Shown here in pieces: positions 1 through 53,352 of a stretch of 53,352 bases of DNA. This DNA is from a virus (Duplodnaviria; Caudoviricetes), in the IMG/VR virus record IMGVR_UViG_3300009548_000008, positions 1-53,352 of that record; one strand, given 5' to 3'. Within the stretch, counting starts at the first letter, position 1. Each line of letters starts with the position of its first letter. Below the pieces are notes generated by a model. That model was not told where the DNA came from. It was given only the letters and a program-made list of their open reading frames with translations, and ran no database searches. The translations under genes and the position numbers were made by a program.

Positions 1-83
1 CCGCCGACGCCGCCCACGCCGCCGCCGCCGCCGCCTACGCCGCCCACGCCGCCGCCGCCGCCGCCGCCGACGCCGCCGCCGCC
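1..83 (+). repeat. Low-complexity (GCC)n repeat with NAC interruptions, encoding poly-Ala
   Basis: GCC runs interrupted by GAC/CAC/TAC, directly visible. Confidence 0.9.
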
Positions 84-179
84 TCAAAAAAGGATCGAGA
101 AAAAGCCCGCGAAGAGATGAAAACCAAGATCGACAAGTGGGTGATTTCCCATCTCAAAAATTGCGAGCAGGTGCACTAA
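3..179 (+). CDS. C-terminal part of an Ala-rich (AAYAA/AADAA-repeat) phage protein, 5'-truncated by the window edge
   Basis: Frame from nt 3 reads ADAAHAAAAAAYAAHAAAAAAADAAAASKKDREKAREEMKTKIDKWVISHLKNCEQVH*; stop TAA at 177-179. Confidence 0.75.
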   Translation, partial: ADAAHAAAAAAYAAHAAAAAAADAAAASKKDREKAREEMKTKIDKWVISHLKNCEQVH

Positions 180-186
180 ATCATGG
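169..186 (+). repeat. 18-bp direct repeat, copy 1 (AGGTGCACTAAATCATGG)
   Basis: Identical to 53230-53247; contains RBS-like AGGTG, stop TAA and start ATG. Confidence 0.85.
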
Positions 187-223
187 TAAACTATAAAAAG
201 GCGGTAAATGAATTGAGCAGGAG

Positions 224-1546
224 TTGATTATTATCACGCAAATCTCAGGCAAAATCGAAGAATGGCAGGAGAACCTTAACGGCAACTTCAACGTCATTCT
301 GGCCGGCCACAAACCGGTATTCGTCAAGCAGGATAAGAACTGGCTCAGGCAGAAGTATCCCGTGGGGAGTTCCGTCGTGGTGTTCTACCAAAACGGCGCG
401 CTCACGTCGATGCGCGGCACCGCAGAGGAATCCGCAACCCCGCCGGCAAAACCGGCAACCCAGGATACGGCAGAAGCACCCAAGGAGAGCCCCCCGGTGC
501 TCGGTATCTTCGACGGCATCAGCAACGGCCAGATCCGCGTTATCTCGGACGGCCAGAAAACCGCCGAAAAATACTCTGCAGATCTTGATCTCCTCAAGAT
601 GCTTGCATCTTCACGGTCCCCCGCGCGGCCCGGCGATCATGTGGGTCTCACGTACGTCGAGACCAAAGCAGGGAAGGTTATCAAGTCATTCGGGCTTGAC
701 CGTCCCGCAGGCGGAACTGTTACAAAGCCCCCGATTAACCCGGGCGTCAACGATACCGCAGAGCGTGCCAAGGTAGCCGGGTTCGAGACCGGAAATGATG
801 TCAAAAAGGAGCAGCAGGTACAGGAACCCGAATTTATACCCCTTGACCTCAACATCTCTCCCGCAGAACTGGCGCAACTCGCAGTCGACGATCCGCCAAA
901 GTTCCACCGTCTCAATACATTCCGCCTCGCCTTCATGGCCTCGCAGAAGGCTATGTTTACCGAGATCCTCCAAGGTACCGGGCGCGAAGGGATCCCTGCT
1001 ATCCTCGAATGGCTCGATAAGGAAACCGATTTCTACACCGCGCCCAGCTCAACAAAGTTCCACGAAGCCCGTGAGGGCGGCCTGCTGTACCATTCACTCA
1101 AGATGTTTGAGCACCTCAAGGAACTTGCAACGATCTTTATGGGAGAGTGGCCCCCGGTAGAATCCCTTGCGATTATCGCACTCCTGCACGATGTCTGCAA
1201 AACGAATTTCTACCGGCTTGAGATCAAGGCCATCCCGCGCCGGGACGAGGAAGGAAAACTCATTCTCTTTGACGGAAAGAAGATCTGGGACGAGACGCCC
1301 GTGTATTCAGTAGAGGACGAGATCCCTCTTGGGCACGGCGAGAAATCCGTGATTCTCCTCCTTCACCACGGGCTAAAACTTACTGATGACGAGATCATGG
1401 CGATCCGCTGGCACATGATGGCGTTTGACGACATCCGGTATTCCTACAATGGAAACGTGGCGATCACGAAGGCGTCGGGAGAAAACCCTCTAATCGTACT
1501 GACGCACATGGCGGATCTGTCCGCGTCATTCCTCGATGTAAGATGA
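224..1546 (+). CDS. HD-domain phosphohydrolase with long N-terminal extension (possibly OB-like folds)
   Basis: DFYTAPSSTKFH..GGLLYHSL, ALLHDVCK, LGHGEKS, AIRWHM, HMAD motifs of the phage HD family; CAGGAG RBS before TTG. Confidence 0.8.
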   Translation: MIIITQISGKIEEWQENLNGNFNVILAGHKPVFVKQDKNWLRQKYPVGSSVVVFYQNGALTSMRGTAEESATPPAKPATQDTAEAPKESPPVLGIFDGISNGQIRVISDGQKTAEKYSADLDLLKMLASSRSPARPGDHVGLTYVETKAGKVIKSFGLDRPAGGTVTKPPINPGVNDTAERAKVAGFETGNDVKKEQQVQEPEFIPLDLNISPAELAQLAVDDPPKFHRLNTFRLAFMASQKAMFTEILQGTGREGIPAILEWLDKETDFYTAPSSTKFHEAREGGLLYHSLKMFEHLKELATIFMGEWPPVESLAIIALLHDVCKTNFYRLEIKAIPRRDEEGKLILFDGKKIWDETPVYSVEDEIPLGHGEKSVILLLHHGLKLTDDEIMAIRWHMMAFDDIRYSYNGNVAITKASGENPLIVLTHMADLSASFLDVR

Positions 1547-1639
1547 ACAAATCCCCAATGAGAGCACAGCCTGACAAGGGCCGGCTTGAGGGACTAAAAC
1601 ACTACGGAGGTAGTTAAAATTTCAAAAAAGGATTTTGAG

Positions 1640-2245
1640 GTGACCGGCCGCATACAGGTGATGGACGGTCAGGAAACGCACATCTGGCGTTTCACCAAGA
1701 CAACGATTGAACACGACGGGAAAGCATCGGATAAAGAGATGGCACTCAAGGCGCTGGCAAATATGAGAACGGTCGTGACAAGCAGCATGGCACAAACCAC
1801 GCTTGACTTCCCCAGCAAGAAAGAGCCGGCCGCCAAAAAACCCGATCCGACCCTCGCGCCCAAATCCGGTGCCGCGCTTCTTGGAGAACCCGAGACGCCC
1901 CCTTGCACCTGCGAGAAAGTAGGCGTTGAGGACAGCAAAGAGGTCTGCCTTGAGTATCTCACCCCCGCCAAGGATTGCCCCGAGGACACCCGCCGCGAAC
2001 GCAACTGTCCGTTTGGCCGGCCCGCAGAAGGGTGGCCGTCCGCAGAACCGCAAGAATCCCCGGCACAGGAGGACAAGACCGGCTGCATCTGCGGATGGTA
2101 CAAGGATGACTGCACGTACAAATCCGGCCCCTGCTCGCAGGAACACCGGACCGCGATGCGGTGCCCCGTTGAGGGAGAAGCCCGGTCAAACAAACCGCGA
2201 GCCAAGCCAGGAACGAAGAAAGAGCCCAAGGGGGACTCTTCATAA
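1640..2245 (+). CDS. Hypothetical Cys/Pro-rich protein
   Basis: ORF in co-directional gene run with repeated CxC...C motifs. Confidence 0.6.
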   Translation: MTGRIQVMDGQETHIWRFTKTTIEHDGKASDKEMALKALANMRTVVTSSMAQTTLDFPSKKEPAAKKPDPTLAPKSGAALLGEPETPPCTCEKVGVEDSKEVCLEYLTPAKDCPEDTRRERNCPFGRPAEGWPSAEPQESPAQEDKTGCICGWYKDDCTYKSGPCSQEHRTAMRCPVEGEARSNKPRAKPGTKKEPKGDSS

Positions 2246-2264
2246 TCCCCTTTACAGCGGAACC

Positions 2265-2459
2265 ATGATCGGATTAATACCTCTTATTCTTCTGCTCCTT
2301 GTTTTCATATGGGGAGCATTCCTGTTCGGGGCATATTCATATGCTACACGAGGAATGACTGATAATTGGGATGCGGTGGTGCTTGCGATCTGCTCATTTA
2401 CTGTTGTGCTTGAATACTCCCTTTTATCCATGTTCATTGCAAAGGCGGTCGGATTATGA
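2265..2459 (+). CDS. Small membrane protein (2 predicted TM helices)
   Basis: MIGLIPLILLLLVFIWGAFLFG...VVLAICSFTVVLEYSLLSMFIAKAVGL; stop overlaps next ATG (ATGA). Confidence 0.6.
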   Translation: MIGLIPLILLLLVFIWGAFLFGAYSYATRGMTDNWDAVVLAICSFTVVLEYSLLSMFIAKAVGL

Positions 2460-2842
2460 CCATCGGTACATTACCATGGGAAGAGATCGGGCGCGATATC
2501 GACCGTGTGATTCACGATCTCTATGGAGAGAAAAAATACCGGTTTGCCAAGATCGGTGAGATCGCCGAAGTGCTGATCGCGGATCCCGGGCGGTATCCGG
2601 ATTTCCACGGACAGGACGCCCCGGTATCCACAAGGACAGCATTTGCGCGGATCAACCATATGCTCGGTGTTGTCCGCAAGTGGAAGGTATATTCCCGGTC
2701 GTTCCGGTCGGTGTACCTGATTCCCGAGGGATATTTCGAGACCGCAACAAAAGGAGGATCCCGCCATGCCAATCCAAGGGTGGCTGCCCGGAAAGTGTTC
2801 CCAGTGCAGCGAACGGACGTACCGGCGGTGCCGGCTACTTGA
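2456..2842 (+). CDS. Hypothetical protein
   Basis: ATGA coupling to upstream ORF. Confidence 0.55.
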   Translation: MTIGTLPWEEIGRDIDRVIHDLYGEKKYRFAKIGEIAEVLIADPGRYPDFHGQDAPVSTRTAFARINHMLGVVRKWKVYSRSFRSVYLIPEGYFETATKGGSRHANPRVAARKVFPVQRTDVPAVPAT

Positions 2843-2859
2843 AAAGGAGGGTGAACCAA

Positions 2860-3537
2860 ATGCAAAAATCAAAAATTGAATGGACAGACGCGACATATAA
2901 CCCGGTCACCGGATGCCTGCATGGGTGCCCGTACTGCTATGCCCGGAAAATAGCCGAGCGATTCCACGGGCCGGCTGGGTTTATTCCGGCATTTCACCCG
3001 GAGCGGTTGCAGGATCCCGGGAAGATGAAAAAACCACAGACGATCTTTGTGTGTAGCATGGCGGATCTTTTCGGGGAATGGGCGCCGGATTCATGGATCG
3101 ATATGGTGTTTGCCGAGATCCAGAAAGCCAAACAGCATACCTACATATTCCTGACGAAAAATCCCAGCCGGTATCAGAAAATCCCGGGCACATACCTCTC
3201 ACAAAATACGTGGTGGGGAACAACAGTGACTGGGGTAAATGACATCGACAGGATCCACGAGCTTCAGTGCCTGCCGGGATACGCGAACAAATTCGTCTCG
3301 TTTGAGCCATTGCTATGGGGAATGCCGCACCTTGACCTGACCGGTATCAAGCAGGTGATCATCGGTGCACAGACCAATCCCGATCATTATGTGGGCCTCG
3401 AATGGGTTCTAAATATCTGCGAGGCAGCAGACCGCGTTGGTGCCAAGGTATTTATGAAAGACAGTCTTTCAGGAAAGTGGCCAGATCGGGAATTGCGCCG
3501 GGAACTGGCATGGCCGATCCACAAAAAGGTGGCATGA
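2860..3537 (+). CDS. Phage gp37/gp68-family (DUF5131) radical-SAM-like protein
   Basis: SKIEWTDATYNPVTGCLHGCPYCYA (CxxxCxxC), IFVCSMADLFG, FLTKNP, FVSFEPLL; AGGAGG RBS. Confidence 0.9.
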   Translation: MQKSKIEWTDATYNPVTGCLHGCPYCYARKIAERFHGPAGFIPAFHPERLQDPGKMKKPQTIFVCSMADLFGEWAPDSWIDMVFAEIQKAKQHTYIFLTKNPSRYQKIPGTYLSQNTWWGTTVTGVNDIDRIHELQCLPGYANKFVSFEPLLWGMPHLDLTGIKQVIIGAQTNPDHYVGLEWVLNICEAADRVGAKVFMKDSLSGKWPDRELRRELAWPIHKKVA

Positions 3538-3671
3538 TGGATCTCACCGCCGAGCAGGTCATCGACGCATGGCAGAAGTGGATGCTGGAAGAGTTCGGGG
3601 CCTTGGAGCAGGTCCGGTATGATCGCGGGATGAAACGGATCGAGGATATCCTCAAGGGAGCGGCACCATGA
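3537..3671 (+). CDS. Small hypothetical protein
   Basis: MDLTAEQVIDAWQKWMLEEFG...; overlaps the upstream stop. Confidence 0.55.
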   Translation: MDLTAEQVIDAWQKWMLEEFGALEQVRYDRGMKRIEDILKGAAP

Positions 3672-3769
3672 CCAACCTCGAATTTAAACCGCACCCCCAA
3701 GGCCACTCGAAAACCCACGAGATCCTTTGTTATAAATGCCTAGCAAATAACAAAGGTGGATCCCAATGA
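3668..3769 (+). CDS. Microprotein (33 aa, CxxC)
   Basis: MTNLEFKPHPQGHSKTHEILCYKCLANNKGGSQ; ATGA overlaps at both ends. Confidence 0.5.
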   Translation: MTNLEFKPHPQGHSKTHEILCYKCLANNKGGSQ

Positions 3770-3852
3770 CCCGCAGCGATTGGGAAGCCCTGATAGCCGC
3801 CACGGTTCTGATGATCATAATCCTAGTTATCCTGTACTGGGGGTTATCATGA
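3766..3852 (+). CDS. Single-TM microprotein (28 aa)
   Basis: MTRSDWEALIAATVLMIIILVILYWGLS; AGGTGG RBS, ATGA overlaps. Confidence 0.55.
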   Translation: MTRSDWEALIAATVLMIIILVILYWGLS

Positions 3853-3955
3853 CCAGTACCACAGAGGCAGATCCGGAGTGTGCATCTCAATGACCGAGTA
3901 CCCCGACGCGACCAGATGGATCGATGCCCATTCCACCGCAAGAAGGAGATTGTAG

Positions 3956-4060
3956 ATGTCACCAACGCGTGAGATCCTCGTGATCGAGATCGTGATCCTG
4001 GTTCTTGCGGCCGTATCGTTCGGCCTGTGGACGGCGCACTGGCTCAGGTGGATCCCGTGA
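3956..4060 (+). CDS. Single-TM microprotein (34 aa)
   Basis: MSPTREILVIEIVILVLAAVSFGLWTAHWLRWIP; AAGGAG RBS; GTGA overlap with the resolvase. Confidence 0.55.
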   Translation: MSPTREILVIEIVILVLAAVSFGLWTAHWLRWIP

Positions 4061-4503
4061 CAATCACTAAAGCCGAACGCGGATACGTTGCCGAGGATCG
4101 GTGTCTCAAGGATCTGCGCCGCATGGGATTCTGGGCGCACCGGGCGTATGCCTCGAAAGGCAGTCATGGGTTTGACGTAATCGCCATGAACGAGACATGG
4201 ACGCTGCTTGTTCAGGTCAAGCGGTCAAAAGTTCCTATACGGGACGTTGAGAACTACGCGCATTTCCAGAAGGATATTGCGGCCCTCAAGGAGATCCCGC
4301 ACAACACCCGGGCCGTCCCGATGCTCTGGGTCTGGGTCGACACGCAGGCCAAAACAGCAAAACGGCCATGGCAACCCGGGCACTGGCGGTATTTCAGCGT
4401 GTTCAAGATCGGCCTCATCGAAATTGATTTCCAAGGTGATCCTCGTGGTAAAGCACCAGCCAGTCAGCCAAGCGAACCTGCTGATCCAAAACCGACAGGC
4501 TGA
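4057..4503 (+). CDS. hjc: Archaeal-type Holliday junction resolvase (Hjc-like, PD-(D/E)xK)
   Basis: RGYVAEDR..L..MGFWAHRAYASKG...DVIAM...LLVQVK fits the Hjc pattern G..E...GF...R...SG..D..A....(E/Q)VK. Confidence 0.7.
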   Translation: MTITKAERGYVAEDRCLKDLRRMGFWAHRAYASKGSHGFDVIAMNETWTLLVQVKRSKVPIRDVENYAHFQKDIAALKEIPHNTRAVPMLWVWVDTQAKTAKRPWQPGHWRYFSVFKIGLIEIDFQGDPRGKAPASQPSEPADPKPTG

Positions 4504-4969
4504 TAATCATGTCCTGTGGAAATCGGATCCTTGGCTCTGGTATCGGCTCATTTTTCTTTGGGCACCCGATCAAAAGGGCGGCTGCGCGTGGTGTGGCAAC
4601 TGGAGTACAGCTCTCGTTGTCTGCCACCCCGGGGACAGTCAGCTCTATCAGGATAAGGAAGTTTACAATAACTTTCGTGCCTGCGGCTGCTATCTCCTCT
4701 GTCATTCGTGTGCACAGGCAGAACGTCAGGGTAAAATCATATGCCCTCGTTGTCGCCGGGTGTGCCATTATATTCCGGCGGGAATAGACGGTAAAGGCGA
4801 TGGGGCCGTATGCTGGGACTGCAAAAGCCCCGGAGAGAAAGAACGGCTTAAGTTCAACAAGGAACACCGGACCCGGACCCGAGCGGAACGAGACCGGGAA
4901 ACATACAAACGGTTTCACCCGACTATCAAACGGGTGATCAATGGAGTATGGAGGACGATTCAACGATGA
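4445..4969 (+). CDS. Multi-CxxC zinc-binding protein, possibly HNH-like
   Basis: CAWC..H..LLCHSC, CPRC, CWDC motifs; AGGTGA RBS before GTG. Confidence 0.55.
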   Translation: MVKHQPVSQANLLIQNRQADNHVLWKSDPWLWYRLIFLWAPDQKGGCAWCGNWSTALVVCHPGDSQLYQDKEVYNNFRACGCYLLCHSCAQAERQGKIICPRCRRVCHYIPAGIDGKGDGAVCWDCKSPGEKERLKFNKEHRTRTRAERDRETYKRFHPTIKRVINGVWRTIQR

Positions 4970-5409
4970 ACAACCTACAAGGCCCAACGCTCGCGGATCT
5001 CGCGGGAGAACGCCGGATCCGGAAACTTGAGGATACCCGGCTGAACATTCAGGAGAACATCCTGGCCGCGCTGGATAAAATCGCGTGCATTGATCATGAG
5101 ATTATCGATGAGAAGAAAAAAATCGGGTTGATTGACACCCTTACCGGAATCGAAAGCGAATTTAAGATCAACGGAGTGTATCTCCCCAAAGATGCCTTCT
5201 TGTATTGCCCGGAATGCCGGCGCGTCTCCGTGGTAAAGGAATGCGACGGGTGGCCCACATGCCCCGTCCATGGTGCCACGTTGGCACTCATGATACTTTC
5301 CGTATGGACTGATCCCCTCACGCACGAACGGGTTTACCTCAAGTTATCCCCGATTACCGGACAAGAGAAAACCGCAAAAATCACCCGGATTATCCCCGGT
5401 CGAGAGTGA
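4966..5409 (+). CDS. Coiled-coil plus zinc-ribbon hypothetical protein
   Basis: CPEC...CPVH; GGAGG RBS; ATGA overlap. Confidence 0.6.
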   Translation: MNNLQGPTLADLAGERRIRKLEDTRLNIQENILAALDKIACIDHEIIDEKKKIGLIDTLTGIESEFKINGVYLPKDAFLYCPECRRVSVVKECDGWPTCPVHGATLALMILSVWTDPLTHERVYLKLSPITGQEKTAKITRIIPGRE

Positions 5410-5415
5410 TTAAAT

Positions 5416-5742
5416 GTGACGGAATTAGAAAAGATCATCGCCGGCATTGAGAAACTTCTTAATGACATACCGGAGTACGAATACGGACCACCCCATATGG
5501 TCATGCTGCGCCCCGAGACCTACGCGATCCTTGCGCCGCAACTCAAAAAGCGGGTGAGTACCGGCGGGGTTGAACTGGTCATGCATAACCTCGATATTCC
5601 GATCGTGTGCTGGCGACCGGACCCACTCAACCCCCAACCGTGCCCGATCCCGGAGGGCGAGGCATGGCTGATCAAGTTGCCAAAGATCCCGGCCGTTGTG
5701 ATTGACGAGACACAAAATTACATGTGGTCACGGGAACGGTGA
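5416..5742 (+). CDS. Hypothetical protein
   Basis: ORF in contiguous + strand run. Confidence 0.55.
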   Translation: MTELEKIIAGIEKLLNDIPEYEYGPPHMVMLRPETYAILAPQLKKRVSTGGVELVMHNLDIPIVCWRPDPLNPQPCPIPEGEAWLIKLPKIPAVVIDETQNYMWSRER

Positions 5743-5746
5743 GGGA

Positions 5747-6019
5747 ATGCCCATGGTTAAGTACGTCATGTGCACAAAATGCCACCTCATCGGGACGCTC
5801 AGCCAGAAACAGGATGTCTACGAGACGCCCTGCCCCGGGTGCGGCCATACGCTGGTACGCATCCACCCGGACGATTTCAACGAGCTCTTGTATCGCGCCG
5901 ACGTTCCCGCGATGAGAAGATGCTTCAACGACGATTTCCTGCGGTGGCGGCAGGTACAGGTACGCGCAAAGTACCGGGGTATTATTCCCGGGGTGAGAAT
6001 TCTCTCCGAAACCTTTTAG
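5747..6019 (+). CDS. Zinc-ribbon protein
   Basis: CTKC...CPGC; GGTGAGG RBS. Confidence 0.55.
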   Translation: MPMVKYVMCTKCHLIGTLSQKQDVYETPCPGCGHTLVRIHPDDFNELLYRADVPAMRRCFNDDFLRWRQVQVRAKYRGIIPGVRILSETF

Positions 6020-6061
6020 GTGATGGAGTGTTACAGGATTAAAAAGGAGGATTGATCGAAA

Positions 6062-6364
6062 ATGTCTGATTATCTGGATAAGGAAGCGGTGCTCAAGGCG
6101 TGGGAAGATACAGTCAATGTTCCCGGTACCGAATGTATGATTAAGAGAGTACAGCGCGGGGAGTTTGATGATCTCGTGGCACGTACCCATCCCGACATGG
6201 CAAAAGACATCGCGAGTCTTGCCCTGCGAGTGGAAGCAGTCGAACAAAAACATCTCATGGATGACAGCCGGCTGAATACACAGGAGGGTCATATCGACCG
6301 GTTGGAAACAGCCCTGAAAGCACTACAGGAAGAGGTCGCCGGGATCCGGAGACATATGCCATGA
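6062..6364 (+). CDS. Coiled-coil hypothetical protein
   Basis: AGGAGG RBS; heptad-rich C-terminus. Confidence 0.65.
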   Translation: MSDYLDKEAVLKAWEDTVNVPGTECMIKRVQRGEFDDLVARTHPDMAKDIASLALRVEAVEQKHLMDDSRLNTQEGHIDRLETALKALQEEVAGIRRHMP

Positions 6365-7422
6365 CAGAGCAGCCGAAGGAATACATCATCACGGAAGATC
6401 AGATAAAAGGTCTTTCTTTTGTTGCTGCCACGAATCCTATTTCAGATTGTGACAAAGTCCTCTCAATAATATCCGAAATATACTCCCGCCCGGTCAGCAC
6501 CTCGCCAGAGAGAGCCGCGTCGGAACCAACTCACTGCATCCACGAATGTGTATGTTCTTTCTACGAAAATCGGAAAGGTGTTTTGAGCAAAGAACCCTGC
6601 GATTTAAACAGCCTATCGGCATGTCCACATTCGAATAGTGGTCATGACGACGCCGCGATAGAGCAGGCAGCCCGGGAGAAAGTGCTGGAAGAAAATATGG
6701 CATTAATCCGCGACGTTATCTCAAAAGATCAGTCCGGTCTTGCAGAAGCATTGGCAAAAATACGAACTCTCGCAAAAGGATACGATTGGATCCCGGACGG
6801 AGAATGGGGAAGTTACGACTATACGCAGCGTACAGTAGAAACGCTCCAAAAAGAATGTGGGTATCTTCTGGCCGAAATTGAAAAGATTGCATACGAGGGA
6901 TTGCGAGATTCTGGAAACCGAGTTATTGCGCATGTTCAGTCCTGCGAAGAATCCTTAATTTCCAACCAACTGGCACAGAAAGCACATGAGCCGGAATCAT
7001 TCATCTGCGCAAACAACAAGTGTCTAATTTTGGGGTGTATCCATCGGGGAGTTCATCAACACAATGAGCAGTGTGATCGATATGGGCACACCACCTGCCA
7101 GAAGTGCGTCCCGGTCAAAGATTCAGTCTCGCAACCAAGTCCAGTACCTACAAGTGGCACGGGTACGGCTCTGGAAGGTGCGACGGTTGAGCATATGCAG
7201 ACAGAAAGGACTTGTAAGATATGTAAGCATCCAACCTGTCCACAGCGAACAACCTCTTCAAATGCGTACAAAGTTTGTATAGCGGATGGAAGTTTCGTGG
7301 ATAAAGAACCGGAACAAGACGAGTGCACCTATCCCGGCATGGCAAAGGACATCGAGGATCTGTGTGGTCGTGTGAAGATCCTTGAAGAGCGAGTGGATAC
7401 CAATGACCGATCCATTCTTTAA
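6361..7422 (+). CDS. Mosaic Cys-rich hypothetical protein
   Basis: Several small Cys clusters; C-terminal segment shared with the upstream gene. Confidence 0.6.
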   Translation: MTEQPKEYIITEDQIKGLSFVAATNPISDCDKVLSIISEIYSRPVSTSPERAASEPTHCIHECVCSFYENRKGVLSKEPCDLNSLSACPHSNSGHDDAAIEQAAREKVLEENMALIRDVISKDQSGLAEALAKIRTLAKGYDWIPDGEWGSYDYTQRTVETLQKECGYLLAEIEKIAYEGLRDSGNRVIAHVQSCEESLISNQLAQKAHEPESFICANNKCLILGCIHRGVHQHNEQCDRYGHTTCQKCVPVKDSVSQPSPVPTSGTGTALEGATVEHMQTERTCKICKHPTCPQRTTSSNAYKVCIADGSFVDKEPEQDECTYPGMAKDIEDLCGRVKILEERVDTNDRSIL

Positions 7423-7518
7423 ATGTTATATTTGCCCACACGATCCAGAAACGTGCAATCCGCCATATGATTGCCCGGAAGAGGAACAGAAGGAGACCGG
7501 TACAGTGGAGGAAAGGAA

Positions 7519-7782
7519 ATGAATCAGAAATACATTGCCGAATCCCTTTTACAATTACCAGAAAAAATCCATGTCATTAAAATTGACGCATTTGGTGACA
7601 ATATTGAATTGATGCTACAATTCGCGGAGAATATTGATGACGCGGTTAAACAAACTCACTGGTGGTTTGATCATCAAAAAACGTTTAAACGAGCAAGAAT
7701 TTGCGGAATGAATGGCACAACTATCGAATTTATAAAAGACAAGACCCGCACCACAGGGGCAGATTCGGAGCGTGGGGGGTGA
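7519..7782 (+). CDS. Hypothetical protein
   Basis: GGAGG RBS, AT-rich ORF. Confidence 0.55.
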   Translation: MNQKYIAESLLQLPEKIHVIKIDAFGDNIELMLQFAENIDDAVKQTHWWFDHQKTFKRARICGMNGTTIEFIKDKTRTTGADSERGG

Positions 7783-7791
7783 GGTGATTCC

Positions 7792-8088
7792 ATGATCAAC
7801 GCTGACGAAATGATGATGATATTCAAATCAGTCGGATGGTTTGAGAAAGGCCGGTGGGTCACGCCGTACTCGCAGATGCGGGAACGCATGGGAGAGATCC
7901 CCGTGCAGAAATACGAGCTGATCCAGCACGACGCCGAACCGATTTTCAAAGCCGGCGCCTGCATAGGGTACCGGAACGTCGAAACCGTGATCGGGATCTT
8001 CACCGCAGAGGAGATCGATATCATCCACGGGGATACCGTCGAGATGCAGGAACAGATGAGCCGGACCGAAATCCGGTCCCTCCCATAA
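7792..8088 (+). CDS. Hypothetical protein
   Basis: GAGGTGA RBS. Confidence 0.6.
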   Translation: MINADEMMMIFKSVGWFEKGRWVTPYSQMRERMGEIPVQKYELIQHDAEPIFKAGACIGYRNVETVIGIFTAEEIDIIHGDTVEMQEQMSRTEIRSLP

Positions 8089-8106
8089 CACAAAGTCTTT
8101 TCTTGT

Positions 8107-8478
8107 ATGCGTGTTACAGAGAATACATTAATGGCAGAAACCGCTCTTACGCCAAAAGAACTCAAGGAGGGTAAAAACATCCGGATTCTTGCGGGCAACC
8201 TCCTTGCATTACGGGAGATTGATGAAAGCCCCAACAGCGCTATCGCACGGATGCTGGAAGAGAACAAGCAGCTTCGCGCGCAGATCGAAACCCTCTCGAA
8301 AATGCCCCCCGGGGGGACCGGCGCCGCAATCGACCCGGAGGCCATTCGGTCCATCGTCAACGACTGTCTCAAGATCCCGGTGGATAACCTGATGAAACGC
8401 ACATTCACCGCAGAGCAGATCGGAAATATCATGCACGGCAAGCTCAACGAAATACTCGAGCCCTTCATGGAGCACTGA
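8107..8478 (+). CDS. Hypothetical protein, possibly DNA-binding
   Basis: ORF in run; start may instead be ATG 8131. Confidence 0.55.
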   Translation: MRVTENTLMAETALTPKELKEGKNIRILAGNLLALREIDESPNSAIARMLEENKQLRAQIETLSKMPPGGTGAAIDPEAIRSIVNDCLKIPVDNLMKRTFTAEQIGNIMHGKLNEILEPFMEH

Positions 8479-8483
8479 TCATT

Positions 8484-8858
8484 ATGGTAGAACCGAAGAA
8501 ATCACTCAAAATCAAAAAACCCGCGCAGAAAGAAGATCAACTCGCAACTCCGGCCGCAAAGGCAGATGTGCCCGCCAAACCGGAAACTCTGGAAAAAACG
8601 GTCACCCCCGCGTCTGTAACCCCGGCAACACAACCCGCGAAATCTCCGCAACCCGATATCGTCGTGCCGCCAAAAGTGGTACCCGTAGGACCGCGCACCG
8701 CCCTGATCAAAGACGGGATCATCCCATCGACGCCAGGCCACAGTATTATCATTGCCAACCAGAACGTATTTCGGCATACCGAGGAGCACGGCACCCCCGC
8801 AGCCACCCACAAGGCCGTTATTTCGCCCGACGATAACAAGGTTCTCCGGGGCAATTAG
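8484..8858 (+). CDS. Pro/Ala/Lys-rich hypothetical protein
   Basis: GGAG RBS; low-complexity N-terminal half. Confidence 0.55.
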   Translation: MVEPKKSLKIKKPAQKEDQLATPAAKADVPAKPETLEKTVTPASVTPATQPAKSPQPDIVVPPKVVPVGPRTALIKDGIIPSTPGHSIIIANQNVFRHTEEHGTPAATHKAVISPDDNKVLRGN

Positions 8859-8985
8859 GTATGCCGGAAAAACCGCTTGAATCAGAGGACGAACCCGGCC
8901 TGCCGCAAAAAAAGATTTTCCACGGGGCCCGGCTGACCAAAAAGGAGAAAGACGAGATCAAGAAAGTGGACGTACCGGAGGAATA

Positions 8986-9219
8986 ATGGGGCTCGATTGT
9001 TATGGTGTCTTATACGAGACGGATGAATTTGGTAAGACAACCTGCGCAAAATACATGAGATATCTCAAAGGGCCGGCCCTAAATGCACTTGAAATGCACG
9101 GGGTTGAGATGTCATACAATGATCCTTTACTACAAGGATTAAAGAAGGCACCCACGCAATACCCCTTTAAAAAGGTTGAACTCGGTGGGGGTTTTTTCCT
9201 TATATTATACTGGATTTGA
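8986..9219 (+). CDS. Hypothetical protein
   Basis: GGAGG RBS. Confidence 0.55.
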   Translation: MGLDCYGVLYETDEFGKTTCAKYMRYLKGPALNALEMHGVEMSYNDPLLQGLKKAPTQYPFKKVELGGGFFLILYWI

Positions 9220-9225
9220 TACACC

Positions 9226-9300
9226 ATGGCACAGTACCGCAAAAAACCCGTTGTAATTGACGCCTTCCCGGGCAAGACGATCCGATTAATCAAGGAGTGA
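9226..9300 (+). pseudogene. Truncated remnant of a YRKKPVVI-start (PGDYG-like) phage protein
   Basis: MAQYRKKPVVIDAFPGKTIRLIKE*: the typical N-terminus of this family, but only 24 aa. Confidence 0.45.
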
Positions 9301-9304
9301 ATGA

Positions 9305-9937
9305 GTGACCGGCACCACAACCACGTTACAGGCGGCAACCCGCCAGATGTGGGAACGGCAGGAAGGAGAAAGCGCAAAAGCGTGGAATGCATTCCGGCTG
9401 TATAGAGATATGGAGCCCACCGAGCGCAGCATTGCCAAGATTGCTGCAAAGTTGGGGTATTCCGCCCCGGTGCTCTGCGAACGGTGGTCGATGCGGAATA
9501 ACTGGGTCGCCCGGGCCTTGGCATACGATGAATACACCGATTTACAGGCACGGAACCGCAGGGAACGCGAACGTCTCGCCGCCAGCGACCGGCGGATCCA
9601 GATCGCCAAGAACATGCAGCTCGTAGGCGGCGCGGCCATCCAGGATCTCGGCAAGAAGATCCAGGACGCGCTCCGGAGTGGTAAAGCCATCCCGAAGATC
9701 TCCCTCAAGGACGCCACCGCGATCATCAACGCGGGTGTCCAGATCGAACGGCTCGAAAGTGGAGAATCCACCGCGAACCTAGCCGTTGAGGGCACGATCC
9801 GGATCGAGGATGTAATGAAACGCGAACGCGAACTTATGGATATCATCAAGGAGGCGATCCGTGCAGAAGCCGATCCCGAGACCACACGGCGCATCATCGG
9901 GTACATTGAATCCCGCTGCGCTGCCCAGCGTGACTGA
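9305..9937 (+). CDS. terS: Terminase small subunit (HTH type)
   Basis: WERQEGESAKAWNAFRLYRDM..RSIAK...ERWS..NNWVARALAYD; immediately upstream of TerL. Confidence 0.75.
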   Translation: MTGTTTTLQAATRQMWERQEGESAKAWNAFRLYRDMEPTERSIAKIAAKLGYSAPVLCERWSMRNNWVARALAYDEYTDLQARNRRERERLAASDRRIQIAKNMQLVGGAAIQDLGKKIQDALRSGKAIPKISLKDATAIINAGVQIERLESGESTANLAVEGTIRIEDVMKRERELMDIIKEAIRAEADPETTRRIIGYIESRCAAQRD

Positions 9938-11561
9938 CAACCTCCGGCAGGAATTTGTCGGGAGTTTCAAGTCCACCCGTAACGTAGTCGACATCATCAC
10001 GTTCGCGGAGGATCCCGCGTATCTCGGGGAACGATTATACCCCCGGCAGAAAGAGATCTTCCGGGAATTTTACGACCCGACAAAATCATGGGAAGAACTG
10101 CTTTTGATCTGCGGCCGGGACTCCACGAAGACCTTCATGGCGTCAATCATCGCCTGCTATACCGCGTATCTTTGGGAAGAGATCCCGGATCCCTATTGGC
10201 TCTATCAGGGCCGGGTGAGCCGCGATAAAGAGGTTTCAATCCCCTGTATAGCGAAGAAACAGGAGCAGGCCGGTATCCTGTTCGATGAAATCAAAGCCAA
10301 GATATCCCGGAGCCCATACTTCAAGGGCAAGACCGTCCGGATCAACAGCCTCGATATCGAGCTCACGAAGAAACTCCGAATAGAGGCCGTCACCAGCAAC
10401 TCCGCGTCAGAAGTCGGAAAGACCGCGCTTGCGGTCCTCTTTGACGAGCTGGGGAAGTACGGGACCGAGAAGGGCACCCGGGACGGTGAGGAAGTCTATG
10501 ACACCATGAAACCGTCCGTGGGCCGGTTTGCCTCCAACCGGCTGGAGTTCCTTAAGCGGTGCGCGGGCGACGCTAACCTTGAGATGATCGTGCGGTTCCT
10601 CGGCCGGGTAATCAGCATCACAACGCCCATGGCCGAGCAGGGGATCCTCTGGCGGCTGTTCTCACAATGGGAGACTGACAAGCGCAATCAGATCCCCACC
10701 ACACTCCTGCTGTACAAGCGGCCAACGTGGGAGATGAACCCCAACTACTCTTTCGACTCGTCGTTCATCAAAGAGGAGATGCGCACCAACCCGTCATTCT
10801 GGCGTGAGTGGGGCGCTGAGTTCGAGAAAGCGCTTGATGCGATGTTCAAACCGGAACTTATCGATTCCTGCATTGCCAAGATGAAGGCCGCGATCGATCC
10901 TGGGATGATTGACTATACCTCAGCGATCGATACCTCCAAGACAAAAGACGCGTTCGCGTTCTGCATCGGTCATATGCTGGCCGGCCGGGTGATCATCGAC
11001 GAGATCCGGTACTGGATCAGCGAGGATGGCCACCGGCACAACTGGGCCCAGATTGAACACGACGTCCGGCTGCTCTGCATGCAGTACCGGGTTGAACAGA
11101 TCGCCCACGATGGATTCGAAAGCGAAGGCGTGCGGCTTCATTTCCATAATTTCCTGCTGGACGAGACGGTATTCACGCTGCAGTATAAGATGGACATCTA
11201 CGACTGCCTTGAGAAACGGCTCTATAACCATGAGATCGAGTATCCGGGCCACCCCCGGCTGCTGGCCGAACTCAAGGCGCTGCAGCGCAAATGGAACGGC
11301 GACAAGTTCACCGTGCACCATCCCGCGATCGGCCCAGTCACCAACGATGACGGTCCCGACGTAGTGGCAAACGTGGCATACCGTTTGTATAACCATTACG
11401 TCACGACCCGGGAGGGCATCAACGACGAGATCCGGACCACGGACAGTATCGAATGGCCGGACGACCGGCGATATCTTGACGCGGATTCCATGGGGCATCT
11501 TGCGCAACGGTTTCCCTCAATGATCTCGTCCGGGCAGGACCACATGGAAGGGGGCGAGTAA
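9930..11561 (+). CDS. terL: Terminase large subunit
   Basis: LYPRQ, Walker A variant GRDSTKT, Walker B VLFDE, ITTP coupling motif, nuclease AIDTSKTKDAF and C-terminal NDDGPD. Confidence 0.9.
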   Translation: MTDNLRQEFVGSFKSTRNVVDIITFAEDPAYLGERLYPRQKEIFREFYDPTKSWEELLLICGRDSTKTFMASIIACYTAYLWEEIPDPYWLYQGRVSRDKEVSIPCIAKKQEQAGILFDEIKAKISRSPYFKGKTVRINSLDIELTKKLRIEAVTSNSASEVGKTALAVLFDELGKYGTEKGTRDGEEVYDTMKPSVGRFASNRLEFLKRCAGDANLEMIVRFLGRVISITTPMAEQGILWRLFSQWETDKRNQIPTTLLLYKRPTWEMNPNYSFDSSFIKEEMRTNPSFWREWGAEFEKALDAMFKPELIDSCIAKMKAAIDPGMIDYTSAIDTSKTKDAFAFCIGHMLAGRVIIDEIRYWISEDGHRHNWAQIEHDVRLLCMQYRVEQIAHDGFESEGVRLHFHNFLLDETVFTLQYKMDIYDCLEKRLYNHEIEYPGHPRLLAELKALQRKWNGDKFTVHHPAIGPVTNDDGPDVVANVAYRLYNHYVTTREGINDEIRTTDSIEWPDDRRYLDADSMGHLAQRFPSMISSGQDHMEGGE

Positions 11562-11759
11562 GTGCCGATCATCATCGAGGGCAGCCTGGAAGATTGTATC
11601 GAGAAAGCCCGGCAGATATCCGCCGATATTGAGGATAATGTGAGATGGAAAATCGTCATGGAGCCGATCTTTGCCACCCATTACCGATGTTTTGAACCAA
11701 GAAGAAGGCCTCGTTTAAGATTAATAAAACGGATTAAGGTAAGTGATACTCATGGTTAA
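11562..11759 (+). CDS. Small hypothetical protein
   Basis: Fills the gap between TerL and portal. Confidence 0.45.
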   Translation: MPIIIEGSLEDCIEKARQISADIEDNVRWKIVMEPIFATHYRCFEPRRRPRLRLIKRIKVSDTHG

Positions 11760-13641
11760 GCTCATTCCCCCCCAGCTCGTCAACTTTTTCTCATCCCGGA
11801 AACCCGATGAGGACACCCCGGCCGAGAACGCCCTTTCGGATGCCGATGTCAGGGATTATGTTGGCATCATGTCCGAGATGGTCCCGCTCGGTGCCGCCGA
11901 CCTGACAACGGACTTCACACAGTACCCCTCGCAGCGTCAGCCCGACGGGTACATCAACAAGGCGCTTGATTCAGACGTGTATGGCGGCCGCAAGATCTCA
12001 TATATCAACCGTTTCGACCGCTTCGAGCAGCTTGAGCAGGTCAGCCCCCGGGTATCCATGGGACTGTCGAAGTTGGGTTTGAAACTCCGCGGATCCGAGT
12101 TCAAACTCTATATCGCTATCGATGCCGCGTTGACGGACGAGATCAAGCACGGCATGTTACAGGATGGCCAGCAGTTCGTTGAGAATCTGGGACTACAGGA
12201 ACATTTCGCCGCAGCCGGCCGACTCACGGGACGGGATGGCACCGTGCCAATCCTGAATACCTCCGACAAGCGCGCCGGAAATGGGGAAGGCATCACGAAA
12301 CTTGACTATATCCCGATGAGCCACTGCACCCTGCTCCCCCGGGACGTGCAGCCCATGAGCGGCTTCCAGAACATCGAGCAGTTGTGGGAATACGGCACCA
12401 TCCTTGGCGAAGTCACGCAGTGCATCATCAACGAGCGCATGATGGCAAAACGTGAGATCCATTACCTCAAAAACGGCCGCATCACCCTGATCCGGTTCAT
12501 GCACCAAGGATACGGGTGCCGGGACATCTACCAGCGGCGCACCAAAGGCATCTACGGGATCTCGCTGATGGATCAGCTGGACGTTCCCGCGATCAAACCC
12601 CTGTGCGATATCATCTGGGGATACAGCAAAGCCATCGGCCGGTACGGGTTCGGCCGGCTCCATATCGAGAACGAGATGCTTGCCAAGATGGTAGAGGCAA
12701 AACTGCTCACGCCCAAACAGGCCGCCAATATTGCCGCGATGGAACAGAAGGTACTCAACACGCTTGAGCCCAACCGGGATATCCTCACGATCGGTAAGAC
12801 CGTCAAGGAAGTCGCGGGCACCTTCGGGGCATCCGAGGGGATCCTTGCATTCAAGGAATCGCTCGAACGGGATATCTCGTACGTGCTCTGCGAGACCGAA
12901 GCCGGCAGCGGCAAAGCCCGGGGCACCACCTTCGCGTCTGCCTCTTCTGCGGACAGCGACAATAACCGCGTGCTCGAAGCCATGCGGAACCAGATCCGGG
13001 ACGCCTTCGAGTCGATCATCCAGCGGCATCTCACGCTGATTGGATGGGCCGCAGCGGACGCTATGGCCGTCAAGATCGACCTCGCGCCCATTGAACTCCC
13101 CCCCATGGAGATCCAGGCGCTCCTCCAGTATAACGCTCAGGCACTCCCGCAGGACCAGCTCACCCGGGATCAGCTCTTTGAGATGTGCGGTTGGCACCTG
13201 CCTCCGCTGCCTTCTGTGGGGAACGAGAATATCGGGCAGCCCAACCCGGCGCAGCCACCCGAGACGCCCGGGAATGGCGAACCGCTTGTCCCGGGCCTCA
13301 CCCAGCAGGAAAAACCCACATTCTACCTGACCTCAAAAGGCCGGTGTTATCTCACGGCCGCCGGGATGCACAAGAGACGCGGGGAGGGCCTCGGCCTTAA
13401 ACTCGCAGCGGGCCGGTACAAAAAGACCCGTGAAGGTACGATGATCAATCTGTATGGCGCGAACGTCATGGTCCTAAATGGGGATACTGAAGAGGAATCG
13501 TTCGAGCGCCAGACCGGGATCACGCTCGAAGAGGCCGCGGAACTGGCCCAGAAGGAAAAGGATTTCGAGAAATCTACCGGTGGATGGGACGCGGCAATCC
13601 AGCGGCTCTACATGAGCCACGGCAATAAAGGGCCGGTGTGA
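11752..13641 (+). CDS. Portal protein with C-terminal extension
   Basis: Position after TerL, size, and GIYGISLMD portal-like motif. Confidence 0.75.
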   Translation: MVKLIPPQLVNFFSSRKPDEDTPAENALSDADVRDYVGIMSEMVPLGAADLTTDFTQYPSQRQPDGYINKALDSDVYGGRKISYINRFDRFEQLEQVSPRVSMGLSKLGLKLRGSEFKLYIAIDAALTDEIKHGMLQDGQQFVENLGLQEHFAAAGRLTGRDGTVPILNTSDKRAGNGEGITKLDYIPMSHCTLLPRDVQPMSGFQNIEQLWEYGTILGEVTQCIINERMMAKREIHYLKNGRITLIRFMHQGYGCRDIYQRRTKGIYGISLMDQLDVPAIKPLCDIIWGYSKAIGRYGFGRLHIENEMLAKMVEAKLLTPKQAANIAAMEQKVLNTLEPNRDILTIGKTVKEVAGTFGASEGILAFKESLERDISYVLCETEAGSGKARGTTFASASSADSDNNRVLEAMRNQIRDAFESIIQRHLTLIGWAAADAMAVKIDLAPIELPPMEIQALLQYNAQALPQDQLTRDQLFEMCGWHLPPLPSVGNENIGQPNPAQPPETPGNGEPLVPGLTQQEKPTFYLTSKGRCYLTAAGMHKRRGEGLGLKLAAGRYKKTREGTMINLYGANVMVLNGDTEEESFERQTGITLEEAAELAQKEKDFEKSTGGWDAAIQRLYMSHGNKGPV

Positions 13642-13653
13642 GGATACACGATC

Positions 13654-14058
13654 ATGCCTATCGCTCTCACAAAAGGACTTAACCAGCAATGTGCTTACTG
13701 TGGGATTGCTATTAAGGACGAGGAGATCGCGGGGCAGATAGACGGCCAGTATGTCGATTACCTCAAGCACCGAACGGGAGTTATTGATCGGATGCTATTC
13801 TGTTCGGGGTGCTGGGAGCACATCGAGCTGAGTAACAAATCCAATCTGGGTGACGCCATCCTTAAGCGCAAAGAGCTGGAGGCAGAAGGCGCGAAGACGG
13901 AGCCGATCGTGCTGGATCTCACCAAAGCCGAACCATCGCCACTCGCCACCAAAGAACAGTCCGATCACATCCTTGAGAGCGTACAGGCCGATCAGGATTA
14001 CTTGAAAGAGCATCCGCTGGATTTCACGGCGCCGGAGCATGTGGGGACGGGTATCTGA
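13654..14058 (+). CDS. Zinc-finger hypothetical protein
   Basis: CAYC...FCSGC. Confidence 0.6.
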   Translation: MPIALTKGLNQQCAYCGIAIKDEEIAGQIDGQYVDYLKHRTGVIDRMLFCSGCWEHIELSNKSNLGDAILKRKELEAEGAKTEPIVLDLTKAEPSPLATKEQSDHILESVQADQDYLKEHPLDFTAPEHVGTGI

Positions 14059-14414
14059 TGACCAACACCGGAGATTATCAGGCAGACTGGTTCGGCAAAC
14101 CCGTCTATCATATCGCGCAGACGCAGAACAAGATCGTCCGGGTGAAACCCGAAGCCGCAGATCTCTTTTACGCAGATGAAATCAACAGCGGCCGGCATAT
14201 CGCGGAACTACAAATCGCGTACCGTGGACTCAAGTATCTCGGAGGTAAAGAGGTACCCGTGCTCGGGACCATCATGGACGGAAATAAGATGCCCGCGCAT
14301 ATCGTCCCGATCGTGCCCACCCTGTATCTTCCCGGCGGGACGTTCTGCCGGCGTGCGTTTGTGGCGGCACAATATACCGAGCGGGTTACAGACGGATTCA
14401 TGGAGGCATCATGA
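14058..14414 (+). CDS. Hypothetical protein
   Basis: TGATG coupling. Confidence 0.55.
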   Translation: MTNTGDYQADWFGKPVYHIAQTQNKIVRVKPEAADLFYADEINSGRHIAELQIAYRGLKYLGGKEVPVLGTIMDGNKMPAHIVPIVPTLYLPGGTFCRRAFVAAQYTERVTDGFMEAS

Positions 14415-14563
14415 TTGAACTCTGTATTAATTGTGGGTACCGTTCGCGGATCCATATATGCCTGAATCCCCAGTCTCCTTTTTTTAACCAGTATGCAGGA
14501 AACACGTGCCGGGAATGGAAACCGCAGGTACACACCCCGGATGAATGGAGTAAGTGGAAATGA
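14411..14563 (+). CDS. Small Cys-rich protein
   Basis: MIELCINCGY...ICLNPQSPFF...TCREWK; ATGA overlaps at both ends. Confidence 0.5.
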   Translation: MIELCINCGYRSRIHICLNPQSPFFNQYAGNTCREWKPQVHTPDEWSKWK

Positions 14564-14856
14564 TACCCGAAACCATCAGGATAGGCGGCTATGACGTGAA
14601 GATTGAATACGTGAACAACATGATCCCAGACTCAGCGGCATACGGCCAGTACATCCCCCGTATGAAAACAATCCAGTTAGATCCCGGCGTTTGTGAGCAG
14701 CAGAAACATTCCACCTTCATTCACGAACTGCTTGAGGCCATTGTCGAGATCTACGAGCTGGATGCCCTGAAAGAAAACCATCATGAGATCGTGCTGCTCG
14801 GCGAGGCGTTGTACCAACTTCTGAAAGATAATCCCGGGGTGGTGCCGAGTGGATAA
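14560..14856 (+). CDS. Zincin-like small protein (HExxE variant)
   Basis: YGQY..RMKTIQLD......STFIHELLEAI, like ImmA/IrrE-fold phage proteins. Confidence 0.6.
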   Translation: MIPETIRIGGYDVKIEYVNNMIPDSAAYGQYIPRMKTIQLDPGVCEQQKHSTFIHELLEAIVEIYELDALKENHHEIVLLGEALYQLLKDNPGVVPSG

Positions 14857-14980
14857 GGATATCTCGGATCTTCTTGAAGAACCGGCGCCCGGAATCGAGC
14901 ATGAAACGCAGTGGCCGGCGTGGCCTACGGCGGGATACGTGAGATGGCTTGTGGGTGAACTAGATGGAGGGATTTACTAA

Positions 14981-15790
14981 ATGACAAAACGGATTTTACT
15001 TTTATCGGATCTTCATATCGGCTCAAAATGGGGGCTCTGGCCCCCAAATTTCAAGGCAGAGAGCGCACGGAGCGATCTGATCGAGGACTTCCCCCAGAAC
15101 GCGGTGAATGCGGCAATCTGGGACCACTGGAAGAAGATGCTCGCGGTACTGAAAAAAGAGAGACCGGACTGCATCATCCTCAATGGCGATCTCATCGAAG
15201 GCGCCCAGAAAAAGGAGGGCGGCCGGGGACTCGTCACTCCCGAACTTCTGATCCAGGTCAAAGCGTGTATCAAGATCCTGAAAACCCTGCCGAAAGTCCC
15301 GATGTATTTCACTGCAGGAACGGATTACCACCAGCTCCCGGATGGTATCAGTGCCGATACGTTCATCGCTCAGGAAATGGGTGCGGAGTTCGGTGACGAA
15401 CTTGTCATTGAGGAATGCGGGTTACGGATCTTCGCACGGCATGTAATCGGCACCTCAACCTCAAGCTGGCAATATCTCACAACCGCACCCGCAAAAGAAC
15501 AGCTCCTCCTCTATCTCAACCGCTCACGTGAAAAATACGGGCCTATTGATGTCTGTGTATTCTCACACCGGCATGTATTCACCGCCGCCCAGTTCTTATC
15601 CGGTATCGCTGTCGTTACTCCTTGTTGGCAGGGAAAGACAGTTTTTGCTGTAAAAAAGGGCATCATAGGCACGCCGGATATTGGATGGGTTATGCTCCAC
15701 ACCGATGGCCCGCGAAAAATCTGTGTTGATACTACCGGCATACTCTCCGTAGTAAAACCCTGTAAAACCGTCGGGAGGGATCGACAATGA
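14981..15790 (+). CDS. Calcineurin-like metallophosphoesterase
   Basis: SDLHIG, ILNGDLIEG, GTDYH, ARH, SHRH motifs; GGAGG RBS. Confidence 0.85.
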   Translation: MTKRILLLSDLHIGSKWGLWPPNFKAESARSDLIEDFPQNAVNAAIWDHWKKMLAVLKKERPDCIILNGDLIEGAQKKEGGRGLVTPELLIQVKACIKILKTLPKVPMYFTAGTDYHQLPDGISADTFIAQEMGAEFGDELVIEECGLRIFARHVIGTSTSSWQYLTTAPAKEQLLLYLNRSREKYGPIDVCVFSHRHVFTAAQFLSGIAVVTPCWQGKTVFAVKKGIIGTPDIGWVMLHTDGPRKICVDTTGILSVVKPCKTVGRDRQ

Positions 15791-16044
15791 AAACAAAACG
15801 TGTTCCACATGGTTCACAATCTCAAAACAATACGATCATAATCCCCGAACTGGAAGAAGCCGCCCTCCATTATTCCCCCCGCGCAAAACCGTGGATACCT
15901 GGTGGCCGGGACGAACTTACCCTCAAGACATATTATGGCCGGGTCGATATCAAAGATCTCGCAAAAGCACTGAATCGCAGCATCCCCAGCATCAAGAATA
16001 AAGCAGTGGCGCTGGGTCTTCACGTCTGGGAGGCAAAGGCATGA
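15787..16044 (+). CDS. HTH DNA-binding protein
   Basis: W...DELTLKTYY....IKDLAKALNRSIPSIKNKAVALGL. Confidence 0.6.
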   Translation: MKTKRVPHGSQSQNNTIIIPELEEAALHYSPRAKPWIPGGRDELTLKTYYGRVDIKDLAKALNRSIPSIKNKAVALGLHVWEAKA

Positions 16045-16313
16045 TCCCAGGGCTCGGCAATATCCTCTCTTATCTTGTCGCCGGATTGGGTATACTCGGC
16101 GGACTGCTCAATATCAGCATGAACACCGGCACCCGGTTCAGGTCCTATGTGATCTGGTCAGCCGGGAATGGTGCCGGCAGCATTCTTTATTATCTGGCGT
16201 ACCTTGGCATTCTGGAAATTACCATTGGGTTTCTGGCATTACTGGCTATGAACCTGGTTTATACCGGTATCGACGTTGCCGGGTGCTGGAATACCCGGGG
16301 GGTGCCGGCATGA
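16041..16313 (+). CDS. Small 3-TM membrane protein (PnuC/YgjV-like half-transporter pattern)
   Basis: G..LN.......SYVIW..GN.....Y......LL..NLVY....GCW. Confidence 0.5.
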   Translation: MIPGLGNILSYLVAGLGILGGLLNISMNTGTRFRSYVIWSAGNGAGSILYYLAYLGILEITIGFLALLAMNLVYTGIDVAGCWNTRGVPA

Positions 16314-16540
16314 CCCAACCCGGCCCCACTCTCTCCGATGCAGCGAACCCACAGCGCCGGCTCCGGAAACTCAAAGAAAGCCGGGCGAATCTGATCGCCA
16401 TTATTCAGGAAAAAGAGGATTGCCTTGATATTATCGATGCAGAGATCGCAGACCTCGATGCGGCCCTGGTCAGCAATATCCCAGAGAGCTGGATAGAGCG
16501 GGCGATCTGGAAGGCAAGGAAATGGATCCGGGGGTGTTGA
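16310..16540 (+). CDS. Coiled-coil hypothetical protein
   Basis: ATGA coupling. Confidence 0.55.
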   Translation: MTQPGPTLSDAANPQRRLRKLKESRANLIAIIQEKEDCLDIIDAEIADLDAALVSNIPESWIERAIWKARKWIRGC

Positions 16541-16687
16541 AGGATTGACGGAAGATCTCGGATCGCTCGTGGTATCGATCCGGTGCCGGTCAGTCCCCGA
16601 ACCCCGCAAGAATCGCATACGCCTTGATATCCAGTCGGGCCGCGCCGGGAGCAGTCTGATTGTTGAGGCAGCCGGGAAGGTGCATGA

Positions 16688-18205
16688 ATGAAGCAGGCGG
16701 TTTTTGTTGAGCACACGCCCGGCGGAGGCCCGGGGTACCTTGATCTCTTGTTTGGCGATAAGGGTATCGGGACCACAACCGTACAGGCGCACAAGAGCGG
16801 CATTACCGGCACCGAGAAGGCCGATTTCCTTATCCTCATGGGTTCGGATCAACCCGTCAAAAAGATGCCGTGGTACGATGTGGAGATCCAACTGATCCAA
16901 CAGCATCTCCAACTCAAAAAACCGATCATGGGTGTATGCGCGGGCGCCGAACTCATTGCGCTCGCAAAAGGCGGAAAATTAATCCGACTCAAACACCGCG
17001 AGTATGGCTGGACGCCTGTAACGAGCCCCTTAGGATCCTCGTGGGTATTTGAGTGGCACGAGGACGCATTCAAAACACCCGCGGGAGCGCACGAGATCGT
17101 TACCGGCGCCGACGGCGGGATGTGTCAGGCATACCGGGGCCCCGGATATCTCGGCACGCAGTTCCATCCCGAGATGACTGCCCGGATCCTGGACGACTGG
17201 ACTAACAAGGATCCCGCCGTATCTGCAACCGCGAGCCACGAGAACGCCCTGCGGTTATTATCGTCGCAGAGACTCGCGGGGTATCTGGTCAATCTCCTCG
17301 TAGGCCCCAAATGCGCTTGCGGGGCCGGGCATCATCCCCACGTGATCGCCCGACCGTATGGCGGCGCGAACCTCGATCTGAACCGGAAAGAATACCTGAT
17401 GGCCCGGGTCCTGCAGGACGCGCTTGAGCAGATCGCCCGGAGGATCAACGATCAGGCCGGATCCGCCCGGGAAGCGCTCGCAGGGTTTGATACCGCTCGC
17501 AGGGATGTAACGGGGCCGGCATTCCGCACGCAGATCGAGCACCACGTCCAGCAGACCGTCCAGATGGGCACCGAGAACGCCCAGCGGTTGCTTGTCGCCG
17601 CCCGGGAGCGGCAATGGCACCGCCGGCATGGAGCGGCCGGTAAGAAATCGACGCCTTTTGTCCCCCCGCTGCCGTCCGTGTCGCCCCAGCTGATGACTCC
17701 TTGGAGTAAACTCGTCAAGGGGATCACCGATCATACCGTGCAACATTTCGACCGGATCGCGGATGATTTTAAAGACCGGCTCACGGACACGCTCAAGGAT
17801 GGATACCAGAACGGCGAGAGTGCGGCACAACTGGGTACTCGGGTGAAGGAAGCGCTCGGTGTGGATAGGAACCGGGCGAATGAGCGAGCGCGGACAATGA
17901 CGATAGAAACGTACAACCAAGCCCATATTATCCAGTATCAGGAAGCCGGGGCCTCTGGTGTGGAATGGAGTGCAGCAGAAGATGAGCGCGAATGTGACTA
18001 CTGCGCGGATCTCGATGGCTCAGTATGGGCGCTTGATGATCCGGACCTTATCCGGCCTCCCGCCCATTCCAACTGTAGGTGTGTACTCTTACCGGTGCTT
18101 GACGATATCCCCGACGATGCCCCGCAACCCTCGCAGGACACGGTTGATTTCTGCCAAGATTGGCGCGAGAACTATTTCGATATCCCGCTTTACGCCCCAT
18201 CCTAA
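16688..18205 (+). CDS. Fusion of a class I glutamine amidotransferase-like domain and a MuF/SPP1 gp7 minor head protein
   Basis: N-half: PIMGVCAGAELIA, EYGW, FEWHED, GTQFHPE (Cys-His-Glu triad); C-half: RARTMT..TYNQA, VEWSAAEDERECDYC..LDG, PPAHSNCRC. Confidence 0.85.
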   Translation: MKQAVFVEHTPGGGPGYLDLLFGDKGIGTTTVQAHKSGITGTEKADFLILMGSDQPVKKMPWYDVEIQLIQQHLQLKKPIMGVCAGAELIALAKGGKLIRLKHREYGWTPVTSPLGSSWVFEWHEDAFKTPAGAHEIVTGADGGMCQAYRGPGYLGTQFHPEMTARILDDWTNKDPAVSATASHENALRLLSSQRLAGYLVNLLVGPKCACGAGHHPHVIARPYGGANLDLNRKEYLMARVLQDALEQIARRINDQAGSAREALAGFDTARRDVTGPAFRTQIEHHVQQTVQMGTENAQRLLVAARERQWHRRHGAAGKKSTPFVPPLPSVSPQLMTPWSKLVKGITDHTVQHFDRIADDFKDRLTDTLKDGYQNGESAAQLGTRVKEALGVDRNRANERARTMTIETYNQAHIIQYQEAGASGVEWSAAEDERECDYCADLDGSVWALDDPDLIRPPAHSNCRCVLLPVLDDIPDDAPQPSQDTVDFCQDWRENYFDIPLYAPS

Positions 18206-18238
18206 AACATTTATACTTTTTATACCACATATTATACT
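18205..18238 (+). promoter_or_regulatory. BRE/TATA-like promoter (AAAACATTTATA), probably leaderless
   Basis: TTTATA about 25 nt upstream of ATG 18239; the same AAAACATTTAT precedes ATG 37969. Confidence 0.5.
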
Positions 18239-18466
18239 ATGCCAAAAAAACCAAGCGAAGATCCTGCGGTGAGCCTGAATGTCACCGTGCGGCAGAGTGT
18301 TTTTAACCGGATAGAAAAAGCCCGGGGTCCGGTCAAGCGGTCAACATGGGTCGAGATGGCCTGCGAAGAGAAGTTGAACAATATCAGCGCGATCACCAAA
18401 CTGGTGGCTGCCGGGAAACTTACGGCAGCGCAGGCCCAGAGATTGCTTGAAATGAAGGTGTCATGA
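18239..18466 (+). CDS. Ribbon-helix-helix DNA-binding protein
   Basis: SLNVTVRQSVFNRIEKARGPVKRSTWVEMACEEKL. Confidence 0.65.
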   Translation: MPKKPSEDPAVSLNVTVRQSVFNRIEKARGPVKRSTWVEMACEEKLNNISAITKLVAAGKLTAAQAQRLLEMKVS

Positions 18467-18690
18467 TGGGGGTAGACGTTCTATTATCCACAAAGAAGAA
18501 TATTCCTTTGTCCCTAATCACTCGTATTCAAGTAAAGATCATCGCAATTTGGTATATTCTTCTCGGCCGTGGGGTCTGGTATCGTGTTGATCTCGCGGGG
18601 ACTGGAGACTTTCATTTATCCGCACATTCCCGCTCCAATCACCTCTATATCTTTGAAAGCAACATCCTTGATGGGTTGGAGGTATCCTGA
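18463..18690 (+). CDS. Hypothetical protein
   Basis: ATGA coupling, AGGTG RBS. Confidence 0.5.
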   Translation: MMGVDVLLSTKKNIPLSLITRIQVKIIAIWYILLGRGVWYRVDLAGTGDFHLSAHSRSNHLYIFESNILDGLEVS

Positions 18691-18968
18691 TGGCAAACAC
18701 CCACATCTGCCGGTGCCAAGCGGGTTTTGTCGCCAAAGCCCGGCGCCGGTTCTCATTCCCGGCGGGGATGCTGCCCGGCTGGAAACTCAGCGATACCGTG
18801 ATCTTCCAGGAATGCACTGCGCCGGCACCATCCGCGATCGGGTCGATCGTTGGCGGCCAGCAGATGATCCCGAATGGCGTGCAGGGTGCATACCGGATTG
18901 TGTCATCAAGCCCCAAGGCCCCGGACGGTACCGCAACGCCAACGCTGACGGTGGAACGGATTTCATAA
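18690..18968 (+). CDS. Hypothetical protein
   Basis: GGAGGT RBS. Confidence 0.55.
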   Translation: MANTHICRCQAGFVAKARRRFSFPAGMLPGWKLSDTVIFQECTAPAPSAIGSIVGGQQMIPNGVQGAYRIVSSSPKAPDGTATPTLTVERIS

Positions 18969-18984
18969 TCTTTTTTTCATCGAA

Positions 18985-18996
18985 TTTAAGATTTAT
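18985..18996 (+). promoter_or_regulatory. TTTAAGATTTAT promoter-like motif, copy 1 (after a T-tract)
   Basis: Identical 12-mer at 21820-21831 in the same T-tract plus motif context. Confidence 0.5.
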
Positions 18997-19041
18997 TTTC
19001 TTCTGCGTCTCTTGTATCCCTATCAAAAGGTGTACACCCTT

Positions 19042-19404
19042 ATGACGCTTCGTTATGCTATTGTAGATTTTAAAAATCAGTCGTTGAGCAACGCCTCGAA
19101 CGGCCTGATCGCTACTGTCTTGGGAGCCGCATTCAACCCGTTAAGCCAACTGGGACTCGCACCCAGTAAGAGCAACCGGATCTATGTGACCGTCAAGGGC
19201 TCGGTAGCGTTTGCGCCCCAGTACAAGCGAAACACCGACCAGTATTACCCGCTGGGGTACGCTGCCACGAACCCCCCCTCAGTCCTGCCGCTGCAGCCGT
19301 TCACCTTCGAGGCCGTTGTTACCGCGAACGATACCGCCTTTGACGTGTTCCCCGGCACCACGGGAACGTACAGCTTGACGGTGGAGATCGATGCCGACTC
19401 GTAA
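19042..19404 (+). CDS. Small beta-rich hypothetical protein, possibly a virion protein
   Basis: AGGTG RBS; beta-strand-like alternation. Confidence 0.6.
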   Translation: MTLRYAIVDFKNQSLSNASNGLIATVLGAAFNPLSQLGLAPSKSNRIYVTVKGSVAFAPQYKRNTDQYYPLGYAATNPPSVLPLQPFTFEAVVTANDTAFDVFPGTTGTYSLTVEIDADS

Positions 19405-19419
19405 GGACCGGTGATCTCC

Positions 19420-21801
19420 ATGCAGTCTCTTGGTGACCGGCTGGTGATCCGGCCATGGAGGAAGTGGCAACTTGCAGCCATGGTATTGTTGATAATACTA
19501 ATCCTGTTTACCGGGTCAGTAAGTGCGATTGTACCATCCTATTATCTCGGTCAATATTCCCCATACCTCGTATCGGCAATGAATTTTAATAGTTCCACCC
19601 TCACAGTGGACGATACCGGATATACTACATGGACTAATAGCGGGGGGGTAGAGAATACAACAACCCCAAAATTCGGAGCCGGTGCTGCGTACTTTGGAAC
19701 AGGCCGCACAAATTATATTTATGGCAATGCAAACTCAAATCTCGCATTTGGAACAAACCCATTCACTATAGACTTCTGGTATAACACATCTGCGCCGGCT
19801 ACGCCACAAACCATTTACGATTGGAGGGCAGCATCGGGGAGTGGTGCATACTCAACCATTTACATATCAGCAGGTTCTGTATTGTGTTACTATGTTAATT
19901 CGGCATTCAAAATTGTTGGCGGGACGACTGTAACTGCAAATGTGTGGCATGAAATCATCGTTGAAAGAAGCGGTACTACAACTACAATGTATTTGGATGG
20001 GGTTTCGCAAGGCTCATGGACTGATTCTACAAGTTATCTCGTGGGAGCAAGTGCCCCGGTTTTGGGGAATGGGGCTGCTCGTGGAACTATATGTATAATC
20101 GGATCAATTGATTCGGCATTTGTATGGAATGGTGTAGCCATTCCTATCACTCAATTGTACCCGCAGACACAGGAAATTGGGGTTGCGGCATTACCTGTTA
20201 CCATTACTGCGAATACTACATCCGGTGCTATCCCCCTCGCTGTCCAATTTACTGATACAAGCGGCTGGCCAAATCCCGGTAATGCCGGATTGACGAGTTA
20301 TTCATATTCTATCAATAATAATACTCAGGTTTTTATTAATGGAACAAATTTTGCGAACGAGAATATTACCTATACATTCCCGGTCGCAGGAACCTATCAG
20401 GTAAATCTCACTCTGACAAATAACGCCCTGTTATCGAATACGAGCGCGAATACTACGATCACGGTATCTGGTGTACTACCCGTAGCAGCGTTTACTATGA
20501 ATACAACAGCCGGGTATTCACCTCTTGCCGTGAGTTTCACGGATACCTCGAATCCCGTCGGGACCGCGTGGCAATGGGGATTCAACAACGTCACCGGCAA
20601 CAACACATGGACGAATTTTGCCACGGCAGAAAACCCGGTCTGGACGTTCGGTATCGGCAACTATTCAGTAAACCTGACGGCAACCAATTCCGGTGGGTCC
20701 AGTAAATTCACGAATACGACGTTCATAAACGTGACAGCTGTTCCACCCGTAGCAGCGTTTACTATGAATACAACAGCCGGGTATTCACCCCTTGCCGTGA
20801 GTTTCACGGATACCTCGAATCCCGTCGGGACCGCGTGGCAATGGGGATTTAACAACGTCACCGGCAACAACACGTGGACGAATTTTGCCACGACGGAGAA
20901 CCCGGTCTGGACGTTCGGGATCGGCAATTATTCAGTAAACCTGACGGCAACCAATTCCGGTGGGTCCAGCAAATTCACGAATACGACGTTCATAAACGTG
21001 ACAGCTGTTCCACCCGTTGCATCGTTCACGGTTTCTCCAATATCTGGTATTCCCCCGCTTGGAATTTCGTTGAATGATACTTCTACAAATACTCCAACAT
21101 CATGGTCATGGGGCGCGAAAAACGTCACCGGGAATAATACATGGATACCTATCGGAAATAGATTACAGAATGATGTGGCGATGCTCGGCTCCGGGAACTG
21201 GTCGATTAATCTCACTGCTGCAAATTCCGGCGGGTCAAATATCTCGACACAGATCTCATTTGTCAATGTCTCAGGAATTGTACCGTTGCCAATCGGGAAC
21301 TTCACCGAGAATGGATTATATACCCAGACTTCTGGCAATGCACCATTCCCCGTGCAGTTCAATTATGTGCAATCTAATGGGACAACTTCGTGGTTCTGGA
21401 TGTTTGGCGATGGCAGCACCTCAACCGATCAGAATCCACTGCATACCTATACCGTGGCAGGGATCTATACCGTGAATCACTCGGTAACCAACTCATTCGG
21501 GACCGGATGGACGAACCGGACCGGGGCAGTAATGGCGATCATGGTATCAATGTTCACCCCATGGCCGGGGCCGGTTACCCGGTGGTACCCGGCTGGTGTC
21601 TATTTCCAGGACCAGAGTGCCGGTTCACCGACGAGCGTAAACTGGTCCTTCGGTGACGGCACGATCGCAAACCTGACGACTGCGATCTATCACCAGTTCC
21701 CCCACTCGGCAGCGTCGCAGGTATATACCATCACAGAAACGGCCTGCACCGCGTCAGCGTGTTCGACCAATTCCTCGATCGTACAAATCCATCCCACCTA
21801 A
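19420..21801 (+). CDS. Secreted LamG/ConA-like plus multi-PKD-domain adhesin (signal peptide, no C-terminal anchor)
   Basis: Basic and hydrophobic N-terminus ending VSA; FTIDFW...WHEIIVERSGTTTTMYLDG (LamG); WMFGDG...NPLHTYTVAGIYTV (PKD); about 38 NxS/T sequons by hand count. Confidence 0.85.
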   Translation: MQSLGDRLVIRPWRKWQLAAMVLLIILILFTGSVSAIVPSYYLGQYSPYLVSAMNFNSSTLTVDDTGYTTWTNSGGVENTTTPKFGAGAAYFGTGRTNYIYGNANSNLAFGTNPFTIDFWYNTSAPATPQTIYDWRAASGSGAYSTIYISAGSVLCYYVNSAFKIVGGTTVTANVWHEIIVERSGTTTTMYLDGVSQGSWTDSTSYLVGASAPVLGNGAARGTICIIGSIDSAFVWNGVAIPITQLYPQTQEIGVAALPVTITANTTSGAIPLAVQFTDTSGWPNPGNAGLTSYSYSINNNTQVFINGTNFANENITYTFPVAGTYQVNLTLTNNALLSNTSANTTITVSGVLPVAAFTMNTTAGYSPLAVSFTDTSNPVGTAWQWGFNNVTGNNTWTNFATAENPVWTFGIGNYSVNLTATNSGGSSKFTNTTFINVTAVPPVAAFTMNTTAGYSPLAVSFTDTSNPVGTAWQWGFNNVTGNNTWTNFATTENPVWTFGIGNYSVNLTATNSGGSSKFTNTTFINVTAVPPVASFTVSPISGIPPLGISLNDTSTNTPTSWSWGAKNVTGNNTWIPIGNRLQNDVAMLGSGNWSINLTAANSGGSNISTQISFVNVSGIVPLPIGNFTENGLYTQTSGNAPFPVQFNYVQSNGTTSWFWMFGDGSTSTDQNPLHTYTVAGIYTVNHSVTNSFGTGWTNRTGAVMAIMVSMFTPWPGPVTRWYPAGVYFQDQSAGSPTSVNWSFGDGTIANLTTAIYHQFPHSAASQVYTITETACTASACSTNSSIVQIHPT
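20478..21017 (+). repeat. 267-bp tandem duplication of one PKD domain (2 copies)
   Basis: Copies start at 20478 and 20745; about 9 mismatches, only one amino-acid change (A/T). Confidence 0.95.
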
Positions 21802-21819
21802 CCTCATCTTTTTCCAAAT

Positions 21820-21831
21820 TTTAAGATTTAT
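21820..21831 (+). promoter_or_regulatory. TTTAAGATTTAT promoter-like motif, copy 2, upstream of the head operon
   Basis: About 28 nt before ATG 21859, which has no RBS (leaderless). Confidence 0.55.
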
Positions 21832-21858
21832 CTCATTTCGCACATCATCATAATCCTG

Positions 21859-23610
21859 ATGCCGGAATTCCCCCTTTTAGGCAGTCTCAACAATTACACC
21901 ATCCTCTCAGCGAGCGGCTCGAAACTCATTATTGACGGGCCATTCTTCACCTGTGATGAGCTCAACAAAAATGGGTGGGGCATCCCCGAGAGCGAGGCAC
22001 AGGGATTTGCCGCGACCTTCACGGGCCTGCCGATACGGTGGTGCCCGATGGGTAAGACCGTGCTCGATCCGGATTCTGGCGACATTGTCGCTGCCGAACA
22101 TTTCTGCGATCTCATCAACTCGCAGAAAACCATCGTGGGGAAGATGCTCGATGTCTACCCCAACGGCCGGAACGACAAGGGCAACCTCGTCTACTGGCAG
22201 AAAGGCGAGATCACAGACCCGGCTACCATAGCAGGGATCATGGCCGGCAAGATCCCCACGAATGTCAGCATGTGGGCTTACGGCTCTGAAATGCTGGACG
22301 ACGGGATGGTCCGGGGCGCGAGAGGGATGAGCGAATCGATCGTGACCGAACCCGCGTATCAGGAAGCCAGTTTCAACTACCAGATCGTCGCGGCATCACT
22401 CAGGAAGAAAGGAGGTCATATGGGCGCAACAGGCGCGTATGTTCCGAACAACCCGAAAGATTACGGGAAATCCACGGGATCGTGGGATGCACCCGGTCTC
22501 AAGGATTTTACCTCCAAAAGTTGGGATGATCTGACGGAACAGGAGAAGAACGGGATCCGTTCTTGCTTCGCCGCAGTGACCGATGACACGTTTGGAGGCT
22601 GTAAGTTACCCCACCACAACCCGAACGGCACCGTCGTTAAGGCCAGTGTGGATAACGCGATGGCACGACTTGGTCAGACCCAAGGATTGGGCGCGATCAA
22701 GAGCGACGTGGAGGCACATCTGCGCAGCCATCAGGTAAACGATTTCAAAGAGGAAAAAGGAGCCACTATGGAACCTGAAAAACTCACTACACAGCAGGTC
22801 GGCCTCGACGGAAAACCCGTCGTCGGCGCTGCTGTTACACCCGGTGTCACGATCAATATCGGGGCATCGGCCGAAGGCGCCAGTAAGAAAGGCGCTGATG
22901 CACAGGATGGCGACGGCAACAACGCGGTCTGCGCAAAGTGCGGGACTGCACTCCCGAGAGGAGCTGATTTCTGCCCGAAGTGCGGTGCGGCCCTGCATGC
23001 AAAGTGCGGAGCCTGCGGTACTGCCGTCCCCGTTGGAGCAAAATTCTGTCCCGCATGTGGAGCATCCATGTCACCCCAGAACCCCGCGACCGGCACGACC
23101 GGCGACAACACCGCACAGGCCGCCGCCACGTTACAGGCGGCCGTTGCGGACGCTATGGCGAAAGCCAAAGACGAGGACAACCGCCGGGCTCTTGCAGCCT
23201 CTATCGCAGAGGTACAACTGCAGACCGGCGTGATCACCGAGGCCGACGCGCCCAAGAAGATCGAGACGCTCAAGATTCTCTCGGCATCCATTCTGGAAAC
23301 CCAGCTGGCCGAGGTCAAACTCATGGCCGCCAAGATCGCTGCTGGGAACGAGCAGGGACTCACCAGCGGATCCCTCCCGGGCCCCATGGTCAAGGTCGGC
23401 GCCGGCGGACTTCTCCCGAAGTTCCAGCACGGACTTCCGCCCGAGCACATCATCAAGGCCGTATTCCAGCGGCTCGGTGCTCAGGTCGACAGCAAGTTCC
23501 AGCAAATGGACTGGGACAAGGTCTTCAAGTACGGCAATATGAAAAACTTCCCCGGAAGCGCCAACTGGAAGGGCACGTATCACCAGGACCGGGAACTCCT
23601 GCCGGTATGA
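21859..23610 (+). CDS. Prohead protease/scaffold fusion with an inserted KLPHH domain and double zinc ribbon
   Basis: N-terminal NKNGW..EH..VG..NVSM..SIVTEPAY protease-like domain; four CxxC pairs; helical C-terminus; position before capsid genes. Confidence 0.75.
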   Translation: MPEFPLLGSLNNYTILSASGSKLIIDGPFFTCDELNKNGWGIPESEAQGFAATFTGLPIRWCPMGKTVLDPDSGDIVAAEHFCDLINSQKTIVGKMLDVYPNGRNDKGNLVYWQKGEITDPATIAGIMAGKIPTNVSMWAYGSEMLDDGMVRGARGMSESIVTEPAYQEASFNYQIVAASLRKKGGHMGATGAYVPNNPKDYGKSTGSWDAPGLKDFTSKSWDDLTEQEKNGIRSCFAAVTDDTFGGCKLPHHNPNGTVVKASVDNAMARLGQTQGLGAIKSDVEAHLRSHQVNDFKEEKGATMEPEKLTTQQVGLDGKPVVGAAVTPGVTINIGASAEGASKKGADAQDGDGNNAVCAKCGTALPRGADFCPKCGAALHAKCGACGTAVPVGAKFCPACGASMSPQNPATGTTGDNTAQAAATLQAAVADAMAKAKDEDNRRALAASIAEVQLQTGVITEADAPKKIETLKILSASILETQLAEVKLMAAKIAAGNEQGLTSGSLPGPMVKVGAGGLLPKFQHGLPPEHIIKAVFQRLGAQVDSKFQQMDWDKVFKYGNMKNFPGSANWKGTYHQDRELLPV

Positions 23611-23621
23611 GGTGAAAAGAA

Positions 23622-24707
23622 ATGTCACTCACAGCATCAGTTAACGTCCCCTTCAAGGCATCGGACGCAGTTGAATACGTCCCGGTTTCGGGCACGGCCA
23701 TCTACACGGGCGCCCTTGTGGAACTCACCGCGGCCGGGCTCCTCCAGCCGTGGACCAACGGGGCCACCAACTCCTTCGCGGGAGTTGCCCTTGAGGGCAC
23801 TATCGTCCCGCTGGCAGAGAACAGCCAGGGCGGCGTCGCACCCTTCACCGGCATCATGTCGCCCAACAAGCGCGGGATCAATGTTGGCCGGAGCGGCAGA
23901 CTCTATCGGTTCCCGTTCTCCGGGGCGGCCGTTACGAACCTCGGAAACCCCATCTATGCCACGGACGACCACACGATCACCATCACACCCCAGACCCAGC
24001 GGATCGGCACCTGTGTCGATTACGAGTCCGGGTATCTCTGGGTGGATTTCAGCGGCTTTGCGATTCCCCCCGTGACGCCCTCGTCATTCCCAGTTGACCT
24101 GTCGGCCGCAACCGGCACAGGAGTCTCTCTCGCAGAGAAGGTCGGTTCCACAGGCACGCCGGTTGCTATCAGCACGGCAAACCAGCAGGGGATCTCGGAA
24201 TACTACACCACGGCGCTCACCACGGGTACCACGTATGGCCACTACATCATGCTCACCTCGATCGGTGTGGGTGTTGAGGCCATCGCAGCCCGGTCCCGGA
24301 CCTACCTCTCGACCGCCGCTGCAGCCAACGCACACGGTTATCACGCAACCCTCGAGCTCGATACCTCTGCCGGCAATGTTACCGGTCTTGGTACGGGTCT
24401 CCACGGCAATGTCGTGATCCCCAACCGGGCCGTCGCGGCCGGTACGTATTTCGGCGTCTATGCCGAACTCTACGCCAACGGCAACACCGCTGCACTTCCC
24501 GCAGGTTCCAACGCATGTCTTGGCATCAACTCCCAGCCAGGAACGGCCATGGACCTTGTTGCCAACGCGATCTCCTTTACGGGGACCGATGCAACCGGAG
24601 CCATGATCTACTCCGCTGGTGAGGCAGCCCCCGCGATCGTGGGTTCGATCAGGATCCTCGTGAATGGCGCGATCAGATACCTGTACTACGGGAGTGCGCA
24701 GGCCTGA
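23622..24707 (+). CDS. Capsid decoration/cement protein with long beta-rich C-terminal extension (head-fibre-like)
   Basis: YVPV....IYTGALV...FAGVALE...GNPIYATDDHTIT...RIG N-terminal domain typical of cement proteins adjacent to Mu-type capsids. Confidence 0.65.
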   Translation: MSLTASVNVPFKASDAVEYVPVSGTAIYTGALVELTAAGLLQPWTNGATNSFAGVALEGTIVPLAENSQGGVAPFTGIMSPNKRGINVGRSGRLYRFPFSGAAVTNLGNPIYATDDHTITITPQTQRIGTCVDYESGYLWVDFSGFAIPPVTPSSFPVDLSAATGTGVSLAEKVGSTGTPVAISTANQQGISEYYTTALTTGTTYGHYIMLTSIGVGVEAIAARSRTYLSTAAAANAHGYHATLELDTSAGNVTGLGTGLHGNVVIPNRAVAAGTYFGVYAELYANGNTAALPAGSNACLGINSQPGTAMDLVANAISFTGTDATGAMIYSAGEAAPAIVGSIRILVNGAIRYLYYGSAQA

Positions 24708-24717
24708 GGTGTGAACC

Positions 24718-25086
24718 ATGCGGAAAATTTCACTCATCCCCTACAAGATCGCCGAAGGCCCCATGCAGAGAATCCCGCAGCCTGACGGAACCATCAAGGA
24801 GGTCAAACTGCCGGATATGATGTTCGACATGAAGCGATCTATCGGCAACGTCCTATTCATTCCAGAACTCAATCTGGATATCCGGGCAGCCATCGAGCAC
24901 GACAGGATCGCCCGGAAGGTTGAAGCCGCGGGTGACGAGGTGGTTCTTGAGGAGGCCGAATACGCCAAGATCAAGACCGCCATGGATCTCTTCAAGGGTT
25001 ATGGCCGGAAGGATCTTGAGTTCATCCACCGCATAAGGGATGCGCCTGAAATTGATGCAAACACACCCGACACAGGAGGTAAGTAA
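24718..25086 (+). CDS. Hypothetical protein, possible fibre chaperone
   Basis: GAGGTG RBS; helical; follows the fibre-like gene. Confidence 0.6.
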   Translation: MRKISLIPYKIAEGPMQRIPQPDGTIKEVKLPDMMFDMKRSIGNVLFIPELNLDIRAAIEHDRIARKVEAAGDEVVLEEAEYAKIKTAMDLFKGYGRKDLEFIHRIRDAPEIDANTPDTGGK

Positions 25087-25088
25087 TC

Positions 25089-26105
25089 ATGCCAACCGAT
25101 CTTTCAACACTCTATCCTGAATTTACAAACCTGATCATCCAGACGTACTTCTTCTGGTTGTACGATATCTGGGTGCAGCCCGACTGGGCTAAGGTCACGC
25201 AGATCGTCCCGTCCACCAAGGACGCCGAGTTCTACCCGACCCTCACGCAGGTACCCCGCATGAGTCTGTGGGAAGGCCGCAGGCGGTTCGAGCGGGCCGG
25301 CGCCAAGCAGTCCTACATGGTCATGAACGCCATGTACGATGCCGGTATCTCGTTCCCCCGCACGGTCTTCGCGGACGACCAGTACGGGATCCTCATGAAG
25401 AAGATCTCGGACCTTGCGGTTGAGGGGAAGCGTATGCCCATGGAGCTCGCGTACAACATCATCAACAACGGCGCGATCTCCTCGACCACCAACGCCAATT
25501 ACGCCGTTGGTATCGACGGCCTGCCGCTCTTCTCACAGAGCCACCCGGGTGCAGTCGATAACGCTTCTCTCGCGCAGACGCAGAGCAACTATGTCGGCAC
25601 CGGGAATACCAATCCCCTGACAATCAACAACCTCAATACCGCGATTGCCGCGATGAAGAACTTCATCGACAATCAGGGAAGGCCCCTGTGGATCGTGCCC
25701 GATACGCTCATTGTGCCGCCCATCCAGGGAATGCTTGCCCGGCAGATCCTGCACTCGACATGGCTGATGTCTGTCGGTCCGGGTGGATCCAGCGGTACGC
25801 CCACCACCGCTACCACAAACATCCCGACCTTCAACGTGTTCAACGTTGACGCTGGCGGAGATCTCAAGACCATCATCGAGACCCCGTACATATCGGATGT
25901 GAACGCGTGGTATCTGGCCTGCACGACCCGCGTGGCAAAACCCGTCCTGTTACAGGAGAGGATGCCGCCCGAGCTCACCGTCAAGATGGACCCGAACACG
26001 TCCGATCTGGTCTTCCAGACCAACGACATCTACTGTTCCATCATGGCCCGGTGGGGCGCAGCGCCCGGTGACTGGCACACAATCTATCAGGGCAACGCCA
26101 CGTAG
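25089..26105 (+). CDS. Major capsid protein, Mu gpT-like (HK97 fold)
   Basis: VPST...E.YP.L..VPRM..WEG, DDQYG, DGLPLFSQSHP, AMKNF.D.QGRPL.I.PDTLIVPP, AWYL, KPVLLQER. Confidence 0.9.
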   Translation: MPTDLSTLYPEFTNLIIQTYFFWLYDIWVQPDWAKVTQIVPSTKDAEFYPTLTQVPRMSLWEGRRRFERAGAKQSYMVMNAMYDAGISFPRTVFADDQYGILMKKISDLAVEGKRMPMELAYNIINNGAISSTTNANYAVGIDGLPLFSQSHPGAVDNASLAQTQSNYVGTGNTNPLTINNLNTAIAAMKNFIDNQGRPLWIVPDTLIVPPIQGMLARQILHSTWLMSVGPGGSSGTPTTATTNIPTFNVFNVDAGGDLKTIIETPYISDVNAWYLACTTRVAKPVLLQERMPPELTVKMDPNTSDLVFQTNDIYCSIMARWGAAPGDWHTIYQGNAT

Positions 26106-26140
26106 GACCATCTCCACTCCCTTTTTTTGGAGGTACTACG

Positions 26141-26590
26141 GTGACAAGTCTAGTCTGGTCGAATCCCAAGCTGGCACAGCAACAGACCAAGGGATACGCC
26201 TACGATATCCCTCTGATTACCTCGTGGGCTTCTTTTATCGAAACGACGATTCAGAACGAACTTGCCATGAATGGCCTCAATCCGACGCCGCCGCTTCCGG
26301 GCGACACCAACTACGGTGTCAATGAAACCGGGAGCGGTGTGCTGCTCGAAGTCGCCCAGATGTGGCTCTGCCGGGATATCCGTAACCAGCAGAAATTTGA
26401 CGGAACGTATCCGGATTCGCTGGCAGAGGGTACGCAGAAAGAGGCGGTATCGATCAACGATTCGATCGAACGATTCGACAAAAAGGGCCGTGACGCCCTC
26501 GATAAGTACATCCGGGCCAACACCGGAGCGGAACTCGACTCAGCCGACCAATATGCGGGGATGATGTTCCTCGCAGGAGAAGATCTTTGA
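26141..26590 (+). CDS. Head-tail adaptor (putative)
   Basis: First gene after the major capsid gene; GGAGGT RBS; size. Confidence 0.55.
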   Translation: MTSLVWSNPKLAQQQTKGYAYDIPLITSWASFIETTIQNELAMNGLNPTPPLPGDTNYGVNETGSGVLLEVAQMWLCRDIRNQQKFDGTYPDSLAEGTQKEAVSINDSIERFDKKGRDALDKYIRANTGAELDSADQYAGMMFLAGEDL

Positions 26591-27027
26591 TGGCAGCAGA
26601 GAGCGGCATTGATGCCACAACGTACCAGCACGGCAAAGAAATCGCCGGGCTTCAAGCCACGGTTGAACTTCAAGGAAAAACACTTGGCGCGAGTATTGAT
26701 CTTCTCCGCGAAGAAGTCCAGAAAATGCGGGGTGAGATGGCAACCAAAGACGATCTCAAGAATGTTACTCTGACCTGCCCGGAATGCCCCAAAATCTGCG
26801 GCAGCATCTCCCGTATTGAGATTGATCTGTACGGGAAGGACAGCACCGGCAAAGAGACCGGCCGGCCCGGGCTTGTTACACAGGTGGGGGAAAACAGCCG
26901 ATTCATCGCCAACGTGCAAGCTTATTGGGCCGTGATCCTCACGGGCGCTATTGCAGCGGGATTCCTGATTGCCTATGTGCTGCCCCGGGTGTTCCCCTGG
27001 ATCGCCCGAAGTGTCCTTGGAGGGTAA
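26590..27027 (+). CDS. Coiled-coil protein with C-terminal TM helix
   Basis: YWAVILTGAIAAGFLIAYVLP; CPEC motif. Confidence 0.6.
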   Translation: MAAESGIDATTYQHGKEIAGLQATVELQGKTLGASIDLLREEVQKMRGEMATKDDLKNVTLTCPECPKICGSISRIEIDLYGKDSTGKETGRPGLVTQVGENSRFIANVQAYWAVILTGAIAAGFLIAYVLPRVFPWIARSVLGG

Positions 27028-27029
27028 CG

Positions 27030-27377
27030 ATGCCCGGCTTCTACCCACACCGCTGCAACATTCAGGCCCGTGCGCAGATCGGTAGCGATGGGCTCGGACC
27101 CGTGGAGGGATGGGTAGCCCGCCAGAAAAACGTGCCGTGCAAGTTCGAGATGATGAGCGCCGATATGGTCTTGCGGCTCTACGGGGAAGGCGTGATCCGA
27201 GCAGCCCGGCTCTGGCTCCCCCCGGAGGCAACGATCCACGAGAACTCCTATCAGGTCACGACCACGCAGGGCATATTCACGGGCACATGGATCGTCAAAT
27301 CCGTGAAACAGTACACGGTACTCCCTCATTGGGAAGTGGACTTGATCCCCGACATGAGCACTACAGCAGGACAGTAA
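27030..27377 (+). CDS. Head closure (stopper) protein
   Basis: PHRCNIQ....SDGLG....W.....NVPC...W.VKSV...HWEVDL pattern and position. Confidence 0.65.
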   Translation: MPGFYPHRCNIQARAQIGSDGLGPVEGWVARQKNVPCKFEMMSADMVLRLYGEGVIRAARLWLPPEATIHENSYQVTTTQGIFTGTWIVKSVKQYTVLPHWEVDLIPDMSTTAGQ

Positions 27378-27379
27378 CC

Positions 27380-27904
27380 ATGGCAGACGACGACATGACC
27401 CCCGAACAAATGCAGGAAAAGATTATGTCGGTAGGTCAGGCCATGCACCAGGGAGCTTTCCTCGGGCTGCAGCAGGCCTGTCTCGCCCGTCAGTCAACCG
27501 CGATGCGGTACTGCACGCCGGGGTACTCCCCGTATGACGACATGGTATTTCCCACGAAGATCGCTCGGGTCAATGCAGCCACCGGGAAAAGAAGCGTCCG
27601 GCACACCGCAGAAGGCGGAGAGGAGGCCAACTATTCCGGCGCACCGTTTGACACGGGAATCTTGCGAGCCGGGATATATCCCTATGTCGTAGATGGGGGT
27701 ACCGAGATCACCGGAGGAATCGGCTGCGGATCTATCGCGCAGGGCCCCGGGACAATTCCCGGTTATGCCCTGTACGTTCATGAAGGCACCAGTAAGATGT
27801 TCGCCCGGCCGTTCCTACGGGACGCCTGCGAGGACGAGGAAGAGGACACCCGGCAACGGATCGCGATGGCAATCCAGCAGGCCGTTGGGGAGCTGAGTGT
27901 ATGA
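27380..27904 (+). CDS. HK97 gp10-like neck/tail completion protein
   Basis: APFDTGILRAGI, YALYVHEGTSKMFARPFLRDA. Confidence 0.8.
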   Translation: MADDDMTPEQMQEKIMSVGQAMHQGAFLGLQQACLARQSTAMRYCTPGYSPYDDMVFPTKIARVNAATGKRSVRHTAEGGEEANYSGAPFDTGILRAGIYPYVVDGGTEITGGIGCGSIAQGPGTIPGYALYVHEGTSKMFARPFLRDACEDEEEDTRQRIAMAIQQAVGELSV

Positions 27905-28371
27905 CGCCGGTACAATTAGAGGCCCTGCTCGCGTATTTCACCGGTGATATCCAGCTTCAAACCCTGCTCGGAGCTGTTACCGGGGACACCAAGTGGGGAT
28001 ACGCTGTATTGCCCCCGTGTTATCCGTCGGTAACGTTCTGGGACACAGAAACCCAGACGCCCCGGGCAGGGTACGATTCAACCGGGGTTTCCGAGAACGC
28101 CGTTAACCTTGCGATCCACATCTGGACGCACGATGAAGGTGTGGTGATCGGGACGACAAAATACAGTGCGATCTCGTTACAGCGGGCGATTGCTGCCCGG
28201 GTGGGAGTTCTCGCTAAACACATCGAAACCAGCACGGCACTTACCGCAGTGTTCGACAGTCTCAACGTAGTCTCGTTCGACGCCCGACCGCTGCCATTCG
28301 AGGAGGATACGCATGTCCATCACACATTATGTTTACTCAAGTTCACCCACGTCAGTATCGAATCGCTATGA
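27901..28371 (+). CDS. Tail terminator protein
   Basis: YPSVTF...AIHIW pattern; position before the tube gene. Confidence 0.65.
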   Translation: MTPVQLEALLAYFTGDIQLQTLLGAVTGDTKWGYAVLPPCYPSVTFWDTETQTPRAGYDSTGVSENAVNLAIHIWTHDEGVVIGTTKYSAISLQRAIAARVGVLAKHIETSTALTAVFDSLNVVSFDARPLPFEEDTHVHHTLCLLKFTHVSIESL

Positions 28372-28403
28372 GACTAATCCAGAAAACAAGGAGGTAAAAA
28401 ATT

Positions 28404-29195
28404 ATGGTTGATCCAGTTGCAGGCACCTTCACCGGTGCGATGTGCACGGTATGGATTGCCGGATCGCGGGATTATCTCGTAACGACCGGCTCGTATGATT
28501 TACAGAACATCTTTGACAGCCCATATCCCACCGGAGATACGTTCGCGCATAATGTCTATGTGGGCCGGAAATTCAACAAGCTCTCGTTCGAGCGGCAGAT
28601 GACGGACGGCTCGCTCGTGGCGTACCTGCTCAACGCGTCGCCCATCACGGGAACGCCCACCACGATCGTTACCGCGGGCGCAAATCTTAACACCGCGGGC
28701 AATCTCACTCTGGCAGGAGCATCACCACTTGCAGCCGGGTCCGGGCTGTTACAGCTCACGACTGCAGGAGCTACTACGACCAACGCGAGTATTGTCTACA
28801 TCACCGCTGTGGGTCTTGACGTGAACGGCAATGTGATCCACGATTCCTTCGCGATGCCAGCTTTGGCTCCTGCGGCCACCGTGCTTACTACCACGAAGGT
28901 CTTTACCTCGGTGCTCTACATCGACAACCCCACCGCGCTCGGCTCGAGCGTGACCTGCGGGATCGCGTCGATTGCCGGCACTACTTCGATCAGCGGCTCC
29001 ACAGCACTCCCGGCGCTCGTCAATATCGCCATGAAGATCATTGACCCCGCCACATCCAAGGAAGTCATCATGACATTCGCTAACTGCTATGTCAAGAGCG
29101 ATCCGGTGACGTTCAAAGGCGGCAAATCAGTCTCGACAACCGTTGAGATGGTGATGCAGAACCCGAACACCGATATCCAGGCACAGTTCGCATGA
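28404..29195 (+). CDS. Major tail tube protein
   Basis: Strong AAGGAGGT RBS, position, beta-rich; no sheath gene in the module. Confidence 0.7.
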   Translation: MVDPVAGTFTGAMCTVWIAGSRDYLVTTGSYDLQNIFDSPYPTGDTFAHNVYVGRKFNKLSFERQMTDGSLVAYLLNASPITGTPTTIVTAGANLNTAGNLTLAGASPLAAGSGLLQLTTAGATTTNASIVYITAVGLDVNGNVIHDSFAMPALAPAATVLTTTKVFTSVLYIDNPTALGSSVTCGIASIAGTTSISGSTALPALVNIAMKIIDPATSKEVIMTFANCYVKSDPVTFKGGKSVSTTVEMVMQNPNTDIQAQFA

Positions 29196-29791
29196 CCGGA
29201 CCCGATGAAGACCCCGCGATCGCAGCACTCAAGAGCCGGGAAGCAGAGCGGGTGGCAGCCGAGCGGGAACAGCAGAAACGCGAAGAGGTTGCCAAGGAAG
29301 CCGCCCGGTGGCAGCGGGAGATCGATACCCTGATGGATCGCGTCTCTCACCCGGAGCGCAACGTTGAATGCGTGGACCTCACGACCGGCCAGCCGGTACC
29401 TCCTGTAACAGAAGACGGCGTCCAGAGAGCTCCCCCCGGGGCCCTTGAGATGCCACTCTTTTTCACTCGCGCAAAATCGGCGGAGATCACTGCCCTTCTC
29501 GACCGCAAGCAGGAGTTACTCGGGGCAATGCGGGAACTCGCATCACAACCGCCCGCACCAGGGCAGGACGCCGGGTATACCAAATACCAGTCCGATCAGT
29601 ACGCCCGGGAACTCGGCGGAATCATGCGGAAACTCTACGCAGCCCTGACCGCGAATCCATACATCACGGAAGAATGGCTCGCGGAAAACGAGGACAAATG
29701 GCGCCCTGTGGACCTCAATGCGCTAATCCACCGGTACCAGCAACGCGGCGCGGAGGCGATGGCACGGGTCCGCTCCTTTCTCGGTAAGTGA
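29192..29791 (+). CDS. Tail assembly chaperone (gpG-like)
   Basis: Between tube and tape measure genes; ends ..RSFLGK*. Confidence 0.7.
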   Translation: MTGPDEDPAIAALKSREAERVAAEREQQKREEVAKEAARWQREIDTLMDRVSHPERNVECVDLTTGQPVPPVTEDGVQRAPPGALEMPLFFTRAKSAEITALLDRKQELLGAMRELASQPPAPGQDAGYTKYQSDQYARELGGIMRKLYAALTANPYITEEWLAENEDKWRPVDLNALIHRYQQRGAEAMARVRSFLGK

Positions 29792-29933
29792 ATACGGGAA
29801 ATTGTGGGCGGTGTTCCTGCGCTGGATGAAACTCACATGGAAGGAATGGGGAGCGATGGACGAGATCGAACGAGAATTCTGGCTTGCGGCGTATAACGGG
29901 CTTTATGGCCCACCGAAGGACGGGAAGAAATGA
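29778..29933 (+). CDS. +1-frame extension of the tail chaperone (gpT-like)
   Basis: FSVSEYGKLWAVFLRWMKLTWKEWGAMDEIEREFWLAAYNGLYGPPKDGKK*; ends in ATGA overlap with the tape measure gene. Confidence 0.7.
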   Translation, partial: FSVSEYGKLWAVFLRWMKLTWKEWGAMDEIEREFWLAAYNGLYGPPKDGKK

Positions 29934-31252
29934 CTGATACCGACTTGGGAAACGTGTTCTATAATATCACGGCAAATGATCAGACTAGTGGCACGTTAGC
30001 TGGTGCGGCTCAAAACTTCTATTTCATGTTTAATTCCATTAGGGAAGGCGTTTCCATGGTACAAACGGCGTTTGACGATACCGTCGGCGCCGCCATGGAT
30101 TATGAAGATTCGATCGAACACCTTTCGATCACCACGAATACTTCCTTTGATGACGTGCAGCGGTGGAAAGAAGCCGCCACCTCCATGGGTGTAGATTTTG
30201 ATGCGTTTTCAAGCACCATGACCATGATGACGCAGAAGATCGGTGCGCAGGGAACAGCGGGTGATGACCTCCGGCAGCGCATTGAGGCTCTTGGTGTGTC
30301 GGTTATAGACGCCAACGGGAATTACCGCTCAACATCAGATATAATGCAGGATCTACTTCCTGCGCTCTCCAATGTTGGAGATGCCCAAACACGGGATGCG
30401 GACGCTCTTGCCATTTTCGGAAGATCGTGGCAGAACATCGCCCCGATGATCGACGATGGGACCACAGCCGTGAATAATTTCAAAGCGGCGTCGCCCGTGA
30501 TGAGTGATGAGGACGCCCAGAAGGTCCAGAACTTCCGGATCGAATGGGGAATCCTTTCGGAGAGATTTGAGATTTTCCAAGACACCGTCGGCACCTACAT
30601 TATTGCGTTTTTCCAAGATGTGGCTCAAGCCGGAGCAGTTGCGGGCGTCGAAATTTCCTCGTTAGGAATGGCGCTTGATGGTGTCGAGGAATATATCAAA
30701 ACCGGCAACATGGCGGAGCTAACAAACGCCATGGATCGCATTTCAAATCCGGGCAAATATACAACGAATTTCCTCGATACCACCACGGTGGCGCTTCATC
30801 AGGCCACTACAAGCACATCCGGGGCAGTAGAGACCGCAAAACAGCAGGAAGAGGCCCAGAAAAAAGTGGAGGAGGCTCAAACAAAAGCCGAAAAGGCAAG
30901 TGCAGAGGATCAGAAAAAAGCCGATGCACACACAGCCACTCAGACGAAACTCGCGCAGACTATTGAAGATAACTCCCAAAAACTTGAAAATCTCGAGGGA
31001 GAAACCACAAAAACCGCAACCGCTTCGGCGGATCTTGCATTACGAATTACAGAACTTAAACAGAAAATTAATGATGAAATCAATTCCTACAACAAGAACG
31101 CTACAACGATATATGTCACGGTCACGCCCCCGGCCGGCAGTTCTCCCACAGAGGTAGGTACTGCAGTAGGATCGGCCATCAACGATCAGCTGGCCGACAC
31201 CGCGAACCTCCGCACGCAGCGGATCGCTATGGGAATCGGGGGGAACGATTAG
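29930..31252 (+). CDS. Tape measure protein (short, 440 aa)
   Basis: ITANDQTSG N-terminus, LGVSVIDANGNYRS, ALAIFGRS; helical and Ala-rich. Confidence 0.85.
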   Translation: MTDTDLGNVFYNITANDQTSGTLAGAAQNFYFMFNSIREGVSMVQTAFDDTVGAAMDYEDSIEHLSITTNTSFDDVQRWKEAATSMGVDFDAFSSTMTMMTQKIGAQGTAGDDLRQRIEALGVSVIDANGNYRSTSDIMQDLLPALSNVGDAQTRDADALAIFGRSWQNIAPMIDDGTTAVNNFKAASPVMSDEDAQKVQNFRIEWGILSERFEIFQDTVGTYIIAFFQDVAQAGAVAGVEISSLGMALDGVEEYIKTGNMAELTNAMDRISNPGKYTTNFLDTTTVALHQATTSTSGAVETAKQQEEAQKKVEEAQTKAEKASAEDQKKADAHTATQTKLAQTIEDNSQKLENLEGETTKTATASADLALRITELKQKINDEINSYNKNATTIYVTVTPPAGSSPTEVGTAVGSAINDQLADTANLRTQRIAMGIGGND

Positions 31253-31255
31253 ATC

Positions 31256-31600
31256 ATGACGGGCTCGGTGCAGTTCGGGACGCAGGTGCTCAGTATGCCC
31301 TCAAAGGTCAGCATGAAACAGGACGCATACTCGATGAGCTGCCAGTTTGATTGCGAGACCACTTCATACAGTGAGATTGCCGCGCTCGTGGCGTACACCG
31401 GCCCCGCAAAGGCCGATCAGCTTCTCGATGGGTATGTCGATGTGCAGACCCTTTCGGCCACCACCCAGAAACGGACCCTTATCATCAACGGCACATCATA
31501 CCCGAACTGCGTGATCAGCGAGCCGCTCCAGATCACCGAACGGCTCTATCCCTACGTCTGGACGTATACCGTGAAATTCGTACAGTCAACGGCAGGATAA
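31256..31600 (+). CDS. Distal tail protein (putative)
   Basis: Position after the tape measure gene; beta-rich. Confidence 0.55.
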   Translation: MTGSVQFGTQVLSMPSKVSMKQDAYSMSCQFDCETTSYSEIAALVAYTGPAKADQLLDGYVDVQTLSATTQKRTLIINGTSYPNCVISEPLQITERLYPYVWTYTVKFVQSTAG

Positions 31601-31613
31601 AGGAGAGATCATC

Positions 31614-33623
31614 ATGGTAGCACCGTACCCACAGGCAATTTTACAGTTTAACGCCGGTGGATATTACACTAACAAGGCCGTCGTGGCCGGCGATACCATT
31701 CGGCAGCAGAGCGCAACCGTTCACGCCACGGTGGTTTCCGTCACAGTAACTTCCGGATCCTGGACGACTGCAAGTCCGGCGGTGGGGTCGATGGTAATTC
31801 AGCCCACAGATGGTATGTGGGTAAGCGGCCAGTTTTTTGACGATACAACCCAAAGCGCTTCAAACGAGGCATATATCACCAGCGTAACGGTGATCCCGTT
31901 TAACACGAGCATTGCCGGGGGGCCAATTATCCTTACCAAAAGCGTGAAGATCCGCCGTGCATCTTCCGACAAGATGTACCGGGCAACGTTTACCTTTAAC
32001 CGGCTGACAACGGGAGGTCCGCTATCGTCCCTCTTTTGGGTACCGGTATCGTTCTGGATGCCGGATTATACCGGCATATGGAACCCCGTTTTCGTGGGCG
32101 TCATTCCCTCATCGCAGAGCAATGTGAATGCCTATGGTGGCGATCAGGTCATGACCGGTTACGATCAGGGAATTTATCTTACCATGCAGAATCTCCCCCC
32201 GGCACTCCTGTCGCTACCGAACCGGCCGGACGGCACTGAGACCATGACGCCTTACGTGTATGTTTTGGGGTGTCTCGGATGTCCCTTGTCTTTCGCTACT
32301 GCCCCTGCATGGGAGATTTCAGATGGTACTAAATGGGCGCTTGGCACCGGCATTTCCCCTGCGGTAACCGGAGGGTTTGGGAATCCAGCCAACCCGAATG
32401 CATGGGGATCGGCAAACCTTCCTGCGATAGAGATCCCCTTCACCACAAAAACCACACCGATCACAGCTATCACTCAGATCTGCACATACACCGCCCAACT
32501 CTTTTACACCCGTTGGCAGATCATATCAGGAGTAATCCAGCCCTGCGCATATCTGGCCGATTATGCAAACATTGACAGTGGATCTCTGGGTATCAACCTT
32601 CCTGCTGCATTAAACTTGACAAACCCTGAGATCTATGGAGCGCAGCCTGCCGCGGACGGTTCGCATTTCCTCAAGGGCCCCGTTACGCTGATCCAAAAGG
32701 GAGAGGCGCAATACAACTGGGTCACGCTCCGGTATCAGACCCTTGCGGGCGTCTGGCAACAGATGGACAGTATCAATTACGGATATTCGGATAACGTCTA
32801 TGATTATTACCTCAACCCTACCGGCACCGCACTTAAACGTGTTTACTACGAGGAGAATACCGACGTCACGAATGCAACCGACGCCCTCGTGCGGCTGCAG
32901 TTCCTCTGTAACTATTATTTCTCGCAGATGAGCACTTGGAAAGCGACCTTCAAACGCCGGTCGGATCTGCAGCTCTACCAGCAAATTATCTCCGCAGGAT
33001 ATTCGGCGCAAAACCTTCCCGATGGAACATACCGGATCATCGATATTGAATATAATTGGACGGACGGGGGATCGACTAACGAGGTTACGGTCACATTTAT
33101 CCTTGCTTCGGCATTCACCGCGCAAATTAACATTGGCCATGTATTCCTGAATCCGGTATTGGAATACCGGAAGATTGCGGCATCTCTTCAAAACGCAATC
33201 CTGCCGACTGTAACAGGCACCATCGTTTCAAAATCGAATGAGGTTGCGATCTATAATGTTACGGTGAGCGCCGGGTACAATATCGTACTTACTGGGTCAG
33301 GGACCTGCCCGGCATCCGTGGGGGCGAGCGGCACCATCACAACGGTAAACTACACGACGGGCGCGATTACCCTTACGATTTCAAGCACGGTGTATAATGC
33401 GACGGTTTCGACATTATATATGTCCTCGATATCCCCGGGTCAAGCCGTGACCGTCCAGGCCCTCCGCGGCACTGTGACCTTCATGTCCTCAGATTGTACC
33501 GCAGCGGCGGGAAAAGCCCTCGTAAAAACAGGGTATTGCGTTGATTACCCAAACATCACGGTAAATGCTGCGTGTATTGCAACGATAGACACCAATGGGA
33601 CGTACATCATTACGCCCGCGTGA
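31614..33623 (+). CDS. Baseplate hub / tail tip protein
   Basis: Position, size, YRIIDIEY C-terminal hub-like motif. Confidence 0.6.
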   Translation: MVAPYPQAILQFNAGGYYTNKAVVAGDTIRQQSATVHATVVSVTVTSGSWTTASPAVGSMVIQPTDGMWVSGQFFDDTTQSASNEAYITSVTVIPFNTSIAGGPIILTKSVKIRRASSDKMYRATFTFNRLTTGGPLSSLFWVPVSFWMPDYTGIWNPVFVGVIPSSQSNVNAYGGDQVMTGYDQGIYLTMQNLPPALLSLPNRPDGTETMTPYVYVLGCLGCPLSFATAPAWEISDGTKWALGTGISPAVTGGFGNPANPNAWGSANLPAIEIPFTTKTTPITAITQICTYTAQLFYTRWQIISGVIQPCAYLADYANIDSGSLGINLPAALNLTNPEIYGAQPAADGSHFLKGPVTLIQKGEAQYNWVTLRYQTLAGVWQQMDSINYGYSDNVYDYYLNPTGTALKRVYYEENTDVTNATDALVRLQFLCNYYFSQMSTWKATFKRRSDLQLYQQIISAGYSAQNLPDGTYRIIDIEYNWTDGGSTNEVTVTFILASAFTAQINIGHVFLNPVLEYRKIAASLQNAILPTVTGTIVSKSNEVAIYNVTVSAGYNIVLTGSGTCPASVGASGTITTVNYTTGAITLTISSTVYNATVSTLYMSSISPGQAVTVQALRGTVTFMSSDCTAAAGKALVKTGYCVDYPNITVNAACIATIDTNGTYIITPA

Positions 33624-33730
33624 GGATCGGCGATGAAGGGCTAACACCCCCGATGCCAGCCGCCGGGAAGGGGGATCCCGGGAAAAAGATTAAGGTTCCA
33701 TCCCTCAACATACAGGTTAGGAGATAAAAA

Positions 33731-34321
33731 ATGCAATTACCCACAGAGATGCCACCGGCACAGGAATTAACGCCAATCGATCTCACAGTAGCACCTATCT
33801 CCTCAATTGCGTTGAGCATACCGCTCGTAGCCGGAACCATCCTGCCGAGTACCGGGTATCCGCTTATTGTGGCTATAGGTCCGCCTGACAGTGAGTTTGA
33901 CGGTACTACAGAACTCGTATGGGTCTCTTCCGGTACCAACCCTCTCATAATTTCACAACGAGGCGTTAACGGCACGGTGGCAAAGAATTGGCCGGTAAAC
34001 TCGATTGTGGGGATCCCCATGTCAGCACTCCATTACCAGAATGTTGTCGATAACATCCTTTTCCTTGCCGGCGCGTGCCAACTCTCATTAGTGATGGGTA
34101 CTGTATCGAACGTTCAGGATGGCGTACCAGTCCCATATTCGCCCGGCGGGACGCCCCGGATGGTAATTCCGATAGGTATATCTCCGGGTAACGATGGAAC
34201 GCGGTATAACCTGCCGCCAACGCTCCAGAGTTTCACGGCAACGGAGTTTACGGTGAACATCAAGACGAACACGGGGGATCCCGGTAATCCCATGACGATC
34301 ACATGGATAGCGGTGCTTTAA
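33731..34321 (+). CDS. Minor tail protein
   Basis: ELVWV...QRGVNGTVAKNWP..S.V motif common in tail proteins; C-terminal lectin-like WIA. Confidence 0.6.
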   Translation: MQLPTEMPPAQELTPIDLTVAPISSIALSIPLVAGTILPSTGYPLIVAIGPPDSEFDGTTELVWVSSGTNPLIISQRGVNGTVAKNWPVNSIVGIPMSALHYQNVVDNILFLAGACQLSLVMGTVSNVQDGVPVPYSPGGTPRMVIPIGISPGNDGTRYNLPPTLQSFTATEFTVNIKTNTGDPGNPMTITWIAVL

Positions 34322-34322
34322 G

Positions 34323-35732
34323 ATGAAGAAAATTATCACGGTTTTATTAGCGGTGCTCCTGATGGTATCCTCGGTCGGAGCAACGTGCCCGACGTTCTGG
34401 AACGACCCGGGCCTGACCTGTATCACGTCCCAGAACTGGCATGACTTTGTAAATAACTGGACCTACCAGAACACCTCGATATGGTTAAATTTCGGCAATT
34501 TCCTCTCCCACTCCGGTGGAACAATGACGGGAAAAATTAATGCCGGGGGGTTCAATATTTCCAACATCGGGAACCCGGGATCAAGCCAGGATGCCGTCTC
34601 TCTCTCATACCTCAATGCAAACCCGGTCCCGAATAGCAGTTATGCCCTGAAAAATCAGATCCCATCTGCAGCATCGGGAAATGTAATTACCGGGACAGGA
34701 TCGGGGATACAAGACAGCGGCGTGCTTCTCTCATCCTTGGATACCATTGCAAACCAATCAGCGGTAAATAACACAATCTGGTCGAATTTCGGGAACTACG
34801 ATACTAATATCAATGCAACCGCAAGGAACACTTCAATCTGGTCGAATTTCGGGAACTATGCCACGATCTCGCTCCTTAACAGTGTCAACCAATCGCAGAC
34901 GAATAACCTTACAAGTGTAAATAATACGGCGTGGGTGAACTTTGACACCATTACTCATACTACAGCAATGAATACCTCGATCTGGACCAATTTCCAGAAC
35001 TATGAGACTGTAGTAAATGCTTCTGCCACGAATGCTTCAATCTGGTATGCCCTCGGGAATGTTTCCGTCCCGGTAGATTATACGGGTTTGTTTTTGCAGA
35101 ACGGGACGCGGATAATGACCGGTTCCCTGAATACGGGGGGATTCAATATCTCGAATATCAGCACACCGGTAGCCTCCAGTGATGCCGCGACAAAATCCTA
35201 TGTCGATTCACATTCAAGTCCCGGTTCTCCGAACACGGTGTACAGTGCCCTCACCAGTTCACAGGATGGGAATATTACTGTCTGGAATGGAACATCTACA
35301 AGATGGCTGAACGATTCGGGGTACACTATTCCCTCACTGATCGCGGCAGTTCCGATTGTCAATTCCTCATATGCAACCACGACTTACGTCAACAGCATGG
35401 TGGATACATGGAATGTGGTTACTACATCATCTGCATCGCTTGCAGTTGGCAACGGATATATCCCTACCAACACTTCGAGAACACTCCTCACACTCCCTGT
35501 AGTGGCCTCTCCCGGACAATCCGAAAAAATCACAGGATTCGGATCTGGGGGATGGGTGATTAAGCAGAATGCTGGGCAAACGATCTACTTTGCCGGATCG
35601 GTCAACACCACCCCAGGAACCCCCGGCAATGTCACGTCGAATACTGCATACGATAGTATCTCTCTTAGATGTGTGGTAACAAATATGTCTTGGGTAGCAG
35701 AATTATTTACTGGAAATTTACAGGTGAACTAA
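34323..35732 (+). CDS. Tail-fibre-like protein with Sec signal peptide and dense N-glycosylation sequons
   Basis: MKKIITVLLAVLLMVSSVGA; two GxxMTG..NxGGFNISN..P...DA....Y motifs; fibre domain LTLPVVASPG...GSGGWVIKQNAGQTIYF; about 26 sequons. Confidence 0.75.
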   Translation: MKKIITVLLAVLLMVSSVGATCPTFWNDPGLTCITSQNWHDFVNNWTYQNTSIWLNFGNFLSHSGGTMTGKINAGGFNISNIGNPGSSQDAVSLSYLNANPVPNSSYALKNQIPSAASGNVITGTGSGIQDSGVLLSSLDTIANQSAVNNTIWSNFGNYDTNINATARNTSIWSNFGNYATISLLNSVNQSQTNNLTSVNNTAWVNFDTITHTTAMNTSIWTNFQNYETVVNASATNASIWYALGNVSVPVDYTGLFLQNGTRIMTGSLNTGGFNISNISTPVASSDAATKSYVDSHSSPGSPNTVYSALTSSQDGNITVWNGTSTRWLNDSGYTIPSLIAAVPIVNSSYATTTYVNSMVDTWNVVTTSSASLAVGNGYIPTNTSRTLLTLPVVASPGQSEKITGFGSGGWVIKQNAGQTIYFAGSVNTTPGTPGNVTSNTAYDSISLRCVVTNMSWVAELFTGNLQVN

Positions 35733-37337
35733 ATGCCGCAAAACATTAGTCCAATAGGTATCCCGAATGCTCCGGGATTCCTTGAGAATAATGGGTCTGG
35801 TACGCTTTCGTGGGCAACGGTATCCAGTGCCATATTTACTACACATTATGTCAACGATGTAGATTATCCCATTAGTAGTGTAGGAAACCAGATCATAGTA
35901 TATACTAGCATAACTGCAACCAGAGCCGTAACACTTCCCTTAGCCAGTACTTGTGCAGGGGAGGTGATCATTGTAGGAAGTGAAATGATGGGACCCGGGG
36001 GAAGTGATTTTGATATTGCTGTTCATCGGTCGGGTTCAGATACAATAGCTATTGGCAGAGGCTCTTTTGCCTATATATATGATATCACTAGCTGTGCGCA
36101 ACCCGCAATATTTATCAGCGACGGGAATTCTCAATGGATCCTTGTGGGGATATCCCCGTCTTTTGGTGTTAGTTCAACACAATTTCTTCGCAATGATGGC
36201 ACATGGGCCGTCCCTCCCGGCGGCGGCAGCGGCAATGTCACCGGTCCGGCTAGTAGTATTGTAGGGGACATAGCCCTTTTCAATAACACCTTGGGCACTG
36301 TAATCTCTGACAGTGGAACACTCCTTGCCTCATTAGCCCCTCTTGCATCTCCGCAGTTCACTGGGGACGATGCATCGTTTACAGCGAATGGACAAGCTAG
36401 TACGACATGGGACGGTCCTAGTGATCCTTATGGGAATGGTTGCTGGAACGATCAAAACCTGTTTATTTCTCGTCTATGTAATTATAGTATTACCGGTGGC
36501 CAGTCTCCGGTATCGTCGGTTAAAGGTCGGGGTATCCGTATCCGGGATGTCGTTCTCGCTACAGGGGGTGCCTACGAGAATGGTATATACTGTCAGTTGA
36601 TGAACTATGCAGCAAACGGACAACAGTGCTCAGTTTATGCTGAGGGCGATAAATTCCCCGGTGCTGGTCCGACATGGGGTGCCGTATCACAATGCTGTGA
36701 CGCTACGAATGCCGCTGATCCCACTACGGAGGCAGTAGGGCACGAAATTGATATTTCCGGAACTGGTACAGACGCCAACATGCAACGCATCGGACTTGAT
36801 ATTGTCGGGTATACCCAACAGGGTGCGAAGGCACACATTGGTGCAGGGCTGAGGATCGGTCCGCAGAACGAAGATCCTTCCGTGTGTACCTTTGACAACG
36901 GGGTATACCTCTATGGGGATATCACGAAACCCATTACAATTCTGAACTCTTCCGGAGCAGTAATATTCTCTGTCGATAGCTCCGGGAATGTAACGGCAGC
37001 AGGGAGTATTATGTCTGGCAGTCAGGTAAACAATCTATCCGCGTATGTACTCATAAATAATACTACGCCTGGAACATTGATAAATGCAGTTTCGGGGAAA
37101 CACATTGTTGCGACTATAACCGGGACCGGTAGTGGCGGGACTTCAACGGTAATATTGACCATAACGGGAACACAAAATAAGGGTCCGGTCAATATGACTT
37201 GGAATTGCGGTGAGTCTGGTCTTATAGCATTCCCTCCAAACCTAGAATTTGACGTTAATACCCCAGTAACATATTCTGTCACCGGTACAGGAATCATGTT
37301 GGTTTACTTGACAGCCGGATATTATCTGACTAACTAA
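35733..37337 (+). CDS. Tail fibre / receptor-binding protein
   Basis: NNGSGTLSW, VTLPLAS, SDGNSQW, FLRNDGTWA, APLASPQFTG fibre motifs; no signal peptide. Confidence 0.7.
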   Translation: MPQNISPIGIPNAPGFLENNGSGTLSWATVSSAIFTTHYVNDVDYPISSVGNQIIVYTSITATRAVTLPLASTCAGEVIIVGSEMMGPGGSDFDIAVHRSGSDTIAIGRGSFAYIYDITSCAQPAIFISDGNSQWILVGISPSFGVSSTQFLRNDGTWAVPPGGGSGNVTGPASSIVGDIALFNNTLGTVISDSGTLLASLAPLASPQFTGDDASFTANGQASTTWDGPSDPYGNGCWNDQNLFISRLCNYSITGGQSPVSSVKGRGIRIRDVVLATGGAYENGIYCQLMNYAANGQQCSVYAEGDKFPGAGPTWGAVSQCCDATNAADPTTEAVGHEIDISGTGTDANMQRIGLDIVGYTQQGAKAHIGAGLRIGPQNEDPSVCTFDNGVYLYGDITKPITILNSSGAVIFSVDSSGNVTAAGSIMSGSQVNNLSAYVLINNTTPGTLINAVSGKHIVATITGTGSGGTSTVILTITGTQNKGPVNMTWNCGESGLIAFPPNLEFDVNTPVTYSVTGTGIMLVYLTAGYYLTN

Positions 37338-37366
37338 GAGTGCAATCTTACAATGAGGATGATAAA

Positions 37367-37624
37367 ATGAGGTTTGGCAGAGGATATTTCGGAAGGAGCC
37401 CGTTCACCAGGGATCGGCAGGACATCCCCCCCGCCCCATTATCCCCTGTAACCAGCATCCGGGCTTCGGCGCAAACCACTATGGGCATGTCGATTGCCCC
37501 CACCCCACTGGCAGGCATAACAATTACCGCCTCATCGTGGAGCATGTCGATTGCCCCCACCCCACTGGCAGGCATAACAATTACCGCCTCATCGTGGAGC
37601 ATGTCGATTAACGGAGTCGATTAA
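37367..37624 (+). CDS. Small protein with 19-aa tandem repeat
   Basis: GAGGAT RBS; MRFGRGYFGR start; repeat MSIAPTPLAGITITASSWS. Confidence 0.55.
   Translation: MRFGRGYFGRSPFTRDRQDIPPAPLSPVTSIRASAQTTMGMSIAPTPLAGITITASSWSMSIAPTPLAGITITASSWSMSINGVD
37485..37609 (+). repeat. Perfect 57-bp tandem repeat (about 2.2 copies)
   Basis: GCATGTCGATT recurs at 37485, 37542 and 37599. Confidence 0.95.
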
Positions 37625-37625
37625 A

Positions 37626-37928
37626 ATGACCATATTTACTTCAGGAACAACCGTAACGCTGACGATTACCACCACTGATGGTGAGGGGGTGCCGGCAAAC
37701 CTCGATGCCCCGCCGGTTGGTACGCTGTTGGCGGATGATGAACGGACGATCATACAGTCCGGAATCACAACAACCCTGACCGCGACCGGGACTTATACGT
37801 GCACGATAACGCTTCCCGCCACGATTGGCACCACAATGTATTATGCCCGGTTTATCGGGGCAGCCAGCTTAAAGCCAATGATCGGTTGTGAGGAGATAAT
37901 CGCATCATTCACCGGGACGCTGCGCTGA
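37626..37928 (+). CDS. Ig-like small tail-associated protein
   Basis: GTTVTLTIT...DG.PANL...TGTYTCTITLP. Confidence 0.55.
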   Translation: MTIFTSGTTVTLTITTTDGEGVPANLDAPPVGTLLADDERTIIQSGITTTLTATGTYTCTITLPATIGTTMYYARFIGAASLKPMIGCEEIIASFTGTLR

Positions 37929-37968
37929 CACAAAAAACATTTATTTTAGTTAAATAAAACGAAGTATT

Positions 37969-38370
37969 ATGAAAAAACTCGTTATCTTATTCCTTGTCGC
38001 AAGTATTCTTGTTTTTCCCTGCTGCGCGCTCAATATCCCGTCTAGCGAAAGGATCCATCTGGGGGATATCATCCAGGAAAACCAGTCGGTCGCCTACCTG
38101 AATGGCAACGTTGTCCCAAGCGGGTACAGGCTCCTCCTGCTTTCCCCGGACAACATCACTGTATCAGATGCGGCGATCTTCACCTATCATTATTCGTTGG
38201 GGATCGATGGGAGTTACGATTACAAAACTCCAACCCGTATGAACGATGGCGGGTATATCGACGGTATTTCGGAGGGATCCTATTATGCGTGCCCGCAGGT
38301 CGGATTACCGTTTTTTATGAACCAAGATCGGCTTAACAAATACTGTTCGTACCTTTTTACGGCGCTTTAA
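37969..38370 (+). CDS. Secreted protein (signal peptide), moron-like
   Basis: MKKLVILFLVASILVFPCCA; own TATA-like element upstream and T-tract downstream. Confidence 0.65.
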   Translation: MKKLVILFLVASILVFPCCALNIPSSERIHLGDIIQENQSVAYLNGNVVPSGYRLLLLSPDNITVSDAAIFTYHYSLGIDGSYDYKTPTRMNDGGYIDGISEGSYYACPQVGLPFFMNQDRLNKYCSYLFTAL

Positions 38371-38467
38371 TTTCAAATCCCTTTCTTTTTCCCAAAGATA
38401 TTTTTACCCCCCGCGCACATCTCCTTTTATACCCCGCAAAAGTGAGCGGGGAGGAAGTTGTACAACT

Positions 38468-39460
38468 ATGATAGACCCACAGACTGCGCAGTACCTTCTT
38501 ACGGGGGCTGTGATGGCGGCTGGTATCATCTATGTTACCGCGTTCGCCGGGTACCGTCTCTATGGCGGCGAGAAGTTTGATCCTAAAAAATACGCCGAAA
38601 CGTTCGGGTATGTCTCCCTCTTTGCGGTGGCGGCATACCTCTCGACGGGCGCGATGCCGGACTTTAATGCCCTACTGACCCAGTTCCTCAACGGGATCCC
38701 CGCGCAGGGTGCGACCCTCACGGCCATCATGACGATCGTAACGGCGTTCCTGCATCAGAACCTTAAATCAAGTGCACCGTCTCCAACACCTGTCAATGGC
38801 CCACAGGCACAGGCTGCACATATTCAGCAGCCAAAGGCTACACTGTCCCAAGCCTCCACAGCACCCAGTTCTCCCACAGTTGCGCCGGCTGTAACCCCGG
38901 CAAACCCCAACGTCAAGGCCGCGCCCGCAGGATTCAAGCTTGATATCCCGGCGGTCTGGGTAGACGACCCGATTGATCCAAGCGCAATAAATTCGCTTAC
39001 GGATCCCCATAACGATCAGAATGTCGTGACGGTCCCCCACGACCAAATTAACACGCTTTCCGGTCTCATCGGGATTGACAAGATCAACGTGTTCCTCTCG
39101 GCAATGGGGCTGGAACAGATTGGAGCCCCCCGGCTGAATGTCGCGTTTGCTTTTGCATGGGATCCCCATGTACATCCCGAGGCGCCCCTTCTCCACACAG
39201 ACAACGTTGTATTCACCGGCCAGACCAATCTCCCCGGGATTACGGTGGAGAAAGGTGCTGTCGGTGAGGTAATCCGCGAGCGTTACATCCCGCAATACGA
39301 GTACCAGCGGGCAAAAGGTCCGCACACGCTCCGAATCGCTGCGGTCGCCCGCGAGGTCTCGAACGTCTGGCATTACGCCAATGGCTCATATACGGACTTC
39401 TCGAACTTCCCCCGTGTCGGGGATATCGTCGTTCGTGATATCCAGATCGTTATCGTTTGA
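38468..39460 (+). CDS. Holin-like 3-TM protein fused to a soluble C-terminal domain
   Basis: Three hydrophobic segments with GEKFDPKK between TM1 and TM2; Pro/Ala linker; upstream of the peptidase. Confidence 0.55.
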   Translation: MIDPQTAQYLLTGAVMAAGIIYVTAFAGYRLYGGEKFDPKKYAETFGYVSLFAVAAYLSTGAMPDFNALLTQFLNGIPAQGATLTAIMTIVTAFLHQNLKSSAPSPTPVNGPQAQAAHIQQPKATLSQASTAPSSPTVAPAVTPANPNVKAAPAGFKLDIPAVWVDDPIDPSAINSLTDPHNDQNVVTVPHDQINTLSGLIGIDKINVFLSAMGLEQIGAPRLNVAFAFAWDPHVHPEAPLLHTDNVVFTGQTNLPGITVEKGAVGEVIRERYIPQYEYQRAKGPHTLRIAAVAREVSNVWHYANGSYTDFSNFPRVGDIVVRDIQIVIV

Positions 39461-39469
39461 GGGAGCCAC

Positions 39470-40198
39470 ATGGACCGGCCCTTCAAGCTCGGTAAGAAAG
39501 CCGCCCGGCACGACCGGCGGAACATTCTTTTTCGGGACATCCTGACACAGCAGGCCGTACCTGATACCTACAGCGTAGATCCGACTGTGCCGCCCGTCAT
39601 GGGAGGGAACGACCGGGTCGGGGACTGTGTGATGGTCTGCCTCTATAACATCCTCCGTCAAATCACATGGAAGAACCAAGCCAAACTCCTCCAGCTGACA
39701 GACGATCAGATCGTGCAGGAATATCTCGACCGCACCAACGGCCACGATGTCGGCATGAACATCAACGATGCCCTGAACTGGCTGACAAACGTGGGCTGGA
39801 TCTTCCCGGACGGCACTACGTATACAATCGCCGGGTATGCGCAGGTGGATTTCACCAACCCCGACGAGCTCAAACTCGCAGCATCCGGCCATCTCGGTCT
39901 TGTTACAGGGGTGGAACTGCCGGACAACTGGTCTGCCGCGTTTGCCAACAACACCCGCGTACCGTGGACGGATACCAGTCAGCCCCCGGACAACCACGAG
40001 GGGCACTGCATGTACCTCGAAGGATACGATCCGACCTATATCACGTTCGATACATGGGGTGGCTACGAACCCGCAACGTGGGCATGGGGGAAGCTCTACA
40101 TGGACGAATGCTTCTACGTGCTCCCCCCGGTTGGCAGCTACCAAGACCCGTTCGTATCCCTTGACGCCCTCCATGCGGCGCAGGAGGCAATCCCATAA
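39470..40198 (+). CDS. Papain-like (C1-fold) cysteine peptidase, candidate lysin
   Basis: MGGNDRVGDCV (catalytic Cys), EGHCMYLEGYD (His), FDTWG. Confidence 0.75.
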   Translation: MDRPFKLGKKAARHDRRNILFRDILTQQAVPDTYSVDPTVPPVMGGNDRVGDCVMVCLYNILRQITWKNQAKLLQLTDDQIVQEYLDRTNGHDVGMNINDALNWLTNVGWIFPDGTTYTIAGYAQVDFTNPDELKLAASGHLGLVTGVELPDNWSAAFANNTRVPWTDTSQPPDNHEGHCMYLEGYDPTYITFDTWGGYEPATWAWGKLYMDECFYVLPPVGSYQDPFVSLDALHAAQEAIP

Positions 40199-40584
40199 AG
40201 AACCCTGCAGGCGAGCGCTCGCTGATCATCCCCGCAAGGTAAGCACGATTGTCCCTCCTCTTTCGGTCGCCATGACCCGGGACCGCGGGAGTCCATCACC
40301 ATGTCCCGGGGAACCAAAAGGCACGGGTTCTCAATGAGCGCCTAAGAGGACCATTTAGTTTCCTTCGTGAACAAGATACCAGTCCCATGGTACAAATCGG
40401 GAGGGCCTTGCACCCCCTCCATTTTCCATTCTCATGATTCTTCAGGAATGCCCGATATCTTTGATTTTTGGCACCATTTACCCATGTTACATATCCATGT
40501 ATAGAGAACTACTATAGGACCTGGAAAAAGGCCGTTTTTGAGCGAATCTTTATTATCCTATCATTTAAAATATATACTAATAAT

Positions 40585-40734
40585 ATGCGAACCGTAATAG
40601 CCAAAATGAACTTATCTGGTGTCCGAAAGAGCCAAGCCGCTGCCGTGGAGGTACTAAAAACCATGCTCAAGGACCACAAGGGCCGGCGCGATACCAAGAT
40701 CATCCGCGAGAAGATCCGGCAACTTGCGGTATAA
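40585..40734 (+). CDS. Small basic protein (49 aa)
   Basis: Preceded by TTTAAAATATATA, followed by a T11 tract. Confidence 0.5.
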   Translation: MRTVIAKMNLSGVRKSQAAAVEVLKTMLKDHKGRRDTKIIREKIRQLAV

Positions 40735-40737
40735 CTC

Positions 40738-40748
40738 TTTTTTTTTTC
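40738..40748 (+). terminator. Oligo-T archaeal terminator
   Basis: T-run directly after the stop codon. Confidence 0.55.
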
Positions 40749-40783
40749 AAATTTTCCAAAAAGGGAACCCTTATACTAAGAAC

Positions 40784-40833
40784 GAATTTCGTATTTAAAT
40801 TATATATAAATATATAAGATATTCACGAAATTC
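40784..40833. promoter_or_regulatory. 9-bp inverted repeat (GAATTTCGT/ACGAAATTC) enclosing a TATA-rich core
   Basis: GAATTTCGT-ATTTAAATTATATATAAATATATAAGATATTC-ACGAAATTC. Confidence 0.6.
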
Positions 40834-40999
40834 ACAGATCCTGACCTTGATCAGATCCGGCTCGCAACAAAACCAGGTTCTGTTAACTTGACGGGTCTTA
40901 AAACCCGCTGTTAACTGTCGGGACTTCCTGACTTGCATTTTGGATCAGCGTCAGCCACTTGTTATCTCCTATGACTTCAATGCCGCACGCCTCAGCGGG

Positions 41000-41036
41000 C
41001 TTCGAGCGAATCATCCAAGAGAACAAGGATTGAAAC
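41000..41036 (+). CRISPR. Solitary 37-nt CRISPR repeat unit (methanogen I-B/III-type), no array
   Basis: CTTCGAGCGAATCATCCAAGAGAACAAGGATTGAAAC: 37 nt, ATCC/GGAT stem, terminal ATTGAAAC handle, intergenic. Confidence 0.75.
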
Positions 41037-41055
41037 TATACCTATCCGATATGGG

Positions 41056-41078
41056 GTTATGTGCATAACTATAAATAC
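41056..41078 (+). promoter_or_regulatory. Palindromic operator GTTATGTGCATAAC abutting TATA box TATAAATA
   Basis: TATA lies 22-29 nt before leaderless ATG 41100. Confidence 0.55.
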
Positions 41079-41099
41079 TGATACGACCTATGACTAACT

Positions 41100-41237
41100 A
41101 TGACAAAACAATGGAAAGTGAGTTTTGCCGTTTCGGAGGAAGATTTTAACCGGGGTAAGAAACTTCCCCGCGAGATCAACATCTCCGAAGAACTGAGAAA
41201 AGCATACGGAAAAATCCTCGACAAAGCAGGTGTTTGA
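41100..41237 (+). CDS. Small ribbon-helix-helix (CopG/CcdA-like) regulator, 45 aa
   Basis: MTKQWKVSFAVSEEDFNRGKKLPREINISEELRKAYGKILDKAGV. Confidence 0.6.
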   Translation: MTKQWKVSFAVSEEDFNRGKKLPREINISEELRKAYGKILDKAGV

Positions 41238-41270
41238 AATGGTAACCGTATCAGGAAAATTAGCAAGATC

Positions 41271-41870
41271 ATGGATCGAGGAATACAAAAAACAACCGGG
41301 ATCACATTGCGATTTCCTCCCAGTATCCCGGAGAAACCATACAATCATCTCTATGATCGAATGCATCAGGCCGGCCTCACGCTCCATCAGATGAGGATTT
41401 GCCAGCCCTATGGTGACGATCAGAGAAAAGGGCTCTGGTTGTTCCATATCATTGAACCGGAAACATGGTCAAAAGTTGTTGCCCGCGTCAATGGTGCGAA
41501 CCAGGGAGCGCTCTATGCGCAGGATTCCGGTGATATTCTCGGTGTTGGGAAAATTACCCGACCGCCGGGTCACACATGGGAAAGCTTCGCGCACCTCCTT
41601 TTAGAGTCGATGCCGGAAAAAACACGGGAACATTACGAGAACAAGATCGCCGTCTTCCTGCACTGGTATTCAGATCGGGGATATGGCAGGACAATTCCCG
41701 ATGAAGGCGAGATGACCAAAGACAAACCCAGCTGGAAACGAATATGCAAGGCACTCCTGAGAAACGATTATTGGTGCAAGGGACTTTCTTTCAGCCAAAA
41801 CAAACCGGTGGCGTATGCGAATTATGTTAAAGTGATGAAGAAACGGAGGGAAAAATGGGGGATATTTTAG
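41271..41870 (+). pseudogene. ibrA: 5'-truncated IbrA-like (PAPS reductase/DUF3440) gene; C-terminal part only
   Basis: YNHLYDRMHQAG...MRICQPYGDDQRKGL...PSWKRICKALLRNDYWCKGLSF; the N-terminal SGGKDS domain is absent. Confidence 0.7.
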
Positions 41871-42373
41871 AGTGGACAAAGGAGCACCCGGTATCTCATG
41901 TGCAGTGGGTACCGACTGAAAAGGTATTTGCAAACGATTACAATCCAAACACGGTTGCACCGCCTGAAATGAAACTCCTGAAAATCAGCATAGAATCTGA
42001 TGGTTTCACTCAGCCGATTGTTGTATGGGAACACGATGAAGGATATGAAGTCGTGGATGGGTTTCACCGGCATCTCGTGGGAAAACAATTGGGACTCACA
42101 CATCTTCCTGTGGTTGTAATCAATGGAAATCGCACCGAGAAAACAGATCGGATTGCCTCGACTATCCGGCATAACCGGGCGCGGGGAAAACATCAGGTTG
42201 CAGGTATGAGTGAGATCGTTCAGGAGTTGTCACGGCGTAATTGGTCAGAAGCAAAAATTGGGCGTGAACTTGGAATGGAACCAGACGAGGTATTGAGACT
42301 TAAACAAATCGGTGGTCTTGCTGAAATGTTTGCGGATAAAGAATTTTCAGAAGCTTGGGACGCTGAATTGTAA
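41855..42373 (+). CDS. ibrB: IbrB-like ParB-N domain protein
   Basis: ANDYNPNTVAPPEMKLL, GFTQPIV, VVDGFHR, STIRHNRARGKH, LGMEPDEVLRLKQ. Confidence 0.85.
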   Translation: MGDILEWTKEHPVSHVQWVPTEKVFANDYNPNTVAPPEMKLLKISIESDGFTQPIVVWEHDEGYEVVDGFHRHLVGKQLGLTHLPVVVINGNRTEKTDRIASTIRHNRARGKHQVAGMSEIVQELSRRNWSEAKIGRELGMEPDEVLRLKQIGGLAEMFADKEFSEAWDAEL

Positions 42374-42489
42374 AACAAAAGTCCCGAAGGTTAACGCATG
42401 AAATCATGTCCCGTCAAGTTAACAGAACCCAAAACCACAACCCTTTTAAATATAAAAAATATAATTGAATTTCCCCAAGGAGATCCAAT

Positions 42490-42648
42490 ATGGGTAGACC
42501 AAAAAACACAGAACAGACCGAACAGGTAAACGTGACTTTCCCTAAAGATCACGTCAGACATTTCTCGGAGAACGGATTGAGCATACAGGATTTTTGCCGG
42601 CTTAAAGTGAAGGAAGCCGTCGATAGGGGCATCACTTTGGCCGGGTGA
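42490..42648 (+). CDS. Ribbon-helix-helix regulator (52 aa)
   Basis: MGRPKNTEQTEQVNVTFPKD...SIQDFCRLKVKEAV; AAGGAG RBS; TATA-rich upstream. Confidence 0.6.
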   Translation: MGRPKNTEQTEQVNVTFPKDHVRHFSENGLSIQDFCRLKVKEAVDRGITLAG

Positions 42649-42653
42649 GTTGA

Positions 42654-43127
42654 TTGCCGCGCGGAAGACCAAAAAACACAATCCCCTCGGCGCACATCAT
42701 CGTCACAATTCCCGAGCCATATATCGAGAAGTGCGGCGAATTCGGGTACAGTCCGCAGGATCTTATCCGTCATCTCCTCAAGACGATGTTTGAAAACTCC
42801 CCTGACAATCCAGTCCTTAACGCATTTCAGCGCCAGATTGAGATCGACAAGGAAAAGCGCAATCGGGATTCACAGCAAAAGACCGCCGAACAACAGACGC
42901 ATAAACAGTATCTCTCCGTTATACAGGATTATTGCAATCAGCACAACCTGACACATGAGAAGATGCTCGATAGCGTGAATGGCGATTGGGGCACGTTGCA
43001 CCCGCTCACGATCGAGGCCGAGATTATCCAGCTCCTTAGGGACCGGGGGATGTCGCCCGAGCCGAACCACGTGTACGAACAGCTGAACAAATTAGTGCGC
43101 CAGAAAGCCGCACCTATTATCAGGTGA
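42654..43127 (+). CDS. RHH-like N-terminal domain protein, paralogous to the upstream gene
   Basis: GRPKNT..HIIVTIP.....GYSPQDLIR. Confidence 0.6.
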   Translation: MPRGRPKNTIPSAHIIVTIPEPYIEKCGEFGYSPQDLIRHLLKTMFENSPDNPVLNAFQRQIEIDKEKRNRDSQQKTAEQQTHKQYLSVIQDYCNQHNLTHEKMLDSVNGDWGTLHPLTIEAEIIQLLRDRGMSPEPNHVYEQLNKLVRQKAAPIIR

Positions 43128-43132
43128 TAATT

Positions 43133-43375
43133 ATGAGCAAACGAAGCCAGATCCGATCCCGGTGCCAGTGCGGGCACCAGATTATTAAAATTGATGGCGA
43201 ATGGCTGCACGTCCAGCCTCACCCCGAACATGCCTGCGCGTGCAAGAACCCGGCACCGGGCCTTATCGATCACCGGCTCGGCGCAAAACCCCCCAAGACA
43301 ACTGCAGCCGGGATATGCTGCAACAGCGACTCGATGTTACGCAAAGGAGATACCGGATATGGTGGCACCTGCTGA
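43133..43375 (+). CDS. Small zinc-binding protein
   Basis: CQCG..I...WLH...CAC..PAP; AGGTGA RBS. Confidence 0.55.
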   Translation: MSKRSQIRSRCQCGHQIIKIDGEWLHVQPHPEHACACKNPAPGLIDHRLGAKPPKTTAAGICCNSDSMLRKGDTGYGGTC

Positions 43376-45470
43376 GAACTCCCTTGACCCCCGCGCCGAT
43401 ACATGGGCGAAATTCTTCCGGCAGCAGCCGGCCTATATGGGGCAATTCGCCGAGATCAGCCGGCAGTACCCGTTCCTCCGGTGCCTCGTTGTGGATATTC
43501 GGGACGTGCAGAAATGGGGAAAGGCCGGGCTTGATTTCGCGGACGACATTATTACCAATCCCGAAGGCGTTATCGCCGATATCCGTTCAGCAATCCGAAA
43601 TCACAACTTAGTCTCAAGCGCAGGCCGGAAAAGCCCAGTAAATATCGAGACCCTAAATATCTACTTCCAGGGGCATGTCAAAACAACGCCCATGCGGGAA
43701 CTCCGGTACGAGAATGTCCTGACCTATGTGGCGCTGAAAGGAGTTGTCACCCGCGTTACAGAGGTACGGCCAAAACTTGAGGAAGCGGTGTTCCGGTGCC
43801 CACGCGGTCATTTCACGAAGAGAAAACAGACCGGGGGTGTTATGGCAGTCCCGGTAGAATGCGGAACCGATGGGTGCGGGAAACGCATTCTTGATCTTGT
43901 CCCCCAGCGATCGACATTCGTAAACCAGCAGATGATTCGGATCCGGGAGAACGTTGAAACGCTGAAGCCCGGCCAGCAACCCCAGACGCTTGATGTTGTG
44001 GTCCGGGACGACCTCTGCGACCGTCTCATGGTGAACGATCACGCCACTCTCTACGGGATCCTCCAATCGAGCCAGCGTGTCGCAAAGGGTACGAAGACCA
44101 ACGTGTTTGATTTCCACCTCGATCTGATGAGCGCCGTTACAGACGTGCGGGGATTTGAGGAAGTCTCTATCTCGGACGAGGAAGTCAAACAGATTGAATC
44201 TCTTGCCTGCACGAACGCCCTTGAGAAGATCGTGCGGTCAATTGCCCCGTCGGTGTTCGGGAACGCCGAGATCAAGGAAGCGATCGCGCTCCAGCTGTTC
44301 GGCGGGATAACCAAGGAGAATAGCGACAGCACCCAGACCCGGGGATGGATCAATATTCTCCTTGTCGGGGATCCCGGGACTGGCAAAACGGGACTCATCC
44401 GGGCCGCCGTCGCGCTCGCGCCCCGGGGCCGGTTCGCAACCCTCGCGGGATCCAGCTCGTCCGCAGCCGGGCTTATCGGCACGGTCCGGCAGGATGATTT
44501 CACAGACGCATGGGTACTCGAGCCGGGCAGCCTCGTGTTTGCCGATGAAAGTATTCACGGGGTTGATGAAATTAACAAGGCTGAAGGGGAGATCCGGAGC
44601 GCCTTCTATGAGCAGATGGAAGATGGCAAGATCACCATCACGAAGGCAGCCGCCCGGGCTATGCGGGCCCGCACGGCAATCCTGGGGGGCGCCAACCCCA
44701 AACACGAGCGGTTTGATTATTATGCCGGGGATCTCGAAGACCAGATCGGGATGGCGCCGGCGTTCCTCTCGCGGTTCGATCTCATCTTTATGGTGGAGGA
44801 CCGGCCCGAGCAGAGCCGCGATCAGGCCATCGCGCAGCACATCGCCAACAAACACCGGCTCGGGGAACTCCGCATGGCCGGCAAGATCGGCGACGCTCTT
44901 GAAAGCGATCTCAAACAGGTCGAGCCGGAAGTACCCGCGGACCTCCTCAAGAAATGGATCGCCCATGCGAAACGCACCATTACGCCCGTGCTCACCCATG
45001 ACGCCATGGACGTGATCACCAGCTACTACGTGCAGACCCGCGGGATGGCCGGCCCCAACAAACCAGTTCCGGTAACTGCCCGGGCGGACGAAGCCGTGAT
45101 CCGGATCGCGGAAGCGCTGGCGCGGTTGCGTCTCTCCGAGAGTATCACGAAAGGCGATGCCGAGAAGGCAGTGCGGATCTTCCACGAATGTTTTAAGCGC
45201 GTTGCCACAGACCCCAAGACGGGCAACCTCGACGCCGGGATGGTCGGGGACGGGCAACCCAAGACCAAGACAGATATTATGGGCGCGGTCAAGCATATTA
45301 TCAGTAAAGACAAGGACGATCACCCGCGGGGCACGCCGCGGCAGTACCTGATGGATCGGCTCAGCGAAGAAGGGTTCAAAGACGCCGACCGGGCCGTGCT
45401 GGTAATCGAGAAGATGCTCCGCAGCGGGGAACTTATGGAGCCCCGGGACGGGTACTTACGCTTAACTTAG
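43359..45470 (+). CDS. mcm: MCM replicative helicase
   Basis: Zn motif CPRGH..CGTDGC, IAPSVFG, Walker A GDPGTGKT, Walker B GVDE, ANPK, arginine finger SRFD, sensor-2 TAR, C-terminal wHTH. Confidence 0.95.
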   Translation: MVAPAENSLDPRADTWAKFFRQQPAYMGQFAEISRQYPFLRCLVVDIRDVQKWGKAGLDFADDIITNPEGVIADIRSAIRNHNLVSSAGRKSPVNIETLNIYFQGHVKTTPMRELRYENVLTYVALKGVVTRVTEVRPKLEEAVFRCPRGHFTKRKQTGGVMAVPVECGTDGCGKRILDLVPQRSTFVNQQMIRIRENVETLKPGQQPQTLDVVVRDDLCDRLMVNDHATLYGILQSSQRVAKGTKTNVFDFHLDLMSAVTDVRGFEEVSISDEEVKQIESLACTNALEKIVRSIAPSVFGNAEIKEAIALQLFGGITKENSDSTQTRGWINILLVGDPGTGKTGLIRAAVALAPRGRFATLAGSSSSAAGLIGTVRQDDFTDAWVLEPGSLVFADESIHGVDEINKAEGEIRSAFYEQMEDGKITITKAAARAMRARTAILGGANPKHERFDYYAGDLEDQIGMAPAFLSRFDLIFMVEDRPEQSRDQAIAQHIANKHRLGELRMAGKIGDALESDLKQVEPEVPADLLKKWIAHAKRTITPVLTHDAMDVITSYYVQTRGMAGPNKPVPVTARADEAVIRIAEALARLRLSESITKGDAEKAVRIFHECFKRVATDPKTGNLDAGMVGDGQPKTKTDIMGAVKHIISKDKDDHPRGTPRQYLMDRLSEEGFKDADRAVLVIEKMLRSGELMEPRDGYLRLT

Positions 45471-45480
45471 AGGTGTACCG

Positions 45481-46014
45481 GTGACAGAACGTGAAGTCCG
45501 GTGTAGCGATATCCCTTCAGAATGGAAGGAACGACTTGCCCGGAAGGCGTGCCCCGTTTGCGGGAAAGAACGCATAGATTTTGATGGCCGACATCGCGGC
45601 TATGAACCCCATCGGGAACCCGGTACCTTCCTTGGTGGAACACCCTGTTGCTCGCCAGCCTGCACGGATCTCTATTGGAAAACCCATAAAACATGGCAGC
45701 AACACCGCGAGCAGATCTTCAAGGAACGAAAGGGAATTTGTGCGAAGTGCGGGTATGACCTTACAAAATATCCCGCGTGGGACGGGGATCCGCGGCTTCC
45801 CACATCAAGGTTTATCCAAGGGCGATCATGGGTCCTGGATCATATCGTGCCGATCGCCATGGGCGGTGCGATGTGGGATCCTCAGAATCACCAAATCCTT
45901 TGTGAAATCTGCAATAAGGAGAAAACCGCCAAGGATCTTGGTAAAATTGCACAATGGAAAAAACTTAACCTGCCCGATGCTAGTGGCACCAAGCAGGGAA
46001 CCTTAGAGGTGTAA
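45481..46014 (+). CDS. HNH endonuclease
   Basis: CAKCG...LDHIVPIAMGG...NHQILCEICNKEKT. Confidence 0.85.
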   Translation: MTEREVRCSDIPSEWKERLARKACPVCGKERIDFDGRHRGYEPHREPGTFLGGTPCCSPACTDLYWKTHKTWQQHREQIFKERKGICAKCGYDLTKYPAWDGDPRLPTSRFIQGRSWVLDHIVPIAMGGAMWDPQNHQILCEICNKEKTAKDLGKIAQWKKLNLPDASGTKQGTLEV

Positions 46015-46019
46015 CAGCA

Positions 46020-46502
46020 ATGAAAGCAATGAGTTTTAACGAAACGCAGCCCCAATATCGGGCGCGAAGGAAGATCGATACCCGGCGGGTATCCTGCCGG
46101 ATCCGGCCGGGCGAAGAGTTCATGGCAGTAGAGAAGATGCAGGGGATCAAGAAGGGCGCGCATCGGGTCTCGATGGGAACGGCCGTGTGCTATTCCGTAA
46201 CCGGCGAGCGCGTGGACGAGATTATCCGGCGGCCCGTGCGGAAAGTTCCGGACGAGATCTTCCCCTATGCCCGGACGTGCTGCCGGTGGTATCAATCCGG
46301 GCTTTGCACCCCTGCAGGTATGAATACCCAACGATGCTGTATTACAAACTGTCCCGGCATCCGGTGCGTGGATCTTGAAGGGTTCCCCCGAATAACCGAG
46401 GAGCAGTTCGTTGATCTCCTCCTCCGGATCAACCGGCACCGTTTCCTCAAGCGAGATTCGGTTATTCAGCTGGTCCGGTTCATTCCCCGGGAGAGACCAT
46501 GA
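46020..46502 (+). CDS. ASCH/PUA-like domain protein
   Basis: MSF.ET......RKIDTRR...PGE...EK..G.KKG...EGFP. Confidence 0.65.
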   Translation: MKAMSFNETQPQYRARRKIDTRRVSCRIRPGEEFMAVEKMQGIKKGAHRVSMGTAVCYSVTGERVDEIIRRPVRKVPDEIFPYARTCCRWYQSGLCTPAGMNTQRCCITNCPGIRCVDLEGFPRITEEQFVDLLLRINRHRFLKRDSVIQLVRFIPRERP

Positions 46503-46635
46503 GCCGATTGCACGAAATGAAGGTCCGCCGCGCCATGGATTCAAAAATGGTAAAACTTGCGGACAAAACAGAAGAAACGATGAAAGAGTGGGCGGAAAAA
46601 TCGGAGAATCCTGGCATCCGCATTCAGACGATGGT

Positions 46636-46923
46636 ATGACCGGCCAAGTGGGGTTCAAAGACGACGGTTCGTATAAGCGCGAGTTTAAAGGCTGGAAACC
46701 GGGATGCTCTTGTGATGTGCCGGTTCCTCCTGTTCCGTGTGTAGTACTCGATCCCTTTATGGGATCCGGAACCGTGGCCGTGGTTGCCCGGGAGCTGAAC
46801 CGGTCAAGCATCGGGATCGAGCTGAACCCGGAGTATGTGAAGATCATCAAGAAGCGGCTGCAGGCCGGATCGTGTCTGGATACCGGCGTCGTGAACTATC
46901 ACTTTGAGAAGGCGTCTCCATGA
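46636..46923 (+). pseudogene. C-terminal fragment of a beta-class N4/N6 DNA methyltransferase
   Basis: GWKPGCSC...VVLDPFMGSGTVAVVA...IGIELNPEY; no catalytic (D/S)PPY motif upstream. Confidence 0.7.
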
Positions 46924-47105
46924 TAACACCCTGCATAATCCTCACGGAAGAACGGGCTGCCGATCTTGATTTCATTTTTTCCGATGAGATCCTGCCCGGT
47001 ATCCGTATCGCGCCGTACCTTACGGAAAGAAAAGCAAAACGGGATGCAAAAAGATTAGGGGGCACATTTGCCAGAATTGATTACGAGAAGGTGTTTTTCA
47101 CATGA
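46920..47105 (+). CDS. Small hypothetical protein
   Basis: ATGA overlaps at both ends. Confidence 0.5.
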   Translation: MITPCIILTEERAADLDFIFSDEILPGIRIAPYLTERKAKRDAKRLGGTFARIDYEKVFFT

Positions 47106-48385
47106 GTGTACCTGCAGAGGAGCGGCCGGTAGTTGTCGATATGTTCTGCGGCAGCGGGGGAGAGAGCCAAGGAATAGACTGGTCAGCGAAGAAAGCCGGC
47201 GTAAAAATCGACATGTTTGCGATCAATCACTGGGAGCGTGCTATTGAAACCCACCGGGCCAATTTCCCAAGCGCGGAACACATCTGCCGAGATGTGCAGG
47301 ATATTAACCCTTCGGACCTGGTGCCGGGCCGGAAGGTTGCGCTCCTATGGTCTTCCCCTGCCTGCACGCATTTCTCCGTTGCCCGCGGAGGGAAACCGTG
47401 CGATGACCAAAGCCGGGTAACTCCCTTCACGGTCCTGGACTGGCTGGATAAACTCACCGTAGACCGCGTTATCATCGAGAACGTGCCGGAGTTCCGGTCG
47501 TGGGGCCCTCTTGATAAGGAGACGCACCGGCCGATATCCGATCTCAAGGGACAGACCTTTGAAGCATTCTTGGGAATGATACGGAGCATGGGCTATACGG
47601 TAGATTACCAAGTCCTTAACGCCGCCGATTACGGTGCCCCGACGACGCGCCGCCGGCTGTTCATTCAGGCCGTGCGAGCCGGGAGCGGGAAATCAATTCT
47701 CTGGCCGGAAGCGACGCACACCAAGCCGAGCACCCAAGCCCGGATCCCCGCGGAAAAGACAAAACCGTGGGTACCGGCAAGCGAGATTATCGATTGGACG
47801 CTTCCCACGCAGATCATTGACGAGAGATCAAAACCTCTCGCCGCAAACACCATGAAACGAATCTTCCGGGGAATCGAAAAATACTGGGGGGACTATGCAA
47901 AGCCGTTTCTGGTGCGCTACAATGGCGGGGAAAACCGGATCCACTCGGTAGATGATCCGCTCCCCGTTTTGGACACCTCGAACCGGTACGGGCTGGTACA
48001 GCCCTTTATCCCCCAACATTCCTGCGGGGAAGTGCGCCCAACGACCGGCCCGCTTTCAACGGTTGCGACAAGGGGTGCAATCGGTCTGGTTGAACCGTTA
48101 ATCATGGAGTATTACGGCAACGGGAAATGCCAGCCGGTATCAAAACCGATCCCGACTCTCTCCACACGGGACCGGTTCGCCCTTATCACTCCGGAAAATG
48201 TCCGGATCGGGTTCAGGATGCTCAAACCTCACGAGCTTGCGGCAGCGCAGAGTTTCCCGAAGGAATATATCTTTACCGGAAATCGCGGTGAAATTGTCAA
48301 GCAGATCGGCAACGCAGTATGCCCGAAAATGGCCGAGGCCCTGACTGCAAACTACATGAAGGAACTGGCCGTGGCACTTGTATGA
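47102..48385 (+). CDS. C5 cytosine DNA methyltransferase
   Basis: DMFCGSGG (I), SPACT (IV), IENVPEF (VI), RRRLF (VIII), AQSFP (IX), QIGNAV (X). Confidence 0.92.
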   Translation: MSVPAEERPVVVDMFCGSGGESQGIDWSAKKAGVKIDMFAINHWERAIETHRANFPSAEHICRDVQDINPSDLVPGRKVALLWSSPACTHFSVARGGKPCDDQSRVTPFTVLDWLDKLTVDRVIIENVPEFRSWGPLDKETHRPISDLKGQTFEAFLGMIRSMGYTVDYQVLNAADYGAPTTRRRLFIQAVRAGSGKSILWPEATHTKPSTQARIPAEKTKPWVPASEIIDWTLPTQIIDERSKPLAANTMKRIFRGIEKYWGDYAKPFLVRYNGGENRIHSVDDPLPVLDTSNRYGLVQPFIPQHSCGEVRPTTGPLSTVATRGAIGLVEPLIMEYYGNGKCQPVSKPIPTLSTRDRFALITPENVRIGFRMLKPHELAAAQSFPKEYIFTGNRGEIVKQIGNAVCPKMAEALTANYMKELAVALV

Positions 48386-48469
48386 GCATCGTGTGTGCCT
48401 CCTGCGGATTCCCCCACATTGGCACAATAAATAAAAACTTATAAATACTTTCACGATCAATACGGTATT

Positions 48470-48860
48470 GTCGGGGTGAGCGAAGGAGAACCTTCAAGCA
48501 GCAACTCCCGCGGGAGATCGCGGGCAGGGCACGATTAAAGGCGGCATCCTTGGTGTCCTGTGGGTAAACAAGCAAACATGTCCGAAGACGGCTTGAACTT
48601 TGAGCAGTCTTCCGGCGCCGTTATGATTCCGGGTTTTTACGGTTGAGCGCCGCGAGAGCCAAGATCCGCAGAAGGACAGAGCCGAGCAGGAATGCCGGCA
48701 CGAGCACGCCCTGAAGAGGGCCACTTAATTGTAAACCCTTTTATGATGAAATAAAGCCGGCGCAGCGGGGATCGAGATACTTACGCGAACTCTTTATGAT
48801 CCCGTTGGCCGGCGTTTCCTTACAAAGAGGCGAAAAAAGAGTACCGGCAGGATGCCGGTA
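48470..48860 (+). ncRNA. Candidate structured non-coding RNA or long structured leader
   Basis: No + strand ORF of 60 aa or more; TTATAAATA at 48439-48447; multiple stems. Confidence 0.4.
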
Positions 48861-48891
48861 AGAGTGATGTGATTTATGAGGTGATCTGATT

Positions 48892-49260
48892 ATGCAAACA
48901 TTTGATGAGTATTCTCGACAGTGTAGCGTAGGGTGTGAATGCGCGAGTGTATTTCATTGGCGGGAATGGTGTAAAGAGATTCCTGCATTAGAATTTCCCC
49001 CGCAATGGAAAATTAAGGTTATCCCCCCGTTTGGTGGAGCCTTAATCCGGTTCGTGGTTGTTTCGGAGTTCCGAGAGGTGTCTGTATATCTTGATGGATA
49101 TGATCAACTCGGATGCATGGATAAAAAACCGTACTGGGAAATATACCCCGGATCTGGAGAATCTGGAGATTCAGATAGGTTTTGGATGGCAGAAACTACC
49201 GAACTTATCGCTGGAATCCAAAAATCCATTGATAAAATGAAACCAAAGGATGTATTATAA
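48892..49260 (+). CDS. Hypothetical protein
   Basis: GAGGTGA RBS. Confidence 0.65.
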   Translation: MQTFDEYSRQCSVGCECASVFHWREWCKEIPALEFPPQWKIKVIPPFGGALIRFVVVSEFREVSVYLDGYDQLGCMDKKPYWEIYPGSGESGDSDRFWMAETTELIAGIQKSIDKMKPKDVL

Positions 49261-49514
49261 TGTTCGACCTTGAAAAAGCAGAACGGGATATGAACGCCGC
49301 ACTAGATACCGAGCAGTGCGCCGGGTGCGAGGCCGTACAGATCTGTACCCGCTGGAATCCTAATGGAAGTTGGGATTATCGAAAAGGTGTTTCACCGTGC
49401 CGGCCAGTACCTGTCTTTGATTGCCCTCCAGATGCAGCGAAACGGGATTGCCAAGGCTGTAAGCGTACTGCGCTATGCAAAGCTGATATGCACCGGTCCG
49501 TAGCTATCCGGTAA
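49260..49514 (+). CDS. Cys-rich hypothetical protein
   Basis: TAATG coupling; CxxC motifs. Confidence 0.55.
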   Translation: MFDLEKAERDMNAALDTEQCAGCEAVQICTRWNPNGSWDYRKGVSPCRPVPVFDCPPDAAKRDCQGCKRTALCKADMHRSVAIR

Positions 49515-49666
49515 CGCCAGATCCGGATCGAAGAGATTCCAACCCCAAAAACAAATCGGATGCATATCATAATCCATGATGAAATGAAAAATCCGGTATC
49601 CAAAATCATCGATGCAGACGCAGAACAAGACGCGCGCAGACATGCGTATAGATTACGGAGCGAGAA

Positions 49667-49909
49667 ATGAAGATCTGTACTATTTGTGGGAACATGATTT
49701 CCCCTCATCCGATGCACCGTGATATCGGCGACATTTGTGCAGACTGTAAAAACGAAATGTTTGCACCTTTCGGTTTGACGTTCGATCTCGATCCAACAAC
49801 CGATCACGGGCGTCCTAAACTGAAAGGCAAGCACATGATCGTGACAAAATCACCGGAACAAAAGGAGATCGAACAAAGAAGAAAGAACCGAAGGACTGCA
49901 GGATGGTAA
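49667..49909 (+). CDS. Zinc-finger hypothetical protein
   Basis: CTICG...ICADC; GGAG RBS. Confidence 0.55.
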   Translation: MKICTICGNMISPHPMHRDIGDICADCKNEMFAPFGLTFDLDPTTDHGRPKLKGKHMIVTKSPEQKEIEQRRKNRRTAGW

Positions 49910-49910
49910 A

Positions 49911-50390
49911 ATGACCCTCGTTGATCAGTATTACGGTGAAGAAGCGCAGGCGTCTCAACGTAAAGACTTCGACACCGAGAGCCTGGAGCGGGATTTCAAA
50001 CGGGCGCAGGAAGACAAAGCCCTGATCGAGAAGTTCATCCGGATCACTCGGGAGCAATTCGAGCGAGCAAAAGCAACGCCGCACAAGACATACGTGGAGT
50101 TCCGGAAAGAGCACAATTATTCATCCGGTCACATCAATTACCGGATCCGGGTCTATGCCCTCCCGGATATCCCGGACGCCCAGCACAACGCCCGGGAGCT
50201 GATAATACAGTGCCCCGAGCTGGATGGCTATCACAAGGAGAAAGGCACCTATAACAACCCCTTTCTGGGCAATGAGAAAAAGGCGGCGGTGGAATTCGCG
50301 CAGACAATTATTGCCAAGTTTCCCGGGTGTGAAGTTGTCGGGAACGCGGCGGATCTCATCCCCAAGAAAAAGGAAGTTATCAAGGTATAA
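49911..50390 (+). CDS. Hypothetical protein
   Basis: ORF in run. Confidence 0.6.
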   Translation: MTLVDQYYGEEAQASQRKDFDTESLERDFKRAQEDKALIEKFIRITREQFERAKATPHKTYVEFRKEHNYSSGHINYRIRVYALPDIPDAQHNARELIIQCPELDGYHKEKGTYNNPFLGNEKKAAVEFAQTIIAKFPGCEVVGNAADLIPKKKEVIKV

Positions 50391-50392
50391 CC

Positions 50393-50902
50393 ATGCTTGA
50401 AAAAGGAGAAGTTGAAACGCTGCCGGCTGAAGTAAAGACCGTGCAGATCGGGGCCGTGATCGATTACGTCACGGGATGCCCCGCGGACCGCGTACTGACC
50501 AACATAACGCTCATTGATGATGCCATGGAGGAGATCCAGACCGCTATCCAGCAGCACGTCGGGCTCCTTGCCAAACAGCGCGAGCAGTTGCTTGAGCGGG
50601 CAAAAGCCGAGGGAATTAAGGAGGACGGCAGCGCTCTCCTCGTGGAGAAACTCAGCAAGAAGAACCGGAACAAGATTGAGAATCTCGAGGCGTTTACGCG
50701 GATGTTCCCCGACGGCGTCAGGGAGATCCGGATGGAGCAGCAGAAAGAACTCGAACGCAAACACGCTAAGGCCCTCAAGGTGCTGCGCGACAGCCCGATC
50801 ACGCTCGGGATGGCCGACAATATCATCGGGGAGAAGGAGGTTACGGCCTTCGTGGGATTCCAACCGCAGACGATCTCGTATCAGGTCGTGAAGCGGAGGT
50901 GA
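50393..50902 (+). CDS. Coiled-coil hypothetical protein
   Basis: AAGGT RBS; helical. Confidence 0.6.
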   Translation: MLEKGEVETLPAEVKTVQIGAVIDYVTGCPADRVLTNITLIDDAMEEIQTAIQQHVGLLAKQREQLLERAKAEGIKEDGSALLVEKLSKKNRNKIENLEAFTRMFPDGVREIRMEQQKELERKHAKALKVLRDSPITLGMADNIIGEKEVTAFVGFQPQTISYQVVKRR

Positions 50903-50908
50903 GGGGGC

Positions 50909-51079
50909 ATGAATCGAAGATTAGGACTCGATCTGGGATACATCTTGTTAGGTGCGGGGCTTGCTTCGTTGGTACTGAAACCCCTTTTCGGCGCATCGTT
51001 TACGCCCCTTGAGCAGACAATTGTGTTTTGTGCTGCCGCGATCTGCCTGTCTATCGGTGCTTTGGGTTGTGAGAAATAA
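50909..51079 (+). CDS. Small 2-TM membrane protein
   Basis: MNRRLGLDLGYILLGAGLASLVL...IVFCAAAICLSIGALG; GGTGAGG RBS. Confidence 0.55.
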   Translation: MNRRLGLDLGYILLGAGLASLVLKPLFGASFTPLEQTIVFCAAAICLSIGALGCEK

Positions 51080-51080
51080 C

Positions 51081-51557
51081 ATGCCCCAAAAACCCTTTAT
51101 TTTCCTGTCTCCAAGAGTGGATTGCGGATCGGGTAACTTTCAGCCTCGCCTCGACACGTCGGCTTTTCTAAACCGGTCCGCACACATCTTTTCAGGCAGA
51201 ATTTTTCGAGGTGTAAAAACGAAGAAAATTCTATGGGTCAGCAGACACTCACCACAACCTGCCCAGATTGAAGCATTGAACAAAGCATTTCCCAACGATG
51301 AAATCAAGATCGTCCGTCATAAGGGCGCAGTCTGGGAAGGCTCGCATCTGCTCAAGTTGGTCAAAAAAGGTCAGTACGACGAGGTTGTACTGGTTGCCCC
51401 TCCTGACGTTTTCGCCTATGTGGTATCATATGGGATACCTGTCATACGCGCCGTCATGGCAAGGGGGAAGGGAAGAAGTTACGAGTTCCTCCGTTTCGAG
51501 AGGGTTATCGAAGCAAAGTTCAGGACAGTACCATTATTGGAGGACAAAATTAGATGA
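51081..51557 (+). CDS. Small Rossmann-like protein resembling Csx16/Csx20-type ring nucleases (start uncertain: ATG 51081 or ACG 51219)
   Basis: KILWVSRHSPQPAQIEAL...YDEVVLVAPPDV...IPVIRA...FLRFER. Confidence 0.4.
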   Translation: MPQKPFIFLSPRVDCGSGNFQPRLDTSAFLNRSAHIFSGRIFRGVKTKKILWVSRHSPQPAQIEALNKAFPNDEIKIVRHKGAVWEGSHLLKLVKKGQYDEVVLVAPPDVFAYVVSYGIPVIRAVMARGKGRSYEFLRFERVIEAKFRTVPLLEDKIR

Positions 51558-52006
51558 AAGAAATTCCGCTATCTCAAGGAAAAGTTGCTCTTGTTGATGA
51601 CGAGGAATATGGGCGCCTCTCTCAAAATAAATGGTACGCTCGCAAAAGTCGTAATACATACTACGCTTCGCGCATGTCCCCTCATATTAATGGAAAACGT
51701 CACCAAATCCAGATGCATCGGGTAATTATGATGCCCCAAAATGGCATGGAAACTGACCACATCAATGGCAATGGTCTTGACAACCGTCGGGGTAACTTGA
51801 GACTAGTGTCTATCCGTGAAAACGCTCAGAATAGGCATGAACAGAAAACCTCAAAATTTGTTGGAGTACATTGGGTTTCTTCACGAAAGAAATGGGAGGC
51901 TCAAATCCACTTCAATAAAAAAGGATATAATCTCGGGCAATACCCCGAAGAAGAAACCGCAGCAACAGTGTATGCGGTAGCGTATGAAGTATTGAACACG
52001 AGGTAA
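51554..52006 (+). CDS. HNH-AP2 homing endonuclease
   Basis: IPLSQGKVALVDDE, MHRVI, DHINGNGLDNRRGNLR, SKFVGV..KKWEAQI..LGQY..EE.AA..Y. Confidence 0.9.
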   Translation: MKEIPLSQGKVALVDDEEYGRLSQNKWYARKSRNTYYASRMSPHINGKRHQIQMHRVIMMPQNGMETDHINGNGLDNRRGNLRLVSIRENAQNRHEQKTSKFVGVHWVSSRKKWEAQIHFNKKGYNLGQYPEEETAATVYAVAYEVLNTR

Positions 52007-52011
52007 ACGTT

Positions 52012-52155
52012 ATGAAAGGCAAAATCAAGGAAATACGGATTGCAGGTGATTGCGACGGTTGCGAAGTTGTCACCCTGCATGTTGAGCTCGAAGGGGATCT
52101 TCCCCGGGAACTAAGCATTGGGGATGAGGTTGATATCTCATTACCCGGGCGGTAA
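52012..52155 (+). CDS. Small hypothetical protein
   Basis: GAGGT RBS; MKGKIKEIRIAGDCDGC... Confidence 0.5.
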   Translation: MKGKIKEIRIAGDCDGCEVVTLHVELEGDLPRELSIGDEVDISLPGR

Positions 52156-52158
52156 ATT

Positions 52159-52566
52159 ATGAAGTTCATATTCTTCCCCATCCCGGATCCGGAAGGTGGA
52201 TCAGACAATATTGTTACGCGGTTCTGCGACAACCCCGCGATCCGCGTCAAGAAGGTCGATTTCATCCCAGCATCTCAAGACGGGATGTACCTCAAGGCCG
52301 CCCGGCTCATAGTAGCGTACGAATCACTTTCCGACGAGGAGCAGCAACAGCGGGCCGCCCGGTACGAGAGCATCACGCTCAAGCGGCTTGCAAAGACCGC
52401 CCGGTCCCTGTGGGAGCAGCCGGGATATATGACGTTAAAGAGCGACGCCACCCGGGTCCTGCACATCCAGGCCTTTTGCGGCGTGAGCAAAGAGGAGGCC
52501 GAGACCATCACGGATCTCATCAAGATCCCCCATGTGATCGAGAAACTGCTGGAGGGCGAGCCATGA
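52159..52566 (+). CDS. Hypothetical protein
   Basis: ORF in run. Confidence 0.55.
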   Translation: MKFIFFPIPDPEGGSDNIVTRFCDNPAIRVKKVDFIPASQDGMYLKAARLIVAYESLSDEEQQQRAARYESITLKRLAKTARSLWEQPGYMTLKSDATRVLHIQAFCGVSKEEAETITDLIKIPHVIEKLLEGEP

Positions 52567-52721
52567 GAAACGCCGTTCAACTCTATATCGACCCCGCAGT
52601 TTTTGATTTCGCAAATAACCCGGATGCATTATCTCAGGCGTTTACGGTATTCAAAAACGGCGGATCTGTTGGCCGCAGGAATGCCGTTCCGATTGTGATC
52701 GTTGATCAAAGAGAGGGATAA
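52563..52721 (+). CDS. Small hypothetical protein
   Basis: GGAGG RBS; ATGA overlap. Confidence 0.45.
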   Translation: MRNAVQLYIDPAVFDFANNPDALSQAFTVFKNGGSVGRRNAVPIVIVDQREG

Positions 52722-52722
52722 T

Positions 52723-52857
52723 ATGCCCCGCAAAAAGACCAGCGCCTCATACAACTGCGCTCGTGGCTGGGTCCGGTATCTCGTCAGGGACAAGGGGTAC
52801 ACGCCCGAAGAAGCGGCCGAAGAGGTCCGGAACGAACAGTGGTCGATTAACTGGTGA
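52723..52857 (+). CDS. Small hypothetical protein
   Basis: GAGGG RBS; MPRKKTSASYNCARGWVRYLV... Confidence 0.45.
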   Translation: MPRKKTSASYNCARGWVRYLVRDKGYTPEEAAEEVRNEQWSINW

Positions 52858-52862
52858 ACACC

Positions 52863-53240
52863 ATGGAGAAAAAACAATTTGTAAAAGTGCTGCCGAACAA
52901 CGAGATCGAGCTGCACGGTGCTGATGAGACATACCAATGCCCCATCAGCGAAATTGCTGAGATGGAGATCTGTTTCGATGATGGAATGGGATTCGGATGG
53001 ATTGATGGAGACTGCAAAAAAGTTCCATCAAAACCGCAGAGGTGGATCTTGATAGTGATGATCGGACGGAACCCCGAGAGAAAACGCATATTGTTCATCG
53101 CTTCATCAGAAATGGATGCTGAAGGGTACCGTTTAATGATCAACCAGATCCGCCATGCAAGTTTCACTCTATCTGTGAGCCCCCCATCAGAATCATGGTT
53201 TGCGAGGGTTTTACGGAGTATAAAAGCGAAGGTGCACTAA
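52863..53240 (+). CDS. Hypothetical protein, possibly PH-like
   Basis: GGTGA RBS. Confidence 0.55.
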   Translation: MEKKQFVKVLPNNEIELHGADETYQCPISEIAEMEICFDDGMGFGWIDGDCKKVPSKPQRWILIVMIGRNPERKRILFIASSEMDAEGYRLMINQIRHASFTLSVSPPSESWFARVLRSIKAKVH

Positions 53241-53247
53241 ATCATGG
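53230..53247 (+). repeat. 18-bp direct repeat, copy 2
   Basis: Identical to 169-186. Confidence 0.85.
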
Positions 53248-53352
53248 CTCAAAAATTATGGAAATCCTTAAAATTTAAGGATGAAAAAATCGTGTCGGAT
53301 TATGACAAGTCCGAATGGATCGTAGGAGAATACAGGAAGACTCCATACCCGG
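53244..53352 (+). CDS. N-terminal part of a gene running off the window, probably the same Ala-rich protein as nt 3-179
   Basis: MAQKLWKSLKFKDEKIVSDYDKSEWIVGEYRKTPYP..., open to the end. Confidence 0.6.
   Translation, partial: MAQKLWKSLKFKDEKIVSDYDKSEWIVGEYRKTPYP

Follow-up and report, generated by a model that had tools for sequence, protein, structure and literature searches.

Why should a tailed virus join an enzyme of the glutamine amidotransferase (GATase) type to a protein of its own head? The question is raised by a gene in the 53,352-nucleotide stretch of DNA analyzed here (hereafter called the window), which is a metagenomic virus record (IMG/VR, IMGVR_UViG_3300009548_000008) about 65% complete. 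Of the carriers by which tailed phages are thought to bring enzymes into their capsids, MuF is the best known; its cargos described so far are C-terminal toxins and enzymes acting on nucleic acids or nucleotides, and they come from bacterial phages. Zhang et al. 2012 is reportedly counted among the works on such MuF polymorphic toxins or MuF-effector fusions. As for the amidohydrolase family to which the present cargo belongs, the role of its stand-alone members is mostly unknown. We describe here that GATase and MuF are encoded by one real gene, which belongs to an uncultured tailed virus of archaea. While fusions of MuF with enzymes are known, what is new here is a GATase as the cargo, its placement at the N terminus, and the occurrence in an archaeal virus.

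A single gene encodes a GATase domain and a MuF module

An earlier note on this DNA, made without database searches, had claimed one uninterrupted reading frame of 505 amino acids; indeed, the listing of open reading frames gives 16688..18205 (+) as a single frame encoding 505 amino acids plus a stop codon, with no internal stop. SD-like GGAAGGTG, as read from the sequence, is located at 16675..16682 (+), 5 nt before the ATG, and in the alignment, the start of the fused homologues falls on the corresponding residue. Full-length homologues of the whole gene are P0001, P0002, P0005, and P0179.

The encoded protein begins with a class I GATase/peptidase C26-type domain (residues 1–205; 16688..17302 (+)), as identified with Pfam, NCBIfam, AF2, and Foldseek, which is followed by a flexible, Cys/His-rich linker defined by the AF2 pLDDT (residues 206–228; 17303..17371 (+)) and then by a MuF/SPP1 gp7-type minor head module (residues 229–505; 17372..18205 (+); Pfam core, 17780–18088). 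In the AF2 model of the whole protein (pLDDT 91.6), the two domains are well folded and the linker is disordered, with pLDDT below 50 at residues 212–221. The CACGAGHHPH stretch, which had been noticed between the domains, was found inside this linker at residues 213–222 (17324–17353), and the same Cys/His-rich stretch forms the N-terminal start of the MuF-only relatives P0006 and P0007. A MuF domain ending in PPAHSNCRC had also been described; this motif is present at residues 457–465 but is not the end of the protein, because 40 more residues follow, and this C terminus (residues 466–505) is conserved among the MuF-only relatives.

The fusion is not an artifact and recurs in other viruses

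If two separate genes had been joined by an assembly or sequencing error, the fusion would be an artifact, but the chance of this is negligible. The junction (17290–17400) is bridged with 0 differences and 0 gaps by Logan contigs of three other runs, namely X16 (spanning 16787–17612), X18 (16954–17456), and X20 (16985–17629), none of which is flagged as a possible source run of the window. The contig check across the junction therefore finds the fusion intact and excludes an assembly error. In X17, the fourth run compared, the contigs break at 17299/17346. Also arguing against the artifact are the presence of the window stretch in 20 peat, wetland, and soil runs of 19 studies (15 of the 20 being possible sources of the window) and the existence of fused homologues at 40–64% identity. 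The 22 runs listed in that search include no RNA run.

A search for the domain architecture, which the earlier note had proposed as a check, revealed the GATase-MuF fusion in a total of five 90%-identity clusters (the window, P0001, P0002, P0176/P0179, and P0005), so the homologues are not always split. P0169, a member of the P0001 cluster, is found on 10 contigs and P0005 on 4, and the three DNA copies of the P0005-type gene (L002, L003, and L005) have 0–1 codon differences; P0004 turned out to be a fragment of a fusion (P0176/P0004). When a library of 1.84 billion proteins was searched, only 2 of the best 150 representatives covered both domains, and a scan of one metagenome gave 2 loci. When annotated phages were searched with tblastn, 69 records were matched, none across both domains, and BFVD contained no convincing match covering both domains. 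A scan of viral contigs with the single protein gave no match, and that with the GATase alignment gave only distant GATases (L007 and L008; 22–25% identity). Our literature searches returned no paper on MuF and a glutamine amidotransferase in a phage, and nothing relevant on a glutamine amidotransferase fused to a head morphogenesis protein or on viruses of Methanomassiliicoccales. As a separate observation, ChaoS9 possesses a class II GATase as a separate gene.

The enzyme domain retains the catalytic triad but has Glu at Cys+4

In Pfam, the N-terminal domain matched GATase (PF00117; E 4.6e-12, 46.4 bits against the cut-off of 22.8, residues 43–166) and Peptidase_C26 (PF07722; E 1.4e-7, 32 bits against 20.5). 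The best-matching NCBIfam model was PRK07053 (NF005458), of which the domain is not a member, given 81.6 bits against the equivalog cut-off of 250. The domain was modeled with pLDDT mostly above 90 (AF2), and Foldseek gave 225 PDB chains at E<=0.001; the matches 1o1y, 8khs, 3m3p, 7d54, and 9k7* had E from 1e-13 to 1e-10 (1o1y: E 9.8e-14, TMt 0.73), and superposition on TM1158, DnfC, 3m3p, MsGATase, and GGP1 gave TMt of 0.65–0.73.

The triad reported by the earlier note as intact is indeed so. The nucleophile Cys84 in GVCAGAE is encoded in frame by TGC at 16937..16939 (+), and the rest of the triad in His160-Pro161-Glu162 at 17165..17173 (+), within TTC CAT CCC GAG at 17162–17173. In alignment A3, Cys, His, and Glu of the triad (Cys84-His160-Glu162) are each kept in 38/38 rows, all 5 fused rows included, and the two viral GATase lineages retain them at a mutual identity of 33%. 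Within the window's clade, furthermore, the identity is 69–75% in the GATase domain versus 40–53% in the N-terminal part of MuF and 56–75% in the MuF core; the GATase domain is thus conserved at least like MuF, which indicates purifying selection on the enzyme.

The usual Gln at Cys+4 is absent from the window protein, which has Glu88 instead (codon, 16949..16951 (+)); this position is Glu in 13 and Gln in 25 of the 38 rows. Glu is found throughout the subclade of the window including the cellular homologues described below, and Glu88 is hence a trait of the subclade and not a viral decay. In GGP1, Q104, the equivalent of Glu88, forms a hydrogen bond to the α-carboxylate of the substrate (PMC12958103). 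From the invariance of this Glu, the substrate may be one whose α-end differs from that of free L-glutamine, while Glu88 in place of the substrate-binding Gln could equally mean an altered or weakened activity.

For the nearest characterized structures, hydrolysis of glutamine (glutaminase), γ-glutamyl-hydroxamate, or the γ-glutamyl bond of GSH has been reported (PMC12958103; PMC11440038). TM1158 (1o1y), DnfC (8khs), MsGATase (7d54), and GGP1 (9k7i-l), the last of which is a plant γ-glutamyl peptidase, have the same fold and triad as the window domain and also no fused synthase. The window domain differs from them in its low identity (18–26%), the Glu at Cys+4, and the fusion to a head protein; such stand-alone hydrolases lack a MuF-type partner. 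In agreement with the earlier note, a synthase-type partner domain was found in none of the 59 open reading frames of the window at E<=0.001, the record being ~65% complete. A role in DNA modification (e.g., Gat-QueC-like) was also considered and rejected, as no QueC, TGT, or DpdA-type match was found among the same 59 frames.

The MuF module resides in a head gene cluster

The C-terminal module matched Phage_Mu_F (PF04233; E 5e-19, 69.5 bits against the Pfam cut-off of 29.6, residues 365–467), the SPP1 gp7 model TIGR01641 (E 1.2e-21, 77.2 bits against the NCBIfam cut-off of 39.65), and many head-morphogenesis families of PHROG. When modeled separately with AF2 (pLDDT 92.3, pTM 0.88), the module is composed of long helical hairpins and a small β unit, and its matches in BFVD are viral minor capsid or head morphogenesis proteins. 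As to a solved MuF fold, phmmer against the PDB gave nothing below E 0.4, Foldseek with the separate model gave 0 matches at E<=0.001, and VIA-align wide gave generic helical bundles only (best Z 8.3). The C436-x2-C439 ... H460-x2-C463-R-C465 motif of the MuF core (17993..18082 (+)) is invariant in 9/9 rows of alignment A1 and is a putative metal-binding site. Inteins are inserted exactly at the Cys/His motifs of the MuF core in the homologues P0176/P0004, P0011, and P0012.

The MuF gene is located within a head module, the order of which is syntenic with L002 and L004. This module starts with the small (9305..9937 (+)) and large (9861..11561 (+)) subunits of terminase, together matching phrog_6299, phrog_2, and phrog_9, and extends to a Mu gpT-like major capsid protein (25089..26105 (+); PF10124, E 8e-38; phrog_371). 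Between them is a portal protein of 632 amino acids (11743..13641 (+)), which has no Pfam or PHROG match and was recognized by an Atlas feature score of 0.96 to portal clusters; its TM to Portal_Mu clusters is about 0.5, and the gene directly 5' of MuF in L002 and L004 shares 52% and 47% identity with it, respectively. A gap of about 3 kb with seven small open reading frames separates the portal and MuF genes in the window. Co-folding of the portal (632 amino acids) with MuF residues 222–505 had a score of 0.00, a run that gives no verdict.

In SPP1 gp7 and Mu gpF, the same MuF module is encoded downstream of the portal gene, but these are single-domain proteins, to which the window protein adds 205 enzyme residues. 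In the closely related L004, MuF without the enzyme directly follows the portal, and P0006–P0010 are MuF-only by gene calls. Because close relatives have MuF alone, the enzyme domain is considered to be dispensable for head assembly. The fusion gene is followed by a frame of 75 amino acids (18239–18466) with no Pfam or PHROG match and no counterpart in L002–L006; a conserved small immunity-like gene, as expected immediately downstream in MuF polymorphic toxins, was not recognized in this comparison.

Cellular relatives are found in peat Methanomassiliicoccaceae

The nearest stand-alone relatives of the GATase domain are cellular genes in four metagenome-assembled genomes (MAGs) of peat Methanomassiliicoccaceae (P0014–P0023; L009–L012). 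In contrast to the viral fusion in the window, these genes encode stand-alone proteins of 211–230 amino acids, which end at the boundary of the window's GATase domain and share with it 58–62% identity over residues 3–206, the same triad, and the same Glu88. They are present in 4/261 genomes of the order to which Methanomassiliicoccaceae belong, and their neighborhoods are non-conserved and non-viral, with no synthase partner found to be conserved beside them.

The earlier note had called for a phylogeny against host stand-alone GATases, and the resulting GATase tree places the Methanomassiliicoccaceae genes as sister to the window's viral clade with a support of 99/96, the viral domains being non-monophyletic. 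A single origin of the viral GATase domains was rejected (AU p 1.05e-6), whereas that of the fusion was not rejected by the MuF tree alone (AU p 0.0765). The GATase tree suggests two captures or a domain swap, and, as the viral GATase domains do not form one clade, GATase and MuF may have been combined on two occasions. A word-based search with L002:5741-6355 for the donor of the P0005-type GATase gave nothing at E<=1e-5 among 308 candidates. With respect to a provirus link, 23 of the 261 genomes of the order have MuF matches, but none is close to the window (all <=45% identity, and <=35% for matches of >60 residues), and no MuF match was found in the four MAGs with the cellular homologue. The kinship of the cellular GATase genes, as the single clue, points to peat Methanomassiliicoccaceae as the host.

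The order of Methanomassiliicoccaceae is not known to possess the methanofuran/H4MPT branch, and methanofuran would therefore be an unlikely target of the enzyme. F420 and methanofuran, which had been put forward as examples of its substrates, are without support.

A possible enzyme cargo of the virion

What would the enzyme do on a head protein? Our working model, on which our own judgment is evenly divided, is that the protein is a γ-glutamyl or glutamine amidohydrolase packaged in the capsid and released with the DNA. Within the procapsid, the MuF module is predicted to recruit the fusion protein to the portal, like SPP1 gp7. A few copies would be packaged per particle and, upon infection, would exit together with the DNA. 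Once in the new host, the GATase domain, needing no synthase partner, would cleave a glutamine- or γ-glutamyl-type amide. Packaging, ejection, activity, and substrate of the fusion protein are what we infer. The idea of a virion-delivered amidohydrolase, which was already raised in the earlier note, fits the published theme of MuF effectors and the hydrolase activities of the nearest structures.

The proposal that MuF carries head-packaged effector enzymes is an established one (available parts of PMC5512222 and PMC5576092). In the MuF-effector fusions of phages described there, a MuF/gp7-type domain is likewise covalently joined to an enzyme, the gene is also among late or head genes, and the same logic of packaging and release has been proposed. 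The described MuF cargos, nonetheless, are C-terminal in MuF polymorphic toxins (Jamet et al. 2017, available part of PMC5576092), whereas the cargo in the window is N-terminal; it also differs from those fusions in being a class I GATase/C26-type hydrolase of an archaeal virus. In the available text of PMC5512222, the terms "amidotransferase" and "GATase" occur 0 times, as does "amidotransferase" in that of PMC5576092. MuF commonly has an addition at its N terminus in the form of a portal-MuF fusion (phrog_2662, P0089, and P0120), and a large N-terminal partner is thus tolerated by MuF, but the partner there is structural and not an enzyme.

Alternatively, the enzyme might act in the cytoplasm of the producing cell late in infection as an auxiliary metabolic or processing enzyme, for example as a glutaminase or by processing a component of the virion or the host where heads are assembled; the only effect of the fusion with MuF would then be to tie the expression or location of the enzyme to head assembly. 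This appears unlikely to us, albeit consistent with the nearest relatives being ordinary stand-alone cellular enzymes, with the filing of stand-alone phage GATases as auxiliary metabolic genes (phrog_7218), and with the MuF-only relatives, by which the enzyme is not structural. For such a role, a free-standing gene would suffice; instead, the fusion to a low-copy head protein has been retained in five clusters and was maybe made twice, implying that the physical linkage itself is selected. A pseudoenzyme, in which the fold is kept as a module binding a host protein, a metabolite, or a capsid component, is in our view quite improbable. While Glu88 instead of the canonical substrate-binding Gln, the PRK07053 score of only 81.6 bits against 250, and the virion-associated GAT pseudoenzymes of herpesviruses (available part of PMC7605207) could be read in that sense, the Cys, His, and Glu residues are kept in all 38 relatives with both viral lineages included, and Glu88 occurs in the cellular homologues as well.

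The gene might also give two products, the full-length protein and a MuF-only protein from an internal start near GTG at 17342 (Val219); the latter would perform the assembly, and the enzyme would be present in just a minority of the particles or copies. We regard this as very unlikely: MuF-only homologues begin exactly at the linker, and a 287-amino-acid entry (P0003) is identical to residues 219–505, but no SD-like motif was seen before 17342, and P0003 probably reflects a truncated gene instead of a mapped start, because it comes from a 2,320-base contig and its first residue is kept as Val.

The model of a packaged amidohydrolase can be extended to a bolder and, on balance, doubtful proposal: viruses of peat archaea would have joined the hydrolase N-terminally to MuF at least two times, with Glu at Cys+4 marking a substrate other than free glutamine. 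If the domains were joined twice independently, selection to deliver the activity into the cell along with the genome would have been strong, and a double joining, if real, would show with unusual directness that being linked to the virion is the selected trait. The substrate would then be a γ-glutamyl-type host metabolite, a cofactor tail, or a defense molecule, and, to our knowledge, no enzyme effector delivered by the virion would have been described earlier for viruses of methanogen-related archaea; a handle would also be gained on the function of a rare accessory enzyme common to the viruses and their hosts. With this fusion, the theme of MuF cargos now includes archaeal viruses, a cargo at the N terminus, and the amidohydrolase family. 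The pair of a viral and a cellular gene, furthermore, offers a tractable route to the role of the stand-alone "GATase" and to the question of whether metabolic enzymes are brought into the cell at entry by viruses of methane-cycle archaea.

An analogy may be drawn to gammaherpesviruses, which belong to the HK97-capsid lineage and have GAT homologues (vGATs) resembling the large FGARAT enzyme. As described in the available part of PMC7605207, the vGAT tegument proteins are carried in the virion; the resemblance is taken here purely as an analogy and not as a sign of kinship. The vGATs are enzyme-deficient and cooperate with a cellular GAT, whereas the domain in the window is small and has an intact triad.

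Results

The GATase-MuF gene is one open reading frame of 505 codons without a stop (16688..18205, + strand), with an SD-like GGAAGGTG five bases 5' of its ATG, on a linear IMG/VR virus record of 53,352 bases that is ~65% complete according to CheckV. In Pfam, residues 43-166 match a class I GATase domain (E 4.6e-12, 46.4 bits vs a cut-off of 22.8), residues 65-100 match Peptidase_C26 (32 bits vs 20.5), and residues 365-467 match Phage_Mu_F (E 5e-19, 69.5 bits vs 29.6). TIGR01641 (SPP1 gp7) of NCBIfam also scores above its own cut-off, and the C-terminal half matches some twenty PHROGs families of head-morphogenesis or minor-head proteins. The top NCBIfam model for GATase is PRK07053 (residues 1-189), of which the 81.6 bits are far under the equivalog cut-off of 250. 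The Cys84 codon TGC is at 16937-16939 (+), and F159-H160-P161-E162 is encoded by TTC CAT CCC GAG at 17162-17173 (+). An earlier note on this DNA had described the frame, the Cys codon, FHPE, and the two domains, and all of its checkable details were right when compared with the sequence, Pfam, NCBIfam, and PHROGs.

The stretch occurs in 20 sequencing runs from 19 studies (peat, wetland, and soil; 2014-2025), 15 of which are possible sources of the window, and the junction was examined in Logan contigs from four of the five runs without that mark. Contigs cross the GATase/MuF junction with 0 differences and 0 gaps in X16 (16787-17612), X18 (16954-17456), and X20 (16985-17629), and those of X17 break at 17299 and 17346. 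An assembly artefact, which the earlier note had named as a possible refutation, is thus excluded by the independent contigs of X16, X18, and X20. Also, positions 16600-18300 are near-identical across all of the runs, and the virus appears to be widespread and persistent in peat, wetland, and soil habitats.

In a search of 5.8 billion proteins, 13 relatives of the GATase-MuF protein were found, including three of full length: P0001 (508 aa, 60%), P0002 (509 aa, 58%), and P0005 (488 aa, 40%; on 4 contigs). Within the P0001 cluster, the 508-aa P0169 is present on 10 contigs, the longest of which has 50,655 bases. P0004 was considered as a MuF-only form and rejected; it is a fragment, and its cluster holds complete GATase-MuF proteins, namely the 830-aa P0176 with an intein and its intein-free 510-aa allele P0179. 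A search by domain architecture, as the earlier note had suggested, hence finds the fusion beyond the window, in five 90%-identity clusters. Exhaustive HMMER searching of 1.84 billion representatives gave 11,091 matches (E<=0.001); of the top 150, only P0002 and P0005 have both domains in one stretch. GATase and MuF were combined in none (0) of the records of 50,697 annotated phages, and no convincing model with both domains was found in BFVD. The GATase-MuF architecture is real but rare.

All the sizeable genes in the window are on the + strand. By PHROGs and Pfam, these encode the small (9305-9937) and large (9861-11561) subunits of terminase, a Mu gpT-like major capsid protein (25089-26105), a neck protein, a tape-measure protein (29930-31252), and, farther downstream, an MCM helicase (43191-45470), HNH endonucleases, and a C5 cytosine methylase. 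No Pfam or PHROGs family is matched by the 632-aa protein at 11743-13641, which language-model features (0.96 to portal clusters) and a predicted structure with TM ~0.5 to Portal_Mu clusters identify as the portal. The MuF gene therefore lies in a head module, that of an archaeal-type tailed virus. No tRNA genes were detected in the window by ARAGORN.

MuF proteins without the enzyme were also found. P0006-P0010 (287-315 aa) are 50-59% identical over residues 219-505 and start exactly at the Cys/His-rich linker, and the only MuF-only cases seen in DNA, the viral loci L004 and L006, have a 295-aa MuF with an ATGA overlap with the portal gene and no GATase before it. The window, the fused locus L002, and the unfused L004 have in common, at 40-66% identity, the genes for TerL, portal, MuF, major capsid, and neck proteins as well as a 583-aa zinc-ribbon protein and a scaffold-like protein; with a head module common to fused and unfused loci, the enzyme is thus an optional add-on.

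Several further features of this region were noted. Seven small ORFs lie between portal and MuF in the window (13654-16540), compared with one in L002 and none in L004; one of them encodes a metallophosphoesterase-like protein (14981-15790), of which a homologue (71%) lies elsewhere in the locus L003, and others encode a D5-like HTH protein and a small hydrophobic protein. Between the MuF and zinc-ribbon genes is inserted a gene for a 796-aa LamG/PKD protein (19411-21801) with a tandemly duplicated PKD unit of ~90 residues in near-identical copies; it has no counterpart in L002 or L004 and might serve in adhesion or decorate the capsid. The 583-aa protein (21859-23610) has a double zinc ribbon (PF12773, PF13240) and is 38-54% identical to the L002/L004 copies. 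Furthermore, a replication and modification set at 2680-3537, 41271-42373, and 43191-48385 comprises a DUF5131 protein, a DUF3440 plus ParB_N pair, MCM helicase, HNH endonuclease, and C5 cytosine methylase.

Cys84, His160, and Glu162 are present in 38/38 rows with the domain in an alignment of GATase relatives. Within the clade of the window protein, identity is 69-75% in the GATase domain vs 40-53% in the MuF N-terminal helices and 56-75% in the MuF core; conservation of the enzyme part is thus no weaker than that of the structural part. An AlphaFold2 model (72-row alignment; mean pLDDT 91.6, pTM 0.73) has two well-folded domains with pLDDT <50 only in residues 212-221. In Foldseek, the N-terminal domain was matched to TM1158 (1o1y; E 9.8e-14, TMt 0.73), DnfC (8khs), 3m3p, MsGATase (7d54), SMU.1228c, and GGP1 (9k7i-l), with which phmmer against PDB agrees; none of these stand-alone GATase-like hydrolases needs a fused synthase. 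MsGATase is described as a glutaminase, and GGP1 as a plant gamma-glutamyl peptidase that cleaves glutathione and its conjugates at the gamma-glutamyl bond and binds the substrate alpha-carboxylate with the side chain of Q104, four residues past the nucleophile (PMC12958103). At this position, in contrast, the window protein has Glu88. Glu is found there in 13/38 rows (all viral forms, the archaeal homologues, P0029, P0030, and P0123) and Gln in 25/38; Glu88 would imply an altered S1 pocket and gives a hint about the substrate.

When residues 1-210 alone were used as a query, ten stand-alone proteins (195-230 aa, 58-62% identity) were found, all of which stop where the viral linker starts. In a species-level genome collection, four MAGs titled Methanomassiliicoccaceae or Methanomassiliicoccales archaeon have such a gene (60-61%), and none of them has a MuF match. 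Their four different neighbourhoods have only the GATase gene itself in common; the neighbours are cellular, for example fasciclin, HTH_10, a transposase fragment, radical SAM, and TrkA at one locus and TrmB, ferredoxin, ArsR, thioredoxin-like, and ABC-2 transporter at another. The gene is 88-93% identical among the four MAGs, is adjoined by the transposase fragment in one, and behaves like a mobile accessory gene. A close homologue occurs in only these 4/261 genomes of the order and a 35% relative in one more, and MuF matches, all distant, in 23/261. A few peat archaea and these viruses thus share the enzyme subclade as a rare accessory gene, which is the only host clue for the window virus.

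Discussion

Whether the fusion arose once can be considered from trees of the two domains. The GATase tree (35 rows) contained four viral domains, the N-terminal parts of P0035 and P0041, eight of the ten stand-alone proteins (P0018 and P0023, truncated at the N-terminus, were omitted), and 21 more distant GATase-only proteins picked from the top of the HMMER match list. The window protein groups with P0001 and P0002 (100/94), the sister group of this clade is made up of the eight archaeal stand-alone genes (99/96), and the domain of P0005 is placed apart with P0035 (94/86). A single clade of the four viral domains, a group defined by architecture and constrained after the tree had been seen, costs 56.3 log-likelihood units (AU p 1.05e-6). 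In the MuF tree (19 rows), P0005 is with the unfused P0008/P0009 (88/95), and monophyly of all five fused rows cannot be rejected (AU p 0.0765). P0005 is 33-34% identical to the other fused proteins in the GATase part and 53-57% in the MuF core, which agrees with a separate origin. On balance, we moderately favor two captures or a later domain replacement, as suggested by these comparisons; one ancient fusion that diverged quickly and was lost several times is less likely. P0035 itself, the closest relative of the P0005-type domain, is a 914-aa fusion of an N-terminal GATase with a C-terminal type IB topoisomerase (PF01028, PF21338) on a 60.5-kb contig.

As for function, it is a widespread proposal that effector enzymes enter the host fused to MuF as their carrier (PMC5512222), and the portal-MuF fusions (phrog_2662; P0089 and P0120 among the best 150 HMMER matches) indicate that a large N-terminal partner is tolerated. 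By analogy, the GATase-like domain would hang inside the capsid on its flexible linker, leave with the DNA, and, early in infection, catalytically attack an amide of glutamine or gamma-glutamyl type. The gene is real and its enzyme looks active; packaging, release, and catalysis in the host are what we infer. Alternatively, the domain might work as an intracellular enzyme late in infection, which we regard as unlikely. A pseudoenzyme, against which the invariant Cys, His, and Glu speak, is less probable still, and slightly below it we place dual products from an internal start, for which MuF-only relatives that begin at the linker speak. No solved MuF structure was found in PDB by the searches made.

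While a MuF protein carrying an enzyme is of an already known kind, the family of the cargo, its placement at the N-terminus, and the setting in an archaeal virus are new, and a double origin, if real, would be new as well. No description of a GATase-MuF fusion was found in the literature searched; the main text of PMC5512222 contains neither "amidotransferase" nor "GATase", and that of PMC5576092 does not contain "amidotransferase", although the supplements might list such a fusion.

The window gene is free of inteins. In some MuF homologues, inteins (Pfam Intein_splicing, Hint_2) sit exactly in two invariant Cys motifs, corresponding to 18074-18079 and 17993-17998 of the window: H-x-x-C|R-C is split between Cys and Arg in P0176/P0004 and P0011, and the intein of P0012 is at DEREC|DYC.

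What the first reader, a model, noticed from the sequence alone, without database searches (positions are those of the whole stretch)
40784..41237. Solitary methanogen-type CRISPR repeat plus RHH gene: candidate archaeal RNA anti-CRISPR (Racr) or Cas-hijacking module
Seen: an intergenic 37-mer, CTTCGAGCGAATCATCCAAGAGAACAAGGATTGAAAC (41000-41036), with an ATCC/GGAT stem and a terminal ATTGAAAC. There is no second repeat and no cas gene in the window. Upstream are a TATA-rich core (40794-40817) and about 160 nt of hairpins. Downstream are a hairpin (CCTAT-CCGAT-ATGGG), a palindrome (GTTATGTGCATAAC), a TATA box and a 45-aa RHH gene. Known: ATTGAAAC is the 8-nt 5' handle left by Cas6 in I-B/III systems. 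The 37-mer matches the Methanosarcina repeat as I recall it (ATTCGCGAGCAAGATCCACTAAAACAAGGATTGAAAC) at 28/37 ungapped positions; this is from memory and needs checking. Solitary repeat units on bacterial mobile elements act as Racrs, often beside Aca regulators, and CreA/CreR-type RNAs redirect Cascade to repress promoters. Inference: the virus makes a crRNA mimic that titrates host Cas6/Cas7, or uses the following ~35 nt as a guide, with the RHH acting as an Aca-like autorepressor.
Basis: partly seen in the sequence, partly recalled or inferred. Interest (0 to 1): 0.92.

Follow-up and report, generated by a model that had tools for sequence, protein, structure and literature searches.

The report
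Lone host CRISPR repeat in methanogen virus
A tailed virus from peat carries a single, letter-perfect copy of the CRISPR repeat used by its likely host, the methanogen Methanoregula; this is a known kind of viral element that may act as an RNA decoy against the host's immunity, though that is unproven here.

Summary
The 37-mer at 41000-41036 is unique in the window. It is 37/37 identical to the repeat of real CRISPR arrays in a Methanoregula MAG and in 14 metagenome array stretches. The repeat family occurs in 18 of 201 genomes of that family. In G086, the one locus annotated, the array lies next to a type I-B cas operon.

The repeat is truly solitary. I found no degenerate second repeat, no cas gene, no similarity to host leaders and no target for the downstream 36 nt.

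Two other tailed viruses carry solitary copies that match host repeat variants exactly. Both copies lie in inserts that their closest relatives lack.

The best reading (0.45) is a solitary repeat unit of the published Racr-candidate class: a crRNA mimic that occupies Cas6b/Cascade. The main rival (0.27) is a passive scar. The 72 nt upstream are a relic of an IS6-family transposase gene cut exactly at the repeat, and a 52-nt copy of the host mcrA 3' end lies 750 nt upstream.

ORF45 is conserved and models as an RHH-like dimer. No RNA data exist.

Verdict: a new member of a known kind, of moderate interest.

The parts
41000..41036 (+). Solitary CRISPR repeat unit (SRU), 37 nt. It is identical to the repeat of Methanoregula-family arrays (type I-B cas operon annotated beside the array in G086).
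   Evidence: unique in the window; 37/37 to 12 repeats of the G001 array; 14 metagenome array stretches. Rfam CRISPR-DR7, 34.8 bits, full length.
41029..41036 (+). ATTGAAAC, the part of the repeat that would become the 8-nt 5' handle after Cas6 cleavage. That cleavage site is established knowledge for I-B/III repeats and was not tested here.
   Evidence: Read. Positions 20-37 of the repeat are the same in all 8 repeat variants listed.
40928..40999 (-). Relic of the 3' end of an IS6-family (DDE_Tnp_IS240/rve) transposase gene. It covers the last 24 conserved codons and is cut exactly at the first base of the repeat.
   Evidence: 63-72 nt at 75-77% identity in 3 host-family genomes, ending at the base before the repeat; full-length relatives of about 380 aa with PF13610 and PF00665; tblastn of P0001 residues 354-377, 83% identity, E 4.6e-07.
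40872..40915 (+). GTTAAC...GTTAAC hairpin stretch, also found beside a decayed copy of the same transposase end in one host genome. It is probably part of the same IS end.
   Evidence: L162, 44 nt at 80%; 39 nt with 5 mismatches on an abundant 5,761-nt contig in 4 of 4 laid runs.
40792..40818 (+). A+T-rich run with several TATA-box-like words, 180-208 nt upstream of the repeat. It is a possible archaeal promoter for a transcript through the repeat (inferred).
   Evidence: Read. The sigma-70 scan does not cover archaeal promoters.
40738..40747 (+). Run of 10 T directly after the stop of the 49-codon ORF. It is a likely archaeal terminator that separates the upstream unit from the repeat (inferred).
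   Evidence: Read.
40585..40734 (+). 49-codon ORF of unknown function upstream of the repeat.
   Evidence: No Pfam family. No PHROG family.
41037..41072 (+). The 36 nt after the repeat (the proposed guide). No target was found. The stretch holds a small hairpin (41041-41055) and the palindrome.
   Evidence: no matches; hairpins appear in the MFE fold.
41056..41069 (+). Palindrome GTTATG-TG-CATAAC abutting the TATA box. It is a candidate operator for the RHH-like protein (inferred).
   Evidence: unique in the window. At up to 3 mismatches there are 3 matches against 2.8 expected.
41070..41077 (+). TATAAATA, 23 nt before the ATG of ORF45. It is a likely promoter of a leaderless ORF45 mRNA (inferred).
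   Evidence: Read.
41100..41237 (+). ORF45, a conserved 45-aa protein. Its model is a symmetric dimer with paired N-terminal strands and two helices (RHH-like).
   Evidence: 10 homologues, 74-89% identity. AF2 mean pLDDT 67.6, helices 13-21 and 30-43; ipSAE 0.72, best control 0.00, partner pLDDT at least 87. No Pfam, PHROG or PDB-sequence RHH hit.
41067..41551 (.). 485-nt stretch missing in a natural variant of the virus. The variant keeps the repeat but loses the ORF45 promoter, ORF45 and the 5' part of the DUF3440 gene.
   Evidence: table 5: one contig each in runs X13 and X19.
40204..40255 (+). Copy of the last 13 codons, stop and about 13 nt of host mcrA. It is a candidate attP core or a captured host snippet, 745 nt upstream of the repeat.
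   Evidence: 43-52 nt at 92-93% in 4 of the 5 genomes searched. PF02249 on the host ORF; one copy in 50 of 228 genomes, none with two.

Best explanation
The 37-mer is a solitary repeat unit (SRU) of the host's CRISPR system carried by a tailed virus of Methanoregula-type methanogens. A type I-B cas operon lies beside the array in the one host locus annotated.

The most likely working is that of an RNA anti-CRISPR (Racr-type decoy). The steps below are inferred:
1. The repeat is transcribed in the sense direction, either from the A+T-rich promoter-like run about 190 nt upstream or by read-through.
2. Host Cas6b recognises it, because it is letter for letter the host repeat, and cuts 8 nt before its 3' end.
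3. One product ends in the repeat's 3' handle. The other begins with AUUGAAAC and carries a non-targeting tail.
4. These products occupy Cas6b and the Cas5/Cas7/Cas8b subunits, so fewer effector complexes are loaded with virus-targeting crRNAs.

Shown here:
- Identity to real host repeats.
- Solitariness.
- Sense orientation.
- Absence of a guide target.
- Recurrence in two other viruses.
- Presence of the arrangement in independent assemblies.

The neighbouring RHH-like ORF45 most likely represses its own promoter at the palindrome. Nothing shown here ties it to the repeat.
For: 1. The repeat is 37/37 identical to 12 repeats of a Methanoregula MAG array and to the repeats of 14 metagenome array stretches.
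2. 18 of 201 genomes of that family carry the repeat family. 13 of them have arrays of 3-83 copies.
3. In G086 the array follows cas7(Cst2)-cas5b-cas3-x-cas1-cas2-cas4 and a leader. A Cas6 stands in the same locus in G145.
4. The repeat meets the published SRU criteria: intergenic, on a virus, no partial repeat within 150 nt, no cas gene.
5. It lies on the same strand as the virus's long ORFs. A TATA-like run lies upstream and a T10 terminator lies before that run.
6. Two other tailed viruses carry full-length solitary copies that each match a host variant exactly:
   - L135/L140 match the G001 variant.
   - G202 matches the G135/G152 variant.
   - Both copies sit in inserts absent from the closest relatives, like accessory cargo.
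7. Arrays of this family hold spacers close to these viruses:
   - G086 spacer 1 is 31/35 to G202.
   - G086 spacer 7 is 30/37 to window 1176-1212.
8. Host arrays with the same repeat stand in the same peat runs as the virus (tables 5 and 5c).
9. The junctions are reproduced by independent contigs. The left junction is bridged in X13, X18 and X19. The right junction is bridged in X13, and in X19 in the deletion form.
10. Precedent: many viral SRUs act as Racrs. An SRUFinder scan of IMG/VR3, GTDB prophages and PLSDB found 2,103 viral SRUs, including some with archaeal hosts (PMC10651486, passages and section 9 read).
Against: - No RNA evidence exists. Transcription across the repeat, Cas6 cleavage and any effect on interference are all untested.
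- The region looks like a patchwork of host-like DNA. An IS6-family transposase relic is cut exactly at the repeat, and an mcrA 3' end copy lies 745 nt upstream. The repeat may therefore have arrived passively.
- No close relative of this virus shares the region, so conservation cannot be judged. 80 loci with the neighbouring DUF3440-ParB module lack it. The left-flank gene has no relatives in IMG/VR. ORF45 has none there either.
- None of 585 + 385 host spacers matches the window fully.
- The MAG with the identical repeat shows no type I-B cas7, though the MAG is incomplete.
- The Cas6 model found a gene in only 1 of 5 host genomes.
- In G202 the solitary repeat is antisense to the flanking genes. 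This fits an RNA role only if it has its own promoter.
- The promoter-like run is 180-208 nt from the repeat, and a weak terminator-like hairpin lies between them at 40917-40942.
- No Racr has been tested for type I-B or in archaea in the passages I read.
Confidence: 0.45

Rival explanations
1. Passive scar. The repeat is a leftover of host DNA that entered the virus by illegitimate or IS-mediated recombination. IS6-family elements fuse replicons (from my own knowledge). The repeat has no function and looks perfect only because the capture is recent.
For: - The 72 nt upstream are a truncated IS6-family transposase 3' end cut at the first base of the repeat.
- A second host-like snippet, the mcrA 3' end, lies 745 nt upstream.
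- Solitary copies also occur as chromosomal relics: G148, G154, G168 and L139.
- The solitary repeats of the other two viruses came in as parts of larger inserts of about 185 nt and about 335-357 nt, not as clean 37-nt units.
- The G202 copy is antisense to its neighbours.
- No relatives exist to show conservation.
Against: - In the 3 viruses with a solitary copy the repeat is full length and 37/37 to a living host variant. A partial repeat would be expected from a random breakpoint, although adjacent spacer fragments could not be recognised as such.
- The IS relic next to it is only 75-77% (nt) like the host copies found. Contigs in 4 peat runs differ from it at 5-10 of about 50 positions. 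Yet the repeat has no change. This argument is weak, because IS copies are diverse.
- No host or metagenome locus in hand has an IS6 copy next to this repeat.
- The repeat is kept in the natural deletion variant and in all contigs that cover it.
Confidence: 0.27
2. Guide-bearing crRNA mimic. The repeat plus the following ~36 nt would act in one of three ways:
- Make a crRNA-like RNA that loads host Cascade to repress a host promoter (Cracr/CreA-like).
- Target a competing virus (mini-array-like).
- Serve as a one-repeat seed array that can take up spacers.
For: - The 5' handle plus a downstream sequence is the minimal crRNA layout (from my own knowledge of type I-B and III crRNAs).
- Viral crlRNAs that silence cas genes are reported for bacteria (10.1101/2024.10.29.618823, abstract and section 7 read).
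- Virus-borne mini-arrays with host-identical repeats are reported in archaeal viruses (PMC10848311, passages read).
- L144, a 7.6-kb viral contig, ends in repeat-spacer-repeat start of a related repeat.
Against: - No second repeat, even a degenerate one.
- No seed match of the first 10-20 nt in 450,781 bases of host cas/array loci, where controls gave 0-5.
- No match at up to 3 of 20 mismatches in 5 host genomes.
- No exact 20-mer in IMG/VR.
- No likeness of the upstream DNA to the conserved host leader. The best E among 18 leaders is 0.12, while 16 of the 18 resemble each other at 82-92%.
- The downstream 36 nt are taken up by the ORF45 operator and promoter.
- Short seeds below about 10 nt and unsampled hosts are not excluded.
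Confidence: 0.1
3. DNA-level site. The repeat is a homology or attachment site that lets the virus recombine with or integrate into the host CRISPR array and so disrupt it. This has been described for a Streptococcus prophage (recalled, and mentioned in the introduction of PMC10651486).
For: - 37 bp of perfect identity to every repeat of the host array.
- The position between the structural and replication modules is where temperate viruses often keep attP (from my own knowledge).
Against: - No tyrosine integrase (PF00589) in the window, which is 65% complete.
- A better attP candidate lies 745 nt upstream: a 52-nt copy of the mcrA 3' end.
- The interruptions seen in host arrays hold a DDE_Tnp_1 transposase (G135) or a TPR/ST7-like ORF (G152), not viral DNA.
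- ParB and MCM genes suggest episomal maintenance.
Confidence: 0.05

Closest known systems
Solitary repeat units / RNA anti-CRISPRs (Racrs) of phages and plasmids (Camara-Wilpert et al. 2023, PMC10651486; SRUs first listed by Faure et al. 2019, cited there, not read)
   Same: It is a single CRISPR repeat on a virus. It is intergenic, has no cas genes, has no partial repeat nearby and matches the repeat family of the likely host. A promoter-like element lies upstream and a small regulator gene lies beside it.
   Different: - The host is an archaeon and the system is type I-B. The Racrs tested in that paper were I-F, I-E, I-C and V-A in bacteria (legend of Fig. 3, read).
- The promoter-like run is about 190 nt away rather than immediately upstream.
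- The upstream flank is an IS6 transposase relic.
- No expression or inhibition data exist.
- Whether this very contig is in that paper's Supplementary Data could not be checked, because supplements are closed.
Viral crRNA-like regulatory RNAs (Cracr) and host CreA/CreR (10.1101/2024.10.29.618823)
   Same: The element has a repeat-derived 5' handle followed by a non-array sequence, and it sits on a virus.
   Different: Cracrs are defined by at least 9 PAM-proximal matches to a cas or toxin promoter and usually by flanking pseudo-repeats. No such match and no second pseudo-repeat was found here. The reported Cracrs are all bacterial (section 7 read).
Virus-borne mini-CRISPR arrays of archaeal viruses (for example Bathyarchaeia viruses, PMC10848311)
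   Same: An archaeal virus carries repeats identical to those of the host array.
   Different: Mini-arrays have at least two repeats and a spacer. This locus has one repeat and no spacer.
Aca14, a ribbon-helix-helix anti-CRISPR-associated repressor (10.64898/2026.07.27.740549, passages read)
   Same: A small protein modelled as an RHH-like dimer sits next to a candidate anti-CRISPR element. An inverted repeat overlaps its own promoter.
   Different: - No sequence likeness was tested or claimed.
- No protein acr gene was identified beside it.
- The host is archaeal.
- A natural variant keeps the repeat without ORF45.

Membership tests
SRU / Racr candidate (SRUFinder definition, PMC10651486) | Full-length match to a known CRISPR repeat | tested here: met
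   37/37 to the arrays of G001 and of 14 metagenome stretches.
SRU / Racr candidate (SRUFinder definition, PMC10651486) | Solitary: no full or partial repeat within 100 bp | tested here: met
   Flank alignments are no better than shuffles, and the best register is 16/37. It is the only match in the window.
SRU / Racr candidate (SRUFinder definition, PMC10651486) | On a mobile element, intergenic, not associated with cas genes | tested here: met
   The window is an IMG/VR virus record. The repeat lies between ORFs, apart from short unsupported ones. There was no tblastn hit with 8 host Cas proteins and one Cas6.
SRU / Racr candidate (SRUFinder definition, PMC10651486) | Host carries a CRISPR-Cas system of the matching subtype | tested here: met
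   A type I-B operon lies beside the array in G086, and a Cas6 lies in the G145 locus. However, the MAG with the identical repeat shows no cas7 (the MAG is incomplete).
Racr (functional RNA anti-CRISPR) | [quoted passage not shown] | not testable with these tools
   Sequence shows only a promoter-like run, and the tools held no RNA data for this stretch.
Racr (functional RNA anti-CRISPR) | Binds Cas proteins and lowers interference | not testable with these tools
   This needs biochemistry and an infection or plasmid-interference assay.
Rfam RF01320 CRISPR-DR7 | Score at or above the curated gathering score (37 bits) | tested here: not met
   34.8 bits, E 6.1e-05, full length 1-37. This is just under the cut-off. 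It is a relative of the family, not a scored member.
Virus-borne mini-CRISPR array | At least two repeats flanking a spacer | tested here: not met
Cracr / CreA-like crlRNA | At least 9 PAM-proximal bases matching a host cas or toxin promoter | tested here: not met
   0 hits of 10/10, 11/12, 14/16 or 16/20 in 450,781 bases of host cas/array loci. 0 of 5 genomes matched at 17/20. The true host's cas locus was not in hand.
Phage attP inside a CRISPR repeat | Integrase with the site, and prophage flanked by repeats in host arrays | tested here: not met
   No PF00589 in the window (65% complete). The array interruptions hold no viral genes.
Ribbon-helix-helix regulators (ORF45) | Strand-helix-helix fold forming a dimer through an antiparallel N-terminal sheet | tested here: inconclusive
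   For: the dimer model scores ipSAE 0.72 against a best control of 0.00, with partner pLDDT at least 87 and strand contacts 7-9 with 7-11. The monomer has helices 13-21 and 30-43 at pLDDT 67.6. Against: no Pfam, PHROG or PDB-sequence hit to RHH. No fold search was run.
IS6 family insertion sequence (upstream flank) | DDE_Tnp_IS240 transposase and terminal inverted repeats | tested here: not met
   Only the last 24 conserved codons remain. Full-length relatives carry PF13610 and PF00665. No inverted repeats were defined. It is a relic, not an element.

The most novel reading that the evidence does not exclude
The repeat is part of a lysogeny-linked design. In this reading the virus integrates at the 3' end of mcrA through the 52-nt copy at 40204-40255. 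That would place ORF49, the solitary repeat and the RHH gene within 1 kb downstream of the mcr operon and in the same direction. The mcr operon is one of the most strongly expressed operons of a methanogen. The prophage would replace the operon's native T-rich terminator. Read-through plus the local promoter would then feed a steady supply of a crRNA decoy that keeps the host's type I-B system from attacking the resident prophage. IS6-mediated replicon fusion would be the route by which such decoys are picked up from host arrays.
Probability: 0.06. Interest if true: 0.8.

Novelty: new member of a known kind. Interest (0 to 1): 0.4.

Why it matters
If the repeat works as a decoy, it would be the first concrete RNA anti-CRISPR candidate for an archaeal type I-B system and for a virus of a peat methanogen. 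Its host repeat, a cas operon of the repeat family and a Cas6 gene have been identified, so it can be tested directly.

It also assigns a likely host (Methanoregula type) to an uncultured virus. In the one run search made, 20 peat, wetland and soil runs dated 2014 to 2025 held at least part of the stretch. 11 of them may be the source of the window.

If the repeat is only a scar, the value lies elsewhere. It shows that perfect solitary repeats can arise next to IS relics. That is a caution for catalogues which count every viral solitary repeat as an anti-CRISPR.

Tried and rejected
**Leader capture.** 18 host and metagenome leaders were compared with window 40256-40999. The best E was 0.12, while 16 of the 18 resemble each other at 82-92%. 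Rejected.

**Degenerate second repeat.** Rejected.

**Guide target.**
- No match in host loci.
- No match in 5 genomes.
- No match in IMG/VR.

**Spacers against the window.**
- Of 585 spacers from 17 genome loci, none matched fully.
- Of 385 spacers (242 distinct) from metagenome loci, none matched fully.
- The best match was 30/37.

**tRNA-type attachment site.**
- ARAGORN found no tRNA in the window.
- It found none in the four host loci that match 40204-40255.
- My guess that 40890-40906 was an anticodon arm was dropped.

**Conservation in relatives.**
- 80 loci with the DUF3440 gene share only 41327 onward. The tblastx summary was too noisy to use.
- There are no IMG/VR relatives of the 242-aa left-flank protein.
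- There are none of ORF45.

**Transposase fragment.**
- Pfam on the 76-aa host transposase fragment gave nothing.
- tblastn against plasmids gave nothing.
- The longer-protein search settled its identity.

**SRU flanks of the other viruses.** The flanks of L135 and G202 found nothing in 528,569 bases of host loci.

**Second repeat type.** A second repeat type seen in G154 and G168 is not in the window.

**RNA evidence.** No RNA holder was listed among the 22 runs returned, so nothing can be said on expression.

**ORF45.**
- A PDB sequence profile search gave only chance-level hits.
- No fold search was run on the pLDDT 67.6 model.

- Supplementary files of papers are closed and were not asked for. 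Supplementary Data 1 and 2 of PMC10651486 may list this contig.

**Literature.** Searches for this specific case found no paper on a solitary repeat in a Methanoregula virus or on integration at mcrA (listings only).
Full report
**What is there.** The window is an IMG/VR virus record of 53,352 bases, linear, with CheckV completeness 65%. Its long ORFs all lie on the + strand. They include:
- a Mu-F-like head protein, a PKD/lectin protein, a C5 methylase and an HNH protein;
- a DUF3440 protein, a ParB-like protein and an MCM helicase.

So it is a tailed archaeal virus.

It sits in a 900-base gap between a 242-codon ORF ending at 40198 and a 45-codon ORF starting at 41100. It is unique in the window at up to 3 mismatches, and 0 of 100 shuffles gave a match.

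**Is it a real CRISPR repeat?** Yes.
- A scan of one genome per prokaryote species with its 27-base 3' part found one contig, of a Methanoregula sp. MAG, with 12 exact matches.
- Reading that contig shows 12 perfect copies of the whole 37-mer and one decayed last copy, spaced 71-74 bases apart.
- Among 201 genomes of that MAG's family, 18 carry the repeat family at up to 3 mismatches. Of these, 13 have arrays of 3 to 83 copies and 5 have a single copy (details).
- Eight repeat variants are seen. Positions 1-5, 13-18 and 20-37 are the same in all of them.
- In G086 the array follows genes for Cas7 (Cst2/DevR), Cas5b, Cas3, an unassigned protein, Cas1, Cas2 and Cas4, then a leader. That is a type I-B locus.
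- A Cas6 above the NCBIfam cut-off stands in the same locus in G145. The model found one in 1 of 5 genomes tried.
- A metagenome scan with the same 27-mer gave 18 stretches, 14 of them arrays with the identical repeat.
- Rfam places the 37-mer, full length, just under the threshold of CRISPR-DR7: 34.8 against 37 bits.

The likely host is therefore a Methanoregula-type methanogen whose CRISPR repeat family is linked to a type I-B cas operon, not Methanosarcina.

**Is it solitary?** Yes.
- Aligning the repeat to 150 bases on either side scores no better than shuffled flanks, and no register with a 28-45-base spacer exceeds 16/37.
- Eight host Cas proteins and a Cas6 find nothing in the window.
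- The DNA upstream does not resemble the host leader. Among 18 leaders the best E is 0.12, while 16 of the 18 resemble each other at 82-92%.

**What surrounds it.**
- *Upstream unit.* A 49-codon ORF (40585-40734) ends in a run of ten T. An A+T-rich run with TATA-like words follows at 40792-40818.
- *The transposase relic.* The 72 bases before the repeat match three host-family genomes at 75-77%, and the match ends at the base before the repeat. Read on the minus strand, they encode the last 24 conserved residues of an IS6-family transposase. Full-length relatives of about 380 aa carry PF13610 and PF00665. tblastn gives 83% identity at E 4.6e-07. The relic is cut inside the gene exactly at the first base of the repeat, so this is not a transposition junction. 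I cannot explain it.
- *Downstream.* A small hairpin comes first, then a palindrome unique in the window (41056-41069), then TATAAATA 23 bases before the ATG of ORF45.
- *ORF45.* It has 10 homologues at 74-89% identity. It has no Pfam, PHROG or PDB-sequence match. The AF2 monomer is modest, with pLDDT 67.6 and helices 13-21 and 30-43. The two-copy model gives ipSAE 0.72 against a best control of 0.00. That mark was reached by 20 of 30 proteins solved as pairs and by 1 of 23 solved as single chains. The three runs agree in at least 98% of contacts, and the partner's pLDDT is at least 87. The N-terminal strands pair antiparallel, residues 7-9 with 7-11. This is the RHH layout. The model supports it and does not show it, and RHH dimers are well represented among solved structures.

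**Related cases.** Solitary copies occur elsewhere.

Chromosomal copies:
- G148 has repeat, 35 bases and a decayed repeat, upstream of a small ORF and a PIN gene.
- G154 and G168 have one copy at the end of an array of another repeat type.
- L139 has three dispersed copies.

Viral copies:
- L135/L140, contigs with portal and large terminase genes, carry the exact 37-mer just upstream of the terminase gene on the same strand.
- G202, a 40,117-base virus with terminal repeats, carries a full-length copy identical to the variant of the G135 and G152 arrays. It lies antisense in a gap of the tail module.
- In both, the closest relatives lack it. L173 and L174 (75-76% terminase identity) have the small ORF's stop overlapping the terminase start where L135 has about 185 extra bases. 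L175 (87%) has 24 bases where G202 has about 335-357.

So these repeats are recent gains that came in as parts of larger blocks. A fourth viral contig, L144, ends in repeat-spacer-repeat start.

**Conflict with the host.**
- No spacer among 585 + 385 matches the window in full.
- G086 spacer 7 is 30/37 to window 1176-1212.
- G086 spacer 1 is 31/35 to G202.

This is modest evidence that arrays of this family target viruses of this group.

**Field data.**
- 20 of the 22 listed runs, from peat, wetland and soil and dated 2014 to 2025, hold the stretch or part of it. 11 of them may be the source.
- I laid 4 of them: X13, X18, X19 and X20.
- Independent contigs reproduce the relic-repeat junction in 3 of the 4. 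The repeat-downstream junction is reproduced in X13, and in X19 in a deletion form. The arrangement is therefore not an assembly artefact of the window.
- Two runs hold a variant lacking 41067-41551. It keeps the repeat but loses ORF45.
- Repeat-spacer-repeat contigs with the same repeat occur in X13, X19 and X20, so host arrays and virus coexist.
- All laid runs are contigs, so rare variants would be missed.

**How it most likely works.** The element meets every sequence criterion of the published class of viral solitary repeat units, many of which act as RNA anti-CRISPRs (PMC10651486). The inferred mechanism has four steps:
1. The repeat is transcribed in the sense direction.
2. Host Cas6b recognises and cuts it.
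3. The products tie up Cas6b and Cascade subunits.
4. Fewer complexes carry virus-targeting crRNAs.

I give this 0.45.

The rivals are as follows.
- *Passive scar (0.27).* The IS6 relic, the second host-like snippet nearby, the chromosomal relics and the lack of any conservation test all favour it.
- *Guide-bearing mimic or seed array (0.10).* Every target and leader search was blank.
- *DNA-level recombination site for the array (0.05).* There is no integrase in the window, and a better attachment candidate exists.
- The remaining 0.13 is left for readings I have not thought of.

**Comparison and novelty.** This is a new member of a known kind.
- The Racr study scanned IMG/VR3 and reports viral SRUs with archaeal hosts. 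Its tested Racrs were bacterial: I-F, I-E, I-C and V-A (section 9 and legends read).
- The Cracr preprint covers bacteria only (section 7 read).
- Mini-arrays are known in archaeal viruses (PMC10848311, passages read).
- An RHH-type Aca exists in bacteria (10.64898/2026.07.27.740549, passages read).
- My searches found no paper on this case (listings only).
- The contig may already be in the closed supplements of the Racr paper.

**Scores.** Interest is 0.4. A specialist would not be surprised by the element. Its value is that it gives a well-defined archaeal type I-B candidate, with host repeat, a cas operon of the repeat family and a Cas6 in hand. It also shows that such repeats can sit in patchworks of host-derived scraps.

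Noticed in passing
window 40204-40255: Right after the stop of the 242-codon ORF lies a copy of the last 13 codons, stop and about 13 nt of the host mcrA gene. It is 92-93% identical over 43-52 nt in 4 of the 5 genomes searched. The 37-nt core is exact in at least 7 genomes. 50 of 228 family genomes have one copy and none has two. It is a candidate attP for integration at the 3' end of mcrA, or a captured snippet. No integrase is in the window.
   Followed up: partly
window 40928-40999 (minus strand); hairpin 40882-40915: A relic of an IS6-family (DDE_Tnp_IS240/rve) transposase gene's 3' end is cut exactly at the solitary repeat. A 39-nt piece of the adjoining hairpin stretch (5 mismatches) lies on an abundant 5,761-nt contig in all 4 laid peat and wetland runs.
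   Followed up: partly
window 41067-41551: A natural deletion variant of the virus occurs in two metagenome runs (X13, X19). It removes ORF45 and the first 94 codons of the DUF3440 gene but keeps the solitary repeat. Both forms coexist in X13.
   Followed up: no
window 41271-42373: The DUF3440 protein resembles the C-terminal domain of PAPS-reductase-like proteins (PHROG 2302). Together with a ParB-like protein it forms a mobile two-gene module. More than 580 IMG/VR stretches encode relatives, and nucleotide homology to the closest ones starts sharply at 41327.
   Followed up: partly
L024 (G148:C1) 9995-10830: A chromosomal orphan copy of the exact 37-mer is followed by 35 nt and a decayed repeat. 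It lies about 140 nt upstream of a 99-codon ORF and a PIN-domain gene (toxin-antitoxin-like). That genome has no array of this repeat and no type I-B cas7.
   Followed up: partly
L034 (G154), L044 (G168), L139: Single copies of this repeat sit directly after the last unit of arrays of a different 30-nt repeat type that also ends in ATTGAAA. These look like hybrid array ends.
   Followed up: no
L028 (G152) 6484-8384 and L040 (G135) 8351-9400: Host arrays of this family are interrupted by inserts of 1.9 kb (a TPR/ST7-like ORF and a Cas6-like fragment) and 1.05 kb (a DDE_Tnp_1 transposase).
   Followed up: partly
window 39470-40198: The 242-aa protein before the gap has no Pfam family. It matches PHROG 19005 (unknown function). 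By eye it has a Cys/His pattern like a papain-type peptidase and may be a lysis enzyme.
   Followed up: no
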